Origin: a virus
DNA: 64,000 nucleotides
Strand: one strand, 5' to 3'
Virus record (IMG/VR): IMGVR_UViG_3300027804_002057
Shown: positions 1 through 64,000 of the stretch, one piece after another
How positions within the stretch are numbered: position 1 is the first letter of the stretch
How the letters are laid out: every line of letters starts with the position of its first letter
Notes under the pieces: generated by a model
The model's input: only the letters and a program-made list of their open reading frames with translations
Told to the model about the DNA's origin: nothing
Databases searched by the model: none
Translations under genes and position numbers: made by a program

Positions 1-439
1 CAGCTACATTTAAATTTTGAGAAATTTGCACAGAACCAGTTACACCCAAACTACTACTAATTGTAGTTGGTACATTTATTTCCAATCCTCTATTTGGGGA
101 AATTATAGCTTCAGCTGAACCTGATTTTAATCTATCTATATTACCAATAGATGATGCTTGTATATTAAATAATCCACTACCATCACCTCTAAATAATGAT
201 GCTGTGATTGAAGATGAAATTGCTAAAGACCCACTAATTTGAGTATTTGCTTTTAATTCCAAAGGCAATGTACCAAATGAATCAATTTCATATGTTTGTA
301 CACCAGAAGCAGTAATTTTTCCAACTACATTCATTGATGCAGATGAAAAATCTATTATTCTACTTCCACTTACAAATAAAGCAACTAAGGATGAACTTAA
401 TTGATTTAATCCATTAGGACTTTTACCCAAATACTCCAT
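1..439 (-). CDS. Fibre/structural protein, partial (runs off the window start); not in the ORF track
   Basis: Manual translation from ATG at 439 gives MEYLGKSPNGLNQ...FRGDGSGLFNIQASSIGNIDRLKSGSAEAIISPNRGLEIN..., open to base 1. It carries the same GDGSGLFNI/SGSA repeat as the 3730-aa fibre. Confidence 0.85.
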   Translation of the reverse strand, partial: MEYLGKSPNGLNQLSSSLVALFVSGSRIIDFSSASMNVVGKITASGVQTYEIDSFGTLPLELKANTQISGSLAISSSITASLFRGDGSGLFNIQASSIGNIDRLKSGSAEAIISPNRGLEINVPTTISSSLGVTGSVQISQNLNVA

Positions 440-451
440 TCATTACAACTT

Positions 452-784
452 TTATGTTATCTCCAATACTGAAACAATTACATCTGCCGAATTAGCCAAT
501 GATGATGTTACTGAAAGAAAATCTCCAGTTTCCAAAACTAACTTTTGTTCACCACCAACCAAAACTTCAGAACTGCCAGGCACAATTAATGCATCTTTAA
601 CTAAATAAGCAGCTTTATTTGCTGATGTATCTCTAATCATTACACTAACTGAAATATTATTTGAATTTACATTAGCAACACCAACTCCAATTACAGTTGT
701 AGATGTGTTAGCAGGTGCTTCATAAACTTTAACACCCGTTGTTCCAATTGAACCTGTTATACTATTTTTAAATGAGTTTGCCAT
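452..784 (-). CDS. Small virion structural/adaptor protein (MANxFKN...KLVLExGD...SVLEI type)
   Basis: 110 aa, beta-rich. Paralogous to the N- and C-terminal ends of the 304-aa ORF at 13756-14670. Confidence 0.7.
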   Translation of the reverse strand: MANSFKNSITGSIGTTGVKVYEAPANTSTTVIGVGVANVNSNNISVSVMIRDTSANKAAYLVKDALIVPGSSEVLVGGEQKLVLETGDFLSVTSSLANSADVIVSVLEIT

Positions 785-798
785 TTATTTTTATTTTT

Positions 799-1080
799 TT
801 ATCCCAATGCTATTGCAAAGGCTATCGCTGAATCTAAAACGTTTACACCATCAACCAAATAACCACCTGCTGTCAAATAAATAGAACCAGTTATAATTTG
901 TGAACCACTTACGTTTAGTTTATTTGTTACATTCAAATCAGCAAAAGTAGCTTGTTGCACTTCAATTGTACCTTTAAACGAACCTGTAAGAGAACCAGTA
1001 AATGAACCACTTAAGTCCGCATATGCGTTCACTCTATCTTGAATAATTGAACCTGAAAATATTGGACTGTGTATTACCAT
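799..1080 (-). CDS. Short fibre-like structural protein ending in AIAFAIALG
   Basis: GSFTGS repeats and a hydrophobic C-terminal motif. Preceded by the late-promoter-like motif. Confidence 0.65.
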   Translation of the reverse strand: MVIHSPIFSGSIIQDRVNAYADLSGSFTGSLTGSFKGTIEVQQATFADLNVTNKLNVSGSQIITGSIYLTAGGYLVDGVNVLDSAIAFAIALG

Positions 1081-1105
1081 TTTACCTGCTTATTTTTCGT
1101 ATAGG

Positions 1106-1114
1106 TATAAATAT
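1106..1114 (-). promoter_or_regulatory. Putative late promoter motif ATATTTATA
   Basis: About 26 nt upstream of the ATG at 1080. One of 13 copies in the window. Confidence 0.6.
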
Positions 1115-1129
1115 AAACCAATCCTTCTT

Positions 1130-1573
1130 TTAAGGTTTTACAGGCCATACTATACTAAAAGGGTTTGATTGTGTTGTAACATCTCTTAATTCTTGTCTAT
1201 ATGATTGCCAAATAGTTTTTGTTTCATTTGGAATATCACCCAATTGAGTCCAATCACATTCTTGAAGTAATTCAGTTCTTATTTGTCTAATTTCTTCCCA
1301 TTTCAAATCAATTCTACTACTTATTTCAGAATCACTTGCATTTGTTTGTTCCCAATTTTGATAGTAAACACCATCTACTAATATCGGAGTTCCTTCTACA
1401 ATATTTTTTGTATAATCATTTGGTTTAGGTGTTTGTCTTACTTCGTAAATATCAAACTCACCCATTAAATTTTCTGTCATTTCTGATGGGAAGCTTGTAC
1501 GTGGATTATCCTCTCTTAATTTTTCCAAAGAGTATGGATAAGTAATTGTGTTATTTATAATTCTTAAATACAT
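1130..1573 (-). CDS. Tail fibre assembly chaperone-like protein
   Basis: The C-terminal IRxxRxxLLxxCDWTQLxD...WxxYRQxLRDV...WP motif is typical of phage tail-assembly chaperone domains. Follows the fibre and tip genes. Confidence 0.75.
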   Translation of the reverse strand: MYLRIINNTITYPYSLEKLREDNPRTSFPSEMTENLMGEFDIYEVRQTPKPNDYTKNIVEGTPILVDGVYYQNWEQTNASDSEISSRIDLKWEEIRQIRTELLQECDWTQLGDIPNETKTIWQSYRQELRDVTTQSNPFSIVWPVKP

Positions 1574-1576
1574 ATT

Positions 1577-2482
1577 TTATTTCCAAGTTGATGGTATTGA
1601 TGCAAAGTTTGATAAACCAGTACAATTTCTAAATGCAGCTGTCCCAGCTGGCGTTGGTGTTCTATTCCAAAGTTCTGGAGCAGTACCAGTTAATGCATTT
1701 GAAGTTGAACTCATATTATAAACGTTGTTAAAAATTGTTACATTAGTATTATATGTAAATTGTAATACGTTTGTTAATGATAAGCAGTTTCTAAACGTAC
1801 CAGAAAAGTTTGTTGCATTTACATTCAAATCAAATAAAGTAGATGGTACGGATGTCAACGCAGTACATGCAAAGAAACAAGATGAAAATGTTGTTGCATT
1901 TGGTACATTATCAAACAATCCATTAGGTACACTAGTTAATGTCAATATTGATGCAAATGTATTTGAAAATGTTGTTGCACTTGGTGAGTAATCAAAAAGG
2001 TCAGATGGTATTGATGATAATTTAGTAGCTTGAAATGCAGAGTTAAAACTTACTACTTCTGCTAATCCGGTGTAACCACCCACTCCACTCAAAGTACCAC
2101 TACCAGGTATCGCTGTTAAATTACCACAGCCATAAAAATTAATTGTTCTTAATCCAACAATACCCCATTGTACCAATTCGGTAATTAAACTTCTAATAGC
2201 TGAGTTGTTGTTTACTGTAAATCCTGGCATAAACCCACTAATAGTAACCGTATATGTTCCGGGTGAAACGTATGTATGAATTCTATTTACAGAAGATGAT
2301 GAAGTTATTAATGGTGAATTGGCAGTACCATCACCCCAACTAATTATTACAGATGGAGTCAATGAACCATAATCCGATAAGGGCACAGTAAAAACAGTAT
2401 TTGCAGCAGTTGTTGTTACTTTAAATACAAATGGAAATACTTGTGCCGAATCTGAAGGTATTAATTTTCTTGCTATACTCAT
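1577..2482 (-). CDS. PKD/Ig-like plus BspA-type leucine-rich-repeat protein, probable fibre-tip receptor-binding protein
   Basis: ISWGDGT...HTYxxPGTYTVTI (PKD-like), followed by about 25-aa LTSVPxxLFDxxPNATTFxxxF repeats. Confidence 0.75.
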   Translation of the reverse strand: MSIARKLIPSDSAQVFPFVFKVTTTAANTVFTVPLSDYGSLTPSVIISWGDGTANSPLITSSSSVNRIHTYVSPGTYTVTISGFMPGFTVNNNSAIRSLITELVQWGIVGLRTINFYGCGNLTAIPGSGTLSGVGGYTGLAEVVSFNSAFQATKLSSIPSDLFDYSPSATTFSNTFASILTLTSVPNGLFDNVPNATTFSSCFFACTALTSVPSTLFDLNVNATNFSGTFRNCLSLTNVLQFTYNTNVTIFNNVYNMSSTSNALTGTAPELWNRTPTPAGTAAFRNCTGLSNFASIPSTWK

Positions 2483-2493
2483 AACTATAATTA

Positions 2494-5400
2494 TTAACTC
2501 ATATTTTTACCAACTACAAATCCATAATAAGTAGTACCACCATCAAATGTAAAGAATGTCAATACATCTATACCAGTTGATGTTAATATAGGTGCACTTC
2601 CACCAGCCCAATCCAAATTAACTGGCCATGTTAATGCGTATGTACCAGCATTAACCATAGTAAATGTAAATCCGAATGAATTTGATGCAGGTGCGTTACT
2701 AAATGCAATTGTTGAAGTTGCGTTAAATTGTCTTCTAAAATTATTTCCTAATGAAAGGTCTATTGTTACACTTCCACCTGTACCATAATCATAATAAGTT
2801 TCTCTATATGTGGTTGATGCTACATTTCCAGTTACAGACATTGTAGTTCCATCAAAAGTTAAATTACTTTCAACGATTGCAGCCACAGGGGTTACTTGGT
2901 ATGTCAATAAACCATTATCAGTTGCTCCAGTCAAACTAAATCCGTTTGTACCAGAAGTTCCAGATGTAAAGTTTGGTGGAGTTGTACCAGAAGTACCAGA
3001 AGTACCAGTTAAACCAGCAGTTCCGGATGTACCAGAAGTAAAGCCAGGAGGCGTAGTACCAGATGTACCAGAAGAACCTGTTTCGCCTGAAGTTCCAGCA
3101 GTACCCGATGTAAAGTTTGGTGGAGTTGTACCCGAAGTACCCGATGTGCCAGTTTCTCCACTAGTACCACCACTACCGCTTGTACCAGATGTAAAGCCCG
3201 GAGGTGTAGTACCAGAAGTACCAGAAGAACCAGCCGAACCCGTAGCTCCAGGTGCACCACTACTTCCGCTTGTACCAGACGAACCAAAGAATGTACCATC
3301 TAACCCACTTGTACCAGAAGTACCATTTGTACCCGTAGAACCTGATGTTCCGTTTGAGCCCGATGTTCCGTTTGAGCCCGATGTACCAGAAGTTCCAGAA
3401 GTTCCCGATGAACCAAAGTAAGTTCCATCAAATCCAGAAGTACCACTTATACCAGAAGTTCCCGATGTACCCGATGTACCATTCGTACCCGTAGAGCCAG
3501 ATGTACCAGAAGTTCCTGATGTACCAGAAGAACCAAAGTAAGTTCCATCAAATCCAGATGAACCGCTACTTCCAGAAGTTCCTGATGTACCCGATGTACC
3601 ACTACTTCCAGCAGTTCCAGAAGAACCAGAAGTTCCTGATGAACCAAAGTAAGTTCCATCAAAACCAGAAGTACCACTACTTCCAGAAGTACCATTTGAA
3701 CCAGCTATACCGCTTGTACCAGAACTTCCTGAAGTGCCATTTGTACCGCTACTTCCAGAAGTACCACTACTTCCAAAGAATGTACCATCTAAACCAGAAG
3801 TTCCTGATGAACCAGCCGTACCAGTAGTACCACTTGAACCAGAAGTACCAGCTCCAGATGTACCGGATGTACCACTACTTCCTGAAGAACCAAAATAAGT
3901 TCCATCTAAACCAGACGTACCAGACGAACCGCTTGAACCAGACGTACCAGACGAACCTGCGCCCGAAGTTCCAGAAGAACCACTACTTCCAGAAGAACCA
4001 AAATAAGTTCCATCTAAACCAGAAGTTCCTGAAGAACCGCTTGAGCCACTACTTCCAGAAGTTCCATCCGTACCAGAAGTACCATTTGAACCAGATGTAC
4101 CAGAAGTTCCTGAAGAACCGAAGAATGTACCATCTAAACCAGAAGTTCCAGATGAACCAGACGTTCCAGCAGTTCCATTACTACCAGAAGTTCCGCTTGT
4201 GCCGCTTGTACCAGAAGAACCAGAAGTTCCTGATGAACCAAAGTAAGTTCCATCTAAACCACTTGTACCAGAAGTTCCGGAAGTTCCGCCTGTACCATTT
4301 GTTCCGCTTGAACCACTTGTACCAGCAGTACCAGTGCTTCCGCTTGTACCAGACGTTCCAGAAGTTCCTGAAGAACCGAAGAATGTACCATCTAAACCAG
4401 AAGTTCCAGACGTTCCTGATGTACCGCTTGTACCAGACGAACCAGAAGTTCCCGATGTACCAGAAGTACCTGAAGAACCAAAATAAGTTCCATCTAAACC
4501 GCTTGTACCAGAAGTTCCTGATGTACCATCTGAACCAGAAGTACCTTGCGTTCCAGAAGTTCCAGAAGTGCCAGATGAGCCCGATGTACCATCCGAGCCA
4601 CTTGTGCCCGATGTACCATCAATACCACTTGTACCAGAAGAACCAGTTGAACCACTTGAACCAGATGTTCCAGAAGTTCCCGAAGTTCCGCTTGTACCAT
4701 CACTTCCAGATGTACCACTACTACCGCTTGTACCAGACGAACCAGTTGTACCCGATGTACCTTCAGAACCATCCGTACCACTTGTACCACTCGAACCAGA
4801 TGTTCCGCTTGTACCATCTGAACCAGAAGTTCCCGATGTACCAGATGTACCATCCGAACCCGTAGTTCCAGAAGAACCCGTAGTTCCAGAAGACCCAGCT
4901 GAACCAGAAGAGCCAGAAGAACCAGCCGTTCCAGAAGTACCATCACTACCAGAAGTTCCAGAAGAACCAGAAGAACCAGACGTTCCAGAAGAACCTGTTG
5001 TGCCAGATGTACCACTTGAACCGGATGTACCACTACTACCGCTTGTACCATCCGTACCAGAAGTTCCCGAAGAACCACTACTTCCAGAAGTTCCGCTTGT
5101 TCCAGAAGAACCGCTTGAACCAGAAGTTCCTGATGTACCATCCGTACCAGAAGTTCCAGAAGTTCCGCTTGTACCAGAAGAACCAGAAGAACCTGTTGTA
5201 CCGCTTGAACCGCTTGAACCAGAAGTACCCGATGTACCATCTTCTCCAGAAGTACCTGATGTACCACTTGTACCAGAAGTTCCGCTTGTACCAGAAGTTC
5301 CCGAAGAACCTGTTGTACCAGAAGTACCACTTGTGCCAGAAGAACCAGAAGTTCCCGATGTACCAGAAGTACCACTTATACCATCCGAACCAGAAGTTCC

Positions 5401-8400
5401 AGATGTTCCCGATGAACCACCACTACCAGAAGTTCCTGATGTGCCACTTGTACCAGAAGTTCCACCACTACCGGATGAACCACTTGAACCAGCAGAACCA
5501 CCACTACCAGCTGAGCCGGATGTACCACCACTACCAGAAGTTCCAGATGTTCCAGAAGTTCCTGAAGTACCCCCGCTACCTGCTGTACCAGCTGTTCCGC
5601 TTGTTCCAGAAGAACCAGAAGTTCCAGAAGTACCTGAACTTCCACCAGAACCAGAAGTACCCGATGTACCACCACTACCAGAAGTTCCCGATGTACCGCT
5701 TGTACCAGAAGTTCCAGAAGAACCACCACTACCAGCCGTACCACTTGTACCGCTTGTACCAGAAGAACCACCACTACCAGATGAGCCTGATGTACCAGAC
5801 GTTCCCGATGTACCAGACGTTCCTGATGTACCAGACGTTCCTGATGTACCGCTTGAACCAGACGTTCCACTACTACCACTTGTTCCAGAAGAACCAGAAG
5901 TTCCCGATGAACCAGTTGTACCAGATGTTCCCGCTGAACCGCTTGTTCCAGAAGTTCCTGATGTACCAGAAGTTCCAGAAGTTCCTGATGAACCAGACGA
6001 ACCAGAACTTCCTGATGAACCGCTTGAACCAGAAGTTCCTGAAGTACCACTTGTTCCAGAAGTTCCTGATGAACCGCTTGAACCAGATGAACCAGAAGAA
6101 CCTGAACTACCGCTTGAACCGCTTGAACCAGATGAACCACTACTTCCGCTTGAACCAGATGAACCATCCGAACCTGAAGTTCCAGAAGACCCAGAAGAAC
6201 CAGCACTTCCAGATGTACCAGAAGAACCAGATGAACCAGCACTTCCAGACGAACCTGAACTACCACTTGTACCAGAAGAACCACCCGTACCAGCAGTACC
6301 AGATGAACCAACTGCTGCTACTATATTTCTTCTTTCTAATTTTTTAGTTATACTATTCCAAATAACAACATCTTCAGATGAACCAGAAGGTAAATTACCT
6401 AATAATAAACTTCCACTAACACCTAAACTTCCACTAATAGTTAAATTAGCGTTAATACTACTATCTTTGTTTACTTGTAAGAATGATGCCGTATTTACTC
6501 CTTCCGCATTTAGAGCGTAAAGAGCGTATGATGCGGTGTATGCTAATGAAGCAGTACCAACCAACATTGATGAAGTTGCTGATGAAAGTACAAAGTTACT
6601 AACATCTACATTTGCTGCGTTTGCTGCGTACAATGCGTAAGATGCAGTTCTAGCATAAGATGCCGATAGAACTGTCATAGATGCAGTTGCACTATTCTTA
6701 ACATAATCGGTTAATTCTAAACCTTGTAAACTAGCTACATATGATGCGGTTAATGCGTAAGAAGAACTTACTGCACCAAACACATTCATTGATGATGTTT
6801 GGTCATTTCTTACATATGCATTTGCATTTGCTAATGATGCCGATAATGCTACTAATGATGCAGAATCAAATCCAGTTACTGCGTCTGCTATTCCAGCTCT
6901 ACGAGCATAAGATGATGATAAAACCTCACCAAATACTCTATCACCAGTTATAGTTCCATTAATTAAAGAACCACCACTACCAATTACAACATGTCCAGAA
7001 GTTAATCCGGCAAATTTAATTTGTATTGTATCTTCATCAATTGATTTAACAGTACCAGGCAAAATTTGGTCCTCAGAACCAGTTGCGTAAACCTGAACCA
7101 TTGGGTATCTAATTCCCAAATTGTGTACAATTGTTAAATCACTAACATTATTGAATGATACAGTTTCAGTTAATGATGTTTCAGGTTGAGGTACAAAATA
7201 TCCTCTACTTTCATCAAATCTTAAAATATCATATTCCGCAGATGCAGTAGGCCCAACCCCTTGGAAATTATAAGTTCCCAAGAATGAACCAGTAAAGAAT
7301 GGTGCAAACACATATTGTGATGCAGTAACTTTATTTAAATATGCAGTGTTCGATACATTATAAAAATCACCCCAAATGAATGAAGATGTATTAACTACAA
7401 ATCCTTTATCAGGTGAAATTGATGCGGTTATTGAACCACTCTTTAATATGAATGTTTCAAATGATAAATTAGCAATGTTAATATTGTATAATCCACTACC
7501 ATCACCTACATATGTAGAACCACTTTGTAGTATAACATTACCACCACTTACAAACACAGAACCACTAATAGTTGCAGACCCAGAGAATATTCTTAATGAA
7601 GTATTAACTTCTAAACCTTTATCAGGAGATATTACAGCTTGAGCAGAACCAGATTGGATTCTATCCAATTTAAGGTCTTGTAATGCGTTTGCAGGGATGT
7701 TAAATAATCCACCACCATCACCACTATAACGTGCTGCTGTTATTTCAGTACTTACATCTAAAATTTCAGGTCTTTGAATTGTTGTAGCCGAACCAGATTG
7801 AATTCTATCTAACTGAAGGTCTTGAAGTGCTGATGCCGGAATATCAAATAAGTTTGCTCCAGAACCAGAGAATGAACCTGTGTAAAGTTTTACATCACCA
7901 TAGAAAGTAGAACCACTACTATATGATGTTACAATAAATCCTTCATTTGGTGCTACTGAAGCTGTTACACTACCACTTACAATTCTTGGTGCTGCAGCCG
8001 CTGCTACGTTTGTAATTTGAGAACCATCACCAATAAATGCAAATGCTCTTACACTTCCACTAACATCAACTGAACCGGTAAATAATGAACCATATGCTGA
8101 GCCGGTTTGTGAAGTTGTTACTACAAATTGTTTACCACTTGCTACCGATGCCGTTGCTGAACCACTAGCGATAAATGGTGCTGCTGCCGCTTGTACATTG
8201 GTGATTTGCGAACCATCACCAACAAAGAATTGCGCATATACCGAACCACTAACTGAAACAGAGCCTGTAAATTCTATACCAACATCAGAACCAGTGTATG
8301 CGGTTGTTACTATTAACTTATCACCACTTGCTACGGATGCCGTTGCCGAACCACTAGCGATAAATGGTGCTGCTGCCGCTTGTACATTTGTAATATATCT

Positions 8401-11400
8401 ACCATCACCATAGAAGAAATCAGTTACAGTCAATGAACCACTAACTGAAACAGAACCAGTAAATCTACTTCCTATTTCAGAACCAGTAAATGGAGTTATT
8501 ACATTAAATCCATAATCAGGTGAAACCGATGCGGTTACTGAACCAGATTTAATTTCGGTTGAGATTAATGCATCTTCAGTCAATGCTGAACGAGGTATTC
8601 TTCTAAGATATGTACCTTCTGCGTAAATAAATGATGATGAACCTATAAACAATCCACCACTTACATCATTCAAATACAAGCTACCACTTATATCAACAGA
8701 ACCAGTAAATTGTGAACCGATTTGTGTACTAAAGAAATCAGTATCTATTGATGATGTGAATGGAGTTATAACTTTAAATCCATAATCAGGTGCTACTGAA
8801 GCAGTTACAGAACCTGATTTAATTTCCGTAGATATTAACGCATCTTCAGTAAGAGCTGAACGAGGTATTCTTCTTAAGTATTGTCCTTCTGCAAATATAT
8901 AAGAACCAGAATCTATATAAACACTACCAGTTATATCCAATGAACCAGTAAATCTAGAACCAACTTGAGAACCTGTGAATGGAGTAATTACATTAAACCC
9001 ATAATCAGGTGCTACCGATGCTGTTACACTACCACTTTTAATTTCAGTACTAATTAAAGCATCTTCAGTTAATGCTGAACGAGGTATTCTTCTTAAGTAT
9101 TGTCCTTCTGCGTAAATAAATGATGATGAATCAATGTAAACTGCTCCACTTATTGCGTTTACATATAAGCTTCCACTCATATCAACATCACCCAACAATG
9201 ATATTTGTGCGGATGCAGATACCGCATCTACTACATTTATAATTCCCTGCATTGCAGAGTGCATTTGACAAATATAGTATAATGTATTTGGTGCACTTCC
9301 AGAAACTAAGAAAGTTATTGTACCAACATCATCACCATTATTTGTTACCCAACTATTATATTGTTGTGTAAGTCCAGTTACTGCCGTATCTTTAATCCAA
9401 AACGGATGACCAGATGCATTAACATTAAATGTGTATTCAGTATTTCTTACTAAAGTAATGGTTGGATTTGAACCACTTGCTGCTCCACTAAACACATAAG
9501 CGTTACTACCATCATTGGTAACATCAAATACTCTATTAAGGTCTTGCGGATTTATAATTCTAGCAGATGATGATACTATAAAACTACCTGTAATTGTAGA
9601 GAATGTATTTACTACAAATCCATAGTTAGGAGAAATTGATGCAGTTACAGAACCAGATGCCAATCTTACCGCATCTTCAACTATTGCTGAACGAGGTATA
9701 TTAACTAAACCAGCACCACTACCACTAAATACAGATGCAGATACACCACTATTAAAGAAAGAAGTTCCATCGACAGATAAGCTTGAACTTAATATTGTTT
9801 TTGAACCACTTACAAATACACTTCCAGTGAATTGAGAACCACTTGCTAAAGATTGTACTTTAAATCCAAATACAGGCGAAACTGATGCAGTTACCGAACC
9901 TGATTTTATTTCAGTTGATATTAATGCATCTTCACTTAATGCGTTTCTAGGAATATTTCTCAAATAAGTACCTTCACCAAAATATGCAGATGAAGAACCA
10001 AGCATTAATGCTCCACTAATAGCACTTATAATTACACTACCAGATATATAAACACTACCACTAATTCTTGAACCACTATATGGAGATTCTACAATAAATC
10101 CTCTATCAGGTAAAGCTGAGGCAGTTACACTACCACTTGCAATTCTAAATAATTCTTGCGAAAGTGCTGAGAATGGAATATCTGTCAATCCAGCACCACT
10201 ACCACTAAATACAGATGCAGATACACCAGATTGGAATCTAGTAAATCCACTAACTGATAAACTTCCACTAAAAGTAGAACCACTTGCTACCGAAGTAACA
10301 ACAAATCCAAAATTAGGAGATACTGATGCAGTTACGCTACCACTAAATATTTTTGATGTATCCAAATCAGATATTGCCGCAACCGGAATATCAAATAATT
10401 GTCTACCACTACCACTAAATGAGCCTGTTCTTAAAAATACAGAACCACTTAAAAATAATGAACCCGTAAATTGAGAACCCTTTTCAGTTGATTCTACTCT
10501 AAATCCAAATGTAGGTGAAACCGATGCGGTTACTGACCCAGAAAGGATTCTATTTGTATCCAATGCATCAGGTGCTAACGCTGTTCTGGGAATGTTAAAT
10601 AATCTTTCACCACTACCACTATATGAAGAACCAGATGTTAATTCGATACCTCTAGCACCACTAATAAATAATGAACCAGTTAATTGAGTACCCAACTCAC
10701 CAGATTGTACAATAAATCCTTTATCAGGTAATGCAGAAGCTGTTACCGAACCACTAGCTATTTTTGTTGTCTCTAATGGTGGTATAAATATATTTGTTAA
10801 TCTACTACCATCTCCAACAAATGAACCACTAATTTCGTATCCACTCATTGATACGGCAGTAATATTTTGTGCGGTTAAAGAGCCACTAATACTAACACTA
10901 CCAGATATTTCAGAACCTTTTTCTGCAGATTCTACTCTAAATCCATAAACAGGAGAAACTGATGCCGTTACTGAACCAGAAGAAATTCTAAACGAATCTC
11001 CAGTGAAAGCTGAACGAGGTATGTTAAATAATCCACTACCGTCACCTTGAATAAATGATGCACTTATCGATGCGGTAACTTCTCTAGCTACAATTCTATC
11101 TGATACAAATAAACTACCACTAATAACCACATCAGGTCCTCTTTGTAAAATAGCATCTACAATATTAATTGTACCAGCCATTATACTATGAACTTGGCAT
11201 ATGTAATATAAAGTAGAAGGAGAACCTACCTCTGGAGTAAATGTTATTACACCAACATCATCACCATTGTTTGTTACGCCTGTATTGTATGCATTACCAG
11301 TACCAGTTGTTTGTGCTGTCTTAATCCAGAAAGGATGCCCCGTAGCATTTACATTAAATGTATATGTTATTCCTCTTACTAAAGTTAAAGTTGGATTTAA

Positions 11401-13686
11401 TCCATTTGCTGCTCCACTAAATAAATAAGCAGATGCCCCACTATTAGTTACATTAAATACAGTTTGTATAGATTCACTTGGTAAGTATGTAGCTGATGCT
11501 GATATAATCATACTACCAGTGAATGTAGAGAATGTATTTACTCTAAATCCTTCATTTGGTCTAATAGATGCCGTTACAGAACCACTACCAATTTTTGAAA
11601 GGTCTAAATCAGGAATAGCATCAATAGGAATTTCTCTTAATAATTTACCACTACCAGAGAAAGAACCAGTAAATAATTCTATATTTCCACTTACAAATAA
11701 TGAACCAGTAAATTGAGAACCACTATTTGGAGAATATACAACAAATCCCTTTTCAAGACTAACCGAAGCACTTACTGAAGCAGTTACACTTCCAGTTGCC
11801 ATTAAAGTAACTTTAAGGGCATCAACAGCTAAAGCAGATAATGGTACGTTTCTTAAATATGTACCATCCGCAAATAAGAATGATGATGATTCTATATAAA
11901 CACTACCACTAAATTTAGAACCACTTTGAACAGAAGTTACAACAAATCCTTCATTTGGTGCTACTGAAGCTGTTACACTACCACTAGCTATAAATGTAGA
12001 AAGTAATGCATCAGGTGCTAGTGCTGAACGAGGTATATCAAATAATCCTTTACCACTACCAGAGAAAACACCAGAACCGCTTGGTATGAATATACTACCA
12101 CTAACATCCACACTTCCGGTAAATTCAGAACCACTATTTAATGATTCCACTCTAAATCCATAAACAGGAGAAACGGATGCAGTTACCGAACCAGATTCAA
12201 TTCTTGGTGCGGCTGCTGCTTGTACATTTGTAAGTTGAGAACCATCTCCAATAAAAGTAAATGCTCTAACACTACCGCTTACATCAACACTTCCAGTAAA
12301 TTGAGAACCAAATGCAGAACTCGTAAATGGAGTTTGTACTCTAAATCCAAAATTAGGAGAAACAGATGCGGTTACACTACCACTTTTAATTTCAGCAGAA
12401 ATAAGAGCATCTTCAGTAAGAGCCGTTCTAGGAATATTTCTAAGATTAGTACCATCACCATAATATGTAGAACCAGATGCTAATCGTATTGAACCACTAT
12501 TAGGATTTACAAATAAACTACCCGTAATAGAAACACTTCCAGTAAATTGTGAACCGCTTGTAGTTGATGTTACTACAAATCCTTGATTTGGTGAAACAGA
12601 TGCTGTCACACTACCACTAGCAATTAATGGAGAAAGTAATGCATCAGGTGCTAATGCCGAACGTGGAATATTAAATAATTTTTCACCACTACCAGAGAAT
12701 GAACCACTATAAATTCCAATTATAGCTCCACTAACAATTAATGAACCTGTAAATTGAGAACCGCTTGCTAAAGATTCAACTCTAAATCCAAAATCAGGAG
12801 ATGTTGATGCCGTTACCGAACCACTACCAATTAAACTAGCAACTTCTGCATCCGGTGTTAAAGCTGAACGAGGAATATTTCTAAGATATGTACCCTCACC
12901 ATAATAAACCGATGATGATTCTAAAATTAATGCACCAGAAGTAGCTGTTATAACTAAACTTCCACTTAGGTAAATACTACCAGTAAATTGTGAACCACTT
13001 TCAGATGATATTACTTTAAATCCATCACCAGGACTTACAGATGCTGTTACCGAACCAGTTGCTATTTTTACAGCTTGCGGTAAATTAAATAAATTTGCAC
13101 CATCTCCAAAGAATGAACCAGTAAATGAACCAGTAAATGATGAACCGCTAATATTATTACCTATAAATTCACTTTGTACTCTTACTGAACCCGTAAATTG
13201 TTGTATATCAGAATCATCATTTCCAAAAATATTTGAACCCGATGAATAAATTATTGAAGAAGATACAATATTAACAATAATTTGGTCAGCATAGATTGAT
13301 TCATCAACTACCAAATTACCATGAATATATGTATTAGTATTTACATCTAAATTTCCTTCTACAAAAGATGCGGTTGCAGAACCACTAGCTATTTTAGTTG
13401 CTGATGGTAAATTAAATAATTCAGAACCATCTCCAGTAAAAGAACCTGTAAATGAGCCAGTAAATCTACCAGAAGCTCTATCTAAATCTAAACTACGAAC
13501 AAATCCTCTATTACCCTGGTCATCAGAAACTACGATAGCAGGAGAACCAGAAAGTGAAGCGCTAAAGTTTGGTACACCCAAATTAGGTTCAACTTGAGAT
13601 AAATCAATAAATTGATACCTGTCCTGCGTTACATTTTTTGGGTTTACAACCCTTACCCTTCCTGTTAATAGATTACTAATTGCCAT
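2494..13686 (-). CDS. Giant fibre protein (3730 aa): about 65-aa SGSVTAS repeats, two cupredoxin-like inserts, a long Gly-X-Y Ser/Thr region and a C-terminal tip-adaptor domain
   Basis: Repeats GDGxxLxNIPRSAL...IxSGSVTASVSPxxGF...GSxFTGS; GTS/GSS triplets; C-terminal TIDLSLGNNF...LTWP...DVLTFFTFDGGTTYYG. Confidence 0.85.
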   Translation of the reverse strand: MAISNLLTGRVRVVNPKNVTQDRYQFIDLSQVEPNLGVPNFSASLSGSPAIVVSDDQGNRGFVRSLDLDRASGRFTGSFTGSFTGDGSELFNLPSATKIASGSATASFVEGNLDVNTNTYIHGNLVVDESIYADQIIVNIVSSSIIYSSGSNIFGNDDSDIQQFTGSVRVQSEFIGNNISGSSFTGSFTGSFFGDGANLFNLPQAVKIATGSVTASVSPGDGFKVISSESGSQFTGSIYLSGSLVITATSGALILESSSVYYGEGTYLRNIPRSALTPDAEVASLIGSGSVTASTSPDFGFRVESLASGSQFTGSLIVSGAIIGIYSGSFSGSGEKLFNIPRSALAPDALLSPLIASGSVTASVSPNQGFVVTSTTSGSQFTGSVSITGSLFVNPNSGSIRLASGSTYYGDGTNLRNIPRTALTEDALISAEIKSGSVTASVSPNFGFRVQTPFTSSAFGSQFTGSVDVSGSVRAFTFIGDGSQLTNVQAAAAPRIESGSVTASVSPVYGFRVESLNSGSEFTGSVDVSGSIFIPSGSGVFSGSGKGLFDIPRSALAPDALLSTFIASGSVTASVAPNEGFVVTSVQSGSKFSGSVYIESSSFLFADGTYLRNVPLSALAVDALKVTLMATGSVTASVSASVSLEKGFVVYSPNSGSQFTGSLFVSGNIELFTGSFSGSGKLLREIPIDAIPDLDLSKIGSGSVTASIRPNEGFRVNTFSTFTGSMIISASATYLPSESIQTVFNVTNSGASAYLFSGAANGLNPTLTLVRGITYTFNVNATGHPFWIKTAQTTGTGNAYNTGVTNNGDDVGVITFTPEVGSPSTLYYICQVHSIMAGTINIVDAILQRGPDVVISGSLFVSDRIVAREVTASISASFIQGDGSGLFNIPRSAFTGDSFRISSGSVTASVSPVYGFRVESAEKGSEISGSVSISGSLTAQNITAVSMSGYEISGSFVGDGSRLTNIFIPPLETTKIASGSVTASALPDKGFIVQSGELGTQLTGSLFISGARGIELTSGSSYSGSGERLFNIPRTALAPDALDTNRILSGSVTASVSPTFGFRVESTEKGSQFTGSLFLSGSVFLRTGSFSGSGRQLFDIPVAAISDLDTSKIFSGSVTASVSPNFGFVVTSVASGSTFSGSLSVSGFTRFQSGVSASVFSGSGAGLTDIPFSALSQELFRIASGSVTASALPDRGFIVESPYSGSRISGSVYISGSVIISAISGALMLGSSSAYFGEGTYLRNIPRNALSEDALISTEIKSGSVTASVSPVFGFKVQSLASGSQFTGSVFVSGSKTILSSSLSVDGTSFFNSGVSASVFSGSGAGLVNIPRSAIVEDAVRLASGSVTASISPNYGFVVNTFSTITGSFIVSSSARIINPQDLNRVFDVTNDGSNAYVFSGAASGSNPTITLVRNTEYTFNVNASGHPFWIKDTAVTGLTQQYNSWVTNNGDDVGTITFLVSGSAPNTLYYICQMHSAMQGIINVVDAVSASAQISLLGDVDMSGSLYVNAISGAVYIDSSSFIYAEGQYLRRIPRSALTEDALISTEIKSGSVTASVAPDYGFNVITPFTGSQVGSRFTGSLDITGSVYIDSGSYIFAEGQYLRRIPRSALTEDALISTEIKSGSVTASVAPDYGFKVITPFTSSIDTDFFSTQIGSQFTGSVDISGSLYLNDVSGGLFIGSSSFIYAEGTYLRRIPRSALTEDALISTEIKSGSVTASVSPDYGFNVITPFTGSEIGSRFTGSVSVSGSLTVTDFFYGDGRYITNVQAAAAPFIASGSATASVASGDKLIVTTAYTGSDVGIEFTGSVSVSGSVYAQFFVGDGSQITNVQAAAAPFIASGSATASVASGKQFVVTTSQTGSAYGSLFTGSVDVSGSVRAFAFIGDGSQITNVAAAAAPRIVSGSVTASVAPNEGFIVTSYSSGSTFYGDVKLYTGSFSGSGANLFDIPASALQDLQLDRIQSGSATTIQRPEILDVSTEITAARYSGDGGGLFNIPANALQDLKLDRIQSGSAQAVISPDKGLEVNTSLRIFSGSATISGSVFVSGGNVILQSGSTYVGDGSGLYNINIANLSFETFILKSGSITASISPDKGFVVNTSSFIWGDFYNVSNTAYLNKVTASQYVFAPFFTGSFLGTYNFQGVGPTASAEYDILRFDESRGYFVPQPETSLTETVSFNNVSDLTIVHNLGIRYPMVQVYATGSEDQILPGTVKSIDEDTIQIKFAGLTSGHVVIGSGGSLINGTITGDRVFGEVLSSSYARRAGIADAVTGFDSASLVALSASLANANAYVRNDQTSSMNVFGAVSSSYALTASYVASLQGLELTDYVKNSATASMTVLSASYARTASYALYAANAANVDVSNFVLSSATSSMLVGTASLAYTASYALYALNAEGVNTASFLQVNKDSSINANLTISGSLGVSGSLLLGNLPSGSSEDVVIWNSITKKLERRNIVAAVGSSGTAGTGGSSGTSGSSGSSGSAGSSGSSGTSGSAGSSGSSGTSGSDGSSGSSGSSGSSGSSGSSGSSGSSGSSGSSGSSGTSGTSGTSGTSGSSGSSGSSGSSGSSGTSGTSGTSGTSGTSGSAGTSGTTGSSGTSGSSGTSGSSGTSGSSGTSGTSGTSGTSGTSGTSGTSGSSGSGGSSGTSGTSGTAGSGGSSGTSGTSGTSGTSGSGGTSGTSGSGGSSGTSGTSGSSGTSGTAGTAGSGGTSGTSGTSGTSGSGGTSGSAGSGGSAGSSGSSGSGGTSGTSGTSGTSGSGGSSGTSGTSGSDGISGTSGTSGTSGSSGTSGTSGTTGSSGTSGTSGTSGTSGTSGTSGEDGTSGTSGSSGSSGTTGSSGSSGTSGTSGTSGTDGTSGTSGSSGSSGTSGTSGSSGSSGTSGTDGTSGSSGTSGSSGTSGTTGSSGTSGSSGSSGTSGSDGTSGTAGSSGSSGSAGSSGTTGSSGTTGSDGTSGTSGTSGSDGTSGTSGSSGTSGTDGSEGTSGTTGSSGTSGSSGTSGSDGTSGTSGTSGTSGSSGSTGSSGTSGIDGTSGTSGSDGTSGSSGTSGTSGTQGTSGSDGTSGTSGTSGLDGTYFGSSGTSGTSGTSGSSGTSGTSGTSGTSGLDGTFFGSSGTSGTSGTSGSTGTAGTSGSSGTNGTGGTSGTSGTSGLDGTYFGSSGTSGSSGTSGTSGTSGSNGTAGTSGSSGTSGLDGTFFGSSGTSGTSGSNGTSGTDGTSGSSGSSGSSGTSGLDGTYFGSSGSSGSSGTSGAGSSGTSGSSGSSGTSGLDGTYFGSSGSSGTSGTSGAGTSGSSGTTGTAGSSGTSGLDGTFFGSSGTSGSSGTNGTSGSSGTSGIAGSNGTSGSSGTSGFDGTYFGSSGTSGSSGTAGSSGTSGTSGTSGSSGSSGFDGTYFGSSGTSGTSGTSGSTGTNGTSGTSGTSGISGTSGFDGTYFGSSGTSGTSGTSGSNGTSGSNGTSGSTGTNGTSGTSGLDGTFFGSSGTSGSSGAPGATGSAGSSGTSGTTPPGFTSGTSGSGGTSGETGTSGTSGTTPPNFTSGTAGTSGETGSSGTSGTTPPGFTSGTSGTAGLTGTSGTSGTTPPNFTSGTSGTNGFSLTGATDNGLLTYQVTPVAAIVESNLTFDGTTMSVTGNVASTTYRETYYDYGTGGSVTIDLSLGNNFRRQFNATSTIAFSNAPASNSFGFTFTMVNAGTYALTWPVNLDWAGGSAPILTSTGIDVLTFFTFDGGTTYYGFVVGKNMS
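2940..6310 (-). repeat. Collagen-like (Gly-Thr/Ser-Ser)n coding repeat, about 1,120 codons
   Basis: 9-bp periodic ACC/TCC-AGA-AGT-type units. Gly at every third residue, apart from periodic interruptions. Confidence 0.95.
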
Positions 13687-13705
13687 TCGTACTTTCCAGC
13701 TTTGT

Positions 13706-13736
13706 TATAAATATTCAAAAAATCACCTATAAATAT
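13706..13736 (-). promoter_or_regulatory. Two tandem putative late promoter motifs (ATATTTATA at 13706-13714 and 13728-13736)
   Basis: About 20 and 42 nt upstream of the ATG of the 3730-aa gene. Confidence 0.6.
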
Positions 13737-13755
13737 TATAGGATGATATATATCG

Positions 13756-14670
13756 TTATTCATTCGCAGATTCTAGTAGTGATAGAACTACTGATAAATC
13801 TGTTGAGCCGGAAACTATGAATCCATAACCTTCTTCCAACACCAATTTACCAGAAACAACCGGTGAAAGTGAATCTGCTGGCGGTATTGTTACATTTGTT
13901 ACTAATTGAATTGCTTCTTGAGCTGCAAAGTTTGGCGTTTCTATTGTAGATTTTATTACATTCAATAATCCATCGATTACATACATAGATTGTGAAACTT
14001 CTTGTATGCTTGAACTAAATGAAGTATTAAATGATTGAGTTGTTGCACTTTGATATAGTCTGGATACAAGTTGAGAACCTGTAATTGAATTATTAGCTAT
14101 AATTTGCTTTGATAAAACAGATATGTAATCTATTGCTTGCAAAGATGCACTATACTCTGTTGAATCTATTAAAGATATTCCATTTTTAGTATAATATGCT
14201 TTTGCTGCTTTATTTGTTCTTATAATTTTATCATTTGATATATCATATGATATAGCATCTACATTATCTAATGTATAATTTTCAAAGAAAGAAGAAATAA
14301 ATGTAAATGGTGTTTCTGATAATGAGTTTTGAAATTGAGTATATGCTGCAACTTCTTTTCTTATAAATTGTCTATTCAAAGAAAGTAATGCAGATGCACT
14401 ATCAAAACTTCCACTGTAATTTGCTAAAGATGTAGAGCCACTAATAAAAGAACTACCACTATACACTGTTTCAAAATTAGGTATAGGTAATTCTCTATTA
14501 GATGTAACTAATATAGTAACAGGTTGTACTACCAAACTATTATTTGTTATTTGTGCGGATAACACAATAGATGATACACCTGTTGGTGTTATATAAATTT
14601 CATCTTGTTCACCAGTCAGATTTGTTACAACTGACTGGAATCGATTTAACGGTACAAAAACTTCTGCCAT
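13756..14670 (-). CDS. Adaptor-type structural protein carrying one inserted degenerate helical repeat of the 4674-aa protein
   Basis: The ends match the 110-aa ORF (IYITP...IVLSAQITN / GKLVLEEG...VVLSLLE). The middle reads LLSLNRQFIRKEVAAY...VDAISYDI...AAKAYY...LQAIDY...VIDGLLNVIKSTI. Confidence 0.7.
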   Translation of the reverse strand: MAEVFVPLNRFQSVVTNLTGEQDEIYITPTGVSSIVLSAQITNNSLVVQPVTILVTSNRELPIPNFETVYSGSSFISGSTSLANYSGSFDSASALLSLNRQFIRKEVAAYTQFQNSLSETPFTFISSFFENYTLDNVDAISYDISNDKIIRTNKAAKAYYTKNGISLIDSTEYSASLQAIDYISVLSKQIIANNSITGSQLVSRLYQSATTQSFNTSFSSSIQEVSQSMYVIDGLLNVIKSTIETPNFAAQEAIQLVTNVTIPPADSLSPVVSGKLVLEEGYGFIVSGSTDLSVVLSLLESANE

Positions 14671-14687
14671 TTTATTTTATTTTCCTT

Positions 14688-17600
14688 TTATATTTGTAGA
14701 GCCAATGAGAACGGAGTTACTAATGAGAATAGAGATTTACTAAATGTTCTACCCACAAGAGTACCAGTTGCCTGATTAATACTTAAACCCGTACCAATTC
14801 TAAAGTCACCATCTTGGTTACCAGAGGTAAAGAAGATTCTACCACCACCCAATTCCGTAATCTCATAAATTGGGTTTGCCACACCACTACCACCCTGATT
14901 TGGTGGAAGTGCTTTAAATGTAACACCACTACCATTATAAGAGTAGTCAATACCAGTTGCCACAATCAATGAACCAAATGATTCTAATGGTGCACCAGCT
15001 GCAACAAACTCTGCTCTTGTTCTTAAATATCTATTAGTTTCCAAAGTCTCTAATTTTTGAGAACTAATTACTGCTTGAGCGCTTCCGTATTGGCCCGTAT
15101 AGTATGAAGATGCTGCTGCTATTGCTCTTTCATTTCCACCATACAATAAATCCGTTGCACAAGCATCTACAATCAATCCAGTATCACGAGAACAAGACGC
15201 CTCATTATATACTAAATATGGGAATGCTCCATTTGTATATCCAATTGCTCTTTGTTTTAATTCTTCTTTAGCTGCTACTAATCTTACTGCTGCTTGTCTT
15301 CTCTTAGTAGATGGTGCTAAATAAGTTAATAAAGTATTTGCAACAACTTTTTCAGAAAGTCCTCTTGCGAAGTTTATACCATCAACAGTTTGTTTTTTCT
15401 GTCCAATTGTACCATTATCAGTATAACTATCGTAAATAGCTACTGAAGGTATTCTATAATAGTAAGAACCTGCTTCAATACTTCTTTCGTTACCACCATA
15501 AACTAAATCAGTTCTAATAGCATCTATGATAAATCCTAAGTCACGAGAACAACTTACTTCATTATACTTTAATGTACTCCAAGAAGAACTTAAGAATGTT
15601 ATAGTTTCTTTTTGAATTAAAGATTTATTGTATTTTAACAAATCAACAGTAGTTACTAACGATGAAGATGGTAATTGGAATGTTGGGTTTGTAATAACTT
15701 TAGTTGCCAATCTACCAGCCCATCTTACACCCGTAATTGTTGGGTCTAATTGTGATGCTTCAGATGGTACACCAGCTACCGTTGCTTTTGATGGGAATGC
15801 AAAGTAATAAGTACCAGCCGTTACACTTCTTTCAGTACCACCATATAGTAAATCAGTTGCTGTCGCATCTATTAAGTAACCAACATCACGAGAACAACTT
15901 GCTTGGTTATAATAAACACCGCTCCAAGAAGAACTTACATATGCTATTGTTTCTGCTGCTATAAATGTTTTATTTTTTCTTAATAAATCAAATGATGCTG
16001 ATACTTGAAGTGATGCAGTTTGGAATACTACATTTTGAATTACTTTTTGTGCAATTCTACTTGCGTAGTTAATACCTTCAACAGTTTGTTTTAATTGACC
16101 TTCACCATCACCATCTCCTAGCAATGTTGCTTTAGATGGATACTTAAAGTAGAAATCAGCACTCATATAAGTTCTTTCATTTCCACCATATAATAGGTCA
16201 GTTGCCACACCATCAATAATATATCCAACATCACGTCTACATTTTTCTTTATTATAATCAAATGTACTCCAACTAGCAGTTAAATATTGTATTGTTTCTT
16301 CTTGTATGAATTGTCTATTGTTTCTAAGTAATTCAACTGAAGCAGAAACTGCTTGAGATGCTGTTGTAAATGTTGTATTTTTAATTATGTTTACAGCTAC
16401 ATCTTTTGCGAAATTAACTGCGTTTATAGTTTGTTCTACTTGCGAACCAGTTGCTTTAGATGGATATGTATAATAGTAAGTACCAGCTTTAGTACTTCTT
16501 TCGTTACCACCATAAAGAACATCAGTTGCTACAGCGTCTATAATCAATCCAACATCTCTCTTACACTTGTCTAAACTATATGTAAATTCATTCCAAGAAG
16601 AAGTAATATAAGAAAGAACTTCTGCTTGTATAAATCCTTTGTTTTGCTTCATTAAAGCATGTGATGCTGAAGCGTGTGCTGAAGCCGTTACAAATTGTGT
16701 ATTTACAATTAATTTTTGTGCCAATTGTCCAGCATATCTAATACCATCTAATGTTTCATCTAATTGTGAACCAGTTGCTGATGATGGGTATAAGAAGTAA
16801 TATCTTCCAGCTTCTCTAACTCTTTCGTTACCACCATAATATACATCAGTTGCTACCGCATCTAAGATGTATCCCAAATCTCTTTCACACTTAGATTGGC
16901 TGTATAAGAATGGTGTATCGGTATTTGAGCCCGTTACCCAAGAAGAGCTTAAATATGCTATTGTTTCTTTTTGTATAAATGATTTGTTTTGATTCAATAA
17001 TGTCCAAGCAGTTGTTCTTTCTAAAGATGCAGTTTGATATTGGATATTTTGAAGAACTTTTTGTGCCATTCTACTTGCGAAGAATATACCATCTAAAGTA
17101 AAGTTTAATTGAGATGTAGTTGCTTGAGATGCTGATTCAAAGTAGAACTTACCATTTACGATAGATGCCGAATCAACACCAAATAACATATCTTCCGCTG
17201 CTCCACTTATAATCAACCCAACATCTCTCTTACACTTAGATTCATCGTAAGAAGCCGTACTCCAAGAAGAACTAATATATGCAATAGTTTCGTTTTGAAT
17301 GAATCCAATGTTTTCTTTCAATAAATTATATGCGTAGTAAACATTTGATGCAGTTGATGGAGTTGAATAATTAACAGGAGTTCCTGCTACCCCAATTCCA
17401 TTTGCTATAATATTAGTTACAATTGAAATAGATGCTGATATTAAAGATGCTTCATAATCAGTACCATAAGATGAACTTAGATATTGATTTGTTGTTGTAA
17501 ATTTAATACTTTGAGATACATTTGATACCAATGATGGTATTACACCAATACCATTTTCAATTATATTAGTTACAACAGCAAATGATGAACTTACTCTATT

Positions 17601-20600
17601 TACTTCATAAGCTGATGCCGAATTTGAAGATGTATATTGAGTTTGTGAAGTTACTTTAATATTATTTGCTGTATTCAATATTGGTTGTGGTTCACTTATG
17701 TAAACACTATTAACAATCGATTGTGCCAATCTTCTAGCATAATCTATTGCTGTTGTTGTTTCATCTAATTGAACTCCAGTTGCTAATGAAGGATATAAAT
17801 AATAGAACTCTCCAGCTTTATTGCTTCTTTCATTTCCACCATATAATAAATCAGTTGCTACCGCATCTACAATATATCCAACATCTCTTTTACATTTAGA
17901 TTCAATATAATCCAATTCAGGATACTTAGCGTTTACAAATGCTAAAGTTTCTTCTTGTATGAATGTTTTATTAGATTTTAATAAATTATAAGCGTATTGA
18001 GTTGCTGCATCGGTTGATGTTAATAATGAACCAGAAACAACTCTCATAGCCAGTCCTTTAGCGTATCTAACACCAGTTAATGTTGGTTCTAATTGAGCCG
18101 AAGTAGCTTGTGAAGGATAATCATAATAATATCTACCAGCTACAATACTTCTTTCGTTTCCACCATATAAAAGGTCAGTTGCTACCGCATCTACGATATA
18201 ACCAATATCTCTACTACAACTTAATTCATTATAATCAAATCCTTGCCAAGAAGAACTAACATATGCAATTGATTCAGATTGTATAAATCCTTTATTTTTA
18301 ATTAAAGATGTATAAGATGCTGATGTAGCTTGTGAATACCAAGCCGATTCCGATATGTGGTACATTAATGTACTCTTTACAGCTTTTTGTGCAATTCCAC
18401 TAGCAAACTTTAACGCTGTTATAGTTTGGTCTAATTGAGTTGTAGTTGCTTGAGATGGATAATCATAGTAGTATTTACCATTTGTCAATGATGCTGAGTT
18501 ACCACCAAATAAAAGGTCAAATGCTGCTCCACTTACAATCAATCCAACATCACGTCTACACTTAGCTTCATCATAATAGAATGAAGACCAAGAAGAACTC
18601 ATATATGCGATTGTTTCATTTACAATTAAATCAGTATTATTGATTAATAAATTGTAAGATGAAGTTATCTTTGTATTTGTATTAGCTACCGCTTGTGGAC
18701 CAACATATGAAATTGAACTTGTTCCACTATTTAGTAAAACATCTATTACAACACCAAATGATGATGAAACTAATTTAGATTGTAAATCTCTATTAACACC
18801 ATCAGTTAATCTAATTTGCTGAGTGTTTGTTACTTTGAAACTTGCGGAAGTATTAAGTATTGGAGTTGGTATTACTGTTGTTCCATTTTCTACAATATTC
18901 AATACATTTCCAAATAGATTAGAAATTCTATTCTTTTGATATTCAGAGCCACTTAATATTGGTAGTATTTGAGTAGCTGATGTTATTTTTACAGATGATG
19001 ATACATTTGTGACAACATTAGGTATTACATTTGTTCCATTTTTTATAATATTAATAACATTTCCAAAAGATGAACTTATTGAGCTAGTTTGTGAATTGTA
19101 ACTTCCACTTCCTAATATTTGCGTATGAGATGAAATATGTAATAAAGTTGGAGTTAATAATTCAAATCCATAATTAAAATTACTAGCTAATGCATCAGGT
19201 AATGAAGCACTACCATTGTAAATAATATCTTTTATCAATTCAAAAGAAGAAGTAGTTATACCGATTTCTACCACACTTGCTGAAATTGATGATGATACTA
19301 TTGGTTCTGATGTTACTTTTATTGCATTTACACCATTTCCTACAAATGTTGGTAATGCGGTCAATCCACTTTCTATTACTTTTGTTACAGTAGAGAAAGA
19401 TGAACTTACTTCTGATATTTTTGTACTTCCAACATTTATTGATGATGTATATTGGTTAATATTTCCTACTTTAATATTATTATCAACATTACTTGTAGTT
19501 GTTGGAGATACTAATTTAATATTTTGAACTATTTTTTTACTTAATGCTTTTACATAATCAACTCCAGCTACAGTTTCTTTTACTTGTTCAGTTTTTGTAG
19601 CTTTTGATGGATAACGGTAATAGTAATCTCCGGCGATAATACTTCTTTGATTACCACCATACCATAAATCAGTTGCAACATTGTTTACAATATATCCAAC
19701 ATCACGTCTACACTTTTCTCTATTGTAAACTAAATATGGATAAAACGCATCTATAAATTGAATAGTTTCATTTTGAATAAATTGTCTATTTGAAACCATT
19801 AATGAATAAGCGGATTGTACATATTCAGTTGGATATGATAATAATTGATTAGATATTACTTTTTGTGAAACTCCTGCTGCAAATGTTATACCATCTAAAG
19901 TAGGTCCTTTTTGTGCATCAGTTGTTGGTGATACGGATGATGTTACAGTTGCTGCTGAAGGATATAGGTAATAGTATTCTCCTGCTTTAGAACTTCTTTC
20001 ATTTCCACCATATACTAAATCAGTTGCTACATTATCAATAATATATGCAACATCTCTACTACAACTTGCTTCGTTAAATTGGAAGTTATTAATCCCAACC
20101 CAAGAAGAACTTAAGAATGCAATAGTTTCTTTTTGAACAAATTGTTTATTTTTATTAAGTAATTCCCAAGCTGTTATTTCAGATATTGTTGGTTTTTGTA
20201 AAAGTATGTTTCTTGCTATTTTTTCAGAAATACCTTTAGCGTATTTAATACCATCTAAAGTTTGTCCTAATTGTCCAGCCGAATCACCATCACCATCCAC
20301 AGTTGCTAATGAAGGATATAAATAATAATATTCACCTGCTCTAGCTGATGATTCGTTACCACTATATAAAATATCCGTTGCTACTGCATCTACAATATAT
20401 CCCACGTCACGTCTACACTTAGCTTCATTGTATTCAAAGAAACTCCATGCTGAATTTAAGAATCCAATAGTTTCAGTTTGGATAAGTTCTTTATTATCAA
20501 CCAATAATTGATATACCGTTTGTCTAGATAATGAACTTGATACAAATACATTATTACTCAATACTTGCTCAAGCATATGTTTAGCGTGCCCAATACCACT

Positions 20601-23600
20601 TAATGTTGGTCCTAATTGAGTTGAAGTTGCAGTTGATGGTTCTATGTAATAATATCTACCAGCCTCTATACTTCTTTCATTTCCACCATAAACAATATCA
20701 GTTGCTACCGCATCTAAGATATATCCTACATCTCTCTTACAAGTATCTTCATTGTATTGGAATCCATTCCAACTAGCAGAAACATAAGCAATTACTTCAT
20801 TTGCTATAAAGTTTTTATTACTTACAATAAGCTCTTTTGCTTGTAATTTATTTTGAGAAACTTTAATAAATTGTTGGTTTCTTAATAATTTATCTGCTAA
20901 GTTTTTAGCGTAAGTTACTCCAGTTACAGTTTCTTTTAATTGAGAACCAGTTGCTGCCGATGGATATAGGTAATAGTAAACTCCAGACTTAACACTTCTT
21001 TCATTACCACCCCATTTAATATCAGTTGCCACAGAATCAATAATATATCCTACATCTCTACGGCAAGTTGTTTCATCATATTGCTTAGTACTCCAAGAAG
21101 AACTAATATATGCAATAGTTTCGTTTTGTATAAATTGCTTATTATACTTTAATAAATCATAAGCAACATTTGATTGTGAAGTAGGTAAACTAAACTGAAC
21201 ACCTCTTACTACTTTTTGTGCTAATTGAGATGCGTATATAATACCATCTAAAGTTTGATTTAATTGTGCACCTTGCGCTTGAGATGGATATTCATAATAG
21301 AACTTACCATTTACAACCGAAGCAGAGTTACTATTAAATACCAAATCTTCAGCTGCTCCACTAATAATTAATCCAACATCACGTCTACACTTAGTTTCAT
21401 CATATGATGCAGTACTCCAAGAAGATGATAAGTAAGCTATTACTTCATTTTGTATAAATGGAATGTTATTTTTAAGAATTCCATAAGCTATCCATTTATT
21501 ATCATTACTTAAAGGTGATGTATATGATGATGTAGATAATCCAGTTATTATAGAACCAGTTCCATTAGCTATAATATTGGTTACAATAGAAATTGATGCT
21601 GATATTAAATTACTTTCAGTAATAGTTGCTGATGATGCTGAAATGTATTGTTGTGTACCAGTAACTTTAATATTATTGTTTGTATTTGAAACTATTGTTG
21701 GTACTACATTTAATCCGTTTTCTAAAATATTAATTATAGTGTTGAAACTTGCGCTTACACTATTTAACGGATTTCCAAAATAAGATGAAGATAAAGCTAC
21801 TGATGATGAATACTGATTAGTATCAGTTATTTTTACTAATGCAGCTGTATTTTTAACCAATGATGGAATTGAGCCTGTTCCATTTTCTACAATATCTAAA
21901 ACAATATCAAATGAAGTATTTGATGTAGTTTTATATGTTTGAGATATTGATGCGGTTGATATAAATTGATTTACATTTGTTCTCTTAACCAATCCACTAG
22001 CATTATTAACTATTGTTGGTATTGAACCTGTGCCATTATCAATAATATCAATAACAATATCAAATGAATTTTTTACTTTTAAATAATCAGCAGGTTGTGG
22101 AGTTATAGATGATGTATGTTGTGTATAAACATATTGATTACTTACAACACTATTTGCTAAAGTTCTAGCATAATTGATTCCTTCTAAAGTTTGCTCTAAC
22201 TGAGAACCAGTTGCTTGTGATGGGTATAAGAAATAAAATCTACCAGCTTCAATACTTCTTTCGTTACCACCATATAAAATATCAGTAGCAACATTATCAA
22301 TAATATAACCAACATCTCTTTTACATTTATCTTCGTTATAAGATACTGTTGAAAGATTTGCATTAATCTTAGCTATTGTTTGATTTTGAATCCAATATTT
22401 GTTATCTAATAGTAAATCATATGCAGTTTGCTTAGATAAAGATGCAGTTTGGAATATTACATTTTGTACAATTTTTTGAGCAAGTCCACTAGCATATCTA
22501 ATACCATCTAAAGTTTGATTTAATTGTGCACCTTGTGCTTGTGATGGATATTCATAATAGAATTTACCATTTATAGCAGATGCTGATATAGAATTGAAGA
22601 TTAAATCTTCCGCTGCTCCACTTACTATTAATCCAACATCACGTCTACATTTACTTTCATCATATGAAGCTGTACTCCAAGAAGATGATAAGTAAGCGAT
22701 AGTTTCATCTTGTATAAATTTAATATTTTGCTTTAATAAATTATAAGCGTAATATGCATTAGATGCAGATGTTGCTGAACTATAAACTGATACAGATGGT
22801 ACTGCTGAAAGCCCATTTGCTACAATATTCATTACCAATCCAAATGAAGAAGAAAGTATATTTGCTTCATTTGATGTACCAATATATGATGATGTAATGT
22901 ATTGCTGAGTGGTTGTTGCTTTAATATTATTAGTTGTATTTAAAACAACAGAAGGTATAGAACCAGTTCCGTTTTCTACAACATCCAAAACTATTGCAAA
23001 TGATGAACTTACATTTTGTACATCTATTGTATCTACATTATTTGAAGAAGTTATTTGAGAACCTGCTATTCTTGCAACACCTTTTAATGAAGATGATACT
23101 ATTGTTGGAATAACTGCAACCCCTTTATCAATAATATTGATTACATTACCAAATGATGATGATATTATTAACTTATCAGAATCATTTGTAGAATTATTTA
23201 TTTTATATTGTATAGAATTTGTCTTTTTTATACCAGCATCAGTATTAGATACTAATGATGGGTATGCAGAGCTTCCACTTTCTATTATTTTAGAGACTGT
23301 ATCAAATCCATCTTCTATTGCTTTACCACCAATTGCTATTAGTTTTGATAAATCTCTACCAAAATTAATAGCATCAATTGTTTCCTCACTTTGGTCAGAT
23401 GTTGCTAAATTTGGATATTTGTAATAGAATCTTCCAGAAATTATACTTCTTTCATTACCACCATATACCAAGTCAGTAAGAACACCATCAAGTATAAATC
23501 CAACATCTCTATAACACTTAGAAGTATTATATTTTAATGAAGGATATACTTCACTTACATAATCAATTACATTTTGTTGTATTAATGCTCTTTGCTCTTT

Positions 23601-26600
23601 AACTAATTGTCTAGCGTTTAATACTAATGTTGTTGGTTGTACTAAAACTTTATTTAAAATAATGTTTTGTGCTAATCTATTAGCGTATTCAACACCAGTT
23701 GTAGTTGGGTCTAATTGTGCAGTTGTAGAAGGTACACCACCAACAGTTGCTGATGATGGGAATTTATAATAAAACTCGCCCGCAATAGATGTTCTCTCAT
23801 TACCACCATACACTAAATCGGTTCTTACTGCATCAATAATATACCCTACATCTCGCTTACATTTATCTTCATTGTATAATACACCACTCCAAGAAGAACT
23901 TACATATTCAACAACTTCATTTGCTATAAGTTGTTTGTTCTCGCTCATCAATCTACTTGCTTCTAATTTATCAGAATTAGCTGATTGGAATATCGAACCA
24001 CTTACAATATTTTGTGCAATTCTACTAGCATATTTTACACCATCGGTTGTTTGTAGTAATTGAGAACCAGTTGCCTGTGATGGGTATAAGAAATAATACA
24101 AACCTGCTACTCTACTTCTTTCGTTACCACCATAAACTAAGTCAGTTCGTACCGCATCAATAATATAACCCACATCTCTCTTACAAGTTGTTTCGTTATA
24201 ATCAAATCCACCCCAAGAAGAACTTAAATATGCAATAGTTTCATTTTGTATAAACTCTTTGTTATTAAATAATAAAGCGTTTGATGCAGAAACATTTGTT
24301 GATGGTAAACTAAATGTTATACCTTGTGTAATTACTTTTTGTGCCAATCTACTTGCGTAGTTGATACCATCTAAAGTTTGATTTAATTGTCCACCAGTAT
24401 CACCATCATTACCAATAGTTGCTTGTGATGGATATTCATAATAGAATTGTCCGTTTACAATAGATGCGGAGTTAGCACCAAATAAAAGGTCTTCAGCTGC
24501 TCCACTTATTATTAAACCAATATCTCTCTTACATTTAACTTCATCATATTGGAATCCACTCCAAGAAGAACTTAAATATGCAATAGTTTCATTTTGTATA
24601 AATGGAATGTTAGCTTTTAATATTTGATATACACCAACTTTAGTAGAAATACTTGCGGTATAAATTGTTTTTGCAAAAAGGTCTACATTTCCAGTTTCAA
24701 CTATTTGAGTTACTTTAGAAATAGATTGAGAAATAAATGATATATCTTCCAAACTACCACTATAAGATGCTGATATAAATTGTGAAGTTGACGTTACTTT
24801 GATATTTCCTGCAGTATTTTGAACTAATGTTGGTAATACTGAAGTTCCGTTTGTTATTGCATTTATTATTGTACCAAAAGAAGAACTTATACTAGCGGTT
24901 TGATTATTCGTACCAACATTTGCACTAATCCATTGTGGAGTTGATGTTACTTTAATACTTGCCGATGTGTTTGAAACAAATGTATCTAATTGAGATAATC
25001 CACCACTAATAATTTCAACAACATACGCAAATGATTGTGAAATAGATGAAGTTAAATTAGAAGAAACAGTTGAACCAAATACTTGCTCAATATCGGTTAC
25101 TTTAATTAAATTTTCTACAGAAGATGTAAATACAGGCTCTGCTACAATTCCACCACCAATAATAGAAGTAACAATATTAAAGTTTCTATCAATAGTATTA
25201 ACTTCATTTGGTGTTACATATGATGATGTTATTTGTGAACCACTTGTTACATTTAATGGATTTGCAACATTCCAGTTTTGTCCAGTGTTTTGTGCTAAAA
25301 TAGATGGAATTGCTGATAATCCTCTTTTAATAATTCCTTCCATTATTGAGAAAGAACTACTAATTATATTTTGTTGTGTTTTAGTTCCACTTACAGATGA
25401 TGTAACATTTGTATTAGATGTTACTTTAATATTTTTTTCATCATTGTTTACAATTCTTGGTGTATCTAAAATAATATTTTGTACAATATAATCTCCAATA
25501 ATTTTAGAATACTTTATACCACCAATTGTTTCTTTTCTTTGAATAGAAGTTGCAACAGATGGATAATCGTAATAATATCTACCAGCAGTTACAGCTCTTT
25601 CGTTACCACCATATAATAAATCGGTTGCTACATTATCAATGATGTACCCAACATCACGTCTACACTTATCAGTATTATATTTTAATTGTGGATACGCAAC
25701 ATTGATATATTCTATGGTTTCGTTTTGAATTAAAGATTTATTTTGTTTAAGTAAATCATAAGCAGCTTGTGTTGATGCATTTGGTTGATTAAATGTTTTA
25801 TTTTTAACCAAATTTGTTGCTACACCAGCAGCATATCTTATACCATCTAATGTTTGTCCTAATTGTCCTTCTGAATCACCATCACCTCTTACAATTGCTA
25901 ATGATGGGTATAAATAATAAAATCTACCCGCCTCTCTAGCTCTTTCATTACCACCATATTTTAAATCGGTAATTACAGCATCTACAATATATCCAATATC
26001 TCTACGGCATTTAGTTTCATTATAATAGAAATTAGACCAAGACGAACTTAAGAATGTTATAGTTTCTTCTTGTATAAATTTTTTATTTTCAAATAAATTA
26101 TCAGCTACATTTTTCTTTTGTTGCAAATATGCATTATCTAAAATATTAGTGAAGTTTGAATTTTTAACTAAATTTATAGCTAATCCAGCTGCATATTTTA
26201 CTGCTGTTTTTGTTGGGTCTTTTTGTACAGTTGTTGCTTCAGATGGATATTCGTAATAGAATCTACCAGCAGTAATACTATTATTGTTACCACCATAAAT
26301 AAGGTCTTGACAAACAGCATTAACTAAGTAACCAACATCTCTACGGCAAGTTGCTTCATCATAACTAAAATCAGACCAAGATGAAGATACATATTGAATT
26401 ACTTCTTCTTGTATAAATGTCTTACTTCCAGTTAAAATTTCATAAGCATTTAATATATCAACATCATTTGTGGATTGATTACTTCCAGATATTGTTTGTG
26501 GATATGTTAATGTATTTGAAATTAAATAGAATGGTGTTTCTGAATTATTTACAATATCAAACTTACCACTTAATGTATTATTAATTTGTGCAGTATAATA

Positions 26601-28712
26601 TAATGTGTTTGGTGCATCATATGGGACAGTAAATGTTATATTACCAACACTATCACCATTGTTTACAACACCTTTATTATAATCATATCTATCATCAATT
26701 CCTTCATATAATTCTGTTCTAATAAAGAATGGATAATCTATACCACCCTGTCCTTCCGATGCACTTATGTAAAATTTATAAGTTTCCCCTCTATACAATC
26801 TAATTGTTGCATTTGGACCAACACCATCCCAATTATAAGATGAACTATTTACATTAGTTACTGTATAACTTCTTCTATGGTCATTTGGAATACTTAATAC
26901 GTTACTACCAGTACCATTTGCTAATATGTTATAAATTATACTAAAGCTTGAACTTACTTTATTAACCACATTTAATGATGAAGATACGCCTGTACTAAAT
27001 GGTTCTAAATTACCAACATATATACTAGCACTATTTGATGATGTTAATTGAGGAATTGCCGATATTCCATTTTTTATAATATTAACTACGGTTTCAAATG
27101 ATGATGATACACTTGATGATAAATAAGATGGTGCCCCTAATTGACTAATTGCTTCATCACTAATTCTTACACCCAAATCAGCTGAGGCTGTAAATTTGAA
27201 CGAACCAGTACCATTATTGAATATACTTAATATTACTCCGTATGAAGAACTTATACTATTTAAATCTTCTAAAGATGCAGATAATGATGATGTTATTTGC
27301 TCAGCTCCTAAAATATTATATGGAGAATCTGCACTATATCCTTTATTAGAACTTCTTGCTAATAAAGTTGGAAAATCAGATGTTCCATTTTCAACAATTG
27401 CACTAATTAATTTAAAATCAGATGATATTTCTTCTGCTGCTGTTGTTGATAAAGTTACATTCGATGAAGTTGTATATTGTGGAAATTGTGAAGGTGATGA
27501 TAAACGAATACCTTCCGCAGTATTTAATGTAGTTACTTCAGGTAAAGCATCTAAACCTCTATTCAATACATCAACAACCACACTCCAACTTGCTCTTACT
27601 CTATTTCTAGCATCAACGTTACCACCACTACCAGAAATAAAACGAGAACCAGACGCATACATACCATACAAACCAAACGAAATGTTTGAGTTGTTTAGGG
27701 TAGCATGTCCACCATTATTTACTCTAATAGCATAGTATGAGAAGTTATTAAAGAAAGATACCAGCTGAATAAATCCTCTACCATTTACCAAACATCCCAC
27801 ACCATTTGGAGAAATCTGCGTATAAGCATCCAATACCATTGAAGCCAATGGAGAATCTGGGTCTATCACATCACCATTAACATACAATCCACCACCACCC
27901 GGTGGAATTTCTTCATAAAGTTCGGTGAATGAATTCTCTTGGTTAGAAATCTGCGAGCAGTTCTGAACGTATGGTGAAGTTGTAATAAATGCACCCGGTT
28001 GGAAAGCAACGGCAAATCCTTTTTCAGGATTTATTTGGTCTGGGTATAATCTCAATCCACCCATAGTAACCTCTGCAATATAACATCCAGAGTTTACATA
28101 GAATAGGTCTTCTGTGGGGTTCTTGGCATTAATTTTGGTAATACGCAAACCAGCACCCCAAATGGTTGTATTCTTAGGAAGAATCACAGGATTATCCTCT
28201 AAATACGTTCCCGCTTGAACCTTAATTACATATCCATTATATATCGAACCAGTATCAAAACCATATCTACCATCGTAGCCCGGAGATGATAATTGTGCTG
28301 CTCTTTTAATTGTACGAAGTGGATATTGAATACTTCTACCATCATTTGTATCATCTCCATCGGTTGAAGATACATAAAGTGTAGGTAAGTTAGCACCAAA
28401 ATCTTTTGCAAGGATACCAGCATATCTTTGAGTATCATCTGAACTCAAAGAACCACTTGCTTTAATAGATAATACCGTATCAGGTGCACCTACAAATAAA
28501 TCACCATCTATTGTAAGAGAACCAGTTAAAAACACAGAACCAGTTAATTCACTTTTTGAACCAGTATCGCTTCCTATAAAAAAACTTTTGGATACAAAAA
28601 GAGAACCTGATATAATAGCATCATTACCAAGAAATAAATTTTCTTGCACAGTAAGAGAACCAGTTATATTCTGTTGTTCTTCAATTTGTTTACGAGGTAT
28701 CAGTCTTGCCAT
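14688..28712 (-). CDS. Giant virion structural protein (4674 aa): pectin-lyase-like beta-helix interrupted by 25 CxRD helical repeats
   Basis: The N-terminal LYVSSTDGDDTNDG...PLRTIKRA...IKVQAGTYLE start is typical of a beta-helix. 25 copies of C-x-R-D-[VILT]-[GA]-[YLF] with GGNERS/YYxYPS. C-terminal GGGRIFFTSGNQDGDFRIG. Confidence 0.85.
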   Translation of the reverse strand: MARLIPRKQIEEQQNITGSLTVQENLFLGNDAIISGSLFVSKSFFIGSDTGSKSELTGSVFLTGSLTIDGDLFVGAPDTVLSIKASGSLSSDDTQRYAGILAKDFGANLPTLYVSSTDGDDTNDGRSIQYPLRTIKRAAQLSSPGYDGRYGFDTGSIYNGYVIKVQAGTYLEDNPVILPKNTTIWGAGLRITKINAKNPTEDLFYVNSGCYIAEVTMGGLRLYPDQINPEKGFAVAFQPGAFITTSPYVQNCSQISNQENSFTELYEEIPPGGGGLYVNGDVIDPDSPLASMVLDAYTQISPNGVGCLVNGRGFIQLVSFFNNFSYYAIRVNNGGHATLNNSNISFGLYGMYASGSRFISGSGGNVDARNRVRASWSVVVDVLNRGLDALPEVTTLNTAEGIRLSSPSQFPQYTTSSNVTLSTTAAEEISSDFKLISAIVENGTSDFPTLLARSSNKGYSADSPYNILGAEQITSSLSASLEDLNSISSSYGVILSIFNNGTGSFKFTASADLGVRISDEAISQLGAPSYLSSSVSSSFETVVNIIKNGISAIPQLTSSNSASIYVGNLEPFSTGVSSSLNVVNKVSSSFSIIYNILANGTGSNVLSIPNDHRRSYTVTNVNSSSYNWDGVGPNATIRLYRGETYKFYISASEGQGGIDYPFFIRTELYEGIDDRYDYNKGVVNNGDSVGNITFTVPYDAPNTLYYTAQINNTLSGKFDIVNNSETPFYLISNTLTYPQTISGSNQSTNDVDILNAYEILTGSKTFIQEEVIQYVSSSWSDFSYDEATCRRDVGYLVNAVCQDLIYGGNNNSITAGRFYYEYPSEATTVQKDPTKTAVKYAAGLAINLVKNSNFTNILDNAYLQQKKNVADNLFENKKFIQEETITFLSSSWSNFYYNETKCRRDIGYIVDAVITDLKYGGNERAREAGRFYYLYPSLAIVRGDGDSEGQLGQTLDGIRYAAGVATNLVKNKTFNQPNASTQAAYDLLKQNKSLIQNETIEYINVAYPQLKYNTDKCRRDVGYIIDNVATDLLYGGNERAVTAGRYYYDYPSVATSIQRKETIGGIKYSKIIGDYIVQNIILDTPRIVNNDEKNIKVTSNTNVTSSVSGTKTQQNIISSSFSIMEGIIKRGLSAIPSILAQNTGQNWNVANPLNVTSGSQITSSYVTPNEVNTIDRNFNIVTSIIGGGIVAEPVFTSSVENLIKVTDIEQVFGSTVSSNLTSSISQSFAYVVEIISGGLSQLDTFVSNTSASIKVTSTPQWISANVGTNNQTASISSSFGTIINAITNGTSVLPTLVQNTAGNIKVTSTSQFISASYSGSLEDISFISQSISKVTQIVETGNVDLFAKTIYTASISTKVGVYQILKANIPFIQNETIAYLSSSWSGFQYDEVKCKRDIGLIISGAAEDLLFGANSASIVNGQFYYEYPSQATIGNDGDTGGQLNQTLDGINYASRLAQKVITQGITFSLPSTNVSASNALLFNNKEFIQNETIAYLSSSWGGFDYNETTCKRDVGYIIDAVRTDLVYGGNERSRVAGLYYFLYPSQATGSQLLQTTDGVKYASRIAQNIVSGSIFQSANSDKLEASRLMSENKQLIANEVVEYVSSSWSGVLYNEDKCKRDVGYIIDAVRTDLVYGGNERTSIAGEFYYKFPSSATVGGVPSTTAQLDPTTTGVEYANRLAQNIILNKVLVQPTTLVLNARQLVKEQRALIQQNVIDYVSEVYPSLKYNTSKCYRDVGFILDGVLTDLVYGGNERSIISGRFYYKYPNLATSDQSEETIDAINFGRDLSKLIAIGGKAIEDGFDTVSKIIESGSSAYPSLVSNTDAGIKKTNSIQYKINNSTNDSDKLIISSSFGNVINIIDKGVAVIPTIVSSSLKGVARIAGSQITSSNNVDTIDVQNVSSSFAIVLDVVENGTGSIPSVVLNTTNNIKATTTQQYITSSYIGTSNEANILSSSFGLVMNIVANGLSAVPSVSVYSSATSASNAYYAYNLLKQNIKFIQDETIAYLSSSWSTASYDESKCRRDVGLIVSGAAEDLIFNSISASAINGKFYYEYPSQAQGAQLNQTLDGIRYASGLAQKIVQNVIFQTASLSKQTAYDLLLDNKYWIQNQTIAKINANLSTVSYNEDKCKRDVGYIIDNVATDILYGGNERSIEAGRFYFLYPSQATGSQLEQTLEGINYARTLANSVVSNQYVYTQHTSSITPQPADYLKVKNSFDIVIDIIDNGTGSIPTIVNNASGLVKRTNVNQFISTASISQTYKTTSNTSFDIVLDIVENGTGSIPSLVKNTAALVKITDTNQYSSSVALSSSYFGNPLNSVSASFNTIINILENGLNVVPTIVSNTNNNIKVTGTQQYISASSATITESNLISASISIVTNIIANGTGSIITGLSTSSYTSPLSNDNKWIAYGILKNNIPFIQNEVIAYLSSSWSTASYDETKCRRDVGLIISGAAEDLVFNSNSASVVNGKFYYEYPSQAQGAQLNQTLDGIIYASQLAQKVVRGVQFSLPTSQSNVAYDLLKYNKQFIQNETIAYISSSWSTKQYDETTCRRDVGYIIDSVATDIKWGGNERSVKSGVYYYLYPSAATGSQLKETVTGVTYAKNLADKLLRNQQFIKVSQNKLQAKELIVSNKNFIANEVIAYVSASWNGFQYNEDTCKRDVGYILDAVATDIVYGGNERSIEAGRYYYIEPSTATSTQLGPTLSGIGHAKHMLEQVLSNNVFVSSSLSRQTVYQLLVDNKELIQTETIGFLNSAWSFFEYNEAKCRRDVGYIVDAVATDILYSGNESSARAGEYYYLYPSLATVDGDGDSAGQLGQTLDGIKYAKGISEKIARNILLQKPTISEITAWELLNKNKQFVQKETIAFLSSSWVGINNFQFNEASCSRDVAYIIDNVATDLVYGGNERSSKAGEYYYLYPSAATVTSSVSPTTDAQKGPTLDGITFAAGVSQKVISNQLLSYPTEYVQSAYSLMVSNRQFIQNETIQFIDAFYPYLVYNREKCRRDVGYIVNNVATDLWYGGNQRSIIAGDYYYRYPSKATKTEQVKETVAGVDYVKALSKKIVQNIKLVSPTTTSNVDNNIKVGNINQYTSSINVGSTKISEVSSSFSTVTKVIESGLTALPTFVGNGVNAIKVTSEPIVSSSISASVVEIGITTSSFELIKDIIYNGSASLPDALASNFNYGFELLTPTLLHISSHTQILGSGSYNSQTSSISSSFGNVINIIKNGTNVIPNVVTNVSSSVKITSATQILPILSGSEYQKNRISNLFGNVLNIVENGTTVIPTPILNTSASFKVTNTQQIRLTDGVNRDLQSKLVSSSFGVVIDVLLNSGTSSISYVGPQAVANTNTKITSSYNLLINNTDLIVNETIAYMSSSWSSFYYDEAKCRRDVGLIVSGAAFDLLFGGNSASLTNGKYYYDYPSQATTTQLDQTITALKFASGIAQKAVKSTLMYHISESAWYSQATSASYTSLIKNKGFIQSESIAYVSSSWQGFDYNELSCSRDIGYIVDAVATDLLYGGNERSIVAGRYYYDYPSQATSAQLEPTLTGVRYAKGLAMRVVSGSLLTSTDAATQYAYNLLKSNKTFIQEETLAFVNAKYPELDYIESKCKRDVGYIVDAVATDLLYGGNERSNKAGEFYYLYPSLATGVQLDETTTAIDYARRLAQSIVNSVYISEPQPILNTANNIKVTSQTQYTSSNSASAYEVNRVSSSFAVVTNIIENGIGVIPSLVSNVSQSIKFTTTNQYLSSSYGTDYEASLISASISIVTNIIANGIGVAGTPVNYSTPSTASNVYYAYNLLKENIGFIQNETIAYISSSWSTASYDESKCKRDVGLIISGAAEDMLFGVDSASIVNGKFYFESASQATTSQLNFTLDGIFFASRMAQKVLQNIQYQTASLERTTAWTLLNQNKSFIQKETIAYLSSSWVTGSNTDTPFLYSQSKCERDLGYILDAVATDVYYGGNERVREAGRYYFLYPSSATGSQLDETLDGIRYAGQLAQKLIVNTQFVTASAHASASHALMKQNKGFIQAEVLSYITSSWNEFTYSLDKCKRDVGLIIDAVATDVLYGGNERSTKAGTYYYTYPSKATGSQVEQTINAVNFAKDVAVNIIKNTTFTTASQAVSASVELLRNNRQFIQEETIQYLTASWSTFDYNKEKCRRDVGYIIDGVATDLLYGGNERTYMSADFYFKYPSKATLLGDGDGEGQLKQTVEGINYASRIAQKVIQNVVFQTASLQVSASFDLLRKNKTFIAAETIAYVSSSWSGVYYNQASCSRDVGYLIDATATDLLYGGTERSVTAGTYYFAFPSKATVAGVPSEASQLDPTITGVRWAGRLATKVITNPTFQLPSSSLVTTVDLLKYNKSLIQKETITFLSSSWSTLKYNEVSCSRDLGFIIDAIRTDLVYGGNERSIEAGSYYYRIPSVAIYDSYTDNGTIGQKKQTVDGINFARGLSEKVVANTLLTYLAPSTKRRQAAVRLVAAKEELKQRAIGYTNGAFPYLVYNEASCSRDTGLIVDACATDLLYGGNERAIAAASSYYTGQYGSAQAVISSQKLETLETNRYLRTRAEFVAAGAPLESFGSLIVATGIDYSYNGSGVTFKALPPNQGGSGVANPIYEITELGGGRIFFTSGNQDGDFRIGTGLSINQATGTLVGRTFSKSLFSLVTPFSLALQI

Positions 28713-29095
28713 TATACTACTTCCGCTATTTTTCCTTTTATTTCAAAATCTGTTGCTTTTACTTCATTTGGTAATCTAGTAATATCGGCAACAAATGTAA
28801 CAATTATATTATTTTCAACAACTTCAACAGAATATCTATCTTGTGGTTGCTTTACTCCAAATAAATATATATCAATGTAGTCTTTTACATTGTCAATTTC
28901 TAATATATCAACAATAAATCTTTTATTTATCAAAGTTAATGTAAAGTATATCTCATCCGATACAGAAATTAAATTTGGTGTATAAGAATAAATAAATGTT
29001 TCAGCATTAACTTGTATAACAAAATTTTTGAATCCAAGTCTATCTCTTAACTTTTGTGTAGTATCTATTGCAATATTTGGTACTTTTCTTCTCAT
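28712..29095 (-). CDS. Hypothetical virion protein (paralogue of the 118-aa ORF and the C-terminal domain of the gp15-like protein)
   Basis: IDIYLFGVKQ...YSV...DFEIKGK. Translationally coupled to its neighbours by TAATG overlaps. Confidence 0.6.
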   Translation of the reverse strand: MRRKVPNIAIDTTQKLRDRLGFKNFVIQVNAETFIYSYTPNLISVSDEIYFTLTLINKRFIVDILEIDNVKDYIDIYLFGVKQPQDRYSVEVVENNIIVTFVADITRLPNEVKATDFEIKGKIAEVV

Positions 29096-29451
29096 TATTT
29101 AATATTTTCTACATCACCATTTATTTTTACCTCATCCGTTTCATCTAAAACATAAGGATTTCCAAAACGGTCAAATTGTGGAAAATTGATTTTTTTAAAA
29201 TTTATATAAAAATCATTTTGTATTTGCTCAACAACATAATCATTCTCCGATATAAATAATCCATTTATAAAAACATCGAATCTTGCAGAAGGTTTTCTAA
29301 ATTCTTCCAATCTTGAGAATAATGTTTTTATTCTAACATTTTCAACTTTATAAATCCAGTAATATGGATGATTTAAATCGTGAGGAAACAACTCAAATTC
29401 ATTTGGTTCATTTACCTCTTTCATTATATTTTTAAGATGATTTATATTCAT
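29095..29451 (-). CDS. Hypothetical virion protein
   Basis: FDVFINGLFISENDYVV...DEVKINGD. Coupled to its neighbours. Confidence 0.6.
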   Translation of the reverse strand: MNINHLKNIMKEVNEPNEFELFPHDLNHPYYWIYKVENVRIKTLFSRLEEFRKPSARFDVFINGLFISENDYVVEQIQNDFYINFKKINFPQFDRFGNPYVLDETDEVKINGDVENIK

Positions 29452-29452
29452 A

Positions 29453-30514
29453 TTATAATTCTTGGAATTTACCTGTTACACCTACTTCATCTTCAGCTTC
29501 TATTGCAAACCCTAATCCAGTAAATGTAAATGTTATTTCATTAGTTTGACCATTATAAGAATATGTGTATAATGATGGTGATATAAAATCTCCATTAATA
29601 TAAACTCTAAACCAATTTATAATATCAAATACACCAACTAATTCAGATGGAAGTATTGGTTTTTTAACATTTGTAAGTTTTACAGTTGTTCCATTTACAA
29701 AAGTTGCCATTTGAGAACCCCTAACTGCTACGAAATCAATAACCTGAGCGTATTCATTATACAACGATGGTTGTGTAAATATGTTTCCAGTCAAATCAGT
29801 TTCTATACCAAATACAATTCTTTTTACACTTTTTGATTTATTAATAACAGGCTTTTCATTGTATGTTTCTGGTAGTAAGTAAGCATTTACAACCATATTA
29901 AAGGTTGTACGAATGATTCGTTCACTACCCTCACCAACTTCTTGCTGATTATCAAATGAATCAATTTTTACTTTAAATTTATATCCGTTTTCATTTCCCC
30001 AATATCTATCAGTAGCAAATTGAAAAGCTTCAACAATTTTATTCATATGTTCAGTAAATGAAGTCCATATCATTACTTCATAAGTTACAGTTACATAATC
30101 AGGAACATTTACACTATATAAATCAGAAACAGGAGTTACATTATTTTGTAAACTGAATCTTTCGTATCTATTTTTAGGTGAGTATTTTTTAAATGTAGTT
30201 ATTTTATTTACTTCTTTAAAGTTTGCTAATAAATCATTTCTCTCAATAGAATTCCTCTTAAACATTACCAAAGGTATTTGTATTTTACCCCTTTGGTCTC
30301 TAAGGTATCCATCTTTTCTAGCAGTAGCCCATCTTTCCGCATTACCATATAATAAAGGAACTTTTACTATATTAGTATTTTCCTCTACATTTGGTATAAC
30401 AACCGATGACATGTATTCTGCAATAGTAGTATCAATATCAATAAGTTTAACACCTTTGACAAATTCTTTTTCTATTGGAAGTTGTTTACCTCTATTTGTT
30501 TCTCTTTTATCCAT
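29453..30514 (-). CDS. T4 gp15-like tail terminator/sheath stabiliser with an extra C-terminal domain
   Basis: VKVPLLYGNAERW...QIPL...VPDYVTVTYEVMIWT...HMNKIVE resembles gp15. Syntenic after gp13- and gp14-like genes. Confidence 0.65.
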   Translation of the reverse strand: MDKRETNRGKQLPIEKEFVKGVKLIDIDTTIAEYMSSVVIPNVEENTNIVKVPLLYGNAERWATARKDGYLRDQRGKIQIPLVMFKRNSIERNDLLANFKEVNKITTFKKYSPKNRYERFSLQNNVTPVSDLYSVNVPDYVTVTYEVMIWTSFTEHMNKIVEAFQFATDRYWGNENGYKFKVKIDSFDNQQEVGEGSERIIRTTFNMVVNAYLLPETYNEKPVINKSKSVKRIVFGIETDLTGNIFTQPSLYNEYAQVIDFVAVRGSQMATFVNGTTVKLTNVKKPILPSELVGVFDIINWFRVYINGDFISPSLYTYSYNGQTNEITFTFTGLGFAIEAEDEVGVTGKFQEL

Positions 30515-30975
30515 TATACTACTCTCATTTCAGTTTGTATTGAACTTCTTCTACTCATAAATGTTGAACAAATAATTGAGAAGTTTTCATCTTCACCAAC
30601 TCTACCACCAACTAAAAAATCTTCAGTTACATTATCAATTTCAAAATAAGCACTATTATGAAAAATTATATCACCAATTTCAGGGTAAAAATCTTTTTCT
30701 TTTAAAGTGAATCTATTAAAACGGAATTGTACTGTTTGGTTTGCATCTGCTCCAAACCCTTCGTAGTTTGCTTGAGTATCATCTCTCTGAATTATTGCAT
30801 TACATTCTACGCCTTGATAGTAACTTTTATTAAGCGATTCTCCGTATAAATTAGTTTTACTATCTTCTATGACAAGTTTATATAATACCACAGCCGTTTC
30901 TATAACTGCATCTACTAATTCCTTTGATATTCCTTCAAAGAATCTTATATCTCTTGCTAATGCAAATCTTGCCAT
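30514..30975 (-). CDS. Neck/head-closure protein (gp14-like)
   Basis: VVLYKL...TNLYGES...YPEIGDIIF...YFEIDNV, and position in the neck cluster. Confidence 0.65.
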   Translation of the reverse strand: MARFALARDIRFFEGISKELVDAVIETAVVLYKLVIEDSKTNLYGESLNKSYYQGVECNAIIQRDDTQANYEGFGADANQTVQFRFNRFTLKEKDFYPEIGDIIFHNSAYFEIDNVTEDFLVGGRVGEDENFSIICSTFMSRRSSIQTEMRVV

Positions 30976-30979
30976 AATA

Positions 30980-32146
30980 TTAACCTATATAGATTGCTAA
31001 AGGTACTTTTCGTAACATTTCTTGATGAGCATTTGTTTCGCTATTTCTATTCTCAAATTGTTTTGTTCTACTTAGTTCTTCCAATGTTTCTCTTAATTGA
31101 GTCATCAGAGATTCTTTTTCAGTTTGTGCTTCACTTCTTAATGCAGCACCATCTAAACTAATTTCAGAACCAGGTATTGGAATTTGTGAATATTTTTCTC
31201 TTACAGCTCCTAACAATTCTTTAACCAATGCAAGTGTATATTTTCTAATCCATTGCTTACCCACATCATTAATTCCACCATATTCCATAAAATCATAAGG
31301 AATATCCGAATAATCTGATATTACACTTGGTGTTACATTTGTTGAGTTTGCAACAAATTCATCTCTTACAAAATAATCAAAATATAATTTTCCATATAAA
31401 TTAATATGCTGTGAAGTTGGTCTTGGGAATACTTGAATTTTACCATTTACAATATTGAAAGTAAATGCTGATTTTCTAAATTGGTCATTAAATTCAATTG
31501 CTTGAATTCTTAACATATCTTCAAATATTGGCATTAATATAAATTGTGCTGCTGGTGAGTATGAACCGAATCCAAATTCATCAATTAAGTTTAATGTACC
31601 TTGTCCACTTACTGAATAAGGGTCAAAAAATCTATTAATTGCCGGAACTGGTTCGTGGAATACTTTTACAATATCAATACGGTTTCCGCTTTCAGAAACA
31701 GCTGCCCAAAGAGTATCTAAATCATACTCTTGCTTTCCAGCTTCTAATTCTATATATCCTTTCTTAATATCAGTATTTCCACCAACTCCTGCTAAAGTAC
31801 CATACGCATCAGAAATACCAATTAAAGTAGGTAAATTTGAACCCTGAACTAGTTTATTTGTCAGAGATGATGATTTGGATTTTCCTTTAAGAGTATCTAA
31901 ATTATTACGAATATTAAATTGATTTACCTGTGCCGCATATTCAGATACAGATTCTTCAAAGCATGCATAGAAGTTTTCATCTATTAATTCTATGTTTTGA
32001 ATAGGATACCCCAATCTTCTAGCACACCAAAGTGCCACTTTTGGAGCATCTTCTTGAAACTCATAATCATTATCATAAATTCCAAAAGGTGTTTGACCCG
32101 GAAAGAATGAAGATGAACCGGGATATATTAATGTTTCTAATGCCAT
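30980..32146 (-). CDS. Neck protein (gp13-like head-tail adaptor)
   Basis: RRLGYPIQNIEL...WIRKYTLALVKELLGxVRxKYSxIPxPG...LDGxxLxxEA motifs. Confidence 0.75.
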   Translation of the reverse strand: MALETLIYPGSSSFFPGQTPFGIYDNDYEFQEDAPKVALWCARRLGYPIQNIELIDENFYACFEESVSEYAAQVNQFNIRNNLDTLKGKSKSSSLTNKLVQGSNLPTLIGISDAYGTLAGVGGNTDIKKGYIELEAGKQEYDLDTLWAAVSESGNRIDIVKVFHEPVPAINRFFDPYSVSGQGTLNLIDEFGFGSYSPAAQFILMPIFEDMLRIQAIEFNDQFRKSAFTFNIVNGKIQVFPRPTSQHINLYGKLYFDYFVRDEFVANSTNVTPSVISDYSDIPYDFMEYGGINDVGKQWIRKYTLALVKELLGAVREKYSQIPIPGSEISLDGAALRSEAQTEKESLMTQLRETLEELSRTKQFENRNSETNAHQEMLRKVPLAIYIG

Positions 32147-32171
32147 TATAAGTACTTATTTTAACGTTACC

Positions 32172-32180
32172 TATAAATAT
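32172..32180 (-). promoter_or_regulatory. Putative late promoter motif ATATTTATA
   Basis: About 26 nt upstream of the neck operon ATG, and just downstream of a terminator. Confidence 0.6.
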
Positions 32181-32204
32181 TAGAAACCAAAAGAATAGTG
32201 TTTA

Positions 32205-32240
32205 GAAAGAAAAAAGGAGATAGTATTACCATCTCCCTTA
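32205..32240 (-). terminator. Intrinsic terminator
   Basis: The minus-strand RNA GGAGAUGG-UAAUA-CUAUCUCC followed by UUUUUUCUUU lies after the 843-aa gene. Confidence 0.85.
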
Positions 32241-32264
32241 TTTATTTTTGATATTAACCAAATA

Positions 32265-34796
32265 TTACGCATGTTGTGTTATTACACATGTTATCGATGG
32301 TGTTATTGGTGTTGTTGGTGTTGTACCTGCAGCATAATACTCAAACGAATTTGTAGTACCTTCTCCCTGATACATTACTTCAAAATAAGAGCCAGAGTTT
32401 AGATACAATAAAGATGTTTTTGTAATTGGTGTAATGTATGTATTATTAACAGTTGCTCTCACATTTGTTGCCGGTACATCATTTCCATCTTTTCTTAACC
32501 AAGTATTAATTGTAGATGTACCTGCGGAATTTCTATACCCTTGTGCAACATATTGTATATTATACCAACCAGTCACATTTGTATAAACTCTACTTGTTCT
32601 AGTACCAGACCTAACTATATCAAATGCGCCACTATTACCATCCATTGTACTAAATTCAAATTGGTATGCAGTTGTTGTTGATGCCACAGTTTGAGATGCC
32701 GTATGATACATCATTGCGTAGTTGAATTGTTTACTACCACTTACATAAAATCCATCATTTATATTAAAAGAACCCGTCACCGTCAATGAACCACTTATTA
32801 CAGCAGAACCAGTATATGCAGTTAGTATTGCTGATGTACCAGAAGTACCAGCCGTACCACCACTACCTGCCGTACCATTTGTGCCTGATGTGCCACTACT
32901 TCCGCTTGTGCCAGAAGTTCCCGATGTACCACCACTACCTGCGGTGCCTCTAGTTCCAGAAGTTCCTGATGTTCCGTTTGTTGCATCTAAACCATTTGTT
33001 CCGTTTGCCCCCGATGTACCACTACTTCCGCTTGTGCCACTACTACCGCTTGTACCACTAACTCCCGATGTTCCAGATGAACCCGAAGTTCCATCACCAC
33101 CAGCTGCTCCTGCTAAGTTTACAGTCCAAGAACTATATGTACCACTACCAGTTATTTCCGATGGTGTACCAAATACCAATTCACCTGTATTTATATCGTA
33201 TGATACAATCATTGAAATTTGGTGATTTGAAATATTGTATGCTATTAAAACATCTTGTGCTACGGTATATGATAATCCCGTTTCAACAAATATAGTACCA
33301 CCACTTCCTAGTGTAAATTCAGTATCAGATGTTGCTTGATATTTACTTCCATCTAATCCAGAAGTTCCAGAAGTACCAGCCGTACCACCGCTACCAGCAG
33401 TTCCATTTGTTCCTGATGTACCACTACTTCCAGATGTGCCAGATGTACCACCACTACCACTTGTACCGCTAGTTCCACTACTTCCGCTTGTGCCAGAAGT
33501 TCCCGATGTACCACCACTACCTGCGGTGCCTCTAGTTCCAGAAGTTCCCGATGTGCCACTTACACCACCACTACCATTTGTTCCATCCAATCCGTTTGTA
33601 CCATTTGCTCCAGAAGTGCCGCTTGTTCCACCACTACCTGCTGTACCATTCGTACCCCCACTACCTGCAGTTCCGTTTGTTCCTGATGTACCAGAAGTTC
33701 CATCAGCACCACCACTACCATTCGTTCCGTTTACTCCAGAAGTTCCAGATGTACCCCCAGTACCAGCAGTACCATCCGTTCCATCACCACCACTTGCTCC
33801 TGCTAAGTTTACATTCCAAGAAGTATATGTACCACTTCCTACCGTTGTTGTTGGTGGACCTACTACTAATGCTCCATTTGCAGGATTATAACTAACAACT
33901 GCAGCTGTTTCATAATTTGAACCATTATATGCAATTATTACCGTTTGTGCTGGTGTGTATGATAATCCCGTTCCTATTGTTAAAGTTGTTGATGAACCTA
34001 ATGTAAATGAAGTTGTTGATGTTGTTTTGTATTTATCACCATCATTACCACTTGTACCACTACTGCCAGAAGTTCCAGAGGTGCCGCTTGTGCCAGATGT
34101 TCCCGATGAGCCACCACTACCAGCAGTACCATTAGTTCCTGATGTTGCTGATGTACCTGATGTACCTGCTGTTCCAGAAGTTTGTGATGTATAAGGAGTT
34201 CCATTAATATAAAATTCACCATTTACAAATACTTCCGAACCACTTACTTCTAATGGAATAACTATACCATCGTTACCACTAAAGAATTGTAGGGAAGCAT
34301 TACCTCTAGTTACGTTACCAATTAAAAAGTTTGAACCAGTTGTATATAGATACGCATCGTTTTCTCTACCTAAGAAAGTATTATATCTACTACTATTGAT
34401 ACCCAAATCCACATAGTTACCACTTTCATTTCCAGTATCATTTGTTGCTACAAAGTCAGAAGATGCTGCGTTAAGATTACTATTATTCCTTACACCAATT
34501 TGTACATATCCCTGTAAATTACCAACACCACTTATTACATCTATTGTTGAAGATGATACAAATAAAGTTCCATCGATTGTTTGGTCACCTATAAAATCGT
34601 TACCACCAACTAATACTGCATAAGAACCAGTATCCAAATAGTTATAGTATCCTAAGTCTAGCCATGCAGTTACACCATCGCCAATTTTAATATTGTTGGT
34701 GTCCATTTCAAGACCTAATTCACCTTGCGATAGGGTTGGGTTTACATTTTCCCAGTTTTCTCTTATATCCCTTCTTAATTGTATTTTACTTGCCAT
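32265..34796 (-). CDS. Collagen-like fibre with an Mtd_N-type N-terminus and a C1q/BclA-like C-terminal head
   Basis: KIQLRRD...W...NPTLxxGELGxExDTxxxKIGDGVTAWxxLxY at the N-terminus, three GTS tracts, two related inserted domains, and C-terminal TGWYNI...WLRKDG...LYLNSGSYFEV. Confidence 0.75.
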   Translation of the reverse strand: MASKIQLRRDIRENWENVNPTLSQGELGLEMDTNNIKIGDGVTAWLDLGYYNYLDTGSYAVLVGGNDFIGDQTIDGTLFVSSSTIDVISGVGNLQGYVQIGVRNNSNLNAASSDFVATNDTGNESGNYVDLGINSSRYNTFLGRENDAYLYTTGSNFLIGNVTRGNASLQFFSGNDGIVIPLEVSGSEVFVNGEFYINGTPYTSQTSGTAGTSGTSATSGTNGTAGSGGSSGTSGTSGTSGTSGSSGTSGNDGDKYKTTSTTSFTLGSSTTLTIGTGLSYTPAQTVIIAYNGSNYETAAVVSYNPANGALVVGPPTTTVGSGTYTSWNVNLAGASGGDGTDGTAGTGGTSGTSGVNGTNGSGGADGTSGTSGTNGTAGSGGTNGTAGSGGTSGTSGANGTNGLDGTNGSGGVSGTSGTSGTRGTAGSGGTSGTSGTSGSSGTSGTSGSGGTSGTSGSSGTSGTNGTAGSGGTAGTSGTSGLDGSKYQATSDTEFTLGSGGTIFVETGLSYTVAQDVLIAYNISNHQISMIVSYDINTGELVFGTPSEITGSGTYSSWTVNLAGAAGGDGTSGSSGTSGVSGTSGSSGTSGSSGTSGANGTNGLDATNGTSGTSGTRGTAGSGGTSGTSGTSGSSGTSGTNGTAGSGGTAGTSGTSAILTAYTGSAVISGSLTVTGSFNINDGFYVSGSKQFNYAMMYHTASQTVASTTTAYQFEFSTMDGNSGAFDIVRSGTRTSRVYTNVTGWYNIQYVAQGYRNSAGTSTINTWLRKDGNDVPATNVRATVNNTYITPITKTSLLYLNSGSYFEVMYQGEGTTNSFEYYAAGTTPTTPITPSITCVITQHA

Positions 34797-34813
34797 TGCT
34801 AATCCTATTTATT

Positions 34814-36082
34814 TTAAGCGCCTCCGCCATTTAATTCTTCTGATACTGATAAATATACTGATGCTGCTGCTCCACCATCTAAATTATTTGCTCCACTTTG
34901 TTTTCCTATTCTACCACTTACACTATCCCAAACTAATACTTGAGTTGCTGTATTGTTTGTTGGTATGTTTGGAACTATTAAACCATTCGTATCTATTTGT
35001 GCAGATAATGTTCTTACATATCCACCAATTGGTGCATTGTAAAAATTAGTTTTAGTTCCAATTTTTTGAGTATCAAAATCTTCACCCGCAGTTAGTTCAA
35101 TAGCAGTTGTTGCTAATCCCCCAGCTGCAGAAAATCCGTTATATCCCCAACCAATTCCACTTAATCTAGTTATTACATCTCCCGACTTAAGATTAAGTGG
35201 AGAATTTGCAGTTCCTCTCGCAGCTCTACCAACAAATGCGGCTACCGAACCAGTTCCAAATGCATCGTTTGTAATTCTAGCACTTGCACCATCGTTTCCA
35301 GTAATGTGTATCATACCACCCGTATTGGTTACAGGTTGATAAGAACCACTTGTATTACCAATTATACTAAATGCCCCAATATCCCCAGCAGGTATAAGTG
35401 GTACTCTTATTTGAATTCTAGCAGTTTCGGAAACTTCAAAAGCTACGAATGAACCACTTTTTAATTGGAAGCCGGCTGCTTGAATAGTTACATTACCATC
35501 CGTATTTGAAATAGTTGCATTTCTACCGCCTAATATATCCGATGCAATATTAATAGATGCGGATTGTAGGAATATATCTCTAAATGGTCTTTCTAATGTT
35601 CCTAGTGTTGCTCCCCTTGCATATAGTGGAACTAAATCTCCACCAAACTCCGTTGAACCACTAATTGTAATTGAACCACTTAATTCAGTTCTACCTACTA
35701 ATGTATTATTACCAATTTGGATAGTTGAACCACTTACAAATAATGAACCCGTTGTTGTTACTGCTCCAATTATATTCTGAACACCTATAAAATTATTTGA
35801 ACCACTTAATAAAGCATAATTAGAAAGGTCTTGCTCATTGGTTGCCTGTTGAATTAAATTAACAATAGATGCAGAATCAATATAGTATGATGCCGTAAAA
35901 TCATTTAGCGAACTAAGGTCTTGCGTTTCACCATCCTTACCCTTAATACCAACCGATGATATTGTTACTTGCGGTATTGAAGTTTGGACAGTAATTTGAG
36001 TTACTGCATTTTCAATTGCAACATTGGTTTTTGGGTTTTCAACTTGTACAACTGTTGTATCTTTATTTATTTGTACTGACAT
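34814..36082 (-). CDS. Virion structural/fibre-associated protein
   Basis: GS-rich fibre motifs, RAARGTANSP...GDVI segment, and a C-terminal LDGG...LNGGGA. Confidence 0.55.
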   Translation of the reverse strand: MSVQINKDTTVVQVENPKTNVAIENAVTQITVQTSIPQVTISSVGIKGKDGETQDLSSLNDFTASYYIDSASIVNLIQQATNEQDLSNYALLSGSNNFIGVQNIIGAVTTTGSLFVSGSTIQIGNNTLVGRTELSGSITISGSTEFGGDLVPLYARGATLGTLERPFRDIFLQSASINIASDILGGRNATISNTDGNVTIQAAGFQLKSGSFVAFEVSETARIQIRVPLIPAGDIGAFSIIGNTSGSYQPVTNTGGMIHITGNDGASARITNDAFGTGSVAAFVGRAARGTANSPLNLKSGDVITRLSGIGWGYNGFSAAGGLATTAIELTAGEDFDTQKIGTKTNFYNAPIGGYVRTLSAQIDTNGLIVPNIPTNNTATQVLVWDSVSGRIGKQSGANNLDGGAAASVYLSVSEELNGGGA

Positions 36083-36083
36083 C

Positions 36084-36464
36084 CTATCGGGTTACGTTTT
36101 TAGATAACTTAACTTTACCTTCTAATAATCTTGTAACTTCATTTCCTCTTACCAATTCTAAATCGTAAAATGCTTCACCAAAATCTAAAAGTGATGATGA
36201 ATATGCGGAAATATATACTCCAATAGAACCACTTTGAACAGGAGTTGTACCATTTGAACCACTTAAATTGATTCCAGTTCCATCCAACTTTAAAGATGAT
36301 GATAATGAAAGGATTGTAGTAGATGCTTCCACTTGCGGACGAATCTGCATCCTAGCATGATAACCACTTAAATCAACCGCTGAACCAGTTTCATCGTTCC
36401 AATTGATTTGAAAATTTGTTGTTGCTCCTTGCTCTATTATAAAAGAATATTTTCCAGCTGCCAT
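36084..36464 (-). CDS. Small Ig-like virion protein (BppU-N/LtfC-like fibre anchor)
   Basis: IEQGAT...VDLSGYxARMQIR...FYDLEL...RLLEGKV...VTR. Confidence 0.6.
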   Translation of the reverse strand: MAAGKYSFIIEQGATTNFQINWNDETGSAVDLSGYHARMQIRPQVEASTTILSLSSSLKLDGTGINLSGSNGTTPVQSGSIGVYISAYSSSLLDFGEAFYDLELVRGNEVTRLLEGKVKLSKNVTR

Positions 36465-36486
36465 ATATGATTCGGTTTAATACTCT

Positions 36487-36495
36487 TATAAATAT
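36487..36495 (-). promoter_or_regulatory. Putative late promoter motif ATATTTATA
   Basis: About 23 nt upstream of the ATG at 36464, downstream of the capsid terminator. Confidence 0.6.
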
Positions 36496-36514
36496 AAAAT
36501 TGTTGGAAAGGGGT

Positions 36515-36550
36515 AAAATAAAAAAGGGAGTGATTTCTCACCCCCTTTTT
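36515..36550 (-). terminator. Intrinsic terminator after the major capsid gene
   Basis: GGGGGUGA-GAAA-UCACUCCC followed by UUUUUUAUUUU. Confidence 0.9.
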
Positions 36551-36581
36551 ATTATGAATCGTTAGTTAGATTCGGTTTAGA

Positions 36582-38246
36582 TTAGATATTAGCTAAATCT
36601 TTAACATAAATCTTACCATAGAATTCTGGTCTTACCATCTTCTTAGCGTAACGAGTCATAACTCCACGTCTTGGTGTGAAGTTTTGTGGGTCGTACACTA
36701 ATGGAGTCATAATCAATGGTACATATGGAGCGTAAACAGCACCAGTCTCAAGGAAGTTATTTCCTCTGAAGCCCATTAGGATTTCGTTAGAAGTCATGTA
36801 TGGGTTTTTGTACACAGTGAATCTGTTGCTCATAGAACCTACTGCAGTTACACCAGCTGCAAATTGCATTGCATCTTTATCAGCGTTTACAGTGAATCCA
36901 GGAATTGATTCTAAGATAGTACATACATCAGGAGATGCAACTACGAAGTTTGCACCACCTCTTAATGTTAATTGATGAATTTTGTTAGAAACTTTATTCA
37001 ACTTAACACCTAATGTTTGATACCAAGTATTCTTAGTATAGTAAGTGTTTGCACCAGAAGGTACTGAAGAACCCCAAGCTGCTTGGCCTGTTGCTCCGTT
37101 GTTTAAGTATTCTTCACCAATTGTTGCTGACCAGTATTCAGTAGTTAATGCGTTGCTCTTTAACATATCTAAGATTTCTAAATCAATCTCTAAAGAGATA
37201 TAATCAGATAACATAGAAGTTAATTCAGCTTCTGCATCAATTGAGTGGTAAGCGTTAAGGTCTTGCGCTAATTCAGGAGTCCATACTGCTTTCAACTTAC
37301 GAGTCTTAGCAACGATAGCCTCTGATTTTAATTCAAGATCGATTTCAGGAATATCCAATGCAGTAGTTGTGTTACCAGCGCTATTTGCAGTTTGGTCTTC
37401 GAAATCACCTCTATCTGAAGCAACTGGTTGCTCAGAGTAAAGGATATTAGTTGCACCTGGTGCAGAGCTTACTCCTTGGTATAAAGATACAGCAGAAGAT
37501 GCTGATACGAATAATACCACGTTATTACCAGATACATAGTTGTACTGAGGGAATTGGTTAGCGATTTTTGTGCTTTGTGCAGCAAATGCTCTAACAGCTT
37601 CAGTATCAGCTACAGAAGAAATGTTAGATTTAGCGATAGTTAATTTAATAACTTGGTTAGCTGCTGCAGATGCTGAAACAGCTGCATCAAAACCTAATTC
37701 AGCCCATGTTGCAGATGCTGAAGTAATTAAACCATTACCAACAGATACAGATGCATCATTTACTGAATAGCCATAACGTCCTTCACCATAAAGACCGTTT
37801 GTAGCTGAGTTAGTTCTACCGAAGTTAGAAGCTGAACCAGTTACGTTAGTACCACCGAAAAGTGATTTACCACCGAACTGTCCTTCAGCACCTTGTGCAG
37901 AACCATATTTGAAGTCTAAGAAGAATACAAGACCAGAAGGTAAGTTCATTGGTTGAACACTAACGAATTCTTTCGCAGCGATTTCACCAAAGATTCTTCT
38001 TACTAATGGTAATGCAACACCAGACCATTCTTCAGAACCTGCTGAAGTACCAGTTTGAGTAGCCTCGTCTAATAATTGCTTAGCTTGGTTCTCTAACAAC
38101 ACTGCCATAGAGTGTTGCTCTCTTTCTTTTAAACCTTCAAGAAGACCAGTCTTCTCCCACTTGTTTTTCAATTGACGTGTTTCAGCCAACATTACTGCTT
38201 GTGGGTTCTTGCCTTCCATAAGTTTTCCTAAATCAAAATTTGCCAT
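36582..38246 (-). CDS. gp23: Major capsid protein (T4 gp23-like)
   Basis: LPLVRR...VSVQPMNLPSGLVF; AKTRKLKAVWTPELAQDLNAYHSIDAEAEL; YAPYVPL...DPQNFTPRRGVMTRY. Confidence 0.95.
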   Translation of the reverse strand: MANFDLGKLMEGKNPQAVMLAETRQLKNKWEKTGLLEGLKEREQHSMAVLLENQAKQLLDEATQTGTSAGSEEWSGVALPLVRRIFGEIAAKEFVSVQPMNLPSGLVFFLDFKYGSAQGAEGQFGGKSLFGGTNVTGSASNFGRTNSATNGLYGEGRYGYSVNDASVSVGNGLITSASATWAELGFDAAVSASAAANQVIKLTIAKSNISSVADTEAVRAFAAQSTKIANQFPQYNYVSGNNVVLFVSASSAVSLYQGVSSAPGATNILYSEQPVASDRGDFEDQTANSAGNTTTALDIPEIDLELKSEAIVAKTRKLKAVWTPELAQDLNAYHSIDAEAELTSMLSDYISLEIDLEILDMLKSNALTTEYWSATIGEEYLNNGATGQAAWGSSVPSGANTYYTKNTWYQTLGVKLNKVSNKIHQLTLRGGANFVVASPDVCTILESIPGFTVNADKDAMQFAAGVTAVGSMSNRFTVYKNPYMTSNEILMGFRGNNFLETGAVYAPYVPLIMTPLVYDPQNFTPRRGVMTRYAKKMVRPEFYGKIYVKDLANI

Positions 38247-38270
38247 TTTTTATTATTTTTTTATGGATTG

Positions 38271-39401
38271 TTATTTTACGATACCAGCTAATTGCTTAAA
38301 GCGGTTAGCTAATTCGTTTGAGCTTTCAGCGATGATTTCTTTTGCTGGAGCTGTTGTAGCTTGTGGCTTAGAAGCAAAACCTTCGGTCATTGTCTTCTTA
38401 GCTGCTACTTTTCTTTCAGTACCAGTAAACTTCATGCTTTCTGCTAAAGTTGCGTAAACCAATTTAACTTCTCTTACAGAAGATGTTCTGTCTAAATTCT
38501 CAACAACCTTAACTTTTTGTTCGTTTGTTAAGTTATAAGAACGGAACAATTTGTTTGCGTAAAGTAATTTTGCGTTTAACAAATTTACTTCGTTGATAGT
38601 TGATTTCAAAGATTTGATTGTAGAATAAGCTTCTTGTAATTCTTCAGCCATTTTCTCTTTTTCTTCGTCATGAGCTGGTTCTTCAGCTTCATCAACTTTT
38701 TCTTCGTCATCACCATATCCCATTTCACGAAGGATTTCATCTAAATCGATTTCCTCATCATCGTGAGCTGGTTCTTCAGTTGGAACTTCTTCAGCTTCAA
38801 CTGCAGGTTCAGCTTGTGGTTCAGCTGCTACTGGTTCTTCAACCGGTGCTTCTTCACCTTCTACTGCTGGCTCATCTTCATGTGCCATTTCTTCGCCTTC
38901 TTCTTCAGCGATTTGAGCTTCTAACTCACGAATGATAGATTCTAAATCTAATTCATCTTCGTCAGTTTCAGGAGCTTCTTCACCTTCCATAGCTGGAGCT
39001 TCTTCTTCTTCACCTTCTGTTGCATATTCATCAACATGAGCTTCAGATTCTTCATCTTCACCTTCGGTAAGGTCTTTAACTTTGTCGTAGTCTTCTACTT
39101 CAGAACCTGGTTCACCAGATTGCTTAGAGATACCACTCAAGTCAGTTTGTGCTGAGTTTACTTTGTCTGCAGGTTGTTTGTTATCACCACCACCAATTTC
39201 GCTTGATGCTTGATTGTCTTCATTTACTTCTGGAGCTTCTTCTTCTTCACTTTCCATTTCAGCTTGAAGCTTCTTAGAAAGGATAGATTGCAATCTCGGA
39301 GTAAACGCTTCTTCAAGTGCGATTTTAGCGTTAGCAATAGCAGTTTCACGTACAGCTTTAGCATCAGCAATTGCTTCTTTCAACAATTTTGAACTTGCCA
39401 T
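38271..39401 (-). CDS. Prohead core/scaffold protein
   Basis: Very acidic and coiled-coil. Lies directly upstream of the capsid gene and ends RFKQLAGI. Confidence 0.75.
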   Translation of the reverse strand: MASSKLLKEAIADAKAVRETAIANAKIALEEAFTPRLQSILSKKLQAEMESEEEEAPEVNEDNQASSEIGGGDNKQPADKVNSAQTDLSGISKQSGEPGSEVEDYDKVKDLTEGEDEESEAHVDEYATEGEEEEAPAMEGEEAPETDEDELDLESIIRELEAQIAEEEGEEMAHEDEPAVEGEEAPVEEPVAAEPQAEPAVEAEEVPTEEPAHDDEEIDLDEILREMGYGDDEEKVDEAEEPAHDEEKEKMAEELQEAYSTIKSLKSTINEVNLLNAKLLYANKLFRSYNLTNEQKVKVVENLDRTSSVREVKLVYATLAESMKFTGTERKVAAKKTMTEGFASKPQATTAPAKEIIAESSNELANRFKQLAGIVK

Positions 39402-39553
39402 TGTGTTTCCTTATTATTTCGGATTTCTTAAGCTATTGTATTGTGAGCTTAAATAGAATTATTAATTGGCGTTTTGGTCACTACTCATAAAACGAGAGTA
39501 TTCATTTACCAATAAAAAACGTATATAGGATACGTTATTGTATGAATAAATAT
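39402..39553 (-). promoter_or_regulatory. Long structured 5' leader of the scaffold-capsid operon, with promoter motif ATATTTATT (39545-39553)
   Basis: Several perfect stems plus a possible pseudoknot (see findings). UAAGGA lies 6 nt before the AUG. Confidence 0.55.
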
Positions 39554-39587
39554 ATAAAAATTAATTAAAACGTAATTTTCTAAAGAA

Positions 39588-40406
39588 TTATTTACAACCA
39601 CAACCTTCTTCTAACTCTGCATTTTGGTATAAAGAACTAATAGTCTTATCCATTTCTGCTTCAATTTTCTTTTTAGTTGTGTTTAATTTTTTAAGTTCCT
39701 CAACGTGCTTTTTCTTTTCAGCATCATTTTTTGCTGATTTATATTTTTGTAAATGTTGTTGAATTAATTCTACAACCTTACCATAATCTTTTTGTAATTT
39801 TGCAACAGAAGCTTCGTTCATTACACTTTCAGGTACACAATTTGGAACTTCTCTACCATTTTTGTTTTTCATTCCAACTTGCTTATATCCTTTCCAGCAA
39901 GGACCTGCTTCAGATACAACTTCTTTTCTAGTCTTCCACCAATTAAGAAGTCCGGTGTTTACCGCTATGTTCTTCTTAATCATTTCTCTTTCTTTAGAAT
40001 CTTTGGTTGTTCTTAACTTAGTTTCTAAATCTTTGATAGTTTTTTGCATATTCTTAACCAATTCCTCATCACTTGCTTCATTAATACCTTCATTTGAATC
40101 ACCATATTCGTGATAGTTAGAAGCCGCTTGAGAAATATAGTTTTCAGAATTAGTGATGTGGTCTTGAATCCAAGCAGGAATTTGTTTTTCTTGCTCACCC
40201 ATCTTTTGTTTTAATTCAGTTGCATGTTTGATAATAGAATCTAACTGATTTTGTGCCATAGAAACTTCGTGGTCTTCTGATTCTTCTCCTTCATTTACAG
40301 GTTTAAATGCAGATGCAAATGGATTAGAATAAACCTTTCCATATTCAAATTTCTTACCACCCATAGTGAAAGAACCATTTCCAGCTAAATCAGTTAAACG
40401 AATCAT
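39588..40406 (-). CDS. Modular putative internal head protein
   Basis: MIRLTDL start. Modules HEVSMA...PAWIQDHIT and GPCWKGYKQVGMK...VPNCVP are separated by xNE/xSE sites. Confidence 0.55.
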   Translation of the reverse strand: MIRLTDLAGNGSFTMGGKKFEYGKVYSNPFASAFKPVNEGEESEDHEVSMAQNQLDSIIKHATELKQKMGEQEKQIPAWIQDHITNSENYISQAASNYHEYGDSNEGINEASDEELVKNMQKTIKDLETKLRTTKDSKEREMIKKNIAVNTGLLNWWKTRKEVVSEAGPCWKGYKQVGMKNKNGREVPNCVPESVMNEASVAKLQKDYGKVVELIQQHLQKYKSAKNDAEKKKHVEELKKLNTTKKKIEAEMDKTISSLYQNAELEEGCGCK

Positions 40407-40407
40407 A

Positions 40408-40968
40408 TTAGTATTTCTTTTTCATTGCAAGTCTTTCTCTCATTACATCAGTTGGGATGTCAGAGATTTCATAGTAACGATTTAGGATGTGACCCATATC
40501 TTCGTATAAAGCATGTAATCTTTCATCCATTGCTTTTGCTTCAACAGAGAATTTATCAAATTGCTTACCCAACTTATCCAATTCACTCATATTTCTTTTT
40601 ACAGTCTGAGCATCAAACCAATCGTTAGCTTCTCTCAAAGATAATTCTTTTGCAGCTTCAACAATTGCACCCAATGTTTCTGAAACTTCAGTCATATCTG
40701 AATTACGTTTCATTTGGTCTTGGAAAGTATTGTAAGTAGATATAATTTCTAAGAAGTGTTTTTTAACTTCTAAAGATAATTTTCTATCAGGTTGTTCTAA
40801 ATTCTCTTTAATAGAAAATTTACCATCTTTAATTTTTACCTCACTAAGTGCGGTTTTACGGATGTCATTGTATCCTTTAGCTACTTTAGTTACACCTTTA
40901 GGTTGCTCCACATTCAACTTAAATTTGTTGTTGTGAACGTAGTTGTATATATCAAAATTCTTGCTCAT
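40408..40968 (-). CDS. Hypothetical head-cluster protein
   Basis: 186 aa, helical, DWFDxxTVKRNM...LYEDMGHILNRYYEI. Lies between the protease and scaffold genes. Confidence 0.6.
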   Translation of the reverse strand: MSKNFDIYNYVHNNKFKLNVEQPKGVTKVAKGYNDIRKTALSEVKIKDGKFSIKENLEQPDRKLSLEVKKHFLEIISTYNTFQDQMKRNSDMTEVSETLGAIVEAAKELSLREANDWFDAQTVKRNMSELDKLGKQFDKFSVEAKAMDERLHALYEDMGHILNRYYEISDIPTDVMRERLAMKKKY

Positions 40969-40969
40969 C

Positions 40970-41563
40970 TTATGCTATTTCAGTTATTATTTCTCTCATT
41001 AGGTCTTGTGCCTTACAATATTCACCACAAACATCAGTACCAATATTTTTCAATGGATTTACCGATTCATTCATTGGGACCATAAATGCACCATGTGTAG
41101 ATGGATTAGAAACAAAATCCCATCCAATCAATTCAAAATCTTCTTGAACTTCTACTTTGTTTCCTTGCATTGGTCTAGTTGAACCCATACCTCTTGAAGA
41201 AATACCTAAAAGAATACCAGCTTTTAATAATTCTTTTAAGATATTACCAGATGGTGTACCAAGTATTTCAACTGTACCACAAAGGTCATCACCTTCCCAC
41301 CAAATTTCTTTAATATTGTGTGATACATTCTTTAAATTAATTACAGTAGAATCTGGATGGTCTAATTCCCCCAACGCTCTACGTTCTTTAATAAATGTTA
41401 AATATTTTTTAGCTTCTCTTTCTAAGATTGGTTTTGGATATACTCTACCATTTTGGTTTTCCGCACCAGCTCTTTGTAGAACGCCTTTAACTAAGACTCT
41501 ACCACCATCATCTTCCTTAAGCTTTCCCTCAAATAATTGGGTTTCTATTAAAAGCGATTTCAT
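40970..41563 (-). CDS. gp21: Prohead core protease (T4 gp21-like)
   Basis: NQNGRVYP, ALGELDHP (catalytic His), LGISSRGMGS (catalytic Ser), DFVSNPST. Confidence 0.92.
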   Translation of the reverse strand: MKSLLIETQLFEGKLKEDDGGRVLVKGVLQRAGAENQNGRVYPKPILEREAKKYLTFIKERRALGELDHPDSTVINLKNVSHNIKEIWWEGDDLCGTVEILGTPSGNILKELLKAGILLGISSRGMGSTRPMQGNKVEVQEDFELIGWDFVSNPSTHGAFMVPMNESVNPLKNIGTDVCGEYCKAQDLMREIITEIA

Positions 41564-41565
41564 AA

Positions 41566-41928
41566 TTATTTCTTTTCTCCTTTACCGTTCCAAGCGGAAT
41601 CGATTTTATTAAAAAATGCTTTTTTCTCATCATCGGACATTGCGTTGATAGATTTACCAGCTTTTTCTAATGCTTTTTTGAAGAACGCTTGATATTCTGC
41701 TTCTTCAACCATTACTTCTTTCACAAGTTCTTTCAATCTTGCTTTTGTTATTGTTTCTTTGTACATAGGTAATCCTTTGTGTTTTGTAGATGCAAAATCT
41801 TTAGCATCTGATTTTTTCATCGAATCTGCTGCTTTTTCAACTTCTTTAGATGGTGCTTCCATATCACCTTTTTGAGTTGCATGGACCATACCCATAAATC
41901 TTTGTTGTGCTTTTGATACTGCTGGCAT
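41566..41928 (-). CDS. Small modular head-cluster protein
   Basis: MPAVSKAQQRFMGMVHA...DFASTKHKGLP module plus a YQAFFKKAL...KKAFFNKIDxxW module. Confidence 0.6.
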   Translation of the reverse strand: MPAVSKAQQRFMGMVHATQKGDMEAPSKEVEKAADSMKKSDAKDFASTKHKGLPMYKETITKARLKELVKEVMVEEAEYQAFFKKALEKAGKSINAMSDDEKKAFFNKIDSAWNGKGEKK

Positions 41929-41929
41929 A

Positions 41930-42493
41930 TTACAATGTTCTTAGTTTTTCAGTTATTCCCATTAACCTTTCTCTGATTTTGTATAAAGATGCATTTGTTC
42001 TTTTCCAGTAATCTTCTTTCTTAAGTCCGTTTTCGTTCTTAATTTTAGAATACCAATTAACAAACTTCTCTATTTCAGAAAGTTGTTTGTGTATATTAGA
42101 AACTCCTCTACCAACTTTTGCTTTTGGTGAAGATTCTTCTCTTTTTAATTCTAACCAACGATTTTCATCCAAAATCATTCCACTAATATCTGCTATTTTT
42201 CCACCATCTATATCTTTAGCATCGGTTGGTTTCATTGGTAATGCTTCATCCTTACTAGCAGGAATATCTCCCAATGCCCAATCTTTTTCACCTTCTTCTA
42301 AATTATCAACTACGGTTCCACCGGTTACTTTTGCTAATCTATTATTTTTCTTTGCAGTTTGTCCAGGTTTAGCAAATGCAGCAGGAGTATTATATCCTGC
42401 AACATTTCCTGTTACAGACATTTCATCCAAACTTTTTTGAATGTTTCTTTCTCTAACGTATTTACGGATTGCTTCTTTTATTCTTGCTTCCAT
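41930..42493 (-). CDS. Hypothetical head-cluster protein
   Basis: LDEMSVTGNVAGYNTPAAF module and a helical C-terminus. Confidence 0.6.
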   Translation of the reverse strand: MEARIKEAIRKYVRERNIQKSLDEMSVTGNVAGYNTPAAFAKPGQTAKKNNRLAKVTGGTVVDNLEEGEKDWALGDIPASKDEALPMKPTDAKDIDGGKIADISGMILDENRWLELKREESSPKAKVGRGVSNIHKQLSEIEKFVNWYSKIKNENGLKKEDYWKRTNASLYKIRERLMGITEKLRTL

Positions 42494-43362
42494 TATTTTA
42501 CTTTAGATTTAAGTTCCTTAATTAGCTCATAAGAAAGCATAATTGATGAAACTTGAGAATCAGATACAGTTTTTCCAATTTTCATTTTTTCTAAAACGGA
42601 AATAGTTTCTGATAATTTAATTTGAGTAACTTTATCTTTTAGTTTTGATTTAATAGAACTTAATTCTGAAATTATATTTGGTAATTCTTGTCCAACATAA
42701 TCTTTGAATTTTGTAGTATTAGTGATGTTGTTTATATATTCTTTCAACAAATTCTTTTGAGAATCATCTAAATTAGTATATTTTTTGTTGAAAGTTTCTA
42801 CTAGAATCTTATAGGTAAGTAATCTAAGGTCTTTGTCTTGTTGTTTATAGGTTTCAATTAACTTTTTATCTTCCGTTGGTTTAGTTAATTGAGCAGGCTT
42901 TGAAGTAATGTTTTCGATTAGGGTAATCTTAGAATTAAAAATATCTTTAATATCATATCCTTCTGCTCTTTTAGATTCAAATACTTTATAGATAGATGCT
43001 AGTACTTTATAGTTAGAAATAGGGGATGATAGGAATTGTTCAATTTCAAATTTTGCCGAAATTTCTTTAATAAGGTTAAATTTTTCTTTAGAAAGTGTAT
43101 TTTGGTTCAATTTAGCATGTGCATCACATACCGTTTCTACCAATCTATCTGCTTTTGTTTCAGAACTATATTTTTCCTTTAATAGTATATCATAAAGACG
43201 TAATTCTTTGTTTAATTCTGTGTTTGGCGCAAAGAATTCTTTTACGATGTTTTTAGCGTTTTCAGTTTTATCTCCATTAAGAACTTCCAATGTTATTTGT
43301 CTTACTAATAATTCAAATAACACTCCAGTGTTCTTAAACTTGGAATGTTTAATTTTTTTCAT
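42493..43362 (-). CDS. Hypothetical helical protein downstream of the portal
   Basis: 289 aa starting KHSKFKNTGVLFELLVRQIT. First gene of the head operon. Confidence 0.65.
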   Translation of the reverse strand: MKKIKHSKFKNTGVLFELLVRQITLEVLNGDKTENAKNIVKEFFAPNTELNKELRLYDILLKEKYSSETKADRLVETVCDAHAKLNQNTLSKEKFNLIKEISAKFEIEQFLSSPISNYKVLASIYKVFESKRAEGYDIKDIFNSKITLIENITSKPAQLTKPTEDKKLIETYKQQDKDLRLLTYKILVETFNKKYTNLDDSQKNLLKEYINNITNTTKFKDYVGQELPNIISELSSIKSKLKDKVTQIKLSETISVLEKMKIGKTVSDSQVSSIMLSYELIKELKSKVK

Positions 43363-43402
43363 TTACTTACCCTATATTTGTTCTACCCTATAAACTAACA
43401 CA

Positions 43403-43411
43403 TATAAATAT
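43403..43411 (-). promoter_or_regulatory. Putative late promoter motif ATATTTATA
   Basis: About 41 nt upstream of the ATG at 43362. Confidence 0.55.
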
Positions 43412-43428
43412 AAACAAATTTTTCTTTA

Positions 43429-45204
43429 TTAAATTTTAGTATCATCTAATAAGTTTTTTTCATCAAGCATACCCGATTTTTCACTTAAAATCGTCTTTTT
43501 TGATGAAATTCCGTTTATATATTCACGTGCAAGCTTTTTAGCGTTAGTATTTATTTGTCTATCATCTCTCTTTCTCTCCTTATGATTCTCCTTATCTCCT
43601 AATGGGTCTCTACCATACGGATGCTTATCTTTACCATAAGTGTTTCCTTCTCTTGGTCTTCCAACACCCCTGTTTAATTCAATTTCAGTTTTTAATTTAC
43701 TGATTTCTTCTTCCACATTTTGTTGTTGTGGTGGGTTTGCTGGGTCTTGTCCTTGTTGTTCAATAGATGTATGTCTGAATCTATCTTTAAGGTCTAATAT
43801 TACTTTTGCTCTTTCAATATCAATTTCATCTTGCGATAATCCAAAGATATTATGATAAGCCCAATCTGATGATAACATATTAAGTGCTTTTGCATCCGAT
43901 GCTAATCTTACTTTTTCAGACCATAAATTAACCTTTTCTTGCTCATATATCGTAGAAGCGTTAGTAAGAGTTAATTCAAAATTTGTCATTTCCGAATCCT
44001 CAATACCTTGTGCTGCTAAGTGAACTACTGCAATTTTTGCTAATTCACTAACAACTGTACGTTGAATTCTTTCAATAGTTCTTGCAAAACGAACATCTTC
44101 TGCTGCAAGAGTTGCTTTACCATTTACGTTCTCATCATAAGATAAGTAAGCTTTTGGTACTCTTAATGCTGCAAATAATTTATTTTTTAAATAATCAATA
44201 TCCTCAATTGCTGCATAATCTAATCCTGCTAAATTATCAATAGAAGTTCCACTATCACTACCACGAACAGGTAAGAAGAAATCTTCAGTAAGATTTTGAA
44301 TATTATATTTTAAGTTGTAATCACCTGTATTTTTATCAACGAATGGAGTTTTCTTCATTTTGTTGATAATCTTTTGCATATAGTTATCCACTTCTTGTGG
44401 TGGAATGTTACCTATATCAATTTTGAATACTCTCTTTTCAGGTGCTCTCATAATACGATGGATTAACATCGCATCTTCCATAAGGGATAATTGTTTCCAA
44501 ATTCTTCTTGCACCTTCAATCATTGCTTTACCATAAGGAAGGAAATTTGTATCTGATAACATTCTGAAGTGAGCCATTTCATATTGCTCATATTCTTTTT
44601 TACCAAATCTATCCAATTCAACTTTATATTTTACATAATCAGGATTGTTAGGGTCAGTACCTTCTAATCTTTCTACGTTATATGTTGAGTGTGGCATTAC
44701 ATTAATAATACCTTTACCAGGCATAATTTCTAATGCTAAGAAAGCATCACCATATTTTACTAAGTTTCTAATCCAAGGCCACAAATTAAATTCTATGTTC
44801 ATTATATCATAGAATAAATTATGCAATAGTTCTCTTACATTTTCGTTTGTTGATTTAATTTGAAGTACATCACCATATTCATTCTTAGTTGTACTTTCAT
44901 CAGCATATATATCTAATGCAGAAGAAATAATAGGGTCTTGGTCCATAGCATCATAATCTCTAAAAAGTTCTCTACGAACTTGATGATATGCCATAGATTG
45001 TGCACCCTGGTGTGTTTCGAAGTATGACCTTTGTAACTTAGTGTATCTATCTCTAAGATTCACAAAGTTTGTGTTTGATTGGCGGTCTTCTACATCAACA
45101 ACTTTACGTTTACCATCTTTATCAACGGTAACGACTGCGTTTGTTGAAAATAATTTCTTTAATCTACCAAAAAAACTTCTGTCATCTAATTCTTGTTCTG
45201 CCAT
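43429..45204 (-). CDS. gp20: Portal protein (T4 gp20-like)
   Basis: QLSLMEDAMLIHRIMRAPEKRVFKIDIGNIP; EDFFLPVRG; DIDYLKNKLFAALRVP. Confidence 0.95.
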   Translation of the reverse strand: MAEQELDDRSFFGRLKKLFSTNAVVTVDKDGKRKVVDVEDRQSNTNFVNLRDRYTKLQRSYFETHQGAQSMAYHQVRRELFRDYDAMDQDPIISSALDIYADESTTKNEYGDVLQIKSTNENVRELLHNLFYDIMNIEFNLWPWIRNLVKYGDAFLALEIMPGKGIINVMPHSTYNVERLEGTDPNNPDYVKYKVELDRFGKKEYEQYEMAHFRMLSDTNFLPYGKAMIEGARRIWKQLSLMEDAMLIHRIMRAPEKRVFKIDIGNIPPQEVDNYMQKIINKMKKTPFVDKNTGDYNLKYNIQNLTEDFFLPVRGSDSGTSIDNLAGLDYAAIEDIDYLKNKLFAALRVPKAYLSYDENVNGKATLAAEDVRFARTIERIQRTVVSELAKIAVVHLAAQGIEDSEMTNFELTLTNASTIYEQEKVNLWSEKVRLASDAKALNMLSSDWAYHNIFGLSQDEIDIERAKVILDLKDRFRHTSIEQQGQDPANPPQQQNVEEEISKLKTEIELNRGVGRPREGNTYGKDKHPYGRDPLGDKENHKERKRDDRQINTNAKKLAREYINGISSKKTILSEKSGMLDEKNLLDDTKI

Positions 45205-45212
45205 AATTTATT

Positions 45213-45650
45213 TTACCATTTTCTACAAGACCAATATCTTGCTTTTGTTCTTGGACCCGGATTATCACAATTATGTCTTGCTCTGAAAGATTTTCTTCTA
45301 TCAGGGTTAGACTTTTTAATTCTCATTGTTTTATCTCCAAAGTTTACCTTAACTACCTTTCCAGTTTTTGGGTTCTTAACATAAACTTTAAACTTTTTAA
45401 CGTCACCCTGCATTGGTTTACCTAATTTAACCTCTCTACCTTGATACTCTGCTTCGTAAACACAATTACATCCTGCTTCATCTAAAGATTGTGAATAGGA
45501 TTTAAGATATTGAATAAAATCATCCATATCTTCTTGCTCTACATCCAATTCATCATAGTCATCAATTGGGTTATCCGTTGGTGTATCTCCTTTGGAATAT
45601 GCATTATCTACATATTCATCTTCTTTTAGGATATTTGTTAATTTAATCAT
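45213..45650 (-). CDS. Putative internal head protein with an acidic N-terminal part and a basic C-terminal module
   Basis: MIKLTNILKE start; EAEYQGREVKL...VKVNFGD...RRKSFRARHNC...ARYWSCRKW. Confidence 0.6.
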   Translation of the reverse strand: MIKLTNILKEDEYVDNAYSKGDTPTDNPIDDYDELDVEQEDMDDFIQYLKSYSQSLDEAGCNCVYEAEYQGREVKLGKPMQGDVKKFKVYVKNPKTGKVVKVNFGDKTMRIKKSNPDRRKSFRARHNCDNPGPRTKARYWSCRKW

Positions 45651-45678
45651 TTTGGTTTACTTTTATTTTGACATATAC

Positions 45679-45687
45679 AATAAATAT
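45679..45687 (-). promoter_or_regulatory. Putative late promoter motif ATATTTATT
   Basis: About 29 nt upstream of the ATG at 45650. Confidence 0.55.
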
Positions 45688-45711
45688 CGGAAAATATCAA
45701 AACGCTATAAT

Positions 45712-47313
45712 TTATAACCATTGAGTTAAATCTTCAAAATCATCACCGATTCTCATCTTCCAAGGATTATCATCTAAATTAGAACCACCATATACCCCAG
45801 AATATTGTTGGTTTGATGATATACCACCCAAAGCCCTCTTTGTAAGGTCTATTCCTTCCTGTTTTAATCTAAGTGCAGTATCTCTAATCCACAATCCAAT
45901 ACAAAATGCCATCACCAAATCATCATTATATCCTTTCATTGCTTCAGCTCTACCATTCATAAAGATAAAAGTAAATAATTCATCTATTAAACGATTAGAA
46001 CGTACAGTTACCGATTTTTCTCTAAAATATTCATCCAATTTAGATACAATTAATGGTCTAGTCTTAGAAGTTGTCGAAAATCCAGCAACCATCTGTCTTT
46101 CATCTGCACGATATTTGTTTCTCATTTGATTTTCAACATCTACATACTTCAAATCCTTACTCATATAGAATAAGTTTTTATATTGTCTATCTATTACTTG
46201 TTGAATACACGCCCATCCGATATTTGCGTTCTCTATTACAAGTAAAGCATCATTATATTGTGTAGATAATTCAACTAAAAAGTTTCCAAAATCTTTAGTA
46301 TCAACCTTACCTTTATATTCTGCTACTTGAGTACAACTTGTTATATCCATAACATGAGCTGCGGAATAATCCGAACCATCACCTCTGGCCACATCGGCAA
46401 TTACCATATAAGAACCATTTGCAGTTGGGTATTCCCATCTCCAAAGGTTTCCATCAAATCCAGTTTTCTCTAAAGGTTCTTGGCAATATGATTCTTTATA
46501 AAACATCAATAATTCTGGGTCTATAACTGTATCACCCGAACTTACGAAATCACAATCACACTCTTGTGCTGCTTTCTTTTGTCCTAATAATTTCTCTTGC
46601 TCATCTCTCCAAGCCTGTCCTCTTTCAGGGTGAACTGTCCAGTGTAATCTAATTGTGTTAAAAGGATTTACACCCTCTTCTGCACCTAACCAAGTTTTAT
46701 GAAACCAGTTACCCACACCATTAGGAGTAGATAATGCAATACAACTACCACCCGTTGATAGGGTTGATTGAGCTGCCACCCAAATCTCATCAATATCATC
46801 AATGAAGGCGGCCTCATCGAATATAAGAAGTGATAGGGCTTCAGAACGTCCTGCATCAGGAGAAGAAGCAATAGCCTTAATTTGAGAACCATTATGTAAA
46901 CGAAGGGAAAGTTTGTTATCTTCCAAAGAACCACCTTTTAACCAACTAGGAAGTAATTCATGCATTACCCTCACTTTAGTTACTAAGTTTTTTGCTACAT
47001 CTTGCTTTGTTGCGATAACCAACACGTTAAAATCCGAATTGAATATCATTTTCCAAAGTGCGTATCCAGCCGATAGGGTTGAAATACCAGTTTGACGTGA
47101 TTTCAATACTATATTAAATCGGTTATCTTTAAATTGTGTTAATGTACTTTCCTGAAATGGAAAAAGATGAAAAGGTATTTTACCTCTCACAGGGTGCTGA
47201 ATCATACAATACTTCTTCATAAAGTGAATTGGGTCTACCGCACACTTTTTGTATTCATCTGCAATAATCTCTTTTAAAGATTTCTTTTGTGTTATTCCAG
47301 TTGGTGTAGCCAT
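45712..47313 (-). CDS. terL: Terminase large subunit (T4 gp17-like)
   Basis: Walker A KSRQTGIS, Walker B LLIFDEAAF, STPNG coupling motif, nuclease ADVARG and NDDLVMA. The ATG at 47313 is preferred over the track's non-ATG start at 47322. Confidence 0.95.
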   Translation of the reverse strand: MATPTGITQKKSLKEIIADEYKKCAVDPIHFMKKYCMIQHPVRGKIPFHLFPFQESTLTQFKDNRFNIVLKSRQTGISTLSAGYALWKMIFNSDFNVLVIATKQDVAKNLVTKVRVMHELLPSWLKGGSLEDNKLSLRLHNGSQIKAIASSPDAGRSEALSLLIFDEAAFIDDIDEIWVAAQSTLSTGGSCIALSTPNGVGNWFHKTWLGAEEGVNPFNTIRLHWTVHPERGQAWRDEQEKLLGQKKAAQECDCDFVSSGDTVIDPELLMFYKESYCQEPLEKTGFDGNLWRWEYPTANGSYMVIADVARGDGSDYSAAHVMDITSCTQVAEYKGKVDTKDFGNFLVELSTQYNDALLVIENANIGWACIQQVIDRQYKNLFYMSKDLKYVDVENQMRNKYRADERQMVAGFSTTSKTRPLIVSKLDEYFREKSVTVRSNRLIDELFTFIFMNGRAEAMKGYNDDLVMAFCIGLWIRDTALRLKQEGIDLTKRALGGISSNQQYSGVYGGSNLDDNPWKMRIGDDFEDLTQWL

Positions 47314-47314
47314 A

Positions 47315-47998
47315 TTAATCAACAGGAGGTTTTACTAAATCGTAACCTTTATCTTTTAGTTGTTCCCAAGCTTCGTTTCTTAATTTTTTAGCTTGTTGTA
47401 TTTCTTCTTCAAAACGAGTAATATCTGCAAGTATTTCTGCTTTTAATTCATTTACATCTCTTTCCATACTCCACTTTTCCAACGTACCATCTTCTTGTAC
47501 AACTTCATATTCTTGCTTAGCATCATTATAAGCTTGTTGAAATTGTGAAATAACATCTTTTCCATATGAAATCATATTATTATATATTTTATAATCTTCA
47601 TATGCTTCCCACAATCCATCTAATTTAATTACTAATTCTTTCTTTGCTAAACAAGTTGCACAATATCCTGTCTTAGAAATAAGTTTTTTATCAGCTCTAC
47701 TTAATTTTATTGTACGACAATCATCCGATTTACAAGTATTTAATTTATTTAAATAAGCTCTAGCATCTGCCATAATATCACCCAACTCAGAAACTTCTAT
47801 CTTTCCAGCTGCATGTTGTTCCCAAGACTTACCATTTTCATCAGTCCATCTTTCACCAACCTTGCGTTTTACTTTTTCTTTATCTGCTCCAGAAAATGAT
47901 ATTTGGGTATTCTTTTCATAATCACCACCAGTTAATACCATATCTACCAACTTCCTACGAGTTGGATGCATAAACTTTTTATTAAATTCCTTTGCCAT
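47315..47998 (-). CDS. Hypothetical protein with a four-Cys (possible Zn) cluster, upstream of the terminase
   Basis: RKVGERWTD...; CKSDDC...CATC; coiled-coil C-terminus. Confidence 0.6.
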   Translation of the reverse strand: MAKEFNKKFMHPTRRKLVDMVLTGGDYEKNTQISFSGADKEKVKRKVGERWTDENGKSWEQHAAGKIEVSELGDIMADARAYLNKLNTCKSDDCRTIKLSRADKKLISKTGYCATCLAKKELVIKLDGLWEAYEDYKIYNNMISYGKDVISQFQQAYNDAKQEYEVVQEDGTLEKWSMERDVNELKAEILADITRFEEEIQQAKKLRNEAWEQLKDKGYDLVKPPVD

Positions 47999-48021
47999 AT
48001 TATATACAATATATTCGTATA

Positions 48022-48030
48022 TATAAGTAT
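48022..48030 (-). promoter_or_regulatory. Putative late promoter motif variant ATACTTATA
   Basis: About 24 nt upstream of the ATG at 47998. Confidence 0.5.
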
Positions 48031-48050
48031 ATCAAAATATAATAAAAAGA

Positions 48051-50717
48051 TTATTTATCGAAAAAAATACCTAAAATTTGATTTAGGGGTGCGAATGCAC
48101 CTGTTAATTTGTAAGTGTTACCACCATATACGAATACAATACCTTCATTTGGTACAATCTTTTCAAATCCACCCAAAGCATTTAATCTTTCTAACTCTAA
48201 TTTTAATTTTGCAATTTTCTTAGGGTCACCACTTGCTTTTACTTGAGATATAGTACTCTCTAAACGAGATACCATTTGTTTTTTGGCGCTATCAGGATTT
48301 GCTGTAAGTACTGAACTCATAAAGGATAATACATCCGCTCCAACTCCCAAGAATATTTCTTCAAACTTCATTAGGTTTTGTTTAGATATTTTTTGTTGGT
48401 CTTGTTTGTCAGTTTGCTCAGCCCAAGCTCTTAATTTTGCATCTTGGATTGTATTGATACGGAATGATTTATCACCAAAAGCCCATCTTTTAACCAATCC
48501 TATTTTTTCTTGTGTATCTAATTTTTTTGCACCCTTTTCTACAAACTTAGTCCACCATGCTTGATGATAATCAGCAACACCATCTGAATCGGATAATCCA
48601 AATTCAGATTGTAGTTTACCAATCATAGAAATATACTTTCCTTGCAATTTAGAAAGATGTTCTGATTTTGGAATCTTTTGCATTGGTGGTCCTTGAATTG
48701 TATATTTGGATTGAACATGTCCATTTACTTGCTTAATCATACCAGCAAGTATTTTTGCAGCCTGTTGGTTTTCTCCAATTACATTACCATCTTTATCATA
48801 TTCAAAAGTTCCGTGAAATACTAATAATGGTTGTCCATAAGGAATTACGTTTACTGATGTTGGGTATATTACTTCCAAATTCATAAAACAACTACCACCT
48901 TTGAATATCATTTTTCTTTGTGGTTCGGATAGTGCTCCTATTGCTTTTGAAAGGTCACTCATAGCGAAATTGTAAGCATCAGTTAATCCACCTCTACCAG
49001 CAAATTTATCTGCAACTTGTCCAATTGTCATAGCACCAGCTCCTTTGTTCTTTAGGTGTGATTTGTTACGAGCCGCAACTAATCTACCATTTACCCAACT
49101 AACTGCTAATGCCTGCCCATCAGTCTTTTCTCTTGCTAATTCTAAATCACCATTTAATGCTCTTACTACAATTTGTTTTAAATCACCAAATGTAAGATTC
49201 ATTTCAATATCAAATGGATGATTCATATGTCCATACGCACCACCTTCTATTAGAAGTTCTTCTTTTAAAAACTCATTTGGTTTTTTAATACCTGTTTTTA
49301 ATATACGATTATATTTGTTTGTTTTTCCATCATTTTGGTCATCAATAGGAAGTTTTTGGTCTACTGCTCTTTTCTTTTCAAATTCAGATGGTTTTTTGTG
49401 ATATGTATTCCAACCTTCCAATCCATCTAAATAATAAGTTTCATTATCGTATTCATCCCATGTACCATTCCATTGAGTACCAGTTGTTGCATTACCATCA
49501 TTATAAAAAGCACCATTTCCTGTATATTCTTTGATTACATTTTCATTTTCGATGTTGGCTAACTTATCATAATAATTTATATCTTCCCATAAATGGTCCA
49601 TAGCTATTTCAGTTGCAATACGAACATCAGTAGTGTGTTCCATTTCAACTTTAATACCCTGCATTAATTTAGGTTTGATATATTCTGCTGCATATTGTTT
49701 TGGGTCATAATATCCTTTACTATCCCATTTCTTAGCCAAATCAATTAGAGTTTTACCTTTAGCCAATCCACCAGGTATTTTATCAACCTGAACTGCTATC
49801 TCATCAATCTCCTCATATCCACTCATACCTTTGTTGTTAAGTTTTTTACCAACCTTCTTAACATCATCAGCTTTTGGGGCACCATTAATATATCCACCCG
49901 GCAAACTCAAACCAACACCAGCTCCACCAGGAAATCCCATTTCTTTTAAATCTTGTTTTTTAGGTATTCTGAATGTTACTGCTTTCTTACCATTGATTGT
50001 TGGCATTCCCCATTCATCTTTACCTATGGATTTAACAATTACTTTTTTGTTTTTAAATTTACCCATTAGAATTTGGTCACCAACTTTTACATTCAATTTG
50101 ATTTCTTCATTAATACACTCTTTTAATTTTTTTAATTTAAGAGTAATCATTTTGAATATTTGGTCATCAAACTTTGGATATGCTTTTGTAAAGTTCTTTT
50201 TTCTTTCAGCTTCAGAACCACTACTTAACCAATAACGCACATCAGTACCACTAATAGGATTGGGTTGAGCAGGTGCTGCATAAACATATCCTTTATCTAA
50301 ATAGCCAGCTTCTACTTTGCCTTTATATGGAGTAAAATATTTTCCACCCAAACGTGAAGAATCTTTTTCACCTACAACAGTTATAAAACCAGTTGTATCT
50401 GAATCAAATTTATTAAGTATTTCTTCTGGAGCATATGGATTTCTTACATTAAAGATTTTGTTTGATGGAATACCAAACATCTTTTGCATTATAGCTTTTT
50501 TTTCTTTAAATCCAAATGGAGATTTTTTTGAATCAGTTACATCGGAAGTTCCTATATAAACATTATCCTTTCCGAACTTCTTAACCAAATGGTCATACGT
50601 TGCGTAGTGACCCTTATGAAAAGGTTGAAAGCGGCCCGAATAGACAACTACTACCTTGTCCATCTGAACCGCTTCTTCCAATATACTTTCTACTAAAAAT
50701 TTTGCTAATCCTTTCAT
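48051..50717 (-). CDS. Multi-module protein: HIGH-class nucleotidyltransferase-like domain, small modules, and a C-terminal KxDG ligase-like domain
   Basis: YSGRFQPFHKGH...ISGTDVR; GIKVEMEHT...EIAMDHLxE...YY; EGGAYGHMNHPFD...EKTDG...EGIVF...YKLTG. Confidence 0.65.
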   Translation of the reverse strand: MKGLAKFLVESILEEAVQMDKVVVVYSGRFQPFHKGHYATYDHLVKKFGKDNVYIGTSDVTDSKKSPFGFKEKKAIMQKMFGIPSNKIFNVRNPYAPEEILNKFDSDTTGFITVVGEKDSSRLGGKYFTPYKGKVEAGYLDKGYVYAAPAQPNPISGTDVRYWLSSGSEAERKKNFTKAYPKFDDQIFKMITLKLKKLKECINEEIKLNVKVGDQILMGKFKNKKVIVKSIGKDEWGMPTINGKKAVTFRIPKKQDLKEMGFPGGAGVGLSLPGGYINGAPKADDVKKVGKKLNNKGMSGYEEIDEIAVQVDKIPGGLAKGKTLIDLAKKWDSKGYYDPKQYAAEYIKPKLMQGIKVEMEHTTDVRIATEIAMDHLWEDINYYDKLANIENENVIKEYTGNGAFYNDGNATTGTQWNGTWDEYDNETYYLDGLEGWNTYHKKPSEFEKKRAVDQKLPIDDQNDGKTNKYNRILKTGIKKPNEFLKEELLIEGGAYGHMNHPFDIEMNLTFGDLKQIVVRALNGDLELAREKTDGQALAVSWVNGRLVAARNKSHLKNKGAGAMTIGQVADKFAGRGGLTDAYNFAMSDLSKAIGALSEPQRKMIFKGGSCFMNLEVIYPTSVNVIPYGQPLLVFHGTFEYDKDGNVIGENQQAAKILAGMIKQVNGHVQSKYTIQGPPMQKIPKSEHLSKLQGKYISMIGKLQSEFGLSDSDGVADYHQAWWTKFVEKGAKKLDTQEKIGLVKRWAFGDKSFRINTIQDAKLRAWAEQTDKQDQQKISKQNLMKFEEIFLGVGADVLSFMSSVLTANPDSAKKQMVSRLESTISQVKASGDPKKIAKLKLELERLNALGGFEKIVPNEGIVFVYGGNTYKLTGAFAPLNQILGIFFDK

Positions 50718-50732
50718 ATAGTTTTCTTACTA

Positions 50733-50741
50733 TATAAATAT
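50733..50741 (-). promoter_or_regulatory. Putative late promoter motif ATATTTATA
   Basis: About 16 nt upstream of the ATG at 50717. Confidence 0.55.
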
Positions 50742-50746
50742 TCGGA

Positions 50747-51136
50747 TTATTCTTTTACAACTCTTAAGCCTTGTGAATTAGGTGTTGCGGCTTGTTGTTG
50801 TATTTGTTTTCTTGATGGTGCACCAGGTTGATATGTTATTGTACCATCTTGTAAATTTATTCTTCCTTGTGGATATTTATCATCTAAAGCATCTAAAAGT
50901 TCTCTTAATTCATCATTTTTTGCTTTAAACTCATCATCAAATTGAATTTGTAAGTCATCCAATCTTTTTAAATCAGCTTGAAGTTCGTTTCTTCTTATAT
51001 AGATTTCTCCAAATCTGCTAACAATATTAGCTATTTGATTATTTACTTCAGTAACGTTTTGTAAAACGCTATCTTCCAACTTTACAGTTTCAATTTCTAC
51101 TGCTTGCTTTTGTGGAATTTTATCTAATTCTGCCAT
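50747..51136 (-). CDS. Coiled-coil protein (paralogue of 54925-55182)
   Basis: Heptad pattern ending KYPQGRINLQDGTIT. Confidence 0.65.
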   Translation of the reverse strand: MAELDKIPQKQAVEIETVKLEDSVLQNVTEVNNQIANIVSRFGEIYIRRNELQADLKRLDDLQIQFDDEFKAKNDELRELLDALDDKYPQGRINLQDGTITYQPGAPSRKQIQQQAATPNSQGLRVVKE

Positions 51137-51161
51137 AATATTTTGTTTTATTTTTTGTATA

Positions 51162-51170
51162 TATAAGTAT
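51162..51170 (-). promoter_or_regulatory. Putative late promoter motif variant ATACTTATA
   Basis: About 26 nt upstream of the ATG at 51136. Confidence 0.5.
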
Positions 51171-51171
51171 A

Positions 51172-51561
51172 TTACTTTTGGTTTTTTAAAATCTTAGTTG
51201 TACTAAAACCTTCGATTTTATCGAAAAATTCTATTTTAGGAATATATTCAACTCCGATTATTTGATGATATTTGTAATCATTGCCAATTACCATAATATC
51301 AGGTTCCCATTCTTTTATTCTTTCTACCAACTCAGCATCAGAATCAAACGATACAACGGAATCAACACCATTGATAGCAGATATAAATTCCATACGGTCA
51401 TTTAATGTATTAAACGGTCTTCCATCTCCTTTTTTTGAACGAACTCTTTCATCGGTATCAATACCCACTCTTAATACACCAAAAGATGCTGCGTGGGATA
51501 TTAATCTAATATGTCCAATGTGTAGAACATCAAATGTACCGTTTATCCAAACCTTTTTCAT
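51172..51561 (-). CDS. RfaE/HldE domain-II-like nucleotidyltransferase (ADP-heptose synthase-like; TagD-related fold)
   Basis: NGTFDVLHIGH, VGIDTDERVRSKKGDGRPFN...R, GNDY, STTKI. Confidence 0.8.
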   Translation of the reverse strand: MKKVWINGTFDVLHIGHIRLISHAASFGVLRVGIDTDERVRSKKGDGRPFNTLNDRMEFISAINGVDSVVSFDSDAELVERIKEWEPDIMVIGNDYKYHQIIGVEYIPKIEFFDKIEGFSTTKILKNQK

Positions 51562-52715
51562 TATAAAAATTTCTCCAATTCTTTAATTACCATTTCCGAT
51601 GTAATAAATTTGGTACACTCAAATTGTCTTTCTGTTCCTTTGTGGTCTGGGCACCAGTTCCAATCGCCAGCATTTAATCTTACTCTATTAAAACAACCTT
51701 CACACTTTCCTTTAGGTGCTGCTATTCTTATACAATCTTCCATCTCTGCCCAATCATACGAAAATCCACTTATTAAAACAGTTGGTACATCTAAAGACCA
51801 ACTTAACCAACTCAACCCACTACCAATTCCAATAAACGCTTTAGATTTTTTCAATTCATCCATAACCAATTCAATTGGGCCGTTTGGATGCTTAACAATA
51901 CCATATGGTAATTTATTACCCATATAATCATCACCTTCCTTTGAAATAAGTTTTACCGTATATCCTTTATTATTTAACCAATCAACCACATCTTGCCAAC
52001 CAGTTGGGTTATTCCAAAATTTAGATTGTGCAGTTCCAAATACACCTATACAAACTTGATTAATTTTTTGTAATGATGGATTCTTTCTTTGAAGTTTTGG
52101 TTTTATTTCTTTAAATGGTAATCCTAAAATATCAGAACACATTTTTTGAAGTGTAACTGTTTTTGGGTCAATTGGATTTTTAAATAAATTTATAGAATCA
52201 TCTTCATTATAAAATAAACCAATACAATACATTGCGTATAAATTATCTGCTGTATCTCCGGGTTTTATAAATTCTATATTTGGGTATTCACTTGCGAAAA
52301 AATCATTCATAAAAGTTGATGCTACCAATTTACAATTATGTTTTTTTCTGAATTCTTCTAAGTATGGAAACCAAGATAATGTATCTCCCAATGCTCTTGA
52401 ATCTAGAGCAATATAAACTCTTTTATTAGATGCATCATATGTAAACTCATTCCATAGTTTACCATTTTCAAATATTTTAATTTTCCATTCTACAAAATAT
52501 TCAATACTACATCTACACCAACAATTATTTCCTATTGTTGTTTTGTATTTAAGTTCTCCATTAGAATTATCAATAAACTCAACAGTGTATTTTGCTGTTT
52601 TTGGACCTGTTATTTCTACAAAAGGTCCTTTAACAAAATGATAATGAAGTTTATTTTGTTTATCTATTTTATTATTTAAATTCTTTTTTAAATTATCGTA
52701 TATCATTAACTCCAA
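51561..52715 (-). CDS. Aah/TibC-like (BAHT family) protein O-heptosyltransferase
   Basis: ALGDTLSWFPYxEEFRKKH; TAQSKFWNNPTGW; FIGIGSGLSWLSW...PTVLISGFS; four-Cys CEGCFN...WCP...FEC. The true start may be the ATG a few codons in (MIYDN). Confidence 0.8.
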   Translation of the reverse strand: MELMIYDNLKKNLNNKIDKQNKLHYHFVKGPFVEITGPKTAKYTVEFIDNSNGELKYKTTIGNNCWCRCSIEYFVEWKIKIFENGKLWNEFTYDASNKRVYIALDSRALGDTLSWFPYLEEFRKKHNCKLVASTFMNDFFASEYPNIEFIKPGDTADNLYAMYCIGLFYNEDDSINLFKNPIDPKTVTLQKMCSDILGLPFKEIKPKLQRKNPSLQKINQVCIGVFGTAQSKFWNNPTGWQDVVDWLNNKGYTVKLISKEGDDYMGNKLPYGIVKHPNGPIELVMDELKKSKAFIGIGSGLSWLSWSLDVPTVLISGFSYDWAEMEDCIRIAAPKGKCEGCFNRVRLNAGDWNWCPDHKGTERQFECTKFITSEMVIKELEKFL

Positions 52716-54883
52716 GTTTTAACTGTCAAATCTAATAATGAAAATCCCTCTGCCTGCTTACTATAAATTTTATTGGTAGTGTATCTATTTTTTGGATGAT
52801 TATAAAATACGTGATTATACCAAAGGTCACCTACATCCCAACCACAATCTTTTATTCTTTCCATCCACCAACCTTTAGTTCGATTTGGAATTAGATATGC
52901 ATGTGCAAGGTCTTGATTATATGCAGTTTTTGAAAATAAATCATCTATTTTATCTTTCCCTCTAGATGGATTATCTGCTAAACCTATAAAATAAACATCA
53001 TCTCTTTCAGAAATAAAACATGCTTTATGTACTACATTTACAAATTCTTCCAATCCAGTATAAATGAATGCATCTGCTTCAAATATTAAAGTGTAATCAA
53101 AGTTTTCCTCATCGATTGTTTCCAATGCGTTTCTATGTGCTAAATAACATCCATAATGTCTACCAGTCATCCAACCCAATCCAGCACCAGGGTATAATTC
53201 ACCCGGCTTATTATCTTTACTTATGTGTTCAGGCCTTCTACAATTTTCAGCAGGTGCCAATCCTTCATAAACTTTATTTACAATTGGTTGATATACCATA
53301 CCATATTTCTCTAATTGCTTAATAGATTGGATGGATACTCTTTCTCTCATATCATCCGGTCTAGTCAACATATGTTTAATTTGTATTCTAGGTTTTCTAC
53401 GAATGTATGAACGATTTCCTCTTGCGATTTGATTATAAAAAAATTCATCTGCCGCTTTTGTAACACCAGGAAAAAAACTTCCACCATAATCATCCCCAGT
53501 AATGTAACCACCTGGCTTTATTTTATTATACCATACATTTAAATCATTTGTTACATCTTCGTAAGTATGCCCAGCATCAATCATCATAAAATCAATACTA
53601 CTATTTGCAAATTGATTTGCTGCATTTTTAGAAGTATCTTTTATTACATTAAAACTATCATAATTTTCAGATAAAACTGTATTATCTATAAATTCATAAA
53701 ATATATCACCTTTAAATGAATTTACAATATTCTGATGTAATTCTTCATCATCAGTTCCTTTAAAGGTATCAATTGTTGTAAAATTAATTTTTTTCTTAGA
53801 TTGCTTAATTTTAGTTGCTAAATAGTTTGTTGATTTACCAAACCAAGCTCCAAGCTCTACTACATTTGCAAATGGTGGAACTTTTTCAACAACCTCATCA
53901 TACAAATCCGAATAGGAAAACCAACCAGGTATTTCATAAAAATCAGGTTGTAATTTTTCTAATATAATTCTTTTGGTCAATTTTAAATCATCATCAATGT
54001 AAGTTACTAAAGGATTATTATCATATGTATCCAAATAAGTGTGTAACTTTCTAAATATACAAGGTAATTTATAACTTAGTGCCTCTTTAACCGATAATGG
54101 ATTTAATTCTAATTTTGATGAAAAATAAAAAAGGTCACAAGCTGCATAAAATGTATCTACATCATTTCTCTCACCCCATATGTGACAATTATCAGGAACA
54201 AATTCCATTAACGGTCTCCAATAATCTTCATAGTTCATAGCTTGGTTTCCTACAAAATGAAATTTAATTTTGTATTTTTCTAATTGTCTTGCTATATCAA
54301 ATATTTCAGCTTGATTTTTACCAGGAGAAAATAATCCAACCATTAATACATGCTTCCAATTAGAATCAAATCCTAATTCTCTTTGGGCAGATTGTTTATC
54401 AAATGTATAATCTTCTATTGGATATTCCCATAGCATTGTCTCAACGCCAGTATTTTCAAATTTTAATCTACTCCACTCCGATACCAAAACATATCTATCT
54501 GCTTGATATATTATATCATCTGGATTTGTATAAGAACCATGTGTTGTTGCTACAATAAAATACTTTCTATCATTTGAAAATATTTTATCTAAAACAAATG
54601 TAGGTAAATCAAATTGTGGAATTTCTTGAAAATGTATAATATCAGGCTGAAAAGCTTCTATTACAGAAATAATTTTAGATTTATCTTCTGCTAATGTATG
54701 TACCGGAACTAAAGATTTAATTCTATTTTTTTGAACTACATACGAATCACCACCACTATTGTTTATTTCAACAACTTGTATTTCAAAATCATCTATAAAG
54801 TGTTTTACTTGCTTATAGGTGTATTGTGGTTGTCCGCCTGTGGATAAATGCGGACATACATAAAGTAACTTTTTCTTTGCCAT
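52706..54883 (-). CDS. Three-domain fusion: GT-B (GT4-like) glycosyltransferase, class I SAM methyltransferase, and GT-A (GT25-like) domain
   Basis: PHLSTGGQPQ...ELNPLSVKEALSYKLP; VVELGAWFGKS...IDAGHTYE...KPGGYITGDDY; GCYLAH...LIFEAD. The ATG at 54883 (MAKKK) is preferred. Confidence 0.8.
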   Translation of the reverse strand: MAKKKLLYVCPHLSTGGQPQYTYKQVKHFIDDFEIQVVEINNSGGDSYVVQKNRIKSLVPVHTLAEDKSKIISVIEAFQPDIIHFQEIPQFDLPTFVLDKIFSNDRKYFIVATTHGSYTNPDDIIYQADRYVLVSEWSRLKFENTGVETMLWEYPIEDYTFDKQSAQRELGFDSNWKHVLMVGLFSPGKNQAEIFDIARQLEKYKIKFHFVGNQAMNYEDYWRPLMEFVPDNCHIWGERNDVDTFYAACDLFYFSSKLELNPLSVKEALSYKLPCIFRKLHTYLDTYDNNPLVTYIDDDLKLTKRIILEKLQPDFYEIPGWFSYSDLYDEVVEKVPPFANVVELGAWFGKSTNYLATKIKQSKKKINFTTIDTFKGTDDEELHQNIVNSFKGDIFYEFIDNTVLSENYDSFNVIKDTSKNAANQFANSSIDFMMIDAGHTYEDVTNDLNVWYNKIKPGGYITGDDYGGSFFPGVTKAADEFFYNQIARGNRSYIRRKPRIQIKHMLTRPDDMRERVSIQSIKQLEKYGMVYQPIVNKVYEGLAPAENCRRPEHISKDNKPGELYPGAGLGWMTGRHYGCYLAHRNALETIDEENFDYTLIFEADAFIYTGLEEFVNVVHKACFISERDDVYFIGLADNPSRGKDKIDDLFSKTAYNQDLAHAYLIPNRTKGWWMERIKDCGWDVGDLWYNHVFYNHPKNRYTTNKIYSKQAEGFSLLDLTVKTWS

Positions 54884-54892
54884 AAATTGTAA

Positions 54893-54924
54893 CAAATATA
54901 CGAAATTATTTTGATTCTACCAAA
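54893..54924 (-). promoter_or_regulatory. Bacteroidota-type housekeeping promoter (-33 TTTG, -7 TATATTTG)
   Basis: The minus strand has TTTG at 54924-54921, a 20-nt spacer, and TATATTTG at 54900-54893. This matches TTTG-N19-21-TAnnTTTG. Confidence 0.7.
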
Positions 54925-55182
54925 TTATTTTTCAAAGGTAACAACACCATCTACTAAATCAACTTCACCATTTGGATATTTTGCTTCTAAATCTTTCAAT
55001 TTATCGTTTAATTCACTATTAATTGTCAAATATTGAGATTCCATACTTTGCATAGCAGAATTCATTTGTTTCAATTCCAAATGTAATTGTCCTATGTTTA
55101 CAATTAATTCTGTTTGTTTATTTCTTAATTCTCTCAATCTTTCTATTAAAGATTCTTCTAATTTTTCAGTATATTTTTCCAT
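54925..55182 (-). CDS. Small coiled-coil protein (paralogue of 50747-51136)
   Basis: Heptad pattern ending KYPNGEVDLVDGVVT. Confidence 0.65.
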   Translation of the reverse strand: MEKYTEKLEESLIERLRELRNKQTELIVNIGQLHLELKQMNSAMQSMESQYLTINSELNDKLKDLEAKYPNGEVDLVDGVVTFEK

Positions 55183-55195
55183 ATTATTCTTTGTA

Positions 55196-55204
55196 TATAA
55201 ATAT
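55196..55204 (-). promoter_or_regulatory. Putative late promoter motif ATATTTATA
   Basis: About 14 nt upstream of the ATG at 55182. Confidence 0.55.
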
Positions 55205-55215
55205 ATATCAAAATG

Positions 55216-58200
55216 TTAAGAATTCAATTTATTTTCTAAATCTTTTACTTTTTGTGATAATTCTTGAACCGCTTTCCATAATACAAATACTAATTCTTGT
55301 TTAGCAATACCAGAAGTCATCCATTTTTTAGGTCCTTCAGGATTATCAGGATCTTCAAACCAATCGTAATCTACATATTCTTCCAATCCACCAGCTTCCA
55401 GTTCTTCGGCAATAATACCTATTTGTTGAGGTCTAGTTTCAGCATCTTTATCAATTTTCCAATAATAAGTCCTTATTGGAACATTATTTATAGCATCTAA
55501 TATGGATGGATGTTGCCAATCTTCTATTTCTTCTTTAAATCTTCTTGCAGATGTATTTCTACCAACTCTCCAAGTAGATAGTGATATTTCCATACCTCTA
55601 ATAGTACCACCACCAGGACTACCAACATTTGTTAATATTATAGCAGGTCTAACTCCACCATCAACATAAGTTGTTATTATACCGGCGTTACTTCCAGGAT
55701 TCCAAGTTATAGCACCAGACCCCAATTCAATATTATTACCATTCATAACAATTTTACCAGTACTAGCTGCTATATCAATTGCAGTACCGCCAGTTGTTCC
55801 GGATAATTGAAGTATGGTGTTAGAAGAATCACCTATTAAACTCACAAATCCTTTACTTTCTAATACTGAAATAGCTGAATTATCATTTCTTTGTAATTTA
55901 ATATATCTATTAGGTGATGTTGCAACTTGAATACCGTCATTTGTCAATTCCACAACATTTACATTTTTTGCTGCGGATATACTTGGTACACTTACTCCAA
56001 AACTAACAGTAAATCCCCCACCACTACCACCAGTACTACTATTATAACCTTGACAAACAAAGAAATATTTGATTTGATAATCAGTTGCCCCAGCATTTGG
56101 TGGTGAAAACGAAAAACTTCCGTTATACCCACTAAAGTACGCATAGGTTTCATCTATCCCACCACCCCAGTATGTAGATGCAACAATTACTTCTTGTATT
56201 AATGTACCAGAACCATCTACCCCAATAGTTGCACCTTGATAAATTCTATATCCCCAATATAAGTCCGCATAACCCGTACGGTTAAAAGCACTAATAACTT
56301 CAAAATCACTCGGCCAAAGAACACTACTATCTACATATAATCCAGAAGCCACATTAAATGTTTCCCCAGCACTTTCCACATTAATATCAAAACCACCTGC
56401 AATCGAGGTTGGTCCATATGCAAAAGATACTGAAGATAGATTTATGGTTGCGCCTGCTAAATTAGTCAATGCTCCATAGTTTACTTTAAGACGTGTTGTA
56501 CCAGCTTCTTTAATTGCCATACCAGGAAGTGCAGGGTCAAAGAAAATTCTACTAGTACTATCTCTTAAATTTCCAGTATCAGCATCCACCGTCCAGTTAC
56601 CGATAGAACCCGCACTTGCATTAATCTCACCGGATATAAGTGCGTCTGTTACTTGAAGTCCAGTTGGTCCTAAAGCAAAATTGTATCCAACTAAACTACC
56701 TGTGCCATTTGTTGATGTTAATTTAACCGCAACAGCACCAGTACCAACTTCTACAGTATCTCTGAATGTACCACTAGCTCCAGTTAAATTACCTTTAAAG
56801 TATGCATTCCCAGAACTATCAACCGCAAATCCTTTACTTCTTATTGTACTGCTTGCTAAATCTATAAATGTACCAGCATCGGAGAAATTTCCAGCCGTAT
56901 ATGAATAATTTGTTGATGTGATAAGATTTGTTGCTACACGCGATGTTACAATTGCGCCAGGTCCAATATATGTAAGTGCATCATTTCCAGCATTAATAGC
57001 ATTAATAGCAGCCATAGCTCCTAAAGAACCACTAAATATTGTCAATGCACTTGCCGCAGAACTACTTGCTGCTTGCAGTGTTGTATTAGAGCCTGATGCA
57101 ACTGAACCACTTACTCCAGCTTGCGATGCTGCATTACCACCTGTTACAGTTATATCACCTGCTATTTCCAACCCACTACCATTCCATTTAAGGTATCTAT
57201 CACCTGCTGTATTTTTTATTGAAAATCTTCCAGTAGTACCACTTGCACCCTGTTCATAAATTCCTAAGAAAATACCAGGTCTATCATACCCAATCACACT
57301 TCCGCCGGGATTTAAAGTTGTACCACTACCACCAGATGTACCAATCGTTGCGTTTTGTCCAATAGCAATATATGGGTCAGTTCTACCACCGGCAATTACA
57401 ATATTTGCAAATGCCCCAGTACCATTTTTAGTACCAACATTAATTGTATTCTTAACATACGATTCTTCAAATATTGCAATCTTAGCTGCTACAAAGAATT
57501 CTTCTTGTCCTAAAAATTCCCAAAAATCAGGTTGAGTATCAGGTTGTTTTGCACCAATCAAATTAAATCCAACTGGCGGTGAACCACCTACATAAAATGT
57601 AGAAGTTGTTGGATTTACATAAGTGTTAGGACCAGAACCACTAACAGCTGCGTAATAGTTTGTAGTACCAGGTACTGCATTATAAATGGCCGCATCTCTA
57701 CGATTGTTAGTAGTTTCAACTTGTCCTATATAATCAGTTTGATTACTCCACTCACCTCTCATCACAATACCAGGCCCAACAGCTCCTTCAAATTGAACTG
57801 ATAAAGATTGTGTTTTAAATAATGTACTTCCCGGTCTTGATATACTTCCAGAGTTGTATTCGCAATCTATTTGATAAACAATTTCACCAGTTAAATTATT
57901 TTCAGGATCCACCCACCCAACAATTGGTGGCATGTATGCGGGATTTCCAGGTAATACCGCATTTGGTGTATTGTATGGAGATGGTAATGTTAAGTGAGAT
58001 GAATATGAAAGTATAGAAACTTTGTATTGATTTGGATAACCAACTTCATCATATGCATCCCATTGAGGCCCAGTAAATCCGCTTGGTTTGTGCGTAAGTT
58101 CAGTATTACCTCTATATGCTTTAATTACATTTCCAGTTGCATTAAATTCCAATTCACCAGATACTCTATAAACAACTGCAGAGTTTTCATTCTGCATATA

Positions 58201-61200
58201 TGCGTTATATGGAGCTGGTGGTGTAAACTGAACCGATAATGATTGTGTTACAAATTGTGTTTGTCTATTATTTTCAAAATCAATTTTATAAACAATTTCT
58301 GCGGATTGTGAAACACCCCATTTTCTCCAATCAGATAAATTAGGAGCTTGAGCAGGTGTTGTAGTAAATCTACTTATACTTTGAGTTACCCAATTTGATT
58401 TTGAAAAAATAGATGCAGATGAATATCCCAAATTACCAATTAAGTTTCCTAAATAATCATAATCATCAGGTTGTATTGGAGTTGGGTATCCATTATTAGT
58501 TACAATACTGTTTGTTACATTTTGTAATTGAGTTGTACCTTTAAATGTTGTTAATCGTATTGCAGTTCCATTTAAATTTTTTGTCCAAAGGTCTCCTGAT
58601 ATAGATGTGTTTTCGTTAGTACCAACTATTTTATAGGCATCTGCTCCTGCTTTTATACCAGCTATCGTTAATTGACCTTCTGCTCTAATTGGTTTATTAC
58701 CAGCTGCATATGGTGATACTCCATCGGAATCACCATCCCAAATTTTTACTTTCCAAGTTTTATTTTCATTAGGTCCAGCTGCATCGGATGCATCTATATT
58801 AAGAATTGCTTCTCTAGAACCAGCTGTTGTTTCTGGGTCTGGTCCTTGCCAAGGAACTTCACTACCATCGGTATCAATATAATACCATCTAAACCAAACA
58901 GAACCAGTTGTATTAAATGCCGTTGCAATTAAATCAACACCACCTTCAGGTGTTGTTTTAAATCCATCTCTATTATAGTTTATTGTATAAGATGATGCTT
59001 TTAAATCAACTGAACGAGCATTTGGTGGTGCTACATTTTTTGTAAATGTTTGTGTTCTTTGATAAATTGATGATGTATATAAATGCCCCGCTCCTAATGC
59101 AAAAGGATAAACTTGAATTGTATAAATTGCACTGCCGGATACATATGGGTAATCAAATCTATTAAAGTTTAAAGTTGCAGTACTTAGAGATGATGATGAT
59201 AAAGAACCTGTTCTTATATTCCAAATATTTCCTTGTCTTGTCTCAACTGAATTTATTCTCCAAGTACCAGGTGCCGCAGAACGAGTTGTGAAAGTAAGAA
59301 AATCATCTCCCTCTTTTACAACTATTGTTGTATTTGCATTTGCATATGAAGAAATATATCCAACTTCATCAGCTGGTAGTGCTACCGATGTTGGTGATAT
59401 TACAATTTGAATTGGTGGTGCTCCTTCTAATGTTTTATTATATTGTTGTACATAACTCCCAGTGTAAACCGAAGATGTGTAATATGGTTGTATTTCTAAA
59501 TTGTAAGTAACACTACCACTTAATTGTGTCATATTAGAAGCCGGTCCAATTCTTAAAGAACCAGTATTATCTTTATCAAATCCAGTTGGTGCTAATGAAT
59601 TTAAAACTGTACCAGGAGTTATATCACTTCCTATTATTGAAGATTGTGCAACCCAGAATGTACCAGCAACTCTACTTGATGTAAATGATAAATAACGAGA
59701 ACCTTGCTTAAGTTTTATATCAGTTATTGAGGCAGAGTAACTTTGTACTGCGCCTCTTGAATTTGCATTTAAATTTACAACAGATGGTGTTACTTCATAA
59801 ATAATTGTTTCATCTCCAGGTTTACCTTCGGGAACAATAGAAAATACTTTACTTACATTAACTGATTCCGATGAGTATGGTTCTAAATAAGTTGCAGTAA
59901 TAGTAAGTGTTTTACTTTGTGATAAAGGTGAACGTACATAAGAACCCAATGGTAAAGATGGAACAATAAAATTATTATCATCAGTTGCTACAACACTTAT
60001 ATCAGCATTAACACTCGATGTATAATAATATAACCAATATTCAGGAACAAAATCATTATTAATAGACATCGATGGATAAACAAATACCGATGCTGATATT
60101 GGATATAAATTAGTACCCCTTCTATAAAAAGATGCAGTTGCCGATGCTGATGGTGGTGTAAATGTTGATGCTAATCTTGGATTAATTGTAAATGTATCAT
60201 TATCATATACAAAAACTCCGGCATCCAATCCATCTAATAAATCGGTAAGAGTTAGTGTTGTGAATATTGATGATGAATAATTTTGAGAACCAGAACCTAT
60301 CAAATAAATTGTTCTCTGCCCATCAATAGAATCTCTATTAAATATAGCATTATAGTTAAGTTCTTTAGAACCACTTAAACCCGGTGAAACTCCTTTTAAA
60401 AATCCACTAGCAGATGCCTCACTTAATAAAAGATATTGTGAACCAGATAAAACATGCATTTGAACTAATGAACGACCAGCAGGCAAACCTGCTCTTAAAT
60501 TAATTTCGTTTATACCATCAATACGAATAGCTTGAACTTCTAATGAACCAGATGGGTCATTGTTTCTAATAGTAGTACCTCTATAAGGTCTAATTTCATA
60601 GTTTACACCACCCTTACCATCAACAACTCTTGTAATTACAATAGTATCAGTAACACCTTCACACTCACCAGTAAATTCTATAAACTGAACAGGTATATCT
60701 TCTCTAGAACCCGTAAAGTTTTCAACTGTCAATCTTGCCGTATCTAAATTTCTATCTAATAATAGACCAGGAAATTGACCGGGTGTATATTGTGATTGTG
60801 AAAGTTCATTATTATAAAAATCGAATGAACGAGATGTAAAGTTTACCGAACCAGTAAGATAACTTTTTACAATATCTATGAATATTGTTGTTGGTGGTAC
60901 TGGGTTTCCAAATCCAGACCCAGAATCAAATTGAAAATATAAAGATGATGGAATTAATTCTAAACTTTTATTAATTACATTTAAATTACCACCATCAAAA
61001 GTTTTACTTTCTTCAACAATAACAGGAATATAGTTATTATTTATATCGTAAAATTGAAATCTAAAATCAAAAGTTTCTCTTGGTAATGTTCTTGGGATTG
61101 GTTGAATAAAAGATATTTCATTTGGTGAAAATGAACTTTCTTGAGATGCTCTTAAACTTAAATCAGAAATATACCAACCAGTTCCCCTTACCTCAACATA

Positions 61201-62616
61201 TAATTTAGCATTATCAATTTGCTCAGATTGGAAATTAGATGTTATTTGAGATTTTTGAAGAATACTATTATCAGATGTTACTGTCAATATGGTTTGAGAT
61301 ACTGCAGTAGTAACATTATTTGATGTTCTAGAACCACTTATAAAAAATTTAATATAATTTGCAGGTGAAATATTTTGCTGCAATCTAGTATTAAATGTTA
61401 ATGTGTATTCCACACCTTCATTTATGTCCAATGATTTGGATGTATAAAAATAATTTGCATTTACTGCATTACCATCCAACTTAACGGAATTATATAAAAA
61501 ATTTTGATTAAATTGTGTTGTTAAATCATTTGAAGAAGTTATCCAATAGTTTTTAAAATTAAATTGGTCAAATATACCATAGTATTCTTCATTCTTTATA
61601 GTTGATTCTAAATCTTTTAATATTTCATTAGATTCTAATTGTATTTCTTGAATAAATTGATAATCAGCTAAATCAGATTGAGACCTTCTATAAATTTTAA
61701 CTCTAGCAACATCACCAACAAAAGTTTCTAAATCACTAATATTAATTTTAGCAAAAGAACCAGTTAATGCTGTTTTTAAATTATCAACTCCTTCTACATA
61801 ATTAAAAGATGCGGTGTATCTTTGGTTTACAAATGATTGTACCAATCCATTAACTGAATATGGTGTTTGTAATGTTAAATCGGTTTTACTAATTACATCA
61901 TCTACAACAGAATTAAATCCTAAATCAGTAAATTCAATAGTAGTTCCAGCAATTGAACCGGTCCAAGCCCCACCATCATTTATTTGAATAAGATAATTTG
62001 CAGGTAAAGAATAATCAGTAAGTTTTTCACCCTCACCCGGTACTTGCGGAAAACCATCAACACGACCTTTTTGAGTTACAGTAGTTACAATGTTTGAAAA
62101 TATTGGTTTAACAATTTCGTTAATAAAAACATTAGGTCTTCTATAAAATCTTACTTTATCTTCATTTGAAAGTAATCTATTAACTTGAAATGTTCTTTCC
62201 CATTTTAAATTGTAAACATTTTGCCATTCTTCTGGTACTTGTTGTACTATACCATTTTCATCAACATATGTTTTTAATTCACCTAATATTGTAATCTTTG
62301 CGCTACCAATTGGAGTATCTTCATAAACATAAACGGCAACTAATTTAGATGTACCTTCATAATATTCAGGCACACCATTACCAGGTTCGTAGTAAATAGG
62401 GTTACCATTTACATCCAAAATTTGAATTTTAATTTCAGTAGATTCTTTTAAATGCTCAGAACCTTCAATAAGAAATCCATTCTTACCACCAGTAAACGTA
62501 TCTTTAAATTCTGTAATTTTAAAATACTGAGAATTTCTAGCCGTATCGGTTATATAAGTTTGAAATAAAGTTAAATTTTGTGTTAATACGTCTGCGTATT
62601 TTTTTATTACTGCCAT
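55216..62616 (-). CDS. Large tail/baseplate fibre protein (2466 aa) with a C-terminal intramolecular chaperone (peptidase S74-like)
   Basis: Ig-like beta-rich repeats. C-terminal TSARRFKEEI...IGIIAEEL...LWKAVQELSQKVKDLE. Confidence 0.75.
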   Translation of the reverse strand: MAVIKKYADVLTQNLTLFQTYITDTARNSQYFKITEFKDTFTGGKNGFLIEGSEHLKESTEIKIQILDVNGNPIYYEPGNGVPEYYEGTSKLVAVYVYEDTPIGSAKITILGELKTYVDENGIVQQVPEEWQNVYNLKWERTFQVNRLLSNEDKVRFYRRPNVFINEIVKPIFSNIVTTVTQKGRVDGFPQVPGEGEKLTDYSLPANYLIQINDGGAWTGSIAGTTIEFTDLGFNSVVDDVISKTDLTLQTPYSVNGLVQSFVNQRYTASFNYVEGVDNLKTALTGSFAKINISDLETFVGDVARVKIYRRSQSDLADYQFIQEIQLESNEILKDLESTIKNEEYYGIFDQFNFKNYWITSSNDLTTQFNQNFLYNSVKLDGNAVNANYFYTSKSLDINEGVEYTLTFNTRLQQNISPANYIKFFISGSRTSNNVTTAVSQTILTVTSDNSILQKSQITSNFQSEQIDNAKLYVEVRGTGWYISDLSLRASQESSFSPNEISFIQPIPRTLPRETFDFRFQFYDINNNYIPVIVEESKTFDGGNLNVINKSLELIPSSLYFQFDSGSGFGNPVPPTTIFIDIVKSYLTGSVNFTSRSFDFYNNELSQSQYTPGQFPGLLLDRNLDTARLTVENFTGSREDIPVQFIEFTGECEGVTDTIVITRVVDGKGGVNYEIRPYRGTTIRNNDPSGSLEVQAIRIDGINEINLRAGLPAGRSLVQMHVLSGSQYLLLSEASASGFLKGVSPGLSGSKELNYNAIFNRDSIDGQRTIYLIGSGSQNYSSSIFTTLTLTDLLDGLDAGVFVYDNDTFTINPRLASTFTPPSASATASFYRRGTNLYPISASVFVYPSMSINNDFVPEYWLYYYTSSVNADISVVATDDNNFIVPSLPLGSYVRSPLSQSKTLTITATYLEPYSSESVNVSKVFSIVPEGKPGDETIIYEVTPSVVNLNANSRGAVQSYSASITDIKLKQGSRYLSFTSSRVAGTFWVAQSSIIGSDITPGTVLNSLAPTGFDKDNTGSLRIGPASNMTQLSGSVTYNLEIQPYYTSSVYTGSYVQQYNKTLEGAPPIQIVISPTSVALPADEVGYISSYANANTTIVVKEGDDFLTFTTRSAAPGTWRINSVETRQGNIWNIRTGSLSSSSLSTATLNFNRFDYPYVSGSAIYTIQVYPFALGAGHLYTSSIYQRTQTFTKNVAPPNARSVDLKASSYTINYNRDGFKTTPEGGVDLIATAFNTTGSVWFRWYYIDTDGSEVPWQGPDPETTAGSREAILNIDASDAAGPNENKTWKVKIWDGDSDGVSPYAAGNKPIRAEGQLTIAGIKAGADAYKIVGTNENTSISGDLWTKNLNGTAIRLTTFKGTTQLQNVTNSIVTNNGYPTPIQPDDYDYLGNLIGNLGYSSASIFSKSNWVTQSISRFTTTPAQAPNLSDWRKWGVSQSAEIVYKIDFENNRQTQFVTQSLSVQFTPPAPYNAYMQNENSAVVYRVSGELEFNATGNVIKAYRGNTELTHKPSGFTGPQWDAYDEVGYPNQYKVSILSYSSHLTLPSPYNTPNAVLPGNPAYMPPIVGWVDPENNLTGEIVYQIDCEYNSGSISRPGSTLFKTQSLSVQFEGAVGPGIVMRGEWSNQTDYIGQVETTNNRRDAAIYNAVPGTTNYYAAVSGSGPNTYVNPTTSTFYVGGSPPVGFNLIGAKQPDTQPDFWEFLGQEEFFVAAKIAIFEESYVKNTINVGTKNGTGAFANIVIAGGRTDPYIAIGQNATIGTSGGSGTTLNPGGSVIGYDRPGIFLGIYEQGASGTTGRFSIKNTAGDRYLKWNGSGLEIAGDITVTGGNAASQAGVSGSVASGSNTTLQAASSSAASALTIFSGSLGAMAAINAINAGNDALTYIGPGAIVTSRVATNLITSTNYSYTAGNFSDAGTFIDLASSTIRSKGFAVDSSGNAYFKGNLTGASGTFRDTVEVGTGAVAVKLTSTNGTGSLVGYNFALGPTGLQVTDALISGEINASAGSIGNWTVDADTGNLRDSTSRIFFDPALPGMAIKEAGTTRLKVNYGALTNLAGATINLSSVSFAYGPTSIAGGFDINVESAGETFNVASGLYVDSSVLWPSDFEVISAFNRTGYADLYWGYRIYQGATIGVDGSGTLIQEVIVASTYWGGGIDETYAYFSGYNGSFSFSPPNAGATDYQIKYFFVCQGYNSSTGGSGGGFTVSFGVSVPSISAAKNVNVVELTNDGIQVATSPNRYIKLQRNDNSAISVLESKGFVSLIGDSSNTILQLSGTTGGTAIDIAASTGKIVMNGNNIELGSGAITWNPGSNAGIITTYVDGGVRPAIILTNVGSPGGGTIRGMEISLSTWRVGRNTSARRFKEEIEDWQHPSILDAINNVPIRTYYWKIDKDAETRPQQIGIIAEELEAGGLEEYVDYDWFEDPDNPEGPKKWMTSGIAKQELVFVLWKAVQELSQKVKDLENKLNS

Positions 62617-62636
62617 TTGTCTTTTTATTATTCTAA

Positions 62637-62701
62637 GATAAATATTTACATAAATTTTTTATGTTTATAATTATTAAAGAATTCTAAAGAAAACTAAAGA
62701 A
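62637..62701. promoter_or_regulatory. Divergent control region: ATATTTATC motif (minus, 62637-62645) and three TAAAGAA repeats with 10-bp period
   Basis: TAAAGAA at 62675, 62685 and 62695. Palindrome TAAATATTTA at 62639-62648. Confidence 0.55.
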
Positions 62702-62705
62702 CTAT

Positions 62706-62882
62706 ATGAAAAAATACGCAATGATACAAATTGATGCTGAAATACATCATTTATTAAAGGAATTTTGTAAAGAGAAGGGATATAAAATAAATGGGTTAGT
62801 AGAAACCCTTATAAAAGAAAAGGTAGAAGCTTCAAAGAAACCTCTACCCAAAAATATATTACCAGTTAATTCTAGAACTTAA
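62706..62882 (+). CDS. Small ribbon-helix-helix-like DNA-binding protein (58 aa); not in the ORF track
   Basis: MKKYAMIQIDAEIHHLLKEFCKEKGYKINGLVETLIKEKV...: a beta strand, helix, G-turn, helix pattern. It fills the only large gap and overlaps the convergent gene by 11 nt. Confidence 0.7.
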   Translation: MKKYAMIQIDAEIHHLLKEFCKEKGYKINGLVETLIKEKVEASKKPLPKNILPVNSRT

Positions 62883-64000
62883 TTTTAGAGAAACCGTCTA
62901 TCTTTTTAATTTCAATAAGTCCATCTACAATATCTCTCATTTGTTCTAAGTGAGAAATTACCCAAATGAAATCAAATTGGGTTTTAAGATATTGCATCAT
63001 CATAAACAATGAAGATAGGTTATCCGCATCCAATGTACCAAACCCTTCATCTATTACTAAGAAGTTAGGTCTAGGTAGGTTGCATATGTTAATTAGAGCC
63101 ACTCTAATCGCTAATCCAGATATGAACTTCTCCATACCACTACACATCTCTAAAGCCCATTCCTGGTCTTCGTAAACGATTTTAGCGTTAATGTTCTTTC
63201 CATCAGTATCCATTGAGATTGAGAAATCTACTACTTGTCCTAATATATTATTCACTTCGTTTTCAATTGCTGGAAGTGCTTTGGATATTAGTTCGTAAGG
63301 TACTCCATCTTTCTTAACTGCATCTAAGTAGAATGTATATAATTGGTTTTTAGTTTCCAATTCTTTTACTTCTTCCATCTTAGCTTTCATATTATCAATA
63401 TAGGTTTTAGTTGCTCCTACATCTGACATCAATTTCAACATAAGTTTATTTACATCCGATATTTGCTTTTCTACACCTTGCTTCTCTCTACGGACATTTT
63501 GGATTTGAACATCTAATGCCTGATTCTTAGTGATTGTTTCTTCGTTATCGTTGTATCTTTGAATATCAGCGTTTACACTTTCCGTTTGAGTTTGTAATAA
63601 TTCAATTTTAGAATCTGCCGTTCTTATATCACCTTCTAATCTTTCTCTAATAGTAATTAATCTCTTATGTTCATCTGTCCACTCTTTCCATTGATTGAAT
63701 TGTTCTTCTACACCTTCCCAAGAATCCAAAGTTTGTTGGATACCCGTACATTGTATAGTTGCGTTTTGAACAAACCTTTGTAATTCAGGCAATGCTTCTT
63801 TTGCTCGCATTGCATCTTTAACAAACTCATTATCACAACAAAATTTACAATTTGGGTCATATTCATGTTTATTCAAATGGTTAATCTTTTCTTCCGCAGA
63901 ATTTAATTGTGATTTTACTGTTGAATAAACTTTTTCTGCTTCAATTAAATTCTTTTGTTCTTTTTGATAATTTGAATATGCAACTTCTATACCAATTTCG
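62872..64000 (-). CDS. SbcC/Rad50/T4 gp46-like recombination ATPase, C-terminal part (5' end lies outside the window)
   Basis: Zinc-hook CKFC, coiled coil, signature CSGMEK, Walker B/D-loop FLVIDEGFGTLD, VISH. The frame is open to base 64000. Confidence 0.9.
   Translation of the reverse strand, partial: EIGIEVAYSNYQKEQKNLIEAEKVYSTVKSQLNSAEEKINHLNKHEYDPNCKFCCDNEFVKDAMRAKEALPELQRFVQNATIQCTGIQQTLDSWEGVEEQFNQWKEWTDEHKRLITIRERLEGDIRTADSKIELLQTQTESVNADIQRYNDNEETITKNQALDVQIQNVRREKQGVEKQISDVNKLMLKLMSDVGATKTYIDNMKAKMEEVKELETKNQLYTFYLDAVKKDGVPYELISKALPAIENEVNNILGQVVDFSISMDTDGKNINAKIVYEDQEWALEMCSGMEKFISGLAIRVALINICNLPRPNFLVIDEGFGTLDADNLSSLFMMMQYLKTQFDFIWVISHLEQMRDIVDGLIEIKKIDGFSKIKF

What the first reader, a model, noticed from the sequence alone, without database searches (positions are those of the whole stretch)
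14688..28712. 4674-aa protein whose repeats form balanced brackets: predicted branched, tree-like single-chain fibre
Seen: two repeat types. There are 25 'cores' (C: ...FIQxE...CxRDVG...GGNERS...YY...TxxGIxYA) and 25 separate amphipathic helices (H: SSSFxxVxxIIxxG), counted by eye. Their order is H5 C3 H5 C4 H4 C2 H4 C6 H5 C3 H2 C7. Treating H as an opening and C as a closing bracket, the depth runs 5,2,7,3,7,5,9,3,8,5,7,0, never negative and ending at zero. Independent features agree with this nesting. Atypical linkers follow exactly H2, H6, H12 and H20 (about 27330, 25270, 23080, 19160), the predicted branch points. Cores that close a branch (C3, C7, C15, C18, C25) have a Y/F-P-x-L-x-Y variant instead of SSSW, and C9 also lacks SSSW. 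Cores at hairpin tips (C4, C8, C10, C16, C19) are a distinct GLIxSGAAxD variant. The neighbouring 304-aa protein has one core followed by one such helix, so core plus helix looks like the intact domain. Inference: each domain is completed by a helix donated from the outgoing chain. This gives a six-tipped antler inserted into a beta-helix whose N- and C-terminal parts flank the array.
Basis: partly seen in the sequence, partly recalled or inferred. Interest (0 to 1): 0.92.

Follow-up and report, generated by a model that had tools for sequence, protein, structure and literature searches.

The report
Branched phage fibre of split domains
A 4674-residue phage virion protein appears to build 25 phycobiliprotein-like domains, each from a core plus a helix unit lying up to 4100 residues upstream, nested like balanced brackets so that one chain should fold into a branched rod; no such architecture has been described as far as I know.

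Summary
ORF 14688-28712 (-) has 25 cores (invariant C-x-R-D) and 25 helix (H) units of about 51 aa, in the order H5C3H5C4H4C2H4C6H5C3H2C7.

The nested-pairing reading passed every test I could run:
- 94 of 121 homologues are exactly balanced, in 16 different architectures (16 to 28 pairs). The other 27 are truncated ORFs or lack one weak H.
- In a blind alignment, the units missing from most homologues are bracket partners: H13/H14 with C8/C9, and H24 with C20.
- Covariation picks the predicted partner. For the seven pairs 893 to 4131 residues apart, it ranks first in six and second in one.
- Two AlphaFold2 fragments (pTM 0.76 and 0.66) contain single globin-like domains that combine an H-unit segment with its distant predicted core: H7-C7, H9-C5, H19-C22, H20-C21, H21-C18.

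New here: the domain is phycobiliprotein-like (Z 9-10), and C-x-R-D aligns with the bilin site Cys84-Arg86-Asp87. Relatives also carry the same domain unsplit.

Not tested: closure at the N/C-terminal beta-helix, the 3D shape, oligomeric state and any ligand. All evidence is computational. The scan noted this stretch before, in an overlapping window of the same genome (e1-5697838), not on other DNA.

The parts
14688..28712 (-). Whole gene, 4674 aa (P0001)
   Evidence: PHROG 4527/5342 'tail fibre' giant proteins, E 6e-222 and 5e-190
27660..28712 (-). N-terminal region, aa 1-351. Probable right-handed beta-helix (about aa 90-365), the proposed root of the tree
   Evidence: ESM-feature neighbours are DUF1565/pectate-lyase-like clusters, score 0.97. 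79% column identity among homologues. No Pfam hit.
26856..27659 (-). H block 1 (H1-H5), aa 352-619
   Evidence: By covariation H1 pairs with C25 and H2 with C24 (both first among far cores). Overall ranks of the predicted partner: H5-C1 1, H4-C2 2, H3-C3 3.
26478..26855 (-). Beta-rich insert at the tip of branch 1 (aa 620-745), CBM/cupredoxin-like
   Evidence: Weak Pfam CBM_4_9, E 2e-4, below the curated cut-off. Paralogous to inserts in the 3730-aa fibre, by eye.
25473..26447 (-). C block 1 (C1-C3), aa 756-1080
24633..25430 (-). H block 2 (H6-H10), aa 1095-1360
   Evidence: AF2 pLDDT 82-95 for H7-H10 and 43-73 for H6, whose predicted partner C23 was absent.
23328..24632 (-). C block 2 (C4-C7), aa 1361-1795
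   Evidence: AF2 model 1. Structural matches span H7 unit + C7 and the post-H9 linker + C5.
22764..23327 (-). H block 3 (H11-H14), aa 1796-1983
   Evidence: H13 and H14 are present in only 12-13% of homologues, together with C8 and C9.
22134..22748 (-). C block 3 (C8-C9), aa 1989-2193
21513..22130 (-). H block 4 (H15-H18), aa 2195-2400
19518..21488 (-). C block 4 (C10-C15), aa 2409-3065
   Evidence: C14-H12 and C15-H11 are each first among far partners.
18660..19475 (-). H block 5 (H19-H23), aa 3080-3351. Holds the atypical linker after H20 (around 19160), the proposed branch point
   Evidence: AF2 model 2: H19 and H20 pLDDT 81-93. Homologues carry a discoidin domain inserted exactly in this linker.
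17703..18659 (-). C block 5 (C16-C18), aa 3352-3670
   Evidence: post-H21 segment + C18 in one domain
17349..17660 (-). H block 6 (H24-H25), aa 3685-3788
   Evidence: H24 occupancy 0.23, H25 0.85
14991..17333 (-). C block 6 (C19-C25), aa 3794-4574
   Evidence: C20 occupancy 0.26, C19 0.83; C22 with the post-H19 segment; C21 with H20 and the post-C18 linker
14691..14990 (-). Conserved C-terminal tail, aa 4575-4674. Proposed to rejoin the N-terminal domain; not tested
   Evidence: 87% column identity. PHROG 3442 matches aa 4581-4672. No PDB sequence match.
13756..14670 (-). Neighbouring 304-aa protein (P0002) with one Cys-less core (aa 92-193)

Best explanation
The protein is a giant virion fibre or adhesin of a large marine myophage. 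Its rod is made of 25 phycobiliprotein-like (globin-like) helical domains.

Each domain is discontinuous. A five-helix core of about 108 aa (C) is completed by an H unit of about 51 aa (an amphipathic helix plus an NTxxNIKVT-type linker) that lies upstream in the chain. Partners are nested like brackets: the chain runs outward laying down H units, turns at a tip, and returns laying down cores that dock on the H units in reverse order.

New H runs start before earlier ones are closed, so the connectivity is a rooted tree:
- a trunk (H1-C25, H2-C24, H6-C23);
- simple branches H3-5/C3-1 and H7-10/C7-4;
- two forked branches (H11-12/C15-14 and H19-20/C22-21), giving six tips in all.

The N and C termini should therefore meet at the root, next to a beta-helix domain.

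Shown computationally: the 1:1 stoichiometry, the identity of the partners, and the fold of the domain. Inferred: that tips and junction loops display carbohydrate-binding inserts for host adhesion, that folding zips from the tips back to the root, and that two chain segments crossing every inter-domain joint stiffen the rod.
For: 1. Stoichiometry. 94 of 121 homologues are balanced and never negative, in 16 distinct architectures with 16-28 pairs. More distant representatives are also balanced (18/18, 15/15, 12/12). The 27 exceptions are 9 N-truncated ORFs, 1 C-truncated ORF, 11 with an unassigned 42-79 aa stretch beside an H block, and 6 with one H too few in block 3 and no such stretch. I suspect a missed H11-type unit in those 6 but did not confirm it.

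2. Co-indels. In a blind MAFFT alignment of full-length proteins the low-occupancy units are H13/H14 (0.13/0.12) with C8/C9 (0.16/0.23), and H24 (0.23) with C20 (0.26). H25 and C19, which lie between H24 and C20, are kept (0.85/0.83).

3. Covariation (MI with APC).
- The predicted partner ranks first for 10 of 22 H units and within the top two for 18 of 22. Permutation z = 11, with 0 of 100,000 shuffles reaching it.
- For pairs 893-4131 aa apart, the partner ranks first among far cores for H1-C25, H2-C24, H6-C23, H11-C15, H12-C14 and H20-C21, and second for H19-C22.
- The effect survives a sequence-distance term and unit effects (z = 10.5). The antiparallel register beats the parallel one in 15 of 18 comparisons.

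4. AlphaFold2.
- aa 1095-1795: pLDDT 82.9, pTM 0.76.
- The balanced, forked fragment aa 3078-4232: pLDDT 77.8, pTM 0.66, with H19 and H20 at 81-93.
- Structural alignments to single-domain proteins span an H-unit segment plus its predicted distant core. In model 1: residues 68-102..701 (H7 + C7) and 201..481 (post-H9 + C5). In model 2: 47..1150 (post-H19 + C22, rmsd 2.4 A over 106 residues), 158..592 (post-H21 + C18) and 48..1035 (H20 + C21).

5. Fold.
- The top structural matches are phycobiliproteins, the ApcE bilin domain and photocobilin: Z 8-10, rmsd 2.2-2.5 A over 96-112 residues.
- A core profile finds phycocyanin alpha exactly at Cys84-x-Arg-Asp.
- Pfam Phycobilisome scores 36.4 bits against a cut-off of 22.2 on homologue P0012.

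6. Unsplit relatives. Some family members have alternating C-H repeats with a period of 163-168 aa, the size of a phycobiliprotein.

7. Branch point. Four homologues carry a discoidin domain inserted exactly in the atypical linker after H20. In model 2 a canonical linker that follows C18 lies on the C21 domain (rows 599-602..1036-1038).
Against: - All evidence is computational. I had no coordinates or PAE, so contacts are inferred from first-and-last aligned residues and from pLDDT.
- AlphaFold2 and my covariation analysis use overlapping information.
- Covariation could partly reflect exchange of whole hairpin cassettes rather than contact. A charge-complementarity test found nothing.
- H24 and C20 were low-confidence (pLDDT 22-63); these units are absent from 38 of the 56 alignment rows.
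- VIA Z scores of 8-10 lie in the range where helical folds can match by common arrangement alone (tool note), and Foldseek found no PDB match.
- P0001 itself has no Pfam hit.
- Root closure was not tested.
- Virion location is inferred from gene neighbourhood and PHROG names only.
Confidence: 0.75

Rival explanations
1. The same H-C partners form, but between chains of an oligomer (a domain-swapped trimer or dimer, as phage fibres usually are). The particle would then be a bundle rather than a single-chain tree. Tip hairpins would pair in cis and long-range pairs in trans.
For: Phage fibres are typically trimeric (general knowledge). Stoichiometry, co-indels and covariation depend only on which units pair, not on whether they pair in cis or in trans. 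Only monomer predictions were run.
Against: The monomer model of the forked fragment closes H19-C22 and H20-C21 in cis with pTM 0.66. A simple antiparallel dimer would pair H3 with C23 and so on, which covariation does not support.
Confidence: 0.13
2. Linear beads and spacers. Cores are complete domains, and H blocks are independent spacer segments. Equal numbers and covariation arise because hairpin-sized cassettes are duplicated and exchanged as units.
For: First- and last-core variants fit a linear block model as well. Cassette exchange could raise MI between flanks (one search shows C7 also scoring high for H11 and H12). The charge test was negative. C-only relatives exist.
Against: - Non-adjacent H24 and C20 are lost together while H25-C19 between them stays.
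- Cores lying between H12 and C14 covary less with H12 than C14 does.
- The antiparallel register is favoured 15 to 3.
- H units are confident only when their predicted cores are present.
- Single-domain structural alignments span H-unit and distant-core segments.
Confidence: 0.08
3. A chance pattern in a repetitive protein, with no structural meaning.
For: For this one protein alone, equal totals and non-negative depth are not very improbable, given that every C block follows an H block.
Against: Balance holds in about 20 different architectures. Permutation tests give z = 10-11.
Confidence: 0.01

Closest known systems
Phycobiliproteins and related bilin-binding globin-like domains (Pfam PF00502; ApcE bilin domain 4xxi; allophycocyanin 8or7; photocobilin 8j2y)
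   Same: The helical globin-like fold of the core (Z 8-10, rmsd 2.2-2.5 A over 96-112 residues). The invariant C-x-R-D-[VI]-G-Y aligns with Cys84-Arg86-Asp87. Unsplit relatives have a domain of 163-168 aa.
   Different: Here the domain is a repeat in a phage virion protein, not a light-harvesting subunit. It is split, with one part supplied from far upstream. GGNER follows the Cys rather than GGN preceding it (the phycobiliprotein side is from memory). No evidence of a chromophore. P0001 does not reach the Pfam threshold.
Giant 'tail fibre-like / short tail fibre / structural' proteins of T4-like cyanophages (PHROG 4527, 5342, 701; e.g. S-RSM4_214, S-PM2 Q5GQW5, B23 gp322)
   Same: The same core family. 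They are giant, repetitive proteins annotated as structural.
   Different: In the two I inspected (S-RSM4_214, B23 gp322) the repeats are contiguous with a period of about 135-141 aa, and no separate H blocks were detected. No nested grammar. I found no published description of the fold.
Out-and-back fibres and hairpins: the needle of the phage T4 gp37 tip, the antiparallel coiled-coil arms of SMC/Rad50 (from memory, not tested here)
   Same: The chain runs to a distal tip and returns, so both ends sit at the base and every cross-section holds an outgoing and a returning segment.
   Different: Those are single unbranched hairpins of beta strands or coiled coil. Here, globular domains are assembled one by one from the two strands, and the hairpins fork.
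Nested ('Russian-doll') domain insertions in multidomain enzymes (general knowledge)
   Same: A domain is made from two distant segments, with other domains inserted between them.
   Different: Known cases that I recall are one or two levels deep. Here the depth reaches 9, with 25 homologous split domains and several insertions at one level.

Membership tests
Phycobiliprotein family (Pfam PF00502 Phycobilisome protein) | Globin-like all-helical fold of about 160 aa | tested here: met
   On AF2 models only. The top VIA-align matches are phycobiliproteins and the ApcE bilin domain: Z 8.0-10.2, rmsd 2.2-2.7 A, 96-112 residues. Z is in a range where helical folds can match by arrangement alone, and Foldseek found nothing.
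Phycobiliprotein family (Pfam PF00502 Phycobilisome protein) | Chromophore-site motif Cys84-x-Arg86-Asp87 on helix E | tested here: met
   The core profile aligns its invariant C-x-R-D-V-G-Y to K-C84-A-R-D-I-G-Y of phycocyanin alpha. 7 of the 8 PDB hits are phycocyanins, at E 0.27-0.8. C, R and D are invariant in all 25 cores.
Phycobiliprotein family (Pfam PF00502 Phycobilisome protein) | Sequence score above Pfam's gathering threshold | tested here: inconclusive
   P0001: no hit even at E 10. One of the 25 cores hits at E 0.066. Homologue P0012: 36.4 bits against a cut-off of 22.2, summed over repeats, with no single stretch significant.
Phycobiliprotein family (Pfam PF00502 Phycobilisome protein) | Covalently bound bilin; alpha-beta heterodimers that form rings | not testable with these tools
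   Needs spectroscopy or mass spectrometry of the protein. No bilin-synthesis or lyase gene could be sought because the genome is not held.
Phage tail fibre / virion fibre (PHROG 4527, 5342) | Sequence membership in the PHROG families | tested here: met
   E 5.8e-222 and 5.4e-190, 24 stretches each.
Phage tail fibre / virion fibre (PHROG 4527, 5342) | Located in the virion and attached to tail, neck or baseplate; binds the host | not testable with these tools
   Context only. The gene lies between neck/sheath-stabiliser-like genes and a 3730-aa collagen-like fibre, downstream of capsid, portal and terminase genes.
Right-handed beta-helix (pectin-lyase fold, DUF1565 PF07602), N-terminal domain | Sequence or feature similarity to beta-helix families | tested here: inconclusive
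   ESM-feature neighbours are DUF1565 (0.97), Pect-lyase_RHGA_epim and Beta_helix. No Pfam hit. The PDB profile search gives only a weak N-cap match to 7v6m, E 3e-4.
Nested discontinuous-domain (balanced-bracket) architecture, as proposed | Equal H and C numbers and non-negative depth in full-length relatives | tested here: met
   94 of 121 in 16 architectures, plus balanced distant representatives. Of the 27 exceptions, 21 are accounted for; the remaining 6 lack one H for an unconfirmed reason.
Nested discontinuous-domain (balanced-bracket) architecture, as proposed | Each H contacts its bracket partner C | tested here: met
   At the level of prediction and covariation only. No coordinates inspected and no experiment.

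The most novel reading that the evidence does not exclude
The 25 phycobiliprotein-like domains keep the bilin-attachment triad (Cys-x-Arg-Asp, invariant in every repeat and in every homologue alignment I made) because they still bind a ligand covalently: a bilin or another tetrapyrrole-like molecule. The virion fibre would then carry up to 25 chromophores per chain.

For cyanophage relatives, this would give a virion substrate to the puzzling phage-encoded bilin genes (pebS, pcyA, ho1, cpeT; known to me from the literature, not tested here). In S-RSM4 a cpeT-like gene lies about 1 kb upstream of the 4482-aa homologue.
Probability: 0.08. Interest if true: 0.95.

Novelty: new variant of a known kind. 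Interest (0 to 1): 0.85.

Why it matters
If confirmed, this is a protein topology without a described precedent that I know of. One chain would fold into a tree of globular domains, each stitched from two distant segments, with recursion nine levels deep.

- It would show how tandem repeats can evolve from beads on a string into hairpins and forks by balanced indels. That gives a natural system for studying long-range, ordered folding.
- It would also give a design principle for rigid, branched, multivalent scaffolds whose two ends sit together at the base.
- It adds a Pfam-unannotated domain family (1326 cluster representatives) that looks derived from phycobiliproteins and is widespread in marine phage virion proteins. 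This raises the question of what the conserved Cys-Arg-Asp site does outside photosynthesis.

Tried and rejected
No result.
- Foldseek against the PDB with the 701-aa model gave no match at E <= 0.001, only spurious membrane proteins.
- The charge-complementarity test between H and core columns under the nested pairing found no signal. The maximum z was 3.7, below the typical null maximum of 4.3. It therefore cannot separate contact from co-inheritance.
- Pfam gave nothing usable on P0001. Pfam on the single cores gave only weak scattered hits.
- The H model does not detect a significant H in the 304-aa neighbour.
- H models find no H blocks in the T4-like cyanophage proteins S-RSM4_214 and B23 gp322. 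Their repeats are a different, contiguous type.
- The window's own genome is not held. The nearest record is a 39.8-kb fragment without CpeT or bilin reductase matches, which is uninformative.
The host stays open.
- The 'extra H' that made 19 homologues look unbalanced was a 21-25 aa partial hit to the linker motif after C15.
- Literature searches found no description of this fold or grammar in phage fibres.
Full report
**What is there.**
The window is the structural region of a large myophage. It encodes terminase, portal, a T4-type major capsid protein, neck proteins, and two giant proteins. The capsid protein is 52-56% identical to those of an uncultured 484-kb phage, Microcystis phage Mel-JY01 and Flavobacterium phage immuto.

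ORF 14688-28712 (-) encodes 4674 aa. It is followed by a 304-aa protein and a 3730-aa collagen-like fibre.

**The observation.**
- A regex finds exactly 25 C-x-R-D sites, in groups of 3, 4, 2, 6, 3 and 7.
- The 25 cores of about 108 aa align well, with C, R and D invariant.
- Between the core groups lie 25 units of about 51 aa. Each has a helix (SSSFxxVxxIIxNG) and a linker (IPxxVxNTxxNIKVT), in groups of 5, 5, 4, 4, 5 and 2.
- The order is H5C3H5C4H4C2H4C6H5C3H2C7, as reported.
- The two core variants are real. They mark the first and last core of each C block, which a linear model would also explain.
- Linkers after H2 and H20 are clearly atypical, after H6 moderately, after H12 mildly.

**Test 1: homologues.**
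A search returned 120 giant homologues at 38-99% identity. I built profile HMMs from the repeats, iterated them, and read the grammar of each protein.
- 94 of 121 proteins are exactly balanced and never negative.
- They fall into 16 different architectures with 16 to 28 pairs. Examples: H5C3H5C4H6C6H5C3H1C6 (22/22, 44 proteins), ...H5C8 (21/21), ...H2C7 (23/23), H6C4H4C6 forms (26-28 pairs) and H8C7 forms (19/19).
- The architectures differ by balanced units, such as H4C2H4C6 versus H6C6, H2C7 versus H1C6, and H5C3H1C6 versus H5C8.
- Of the 27 exceptions, 9 are N-truncated ORFs, 1 is C-truncated, and 11 have an unassigned stretch of 42-79 aa beside an H block.
- The remaining 6 have one H too few in block 3 with no such stretch; I suspect a missed H11-type unit there but did not confirm it.
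- More distant cluster representatives of the nested type are balanced too: 18/18, 15/15 and 12/12.

**Test 2: which units come and go together.**
I aligned the full-length proteins with MAFFT, using no information about pairing. The only low-occupancy units of the query are H13/H14 (0.13/0.12) with C8/C9 (0.16/0.23), and H24 (0.23) with C20 (0.26). These are bracket partners. H24 and C20 are not adjacent: they flank H25-C19, which is retained at 0.85/0.83. A linear block model does not predict the joint loss of two separated units.

**Test 3: covariation.**
On the same alignment (Neff 82) I computed APC-corrected mutual information between every H unit and every core.
- The bracket partner ranks first for 10 of 22 H units, in the top two for 18, and in the top four for all 22.
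- Against random bijections, z = 11 (0 of 100,000 reach it).
- For the seven pairs separated by 893-4131 residues, the partner ranks first among far cores for H1-C25, H2-C24, H6-C23, H11-C15, H12-C14 and H20-C21. It ranks second for H19-C22, behind C21.
- The nest term survives a regression with sequence distance and unit effects (z = 10.5). The antiparallel register beats the parallel one in 15 of 18 cases.
- Within hairpins the signal runs along the anti-diagonal, not with sequence proximity. For example, H7 scores highest with C7 although C4 is nearer.
- The strongest columns are variable positions on one face of the H helix (+1/+2, +5, +8, +11, +14). They pair with positions +24, +25 and +28 after the Cys, on the helix that follows GGNERS.

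*Caveat.* Exchange of whole hairpin cassettes could contribute to this signal, and a charge-complementarity test gave nothing.

**Test 4: structure prediction.**

*Fragment aa 1095-1795 (H6-H10 + C4-C7; 102-sequence alignment).* pLDDT 82.9 and pTM 0.76. H7-H10 are confident (82-95). H6, whose predicted partner C23 is outside the fragment, is not (43-73).

*Fragment aa 3078-4232 (H19-H25 + C16-C22), which is balanced and forked.* pLDDT 77.8 and pTM 0.66.
- H19 and H20 at the very N-terminus score 81-93, and C21 and C22 score 85-94.
- H24 and C20 are both poor (22-63). They are the units missing from most alignment rows.

*Structural alignments.* I had no coordinates, but alignments of the models to single-domain proteins give the first and last aligned residue.
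- In model 1, phycobiliprotein, globin and colicin rows span 68-102..701. That is the H7 unit plus C7, about 500 residues apart. ApcE rows span 201..481, the post-H9 linker plus C5.
- In model 2, 8imk_G (Z 9.8, rmsd 2.4 A, 106 residues) spans 47..1150 and 5aqd_M spans 46..1155. That is the segment after the H19 helix plus C22, about 1000 residues apart.
- Also in model 2, 8or7_A spans 158..592 (post-H21 + C18) and colicin rows span 48/49..1035 (H20 + C21).
- Four phycobiliprotein rows span 599-602..1036-1038. Here the canonical NTxxNIKVT linker that follows C18 lies on the C21 domain.

That last result fits the branch point. The atypical linker after H20 is displaced, and the chain returning from the first sub-branch supplies the canonical linker before leaving for the second. 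Consistently, four homologues carry a 150-aa discoidin domain inserted exactly in the post-H20 linker.

**What the domain is.**
Three lines of evidence point to the phycobiliprotein fold.
- The best structural matches of both models are phycobiliproteins, the bilin-binding domain of ApcE (Z 9.3, 96 residues, 20% identity on C7 alone) and photocobilin, followed by globin sensors.
- A profile of the 25 cores searched against PDB sequences returns phycocyanin alpha in 7 of 8 hits. It aligns the invariant C-x-R-D-V-G-Y with K-C84-A-R-D-I-G-Y. The E-values are weak, 0.27-0.8.
- Pfam's Phycobilisome model scores 36.4 bits (cut-off 22.2) on homologue P0012 and is flagged on six others. It does not hit P0001 itself.

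The Z values are in a range where helical folds can match by arrangement alone, and Foldseek found no PDB match. I therefore call the domain phycobiliprotein-like and leave membership open.

The phycobiliprotein alignments end near residues 141-147, before the last helix of that fold. My inference, not shown, is that the H helix takes that helix's place.

**The wider family.**
The core profile finds 1326 cluster representatives among 1.84 billion proteins. They show three arrangements:
- nested blocks, as here, always balanced when the protein is full length;
- alternating C-H-C-H repeats with a period of 163-168 aa, the size of a phycobiliprotein, in which core and H are contiguous;
- C-only arrays. 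The T4-like cyanophage proteins I inspected, annotated 'short tail fibre' or 'structural protein', also lack detectable H units and repeat every 135-141 aa.

The alternating form is the best evidence that core plus H is one domain. The 304-aa neighbour has a clear Cys-less core but no significant H.

**How it most likely works.**
The chain leaves an N-terminal domain that resembles a right-handed beta-helix (DUF1565-like features). It lays down H units outward and returns with cores that dock on them in reverse order.

The connectivity is a tree with six tips:
- trunk: H1-C25, H2-C24, H6-C23;
- branch H3-5/C3-1, tipped by a CBM/cupredoxin-like insert;
- branch H7-10/C7-4;
- forked branch H11-12/C15-14, carrying H13-14/C9-8 and H15-18/C13-10;
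- forked branch H19-20/C22-21, carrying H21-23/C18-16 and H24-25/C20-19.

Both termini end at the root. Every joint is crossed by two chain segments, which should stiffen the rod. Tips and junction loops are free to carry binding modules.

The function as a host-adhesion fibre is inferred from gene context, from the PHROG names and from the carbohydrate-binding-type inserts.

**What remains open.**
- Root closure and the actual 3D disposition of the branches.
- Whether long-range pairs form within one chain or between chains of an oligomer.
- The role of the invariant Cys-Arg-Asp.
- The host.

I found no paper describing this fold or this grammar in phage fibres.

Noticed in passing
window 2494-13686 (-): A 3730-aa fibre protein with SGSVTAS-type repeats, two cupredoxin/CBM-like inserts related to the insert at aa 620-745 of the 4674-aa protein, and a Gly-Ser/Thr collagen-like tract of about 1100 aa (Pfam Collagen E 3e-107).
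   Followed up: partly
L001 1520-2044 and 2998-14475 (Synechococcus phage S-RSM4, FM207411.1): A cpeT-like (bilin-lyase-like) gene lies about 1 kb upstream of the 4482-aa 'putative short tail fibre', which carries the same C-x-R-D core family. Only tRNA genes and one small ORF lie between them. This may be coincidence.
   Followed up: no
homologues P0017, P0024, P0050, P0061 (e.g. P0017 aa 3507-3622): An F5/8 type C (discoidin) domain, E 3e-13, is inserted between the H20- and H21-equivalents, in the atypical linker at the predicted branch point.
   Followed up: yes
proteins P0222, P0227, P0143: Family members in which core and H unit alternate with a period of 163-168 aa, i.e. the domain is contiguous. 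P0222 ends in a domain resembling the C-terminus of the window's 304-aa protein (by eye).
   Followed up: partly
window 14688-28712, every core: Besides C, R and D, the residues D55, Y71, Q82 and T86 of the core alignment are invariant in all 25 repeats. The core alignment shows one invariant Cys position per repeat. It could be a ligand or cross-link site; its function is unknown.
   Followed up: no
window 55216-62616 (-): A third giant ORF (2466 aa) with only one weak PHROG hit at its C-terminus (E 4.5e-5).
   Followed up: no
window 48051-50717 (-) and 52706-54895 (-): An 888-aa protein with an N-terminal cytidylyltransferase-like part, and a 729-aa glycosyltransferase + methyltransferase fusion, inside the structural region. 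They could serve virion glycosylation.
   Followed up: no
linkers after C3, C15 and C18 (about aa 1085-1100, 3066-3085, 3672-3690): Cores that close a branch are followed by a copy of the canonical post-H linker motif (NxxxNIKVT). In 19 homologues it even scored as a partial H hit.
   Followed up: partly

Follow-up and report, generated by a model that had tools for sequence, protein, structure and literature searches.

On balance, we favour reading a three-gene cassette on the minus strand (51172-54883) of IMG/VR record IMGVR_UViG_3300027804_002057, a 64,000-nt stretch of DNA (the window) that probably derives from a large T4-like phage of Bacteroidota, as a protein O-glycosylation module that would act on serines of the phage's fibres with largely host-made ADP-heptose. 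Within this reading, which draws on sequence, predicted structure and gene context, we regard collagen-like fibres rich in GTS triplets (the GTS fibres) as the target with good confidence and, given that target, heptose as the likely donor sugar. The three ORFs, of 725, 381 and 129 aa, are coupled by TAATG stop/start overlaps at both joints (52706 and 51561), which bears out the overlapping operon described in an earlier note on this DNA, and the cassette keeps the same position inside the morphogenesis region in 80/80 first-pass loci, where its usual upstream neighbour in relatives is the gene of a 2466-aa S74-chaperone fibre (Table 1). Aah/TibC-type enzymes of E. coli place heptose on adhesins, and the BAHT family that they represent is known for adhesin modifiers of enteric pathogens. 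The TIGR04414-type transferase is not uncommon, with 2121 homologues in a protein search and occurrences in at least 578 viral stretches; in the openly readable literature that we searched, phage BAHT enzymes or fibre heptosylation are not described.

Table 1. Features of the proposed module and its candidate substrates in the window.
Feature	Coordinates	Strand	Basis or remark
3730-aa fibre, candidate substrate	2494..13686	-	Gly-X-Y triplets, PF01391 match
843-aa fibre with Mtd_N domain, candidate substrate	32265..34796	-	93 Gly-X-Y triplets, window 32832-34139
TAYTTATA motif, putative late promoter	51162..51169	-	just downstream of cassette
129-aa HldC-like (RfaE domain II) nucleotidyltransferase, accessory gene	51172..51561	-	best model rfaE_dom_II
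381-aa Aah/TibC (BAHT) family protein O-glycosyltransferase	51561..52706	-	TIGR04414, 4RAP match, predicted structure
725-aa fusion: GT4 (~1-310), Methyltransf_24 (~330-490), GT25-like GT-A (~499-725)	52706..54883	-	profile matches
Bacteroidota-type housekeeping promoter, TTTG-N20-TATATTTG	54893..54924	-	directly upstream of cassette, conserved in relatives

The family of the 381-aa transferase is well established. The HMM search that the earlier note had suggested gave 282.7 bits against TIGR04414 (cut-off 200), the match to the TibC structure 4RAP has an E-value of 6e-57, and the predicted structure (pLDDT 92), which combines a β-barrel with a GT-B fold carrying a thumb and an iron finger, reaches a TM-score of 0.85 to TibC (4RAP) but only 0.4-0.5 to WaaC/WaaF. 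With TibC/TibA and Aah/AIDA-I (TIGR04414; 4RAP, 4RB4; PMC4358343) it shares the N-terminal β domain, the equivalents of TibC Asp110, Thr226, Lys230 and Trp305 (D108, T225, K229 and W300), all four cysteines of the predicted iron finger (Cys335/338/352/364), as the earlier note had read them, and a hydrophobic thumb-tip pair (F265/V266, aligned with Tyr-Met in TibC); the catalytic Asp, Lys and Trp are unchanged across 30 diverse homologues. An identity as an LPS GT9 enzyme (WaaC/WaaF) was rejected on fold and on profile scores (PF01075, 20.3 bits against a cut-off of 22; TIGR02193, 21.5 against 185), leaving a BAHT-type assignment. The phage enzyme nevertheless differs from TibC/Aah, to which it is ~31-35% identical, in being viral, in a thumb three residues shorter than that of TibC, in the replacements Arg286 to Val, Pro300 to Gly and Phe368 to Trp, and in its partners: no autotransporter lies beside it in the window, and it is linked instead to Gly-Ser/Thr collagen-like proteins and to additional glycosyltransferase and methyltransferase domains. 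A tree search placed it outside the autotransporter clade; this tree and that of the nucleotidyltransferase are both quick searches.

The two candidate substrates are encoded at distances of 16 and 37 kb from the cassette. The 3730-aa fibre contains 359 Gly-X-Y triplets, 203 of them in one run (window 4483-6309), with Thr/Ser at 94% of X and 77% of Y positions, 0.1% Pro and 4% charged residues; it carries 163 GTS, 102 GSS and 165 SGS motifs, and its N-terminal 2400 residues are SGS-rich. The 843-aa fibre has 39 GTS and no Pro in its triplets, and Ser is dominant at the Y position in the fibres. Together with a sum of 2025 Ser and 1422 Thr over 16 structural-region ORFs, these counts agree with the Ser/Thr-rich structural genes and GTS/GSS tracts that the earlier note had pointed out. 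The tracts are not a mere DNA tandem repeat, as their codons vary. The 2466-aa protein next to the cassette and the 4674-aa protein have no Gly-X-Y runs and just 10-12% Ser, a rough pattern for the AIDA/TibA-type repeat found 0 matches in the fibres, and a tblastn search of cultured phages with part of the 3730-aa fibre (low-complexity filter on) returned no match.

The link between transferase and GTS repeats is strong, as a co-occurrence check proposed earlier brought out. Among viral contigs chosen solely by GTS repeats, TIGR04414 is present in 22 of 45 (four of the five complete ones), compared to 0/47 GPQ-collagen control contigs (Fisher p 4e-9, uncorrected for kinship and with controls that are not lineage-matched). 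GTS repeats occur in five of five BAHT-bearing records, and the two genes are neighbours in the cultured Mel-JY01 (PP395634) and in the 735-kb phage LR756501. At 31 of 35 bacterial BAHT loci, Gly-Ser/Thr runs lie no more than 10 kb away, mostly in the next gene, where the short tracts could be flexible linkers instead of triple helices. No such runs were found near BAHT in 21 rumen and three plasmid loci, nor the GTS pattern in LR756504, whose BAHT is divergent; GST matches in relatives L068 and L314 were set aside, as they may stem from short tracts or other frames. A different virion target, either the SGS-rich N-terminal part of the 3730-aa protein or the 2466-aa S74-chaperone fibre, could be argued from the β-helix serines on which TibC acts, the abundance of SGS and the usual position of the 2466-aa gene next to the cassette; we consider it very improbable, given that the Gly-Ser/Thr tract is the sole feature shared by BAHT neighbours in distant phages and bacteria.

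The first gene encodes a fusion whose GT4 (PF00534, E 1.5e-12) and Methyltransf_24 (E 1.4e-19) domains are matched clearly, the latter missing in relatives L068 and L298. Its last domain remains under the cut-off for PF01755 (22.3 bits against 24, E 1.4e-4), with an invariant E-x-D; its model (pLDDT 94) finds COLGALT1, mimivirus R655 and bacterial GT25 as best structural matches, COLGALT1 first (E 1.2e-8, TM ~0.62, 14% identity). This best match to a collagen galactosyltransferase, the loss of Arg286 and the BAHT member BimC, reported to be without transferase activity (PMC6439308), would fit a BAHT that merely binds or chaperones the fibre while the GT4 and GT25 domains glycosylate it, which we nonetheless hold to be quite improbable in view of the invariant catalytic residues and of the many bacterial loci that comprise a lone BAHT and a GTS gene, near which neither GT domain of the phage fusion (GT4, GT25) finds a match.

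On the source of the donor, the earlier note needs correction. Its RfaE-domain-II-like nucleotidyltransferase stands in so far as rfaE_dom_II (TIGR02199) is the best model of the 129-aa product and a tree groups the sequence, long-branched, with HldC at 89 SH-aLRT (the outgroup being sub-cut-off TagD-like matches rather than true TagD, for which searches returned weak hits at best), but its 97.9 bits are below the cut-off of 181.5. It matches phrog_7878 (E 7e-36), is 37% identical to one Bacteroidota HldC and carries the HxGH, KG..RP and STT motifs of split HldE (HldA + HldC), but not the Lys found in the VKG motif of HldC; a TagD identity was rejected (TIGR01518, 56.1 bits against 165.4). We call it HldC-like and regard ADP-heptose synthesis as its putative activity. 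In 33 of 80 relatives it is followed by the gene of an HldA-like kinase (~250 aa, PfkB, best model rfaE_dom_I, far under the cut-off), a pairing that speaks for heptose rather than CDP-glycerol; no such kinase is present at our locus, in keeping with the earlier statement that GmhA, the kinase and GmhB are missing from the window, as none is apparent among its ORFs scanned (all but a few small ones). That the phage "activates its own heptose" is, by contrast, overstated, and a self-sufficient phage pathway was rejected: 12 of the 80 relatives have only the HldC gene and 35 neither supply gene at the locus, neither HldA nor HldC is matched in the complete genome G049, and among complete BAHT phage genomes HldA occurs in three of eight and GmhA in none of eight, with GmhB in none of five records. 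The closest record (G001), a 40-kb fragment, does not contain the supply genes. With supply genes optional and no GmhA or GmhB in the relatives tested, the donor must be mostly host-derived; in roughly two-thirds of the Bacteroidota sampled, genes for GmhA, HldA and HldC are present.

TibC Arg286 reads adenine, and its Ala mutant loses most activity (PMC4358343); the phage enzyme has Val281 there (V/I/L/T in most of the clade) and Gly295 at the position of Pro300. These replacements, the 35 relatives without supply genes and the low scores of kinase and nucleotidyltransferase would accord with a different NDP-heptose or a non-heptose NDP-sugar being placed on the same GTS fibres. We judge this unlikely: the equivalents of Lys230 and of Trp305, which contacts heptose O4, are conserved, the accessory genes find their best matches in the two halves of HldE, the (F/L)XXGRSTT motif that marks CDP/UDP-heptose makers is absent from the nucleotidyltransferase, and the GTS-associated Arenicellales clade retains Arg286. 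In favour of the main reading, the heptose-contacting Trp, the Thr/Lys phosphate contacts, the catalytic Asp and the four Cys are all conserved.

The cassette also appears to have its own conserved host-type promoter, unlike its flanking genes. Of 45 distinct regions upstream of the cassette in relatives, 43 have the full Bacteroidota housekeeping motif (consensus from PMC6847099) and all 45 its -7 element, whereas the full motif is absent upstream of the flanking genes; in the window as a whole it is not enriched (4 copies, 2.4 expected by chance), so that only its conserved position is informative. The flanking genes are preceded by TAYTTATA, putatively a late promoter, in 36/41, 42/51, 12/12 and 36/36 relatives and the GT fusion in 0/45. 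Further copies in the window lie at 55196-55203 and 50733-50740, and two more, at 13706 and 13728, precede the 3730-aa fibre; here, too, only position is informative, the raw count (21) equalling chance, and sigma-70 promoter and terminator scans of the window gave chance levels. Such a distinct promoter, the frequency of GT4 and GT25 in LPS clusters and the interpretation given to pelagimyophage glycosyltransferases and rfaE (PMC7029224) could point to an early module that alters the host surface (LPS, capsule or a host protein) against superinfection. We find this improbable, since the transferase has the fold of TibC and not of WaaC/WaaF, the link to GTS proteins is seen in phages and bacterial chromosomes alike, and the cassette is constantly placed among morphogenesis genes.

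In the fibre-glycosylation reading that we prefer, the cassette would be transcribed from the host-type promoter observed, probably ahead of the fibre genes. The host pathway would provide heptose phosphate, and the HldC-like enzyme, in many relatives with the HldA-like kinase, both named from similarity and context, may top up ADP-heptose. The iron-finger TibC-type enzyme, firmly placed in its family and tied to its proposed substrate by co-occurrence, would then act in the cytoplasm, putting heptose onto Ser residues within the Gly-Ser/Thr-Ser tracts of nascent fibres; in what is the weakest step, the GT4 and GT25-like domains would extend the glycan and the methyltransferase cap it. The likely purpose would be the folding or stabilisation of a collagen-like shaft that has neither proline nor salt bridges; shielding or adhesion would be by-products. 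Counting against this reading are the change of Arg286 to Val, the sub-cut-off nucleotidyltransferase, the lack of a kinase at the locus, the distance of the fibres and their lack of an AIDA/TibA-type repeat, the reportedly inactive BimC and LR756504 without GTS.

Glycosylated collagens (Bacillus BclA, vent-worm cuticle collagen, human COLGALT1; PMC11923368, PDB 9EVK) share with the phage fibres the Gly-X-Y repeat and hydroxy residues at hydroxyproline positions, and COLGALT1 appears to share its GT25-type fold with the last domain of the fusion; the phage fibres differ in being Ser-dominated at Y and without Pro, the enzyme that starts their glycosylation is apparently a BAHT, and COLGALT1, so distant in sequence from the GT25-like domain, acts on hydroxylysine. 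As (Gly-Pro-Thr)10 passes from coil to triple helix upon glycosylation (PMC11923368), fibre glycosylation perhaps stabilises the triple helix here as well. Tentatively, we raise the possibility of a widespread, undescribed "glyco-collagen" system in phages and environmental bacteria, in which dense heptosylation of Gly-Ser/Thr-Ser by a TibC-type enzyme might let a proline-free triple-helical fibre fold, glycosylation standing in for hydroxyproline or salt bridges.

Phage virion glycosylation has been demonstrated mainly in mycobacteriophages. For Che8, Corndog and Myrna (Freeman et al. 2023, as cited in PMC12363180), phage-encoded glycosyltransferases act on the phage's own structural proteins, as proposed here; theirs, however, modify capsid and tail tube, and that citing account reports no TibC-type enzymes, heptose or collagen-like fibres. 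Viral heptose biosynthetic enzymes (Tang et al. 2024, as reviewed in PMC11461863 and PMC11573728) were shown to make ADP-heptose; the nucleotidyltransferase of the cassette lacks the STTR5 motif. If true, the reading put forward here would give the BAHT family a new substrate class, would account for the stability of proline-free Gly-Ser/Thr collagens and would offer a role for viral heptose-activating enzymes, a question that PMC11573728 calls unsolved.

The window comes from a large T4-like phage, of which it is the morphogenesis region; its gene order is identical in the complete 274-kb relative G047, whose terminase and portal share 90% and 95% identity with those of the window phage. TAATG overlaps couple the three cassette ORFs, bearing out the single operon described in the earlier note, and the transferase immediately follows the fusion in 80 related viral loci, wherever the contig extends far enough. 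Two small, similar coiled-coil-like proteins, possibly fibre chaperones, lie on either side of the cassette, both here and in almost every close relative. An 888-aa protein combining an N-terminal nucleotidyltransferase domain with DUF5661 has counterparts of ∼780 to 1490 aa in relatives, always between cassette and terminase. Relatives also carry inserted genes directly upstream of the cassette, namely a 2OG-Fe(II) oxygenase, a DUF6445 gene or a radical SAM/SPASM gene (L036:3896-7525; L005:6934-7530; L068:5672-7669); the oxygenase adjoins Pro-rich PTPAP proteins. The SbcC/Rad50-like ORF probably starts outside the window end, since its G047 homologue has 1048 aa.

Features of the window
Feature	Coordinates	Strand
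3730-aa fibre, N-terminal 2400 residues	6310-13686	minus
gp23 capsid	36582-38246	minus
Portal	43429-45204	minus
Terminase	45712-47322	minus
888-aa DUF5661 protein	48051-50717	minus
Coiled-coil-like protein	50747-51136	minus
Nucleotidyltransferase	51172-51561	minus
Transferase	51561-52706	minus
Fusion	52706-54883	minus
Promoter motif	54893-54924	
Coiled-coil-like protein	54925-55182	minus
SbcC/Rad50-like ORF	62872-63876	minus

By profile and predicted structure, the 381-aa transferase is a member of the Aah/TibC-type heptosyltransferase (BAHT) family. It scores 282.7 bits against TIGR04414 (cut-off 200), TibC is its sole match in a PDB sequence search (E 6e-57), and its predicted structure (pLDDT 92) has a TM-score of 0.85 to TibC versus 0.4 to WaaC. 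As it also fell below the thresholds of the LPS heptosyltransferase models in the profile search, that identity was ruled out. The experimentally tested TibC residues Asp110, Thr226, Lys230 and Trp305 and four cysteines (PMC4358343) are all retained in the alignment and are (near-)invariant across 30 diverse homologues, so that the Aah/TibC type and four-Cys cluster proposed earlier hold. Unlike TibC, the window transferase has Gly for Pro300 and Val for the likewise tested Arg286, which reads the adenine (PMC4358343). A quick tree of BAHT enzymes placed it among phage and environmental sequences, with autotransporter-linked enzymes and rumen bacteria in a distinct, well-supported clade. A non-catalytic role has a precedent in BimC (PMC6439308), and we consider it highly improbable here. 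Elsewhere in the family, the homologues L242 and L249 lack the iron-finger cysteines and have the catalytic Asp and Arg286.

The candidate substrates are, judging by their sequences, collagen-like. The 3730-aa protein contains 359 Gly-X-Y triplets, 203 of them in one run; 94% of the X and 77% of the Y positions are Ser or Thr, Pro accounts for 0.1% and charged residues for 4%. The 843-aa protein contains 93 triplets. As codon usage varies along the tracts, the period is maintained at the protein level. The N-terminal part of the larger protein is not collagen-like and carries 17 SGSVTAS motifs. Known collagens owe their stability to proline, salt bridges or glycosylation, and the peptide (Gly-Pro-Thr)10 forms a triple helix only once glycosylated (PMC11923368). 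The fibre tracts have, by composition, neither proline nor salt-bridge stabilisation, and we infer that they form triple helices. We favour, as reasonably probable, a pathway in which an ADP-heptose pool, mostly of host origin, would serve as donor, the transferase would attach heptose to fibre serines, and this first sugar would be lengthened and then methylated.

The association with GTS-repeat fibres, which the earlier note proposed to check, is found in phages, and bacteria show a corresponding link to Gly-Ser/Thr runs. In Mel-JY01 and the 735-kb phage LR756501, a GTS protein is encoded beside a BAHT fusion or two genes away from it, and GTS repeats occur in 5/5 further BAHT records; none were found in LR756504, whose BAHT is very divergent. 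Conversely, among 45 viral contigs of at least 30 kb picked solely by a GTS DNA pattern, 22 encode TIGR04414 (4/5 of the complete ones, about 58-299 kb), versus 0/47 picked by a GPQ collagen pattern (p = 4e-9, ignoring kinship and with no lineage matching of the control). More independent evidence comes from bacteria: Gly-Ser/Thr runs lie within 10 kb of BAHT, usually in the adjacent gene, in 31/35 chromosomal loci (Methylococcaceae, Polaromonas, Arenicellales and others), and in 0/21 rumen and 0/3 plasmid loci. Against this background, a different virion target seems very remote. In chromosomes of Methylococcaceae, beta-proteobacteria and Arenicellales (L208, L210, L212, L227, L229, L236, L254, L259), the neighbouring proteins are small, apparently have signal or lipoprotein leaders and carry 10-40 Gly-Ser/Thr triplets, a putative bacterial counterpart of the phage pairing. 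Five loci from Bacteroidota genome bins (L207, L215, L225, L232, L263) were excluded from the bacterial count; they resemble phage contigs, with GT4 fusions, long GTS fibres and, in L215, a terminase. The component families are all known and databases already name the transferase, and our literature search turned up no paper describing phage BAHTs or a connection between them and Gly-Ser/Thr collagens. Virion glycosylation is established in mycobacteriophages (PMC12363180), and viral heptose enzymes are on record, with no role assigned (PMC11461863, PMC11573728).

In the 725-aa fusion, GT4 and Methyltransf_24 exceed Pfam cut-offs, and the last domain has a predicted GT-A fold (pLDDT 94). Its top structural matches, human collagen galactosyltransferase COLGALT1, vaccinia H3, mimivirus R655 and bacterial GT25, share 12-15% identity and point to the fold, not the substrate. 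The methyltransferase domain is absent from some relatives, and GT4 is frequently fused straight onto BAHT in other phages, which places GT4 in the BAHT pathway. That the fusion extends and caps the first sugar is the most economical interpretation and, of all the steps, the one with least support.

Directly upstream of the fusion lies TTTG-N20-TATATTTG, the Bacteroidota housekeeping consensus. The full motif is conserved upstream of the cassette in 43/45 relatives and was not found upstream of the flanking genes, which, like the 3730-aa fibre gene, are preceded instead by TAYTTATA. This suggests a Bacteroidota host and cassette transcription separate from, and probably preceding, that of the fibres. 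Such timing fits enzymes being ready before their substrate appears; it also leaves room for remodelling of the host surface, which we regard as improbable. Mel-JY01 (L081, PP395634), whose terminase, portal and capsid are ∼50-55% identical to those of the window phage, is deposited as a Microcystis phage, a host label that may deserve checking given the apparent Bacteroidota host here.

The nucleotidyltransferase matches rfaE_dom_II best, as the earlier note anticipated and above TagD (97.9 versus 56.1 bits), albeit below the cut-off; a small tree places it, with moderate support, on the HldC side. A stronger argument that it is probably HldC is that in many relatives the next gene encodes a 250-aa PfkB kinase with rfaE_dom_I as top model and HldA as top PDB match. 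Away from the cassette, G047 encodes a further nucleotidyltransferase, one that resembles TagD more closely, and has a big cluster of genes that by eye look sugar-related (G047:C1:81388-85238 and 112316-132963). The gene is accessory: across 80 distinct loci, 33 have both supply genes, 12 (plus the window) the nucleotidyltransferase only and 35 neither. Since, in addition, GmhA was found in 0 of 8 complete BAHT phage records, GmhB in none of 5, and the complete genome G049 has no match to HldA or HldC, the phage would be unable to make heptose alone; the earlier claim that it activates its own heptose goes too far. Modification of the same fibres from another donor appears unlikely. GmhA-like (110/151), HldA (39/61) and HldC (40/61) genes are common in sampled Bacteroidota genomes, and a Bacteroidota host would thus be able to supply the heptose.
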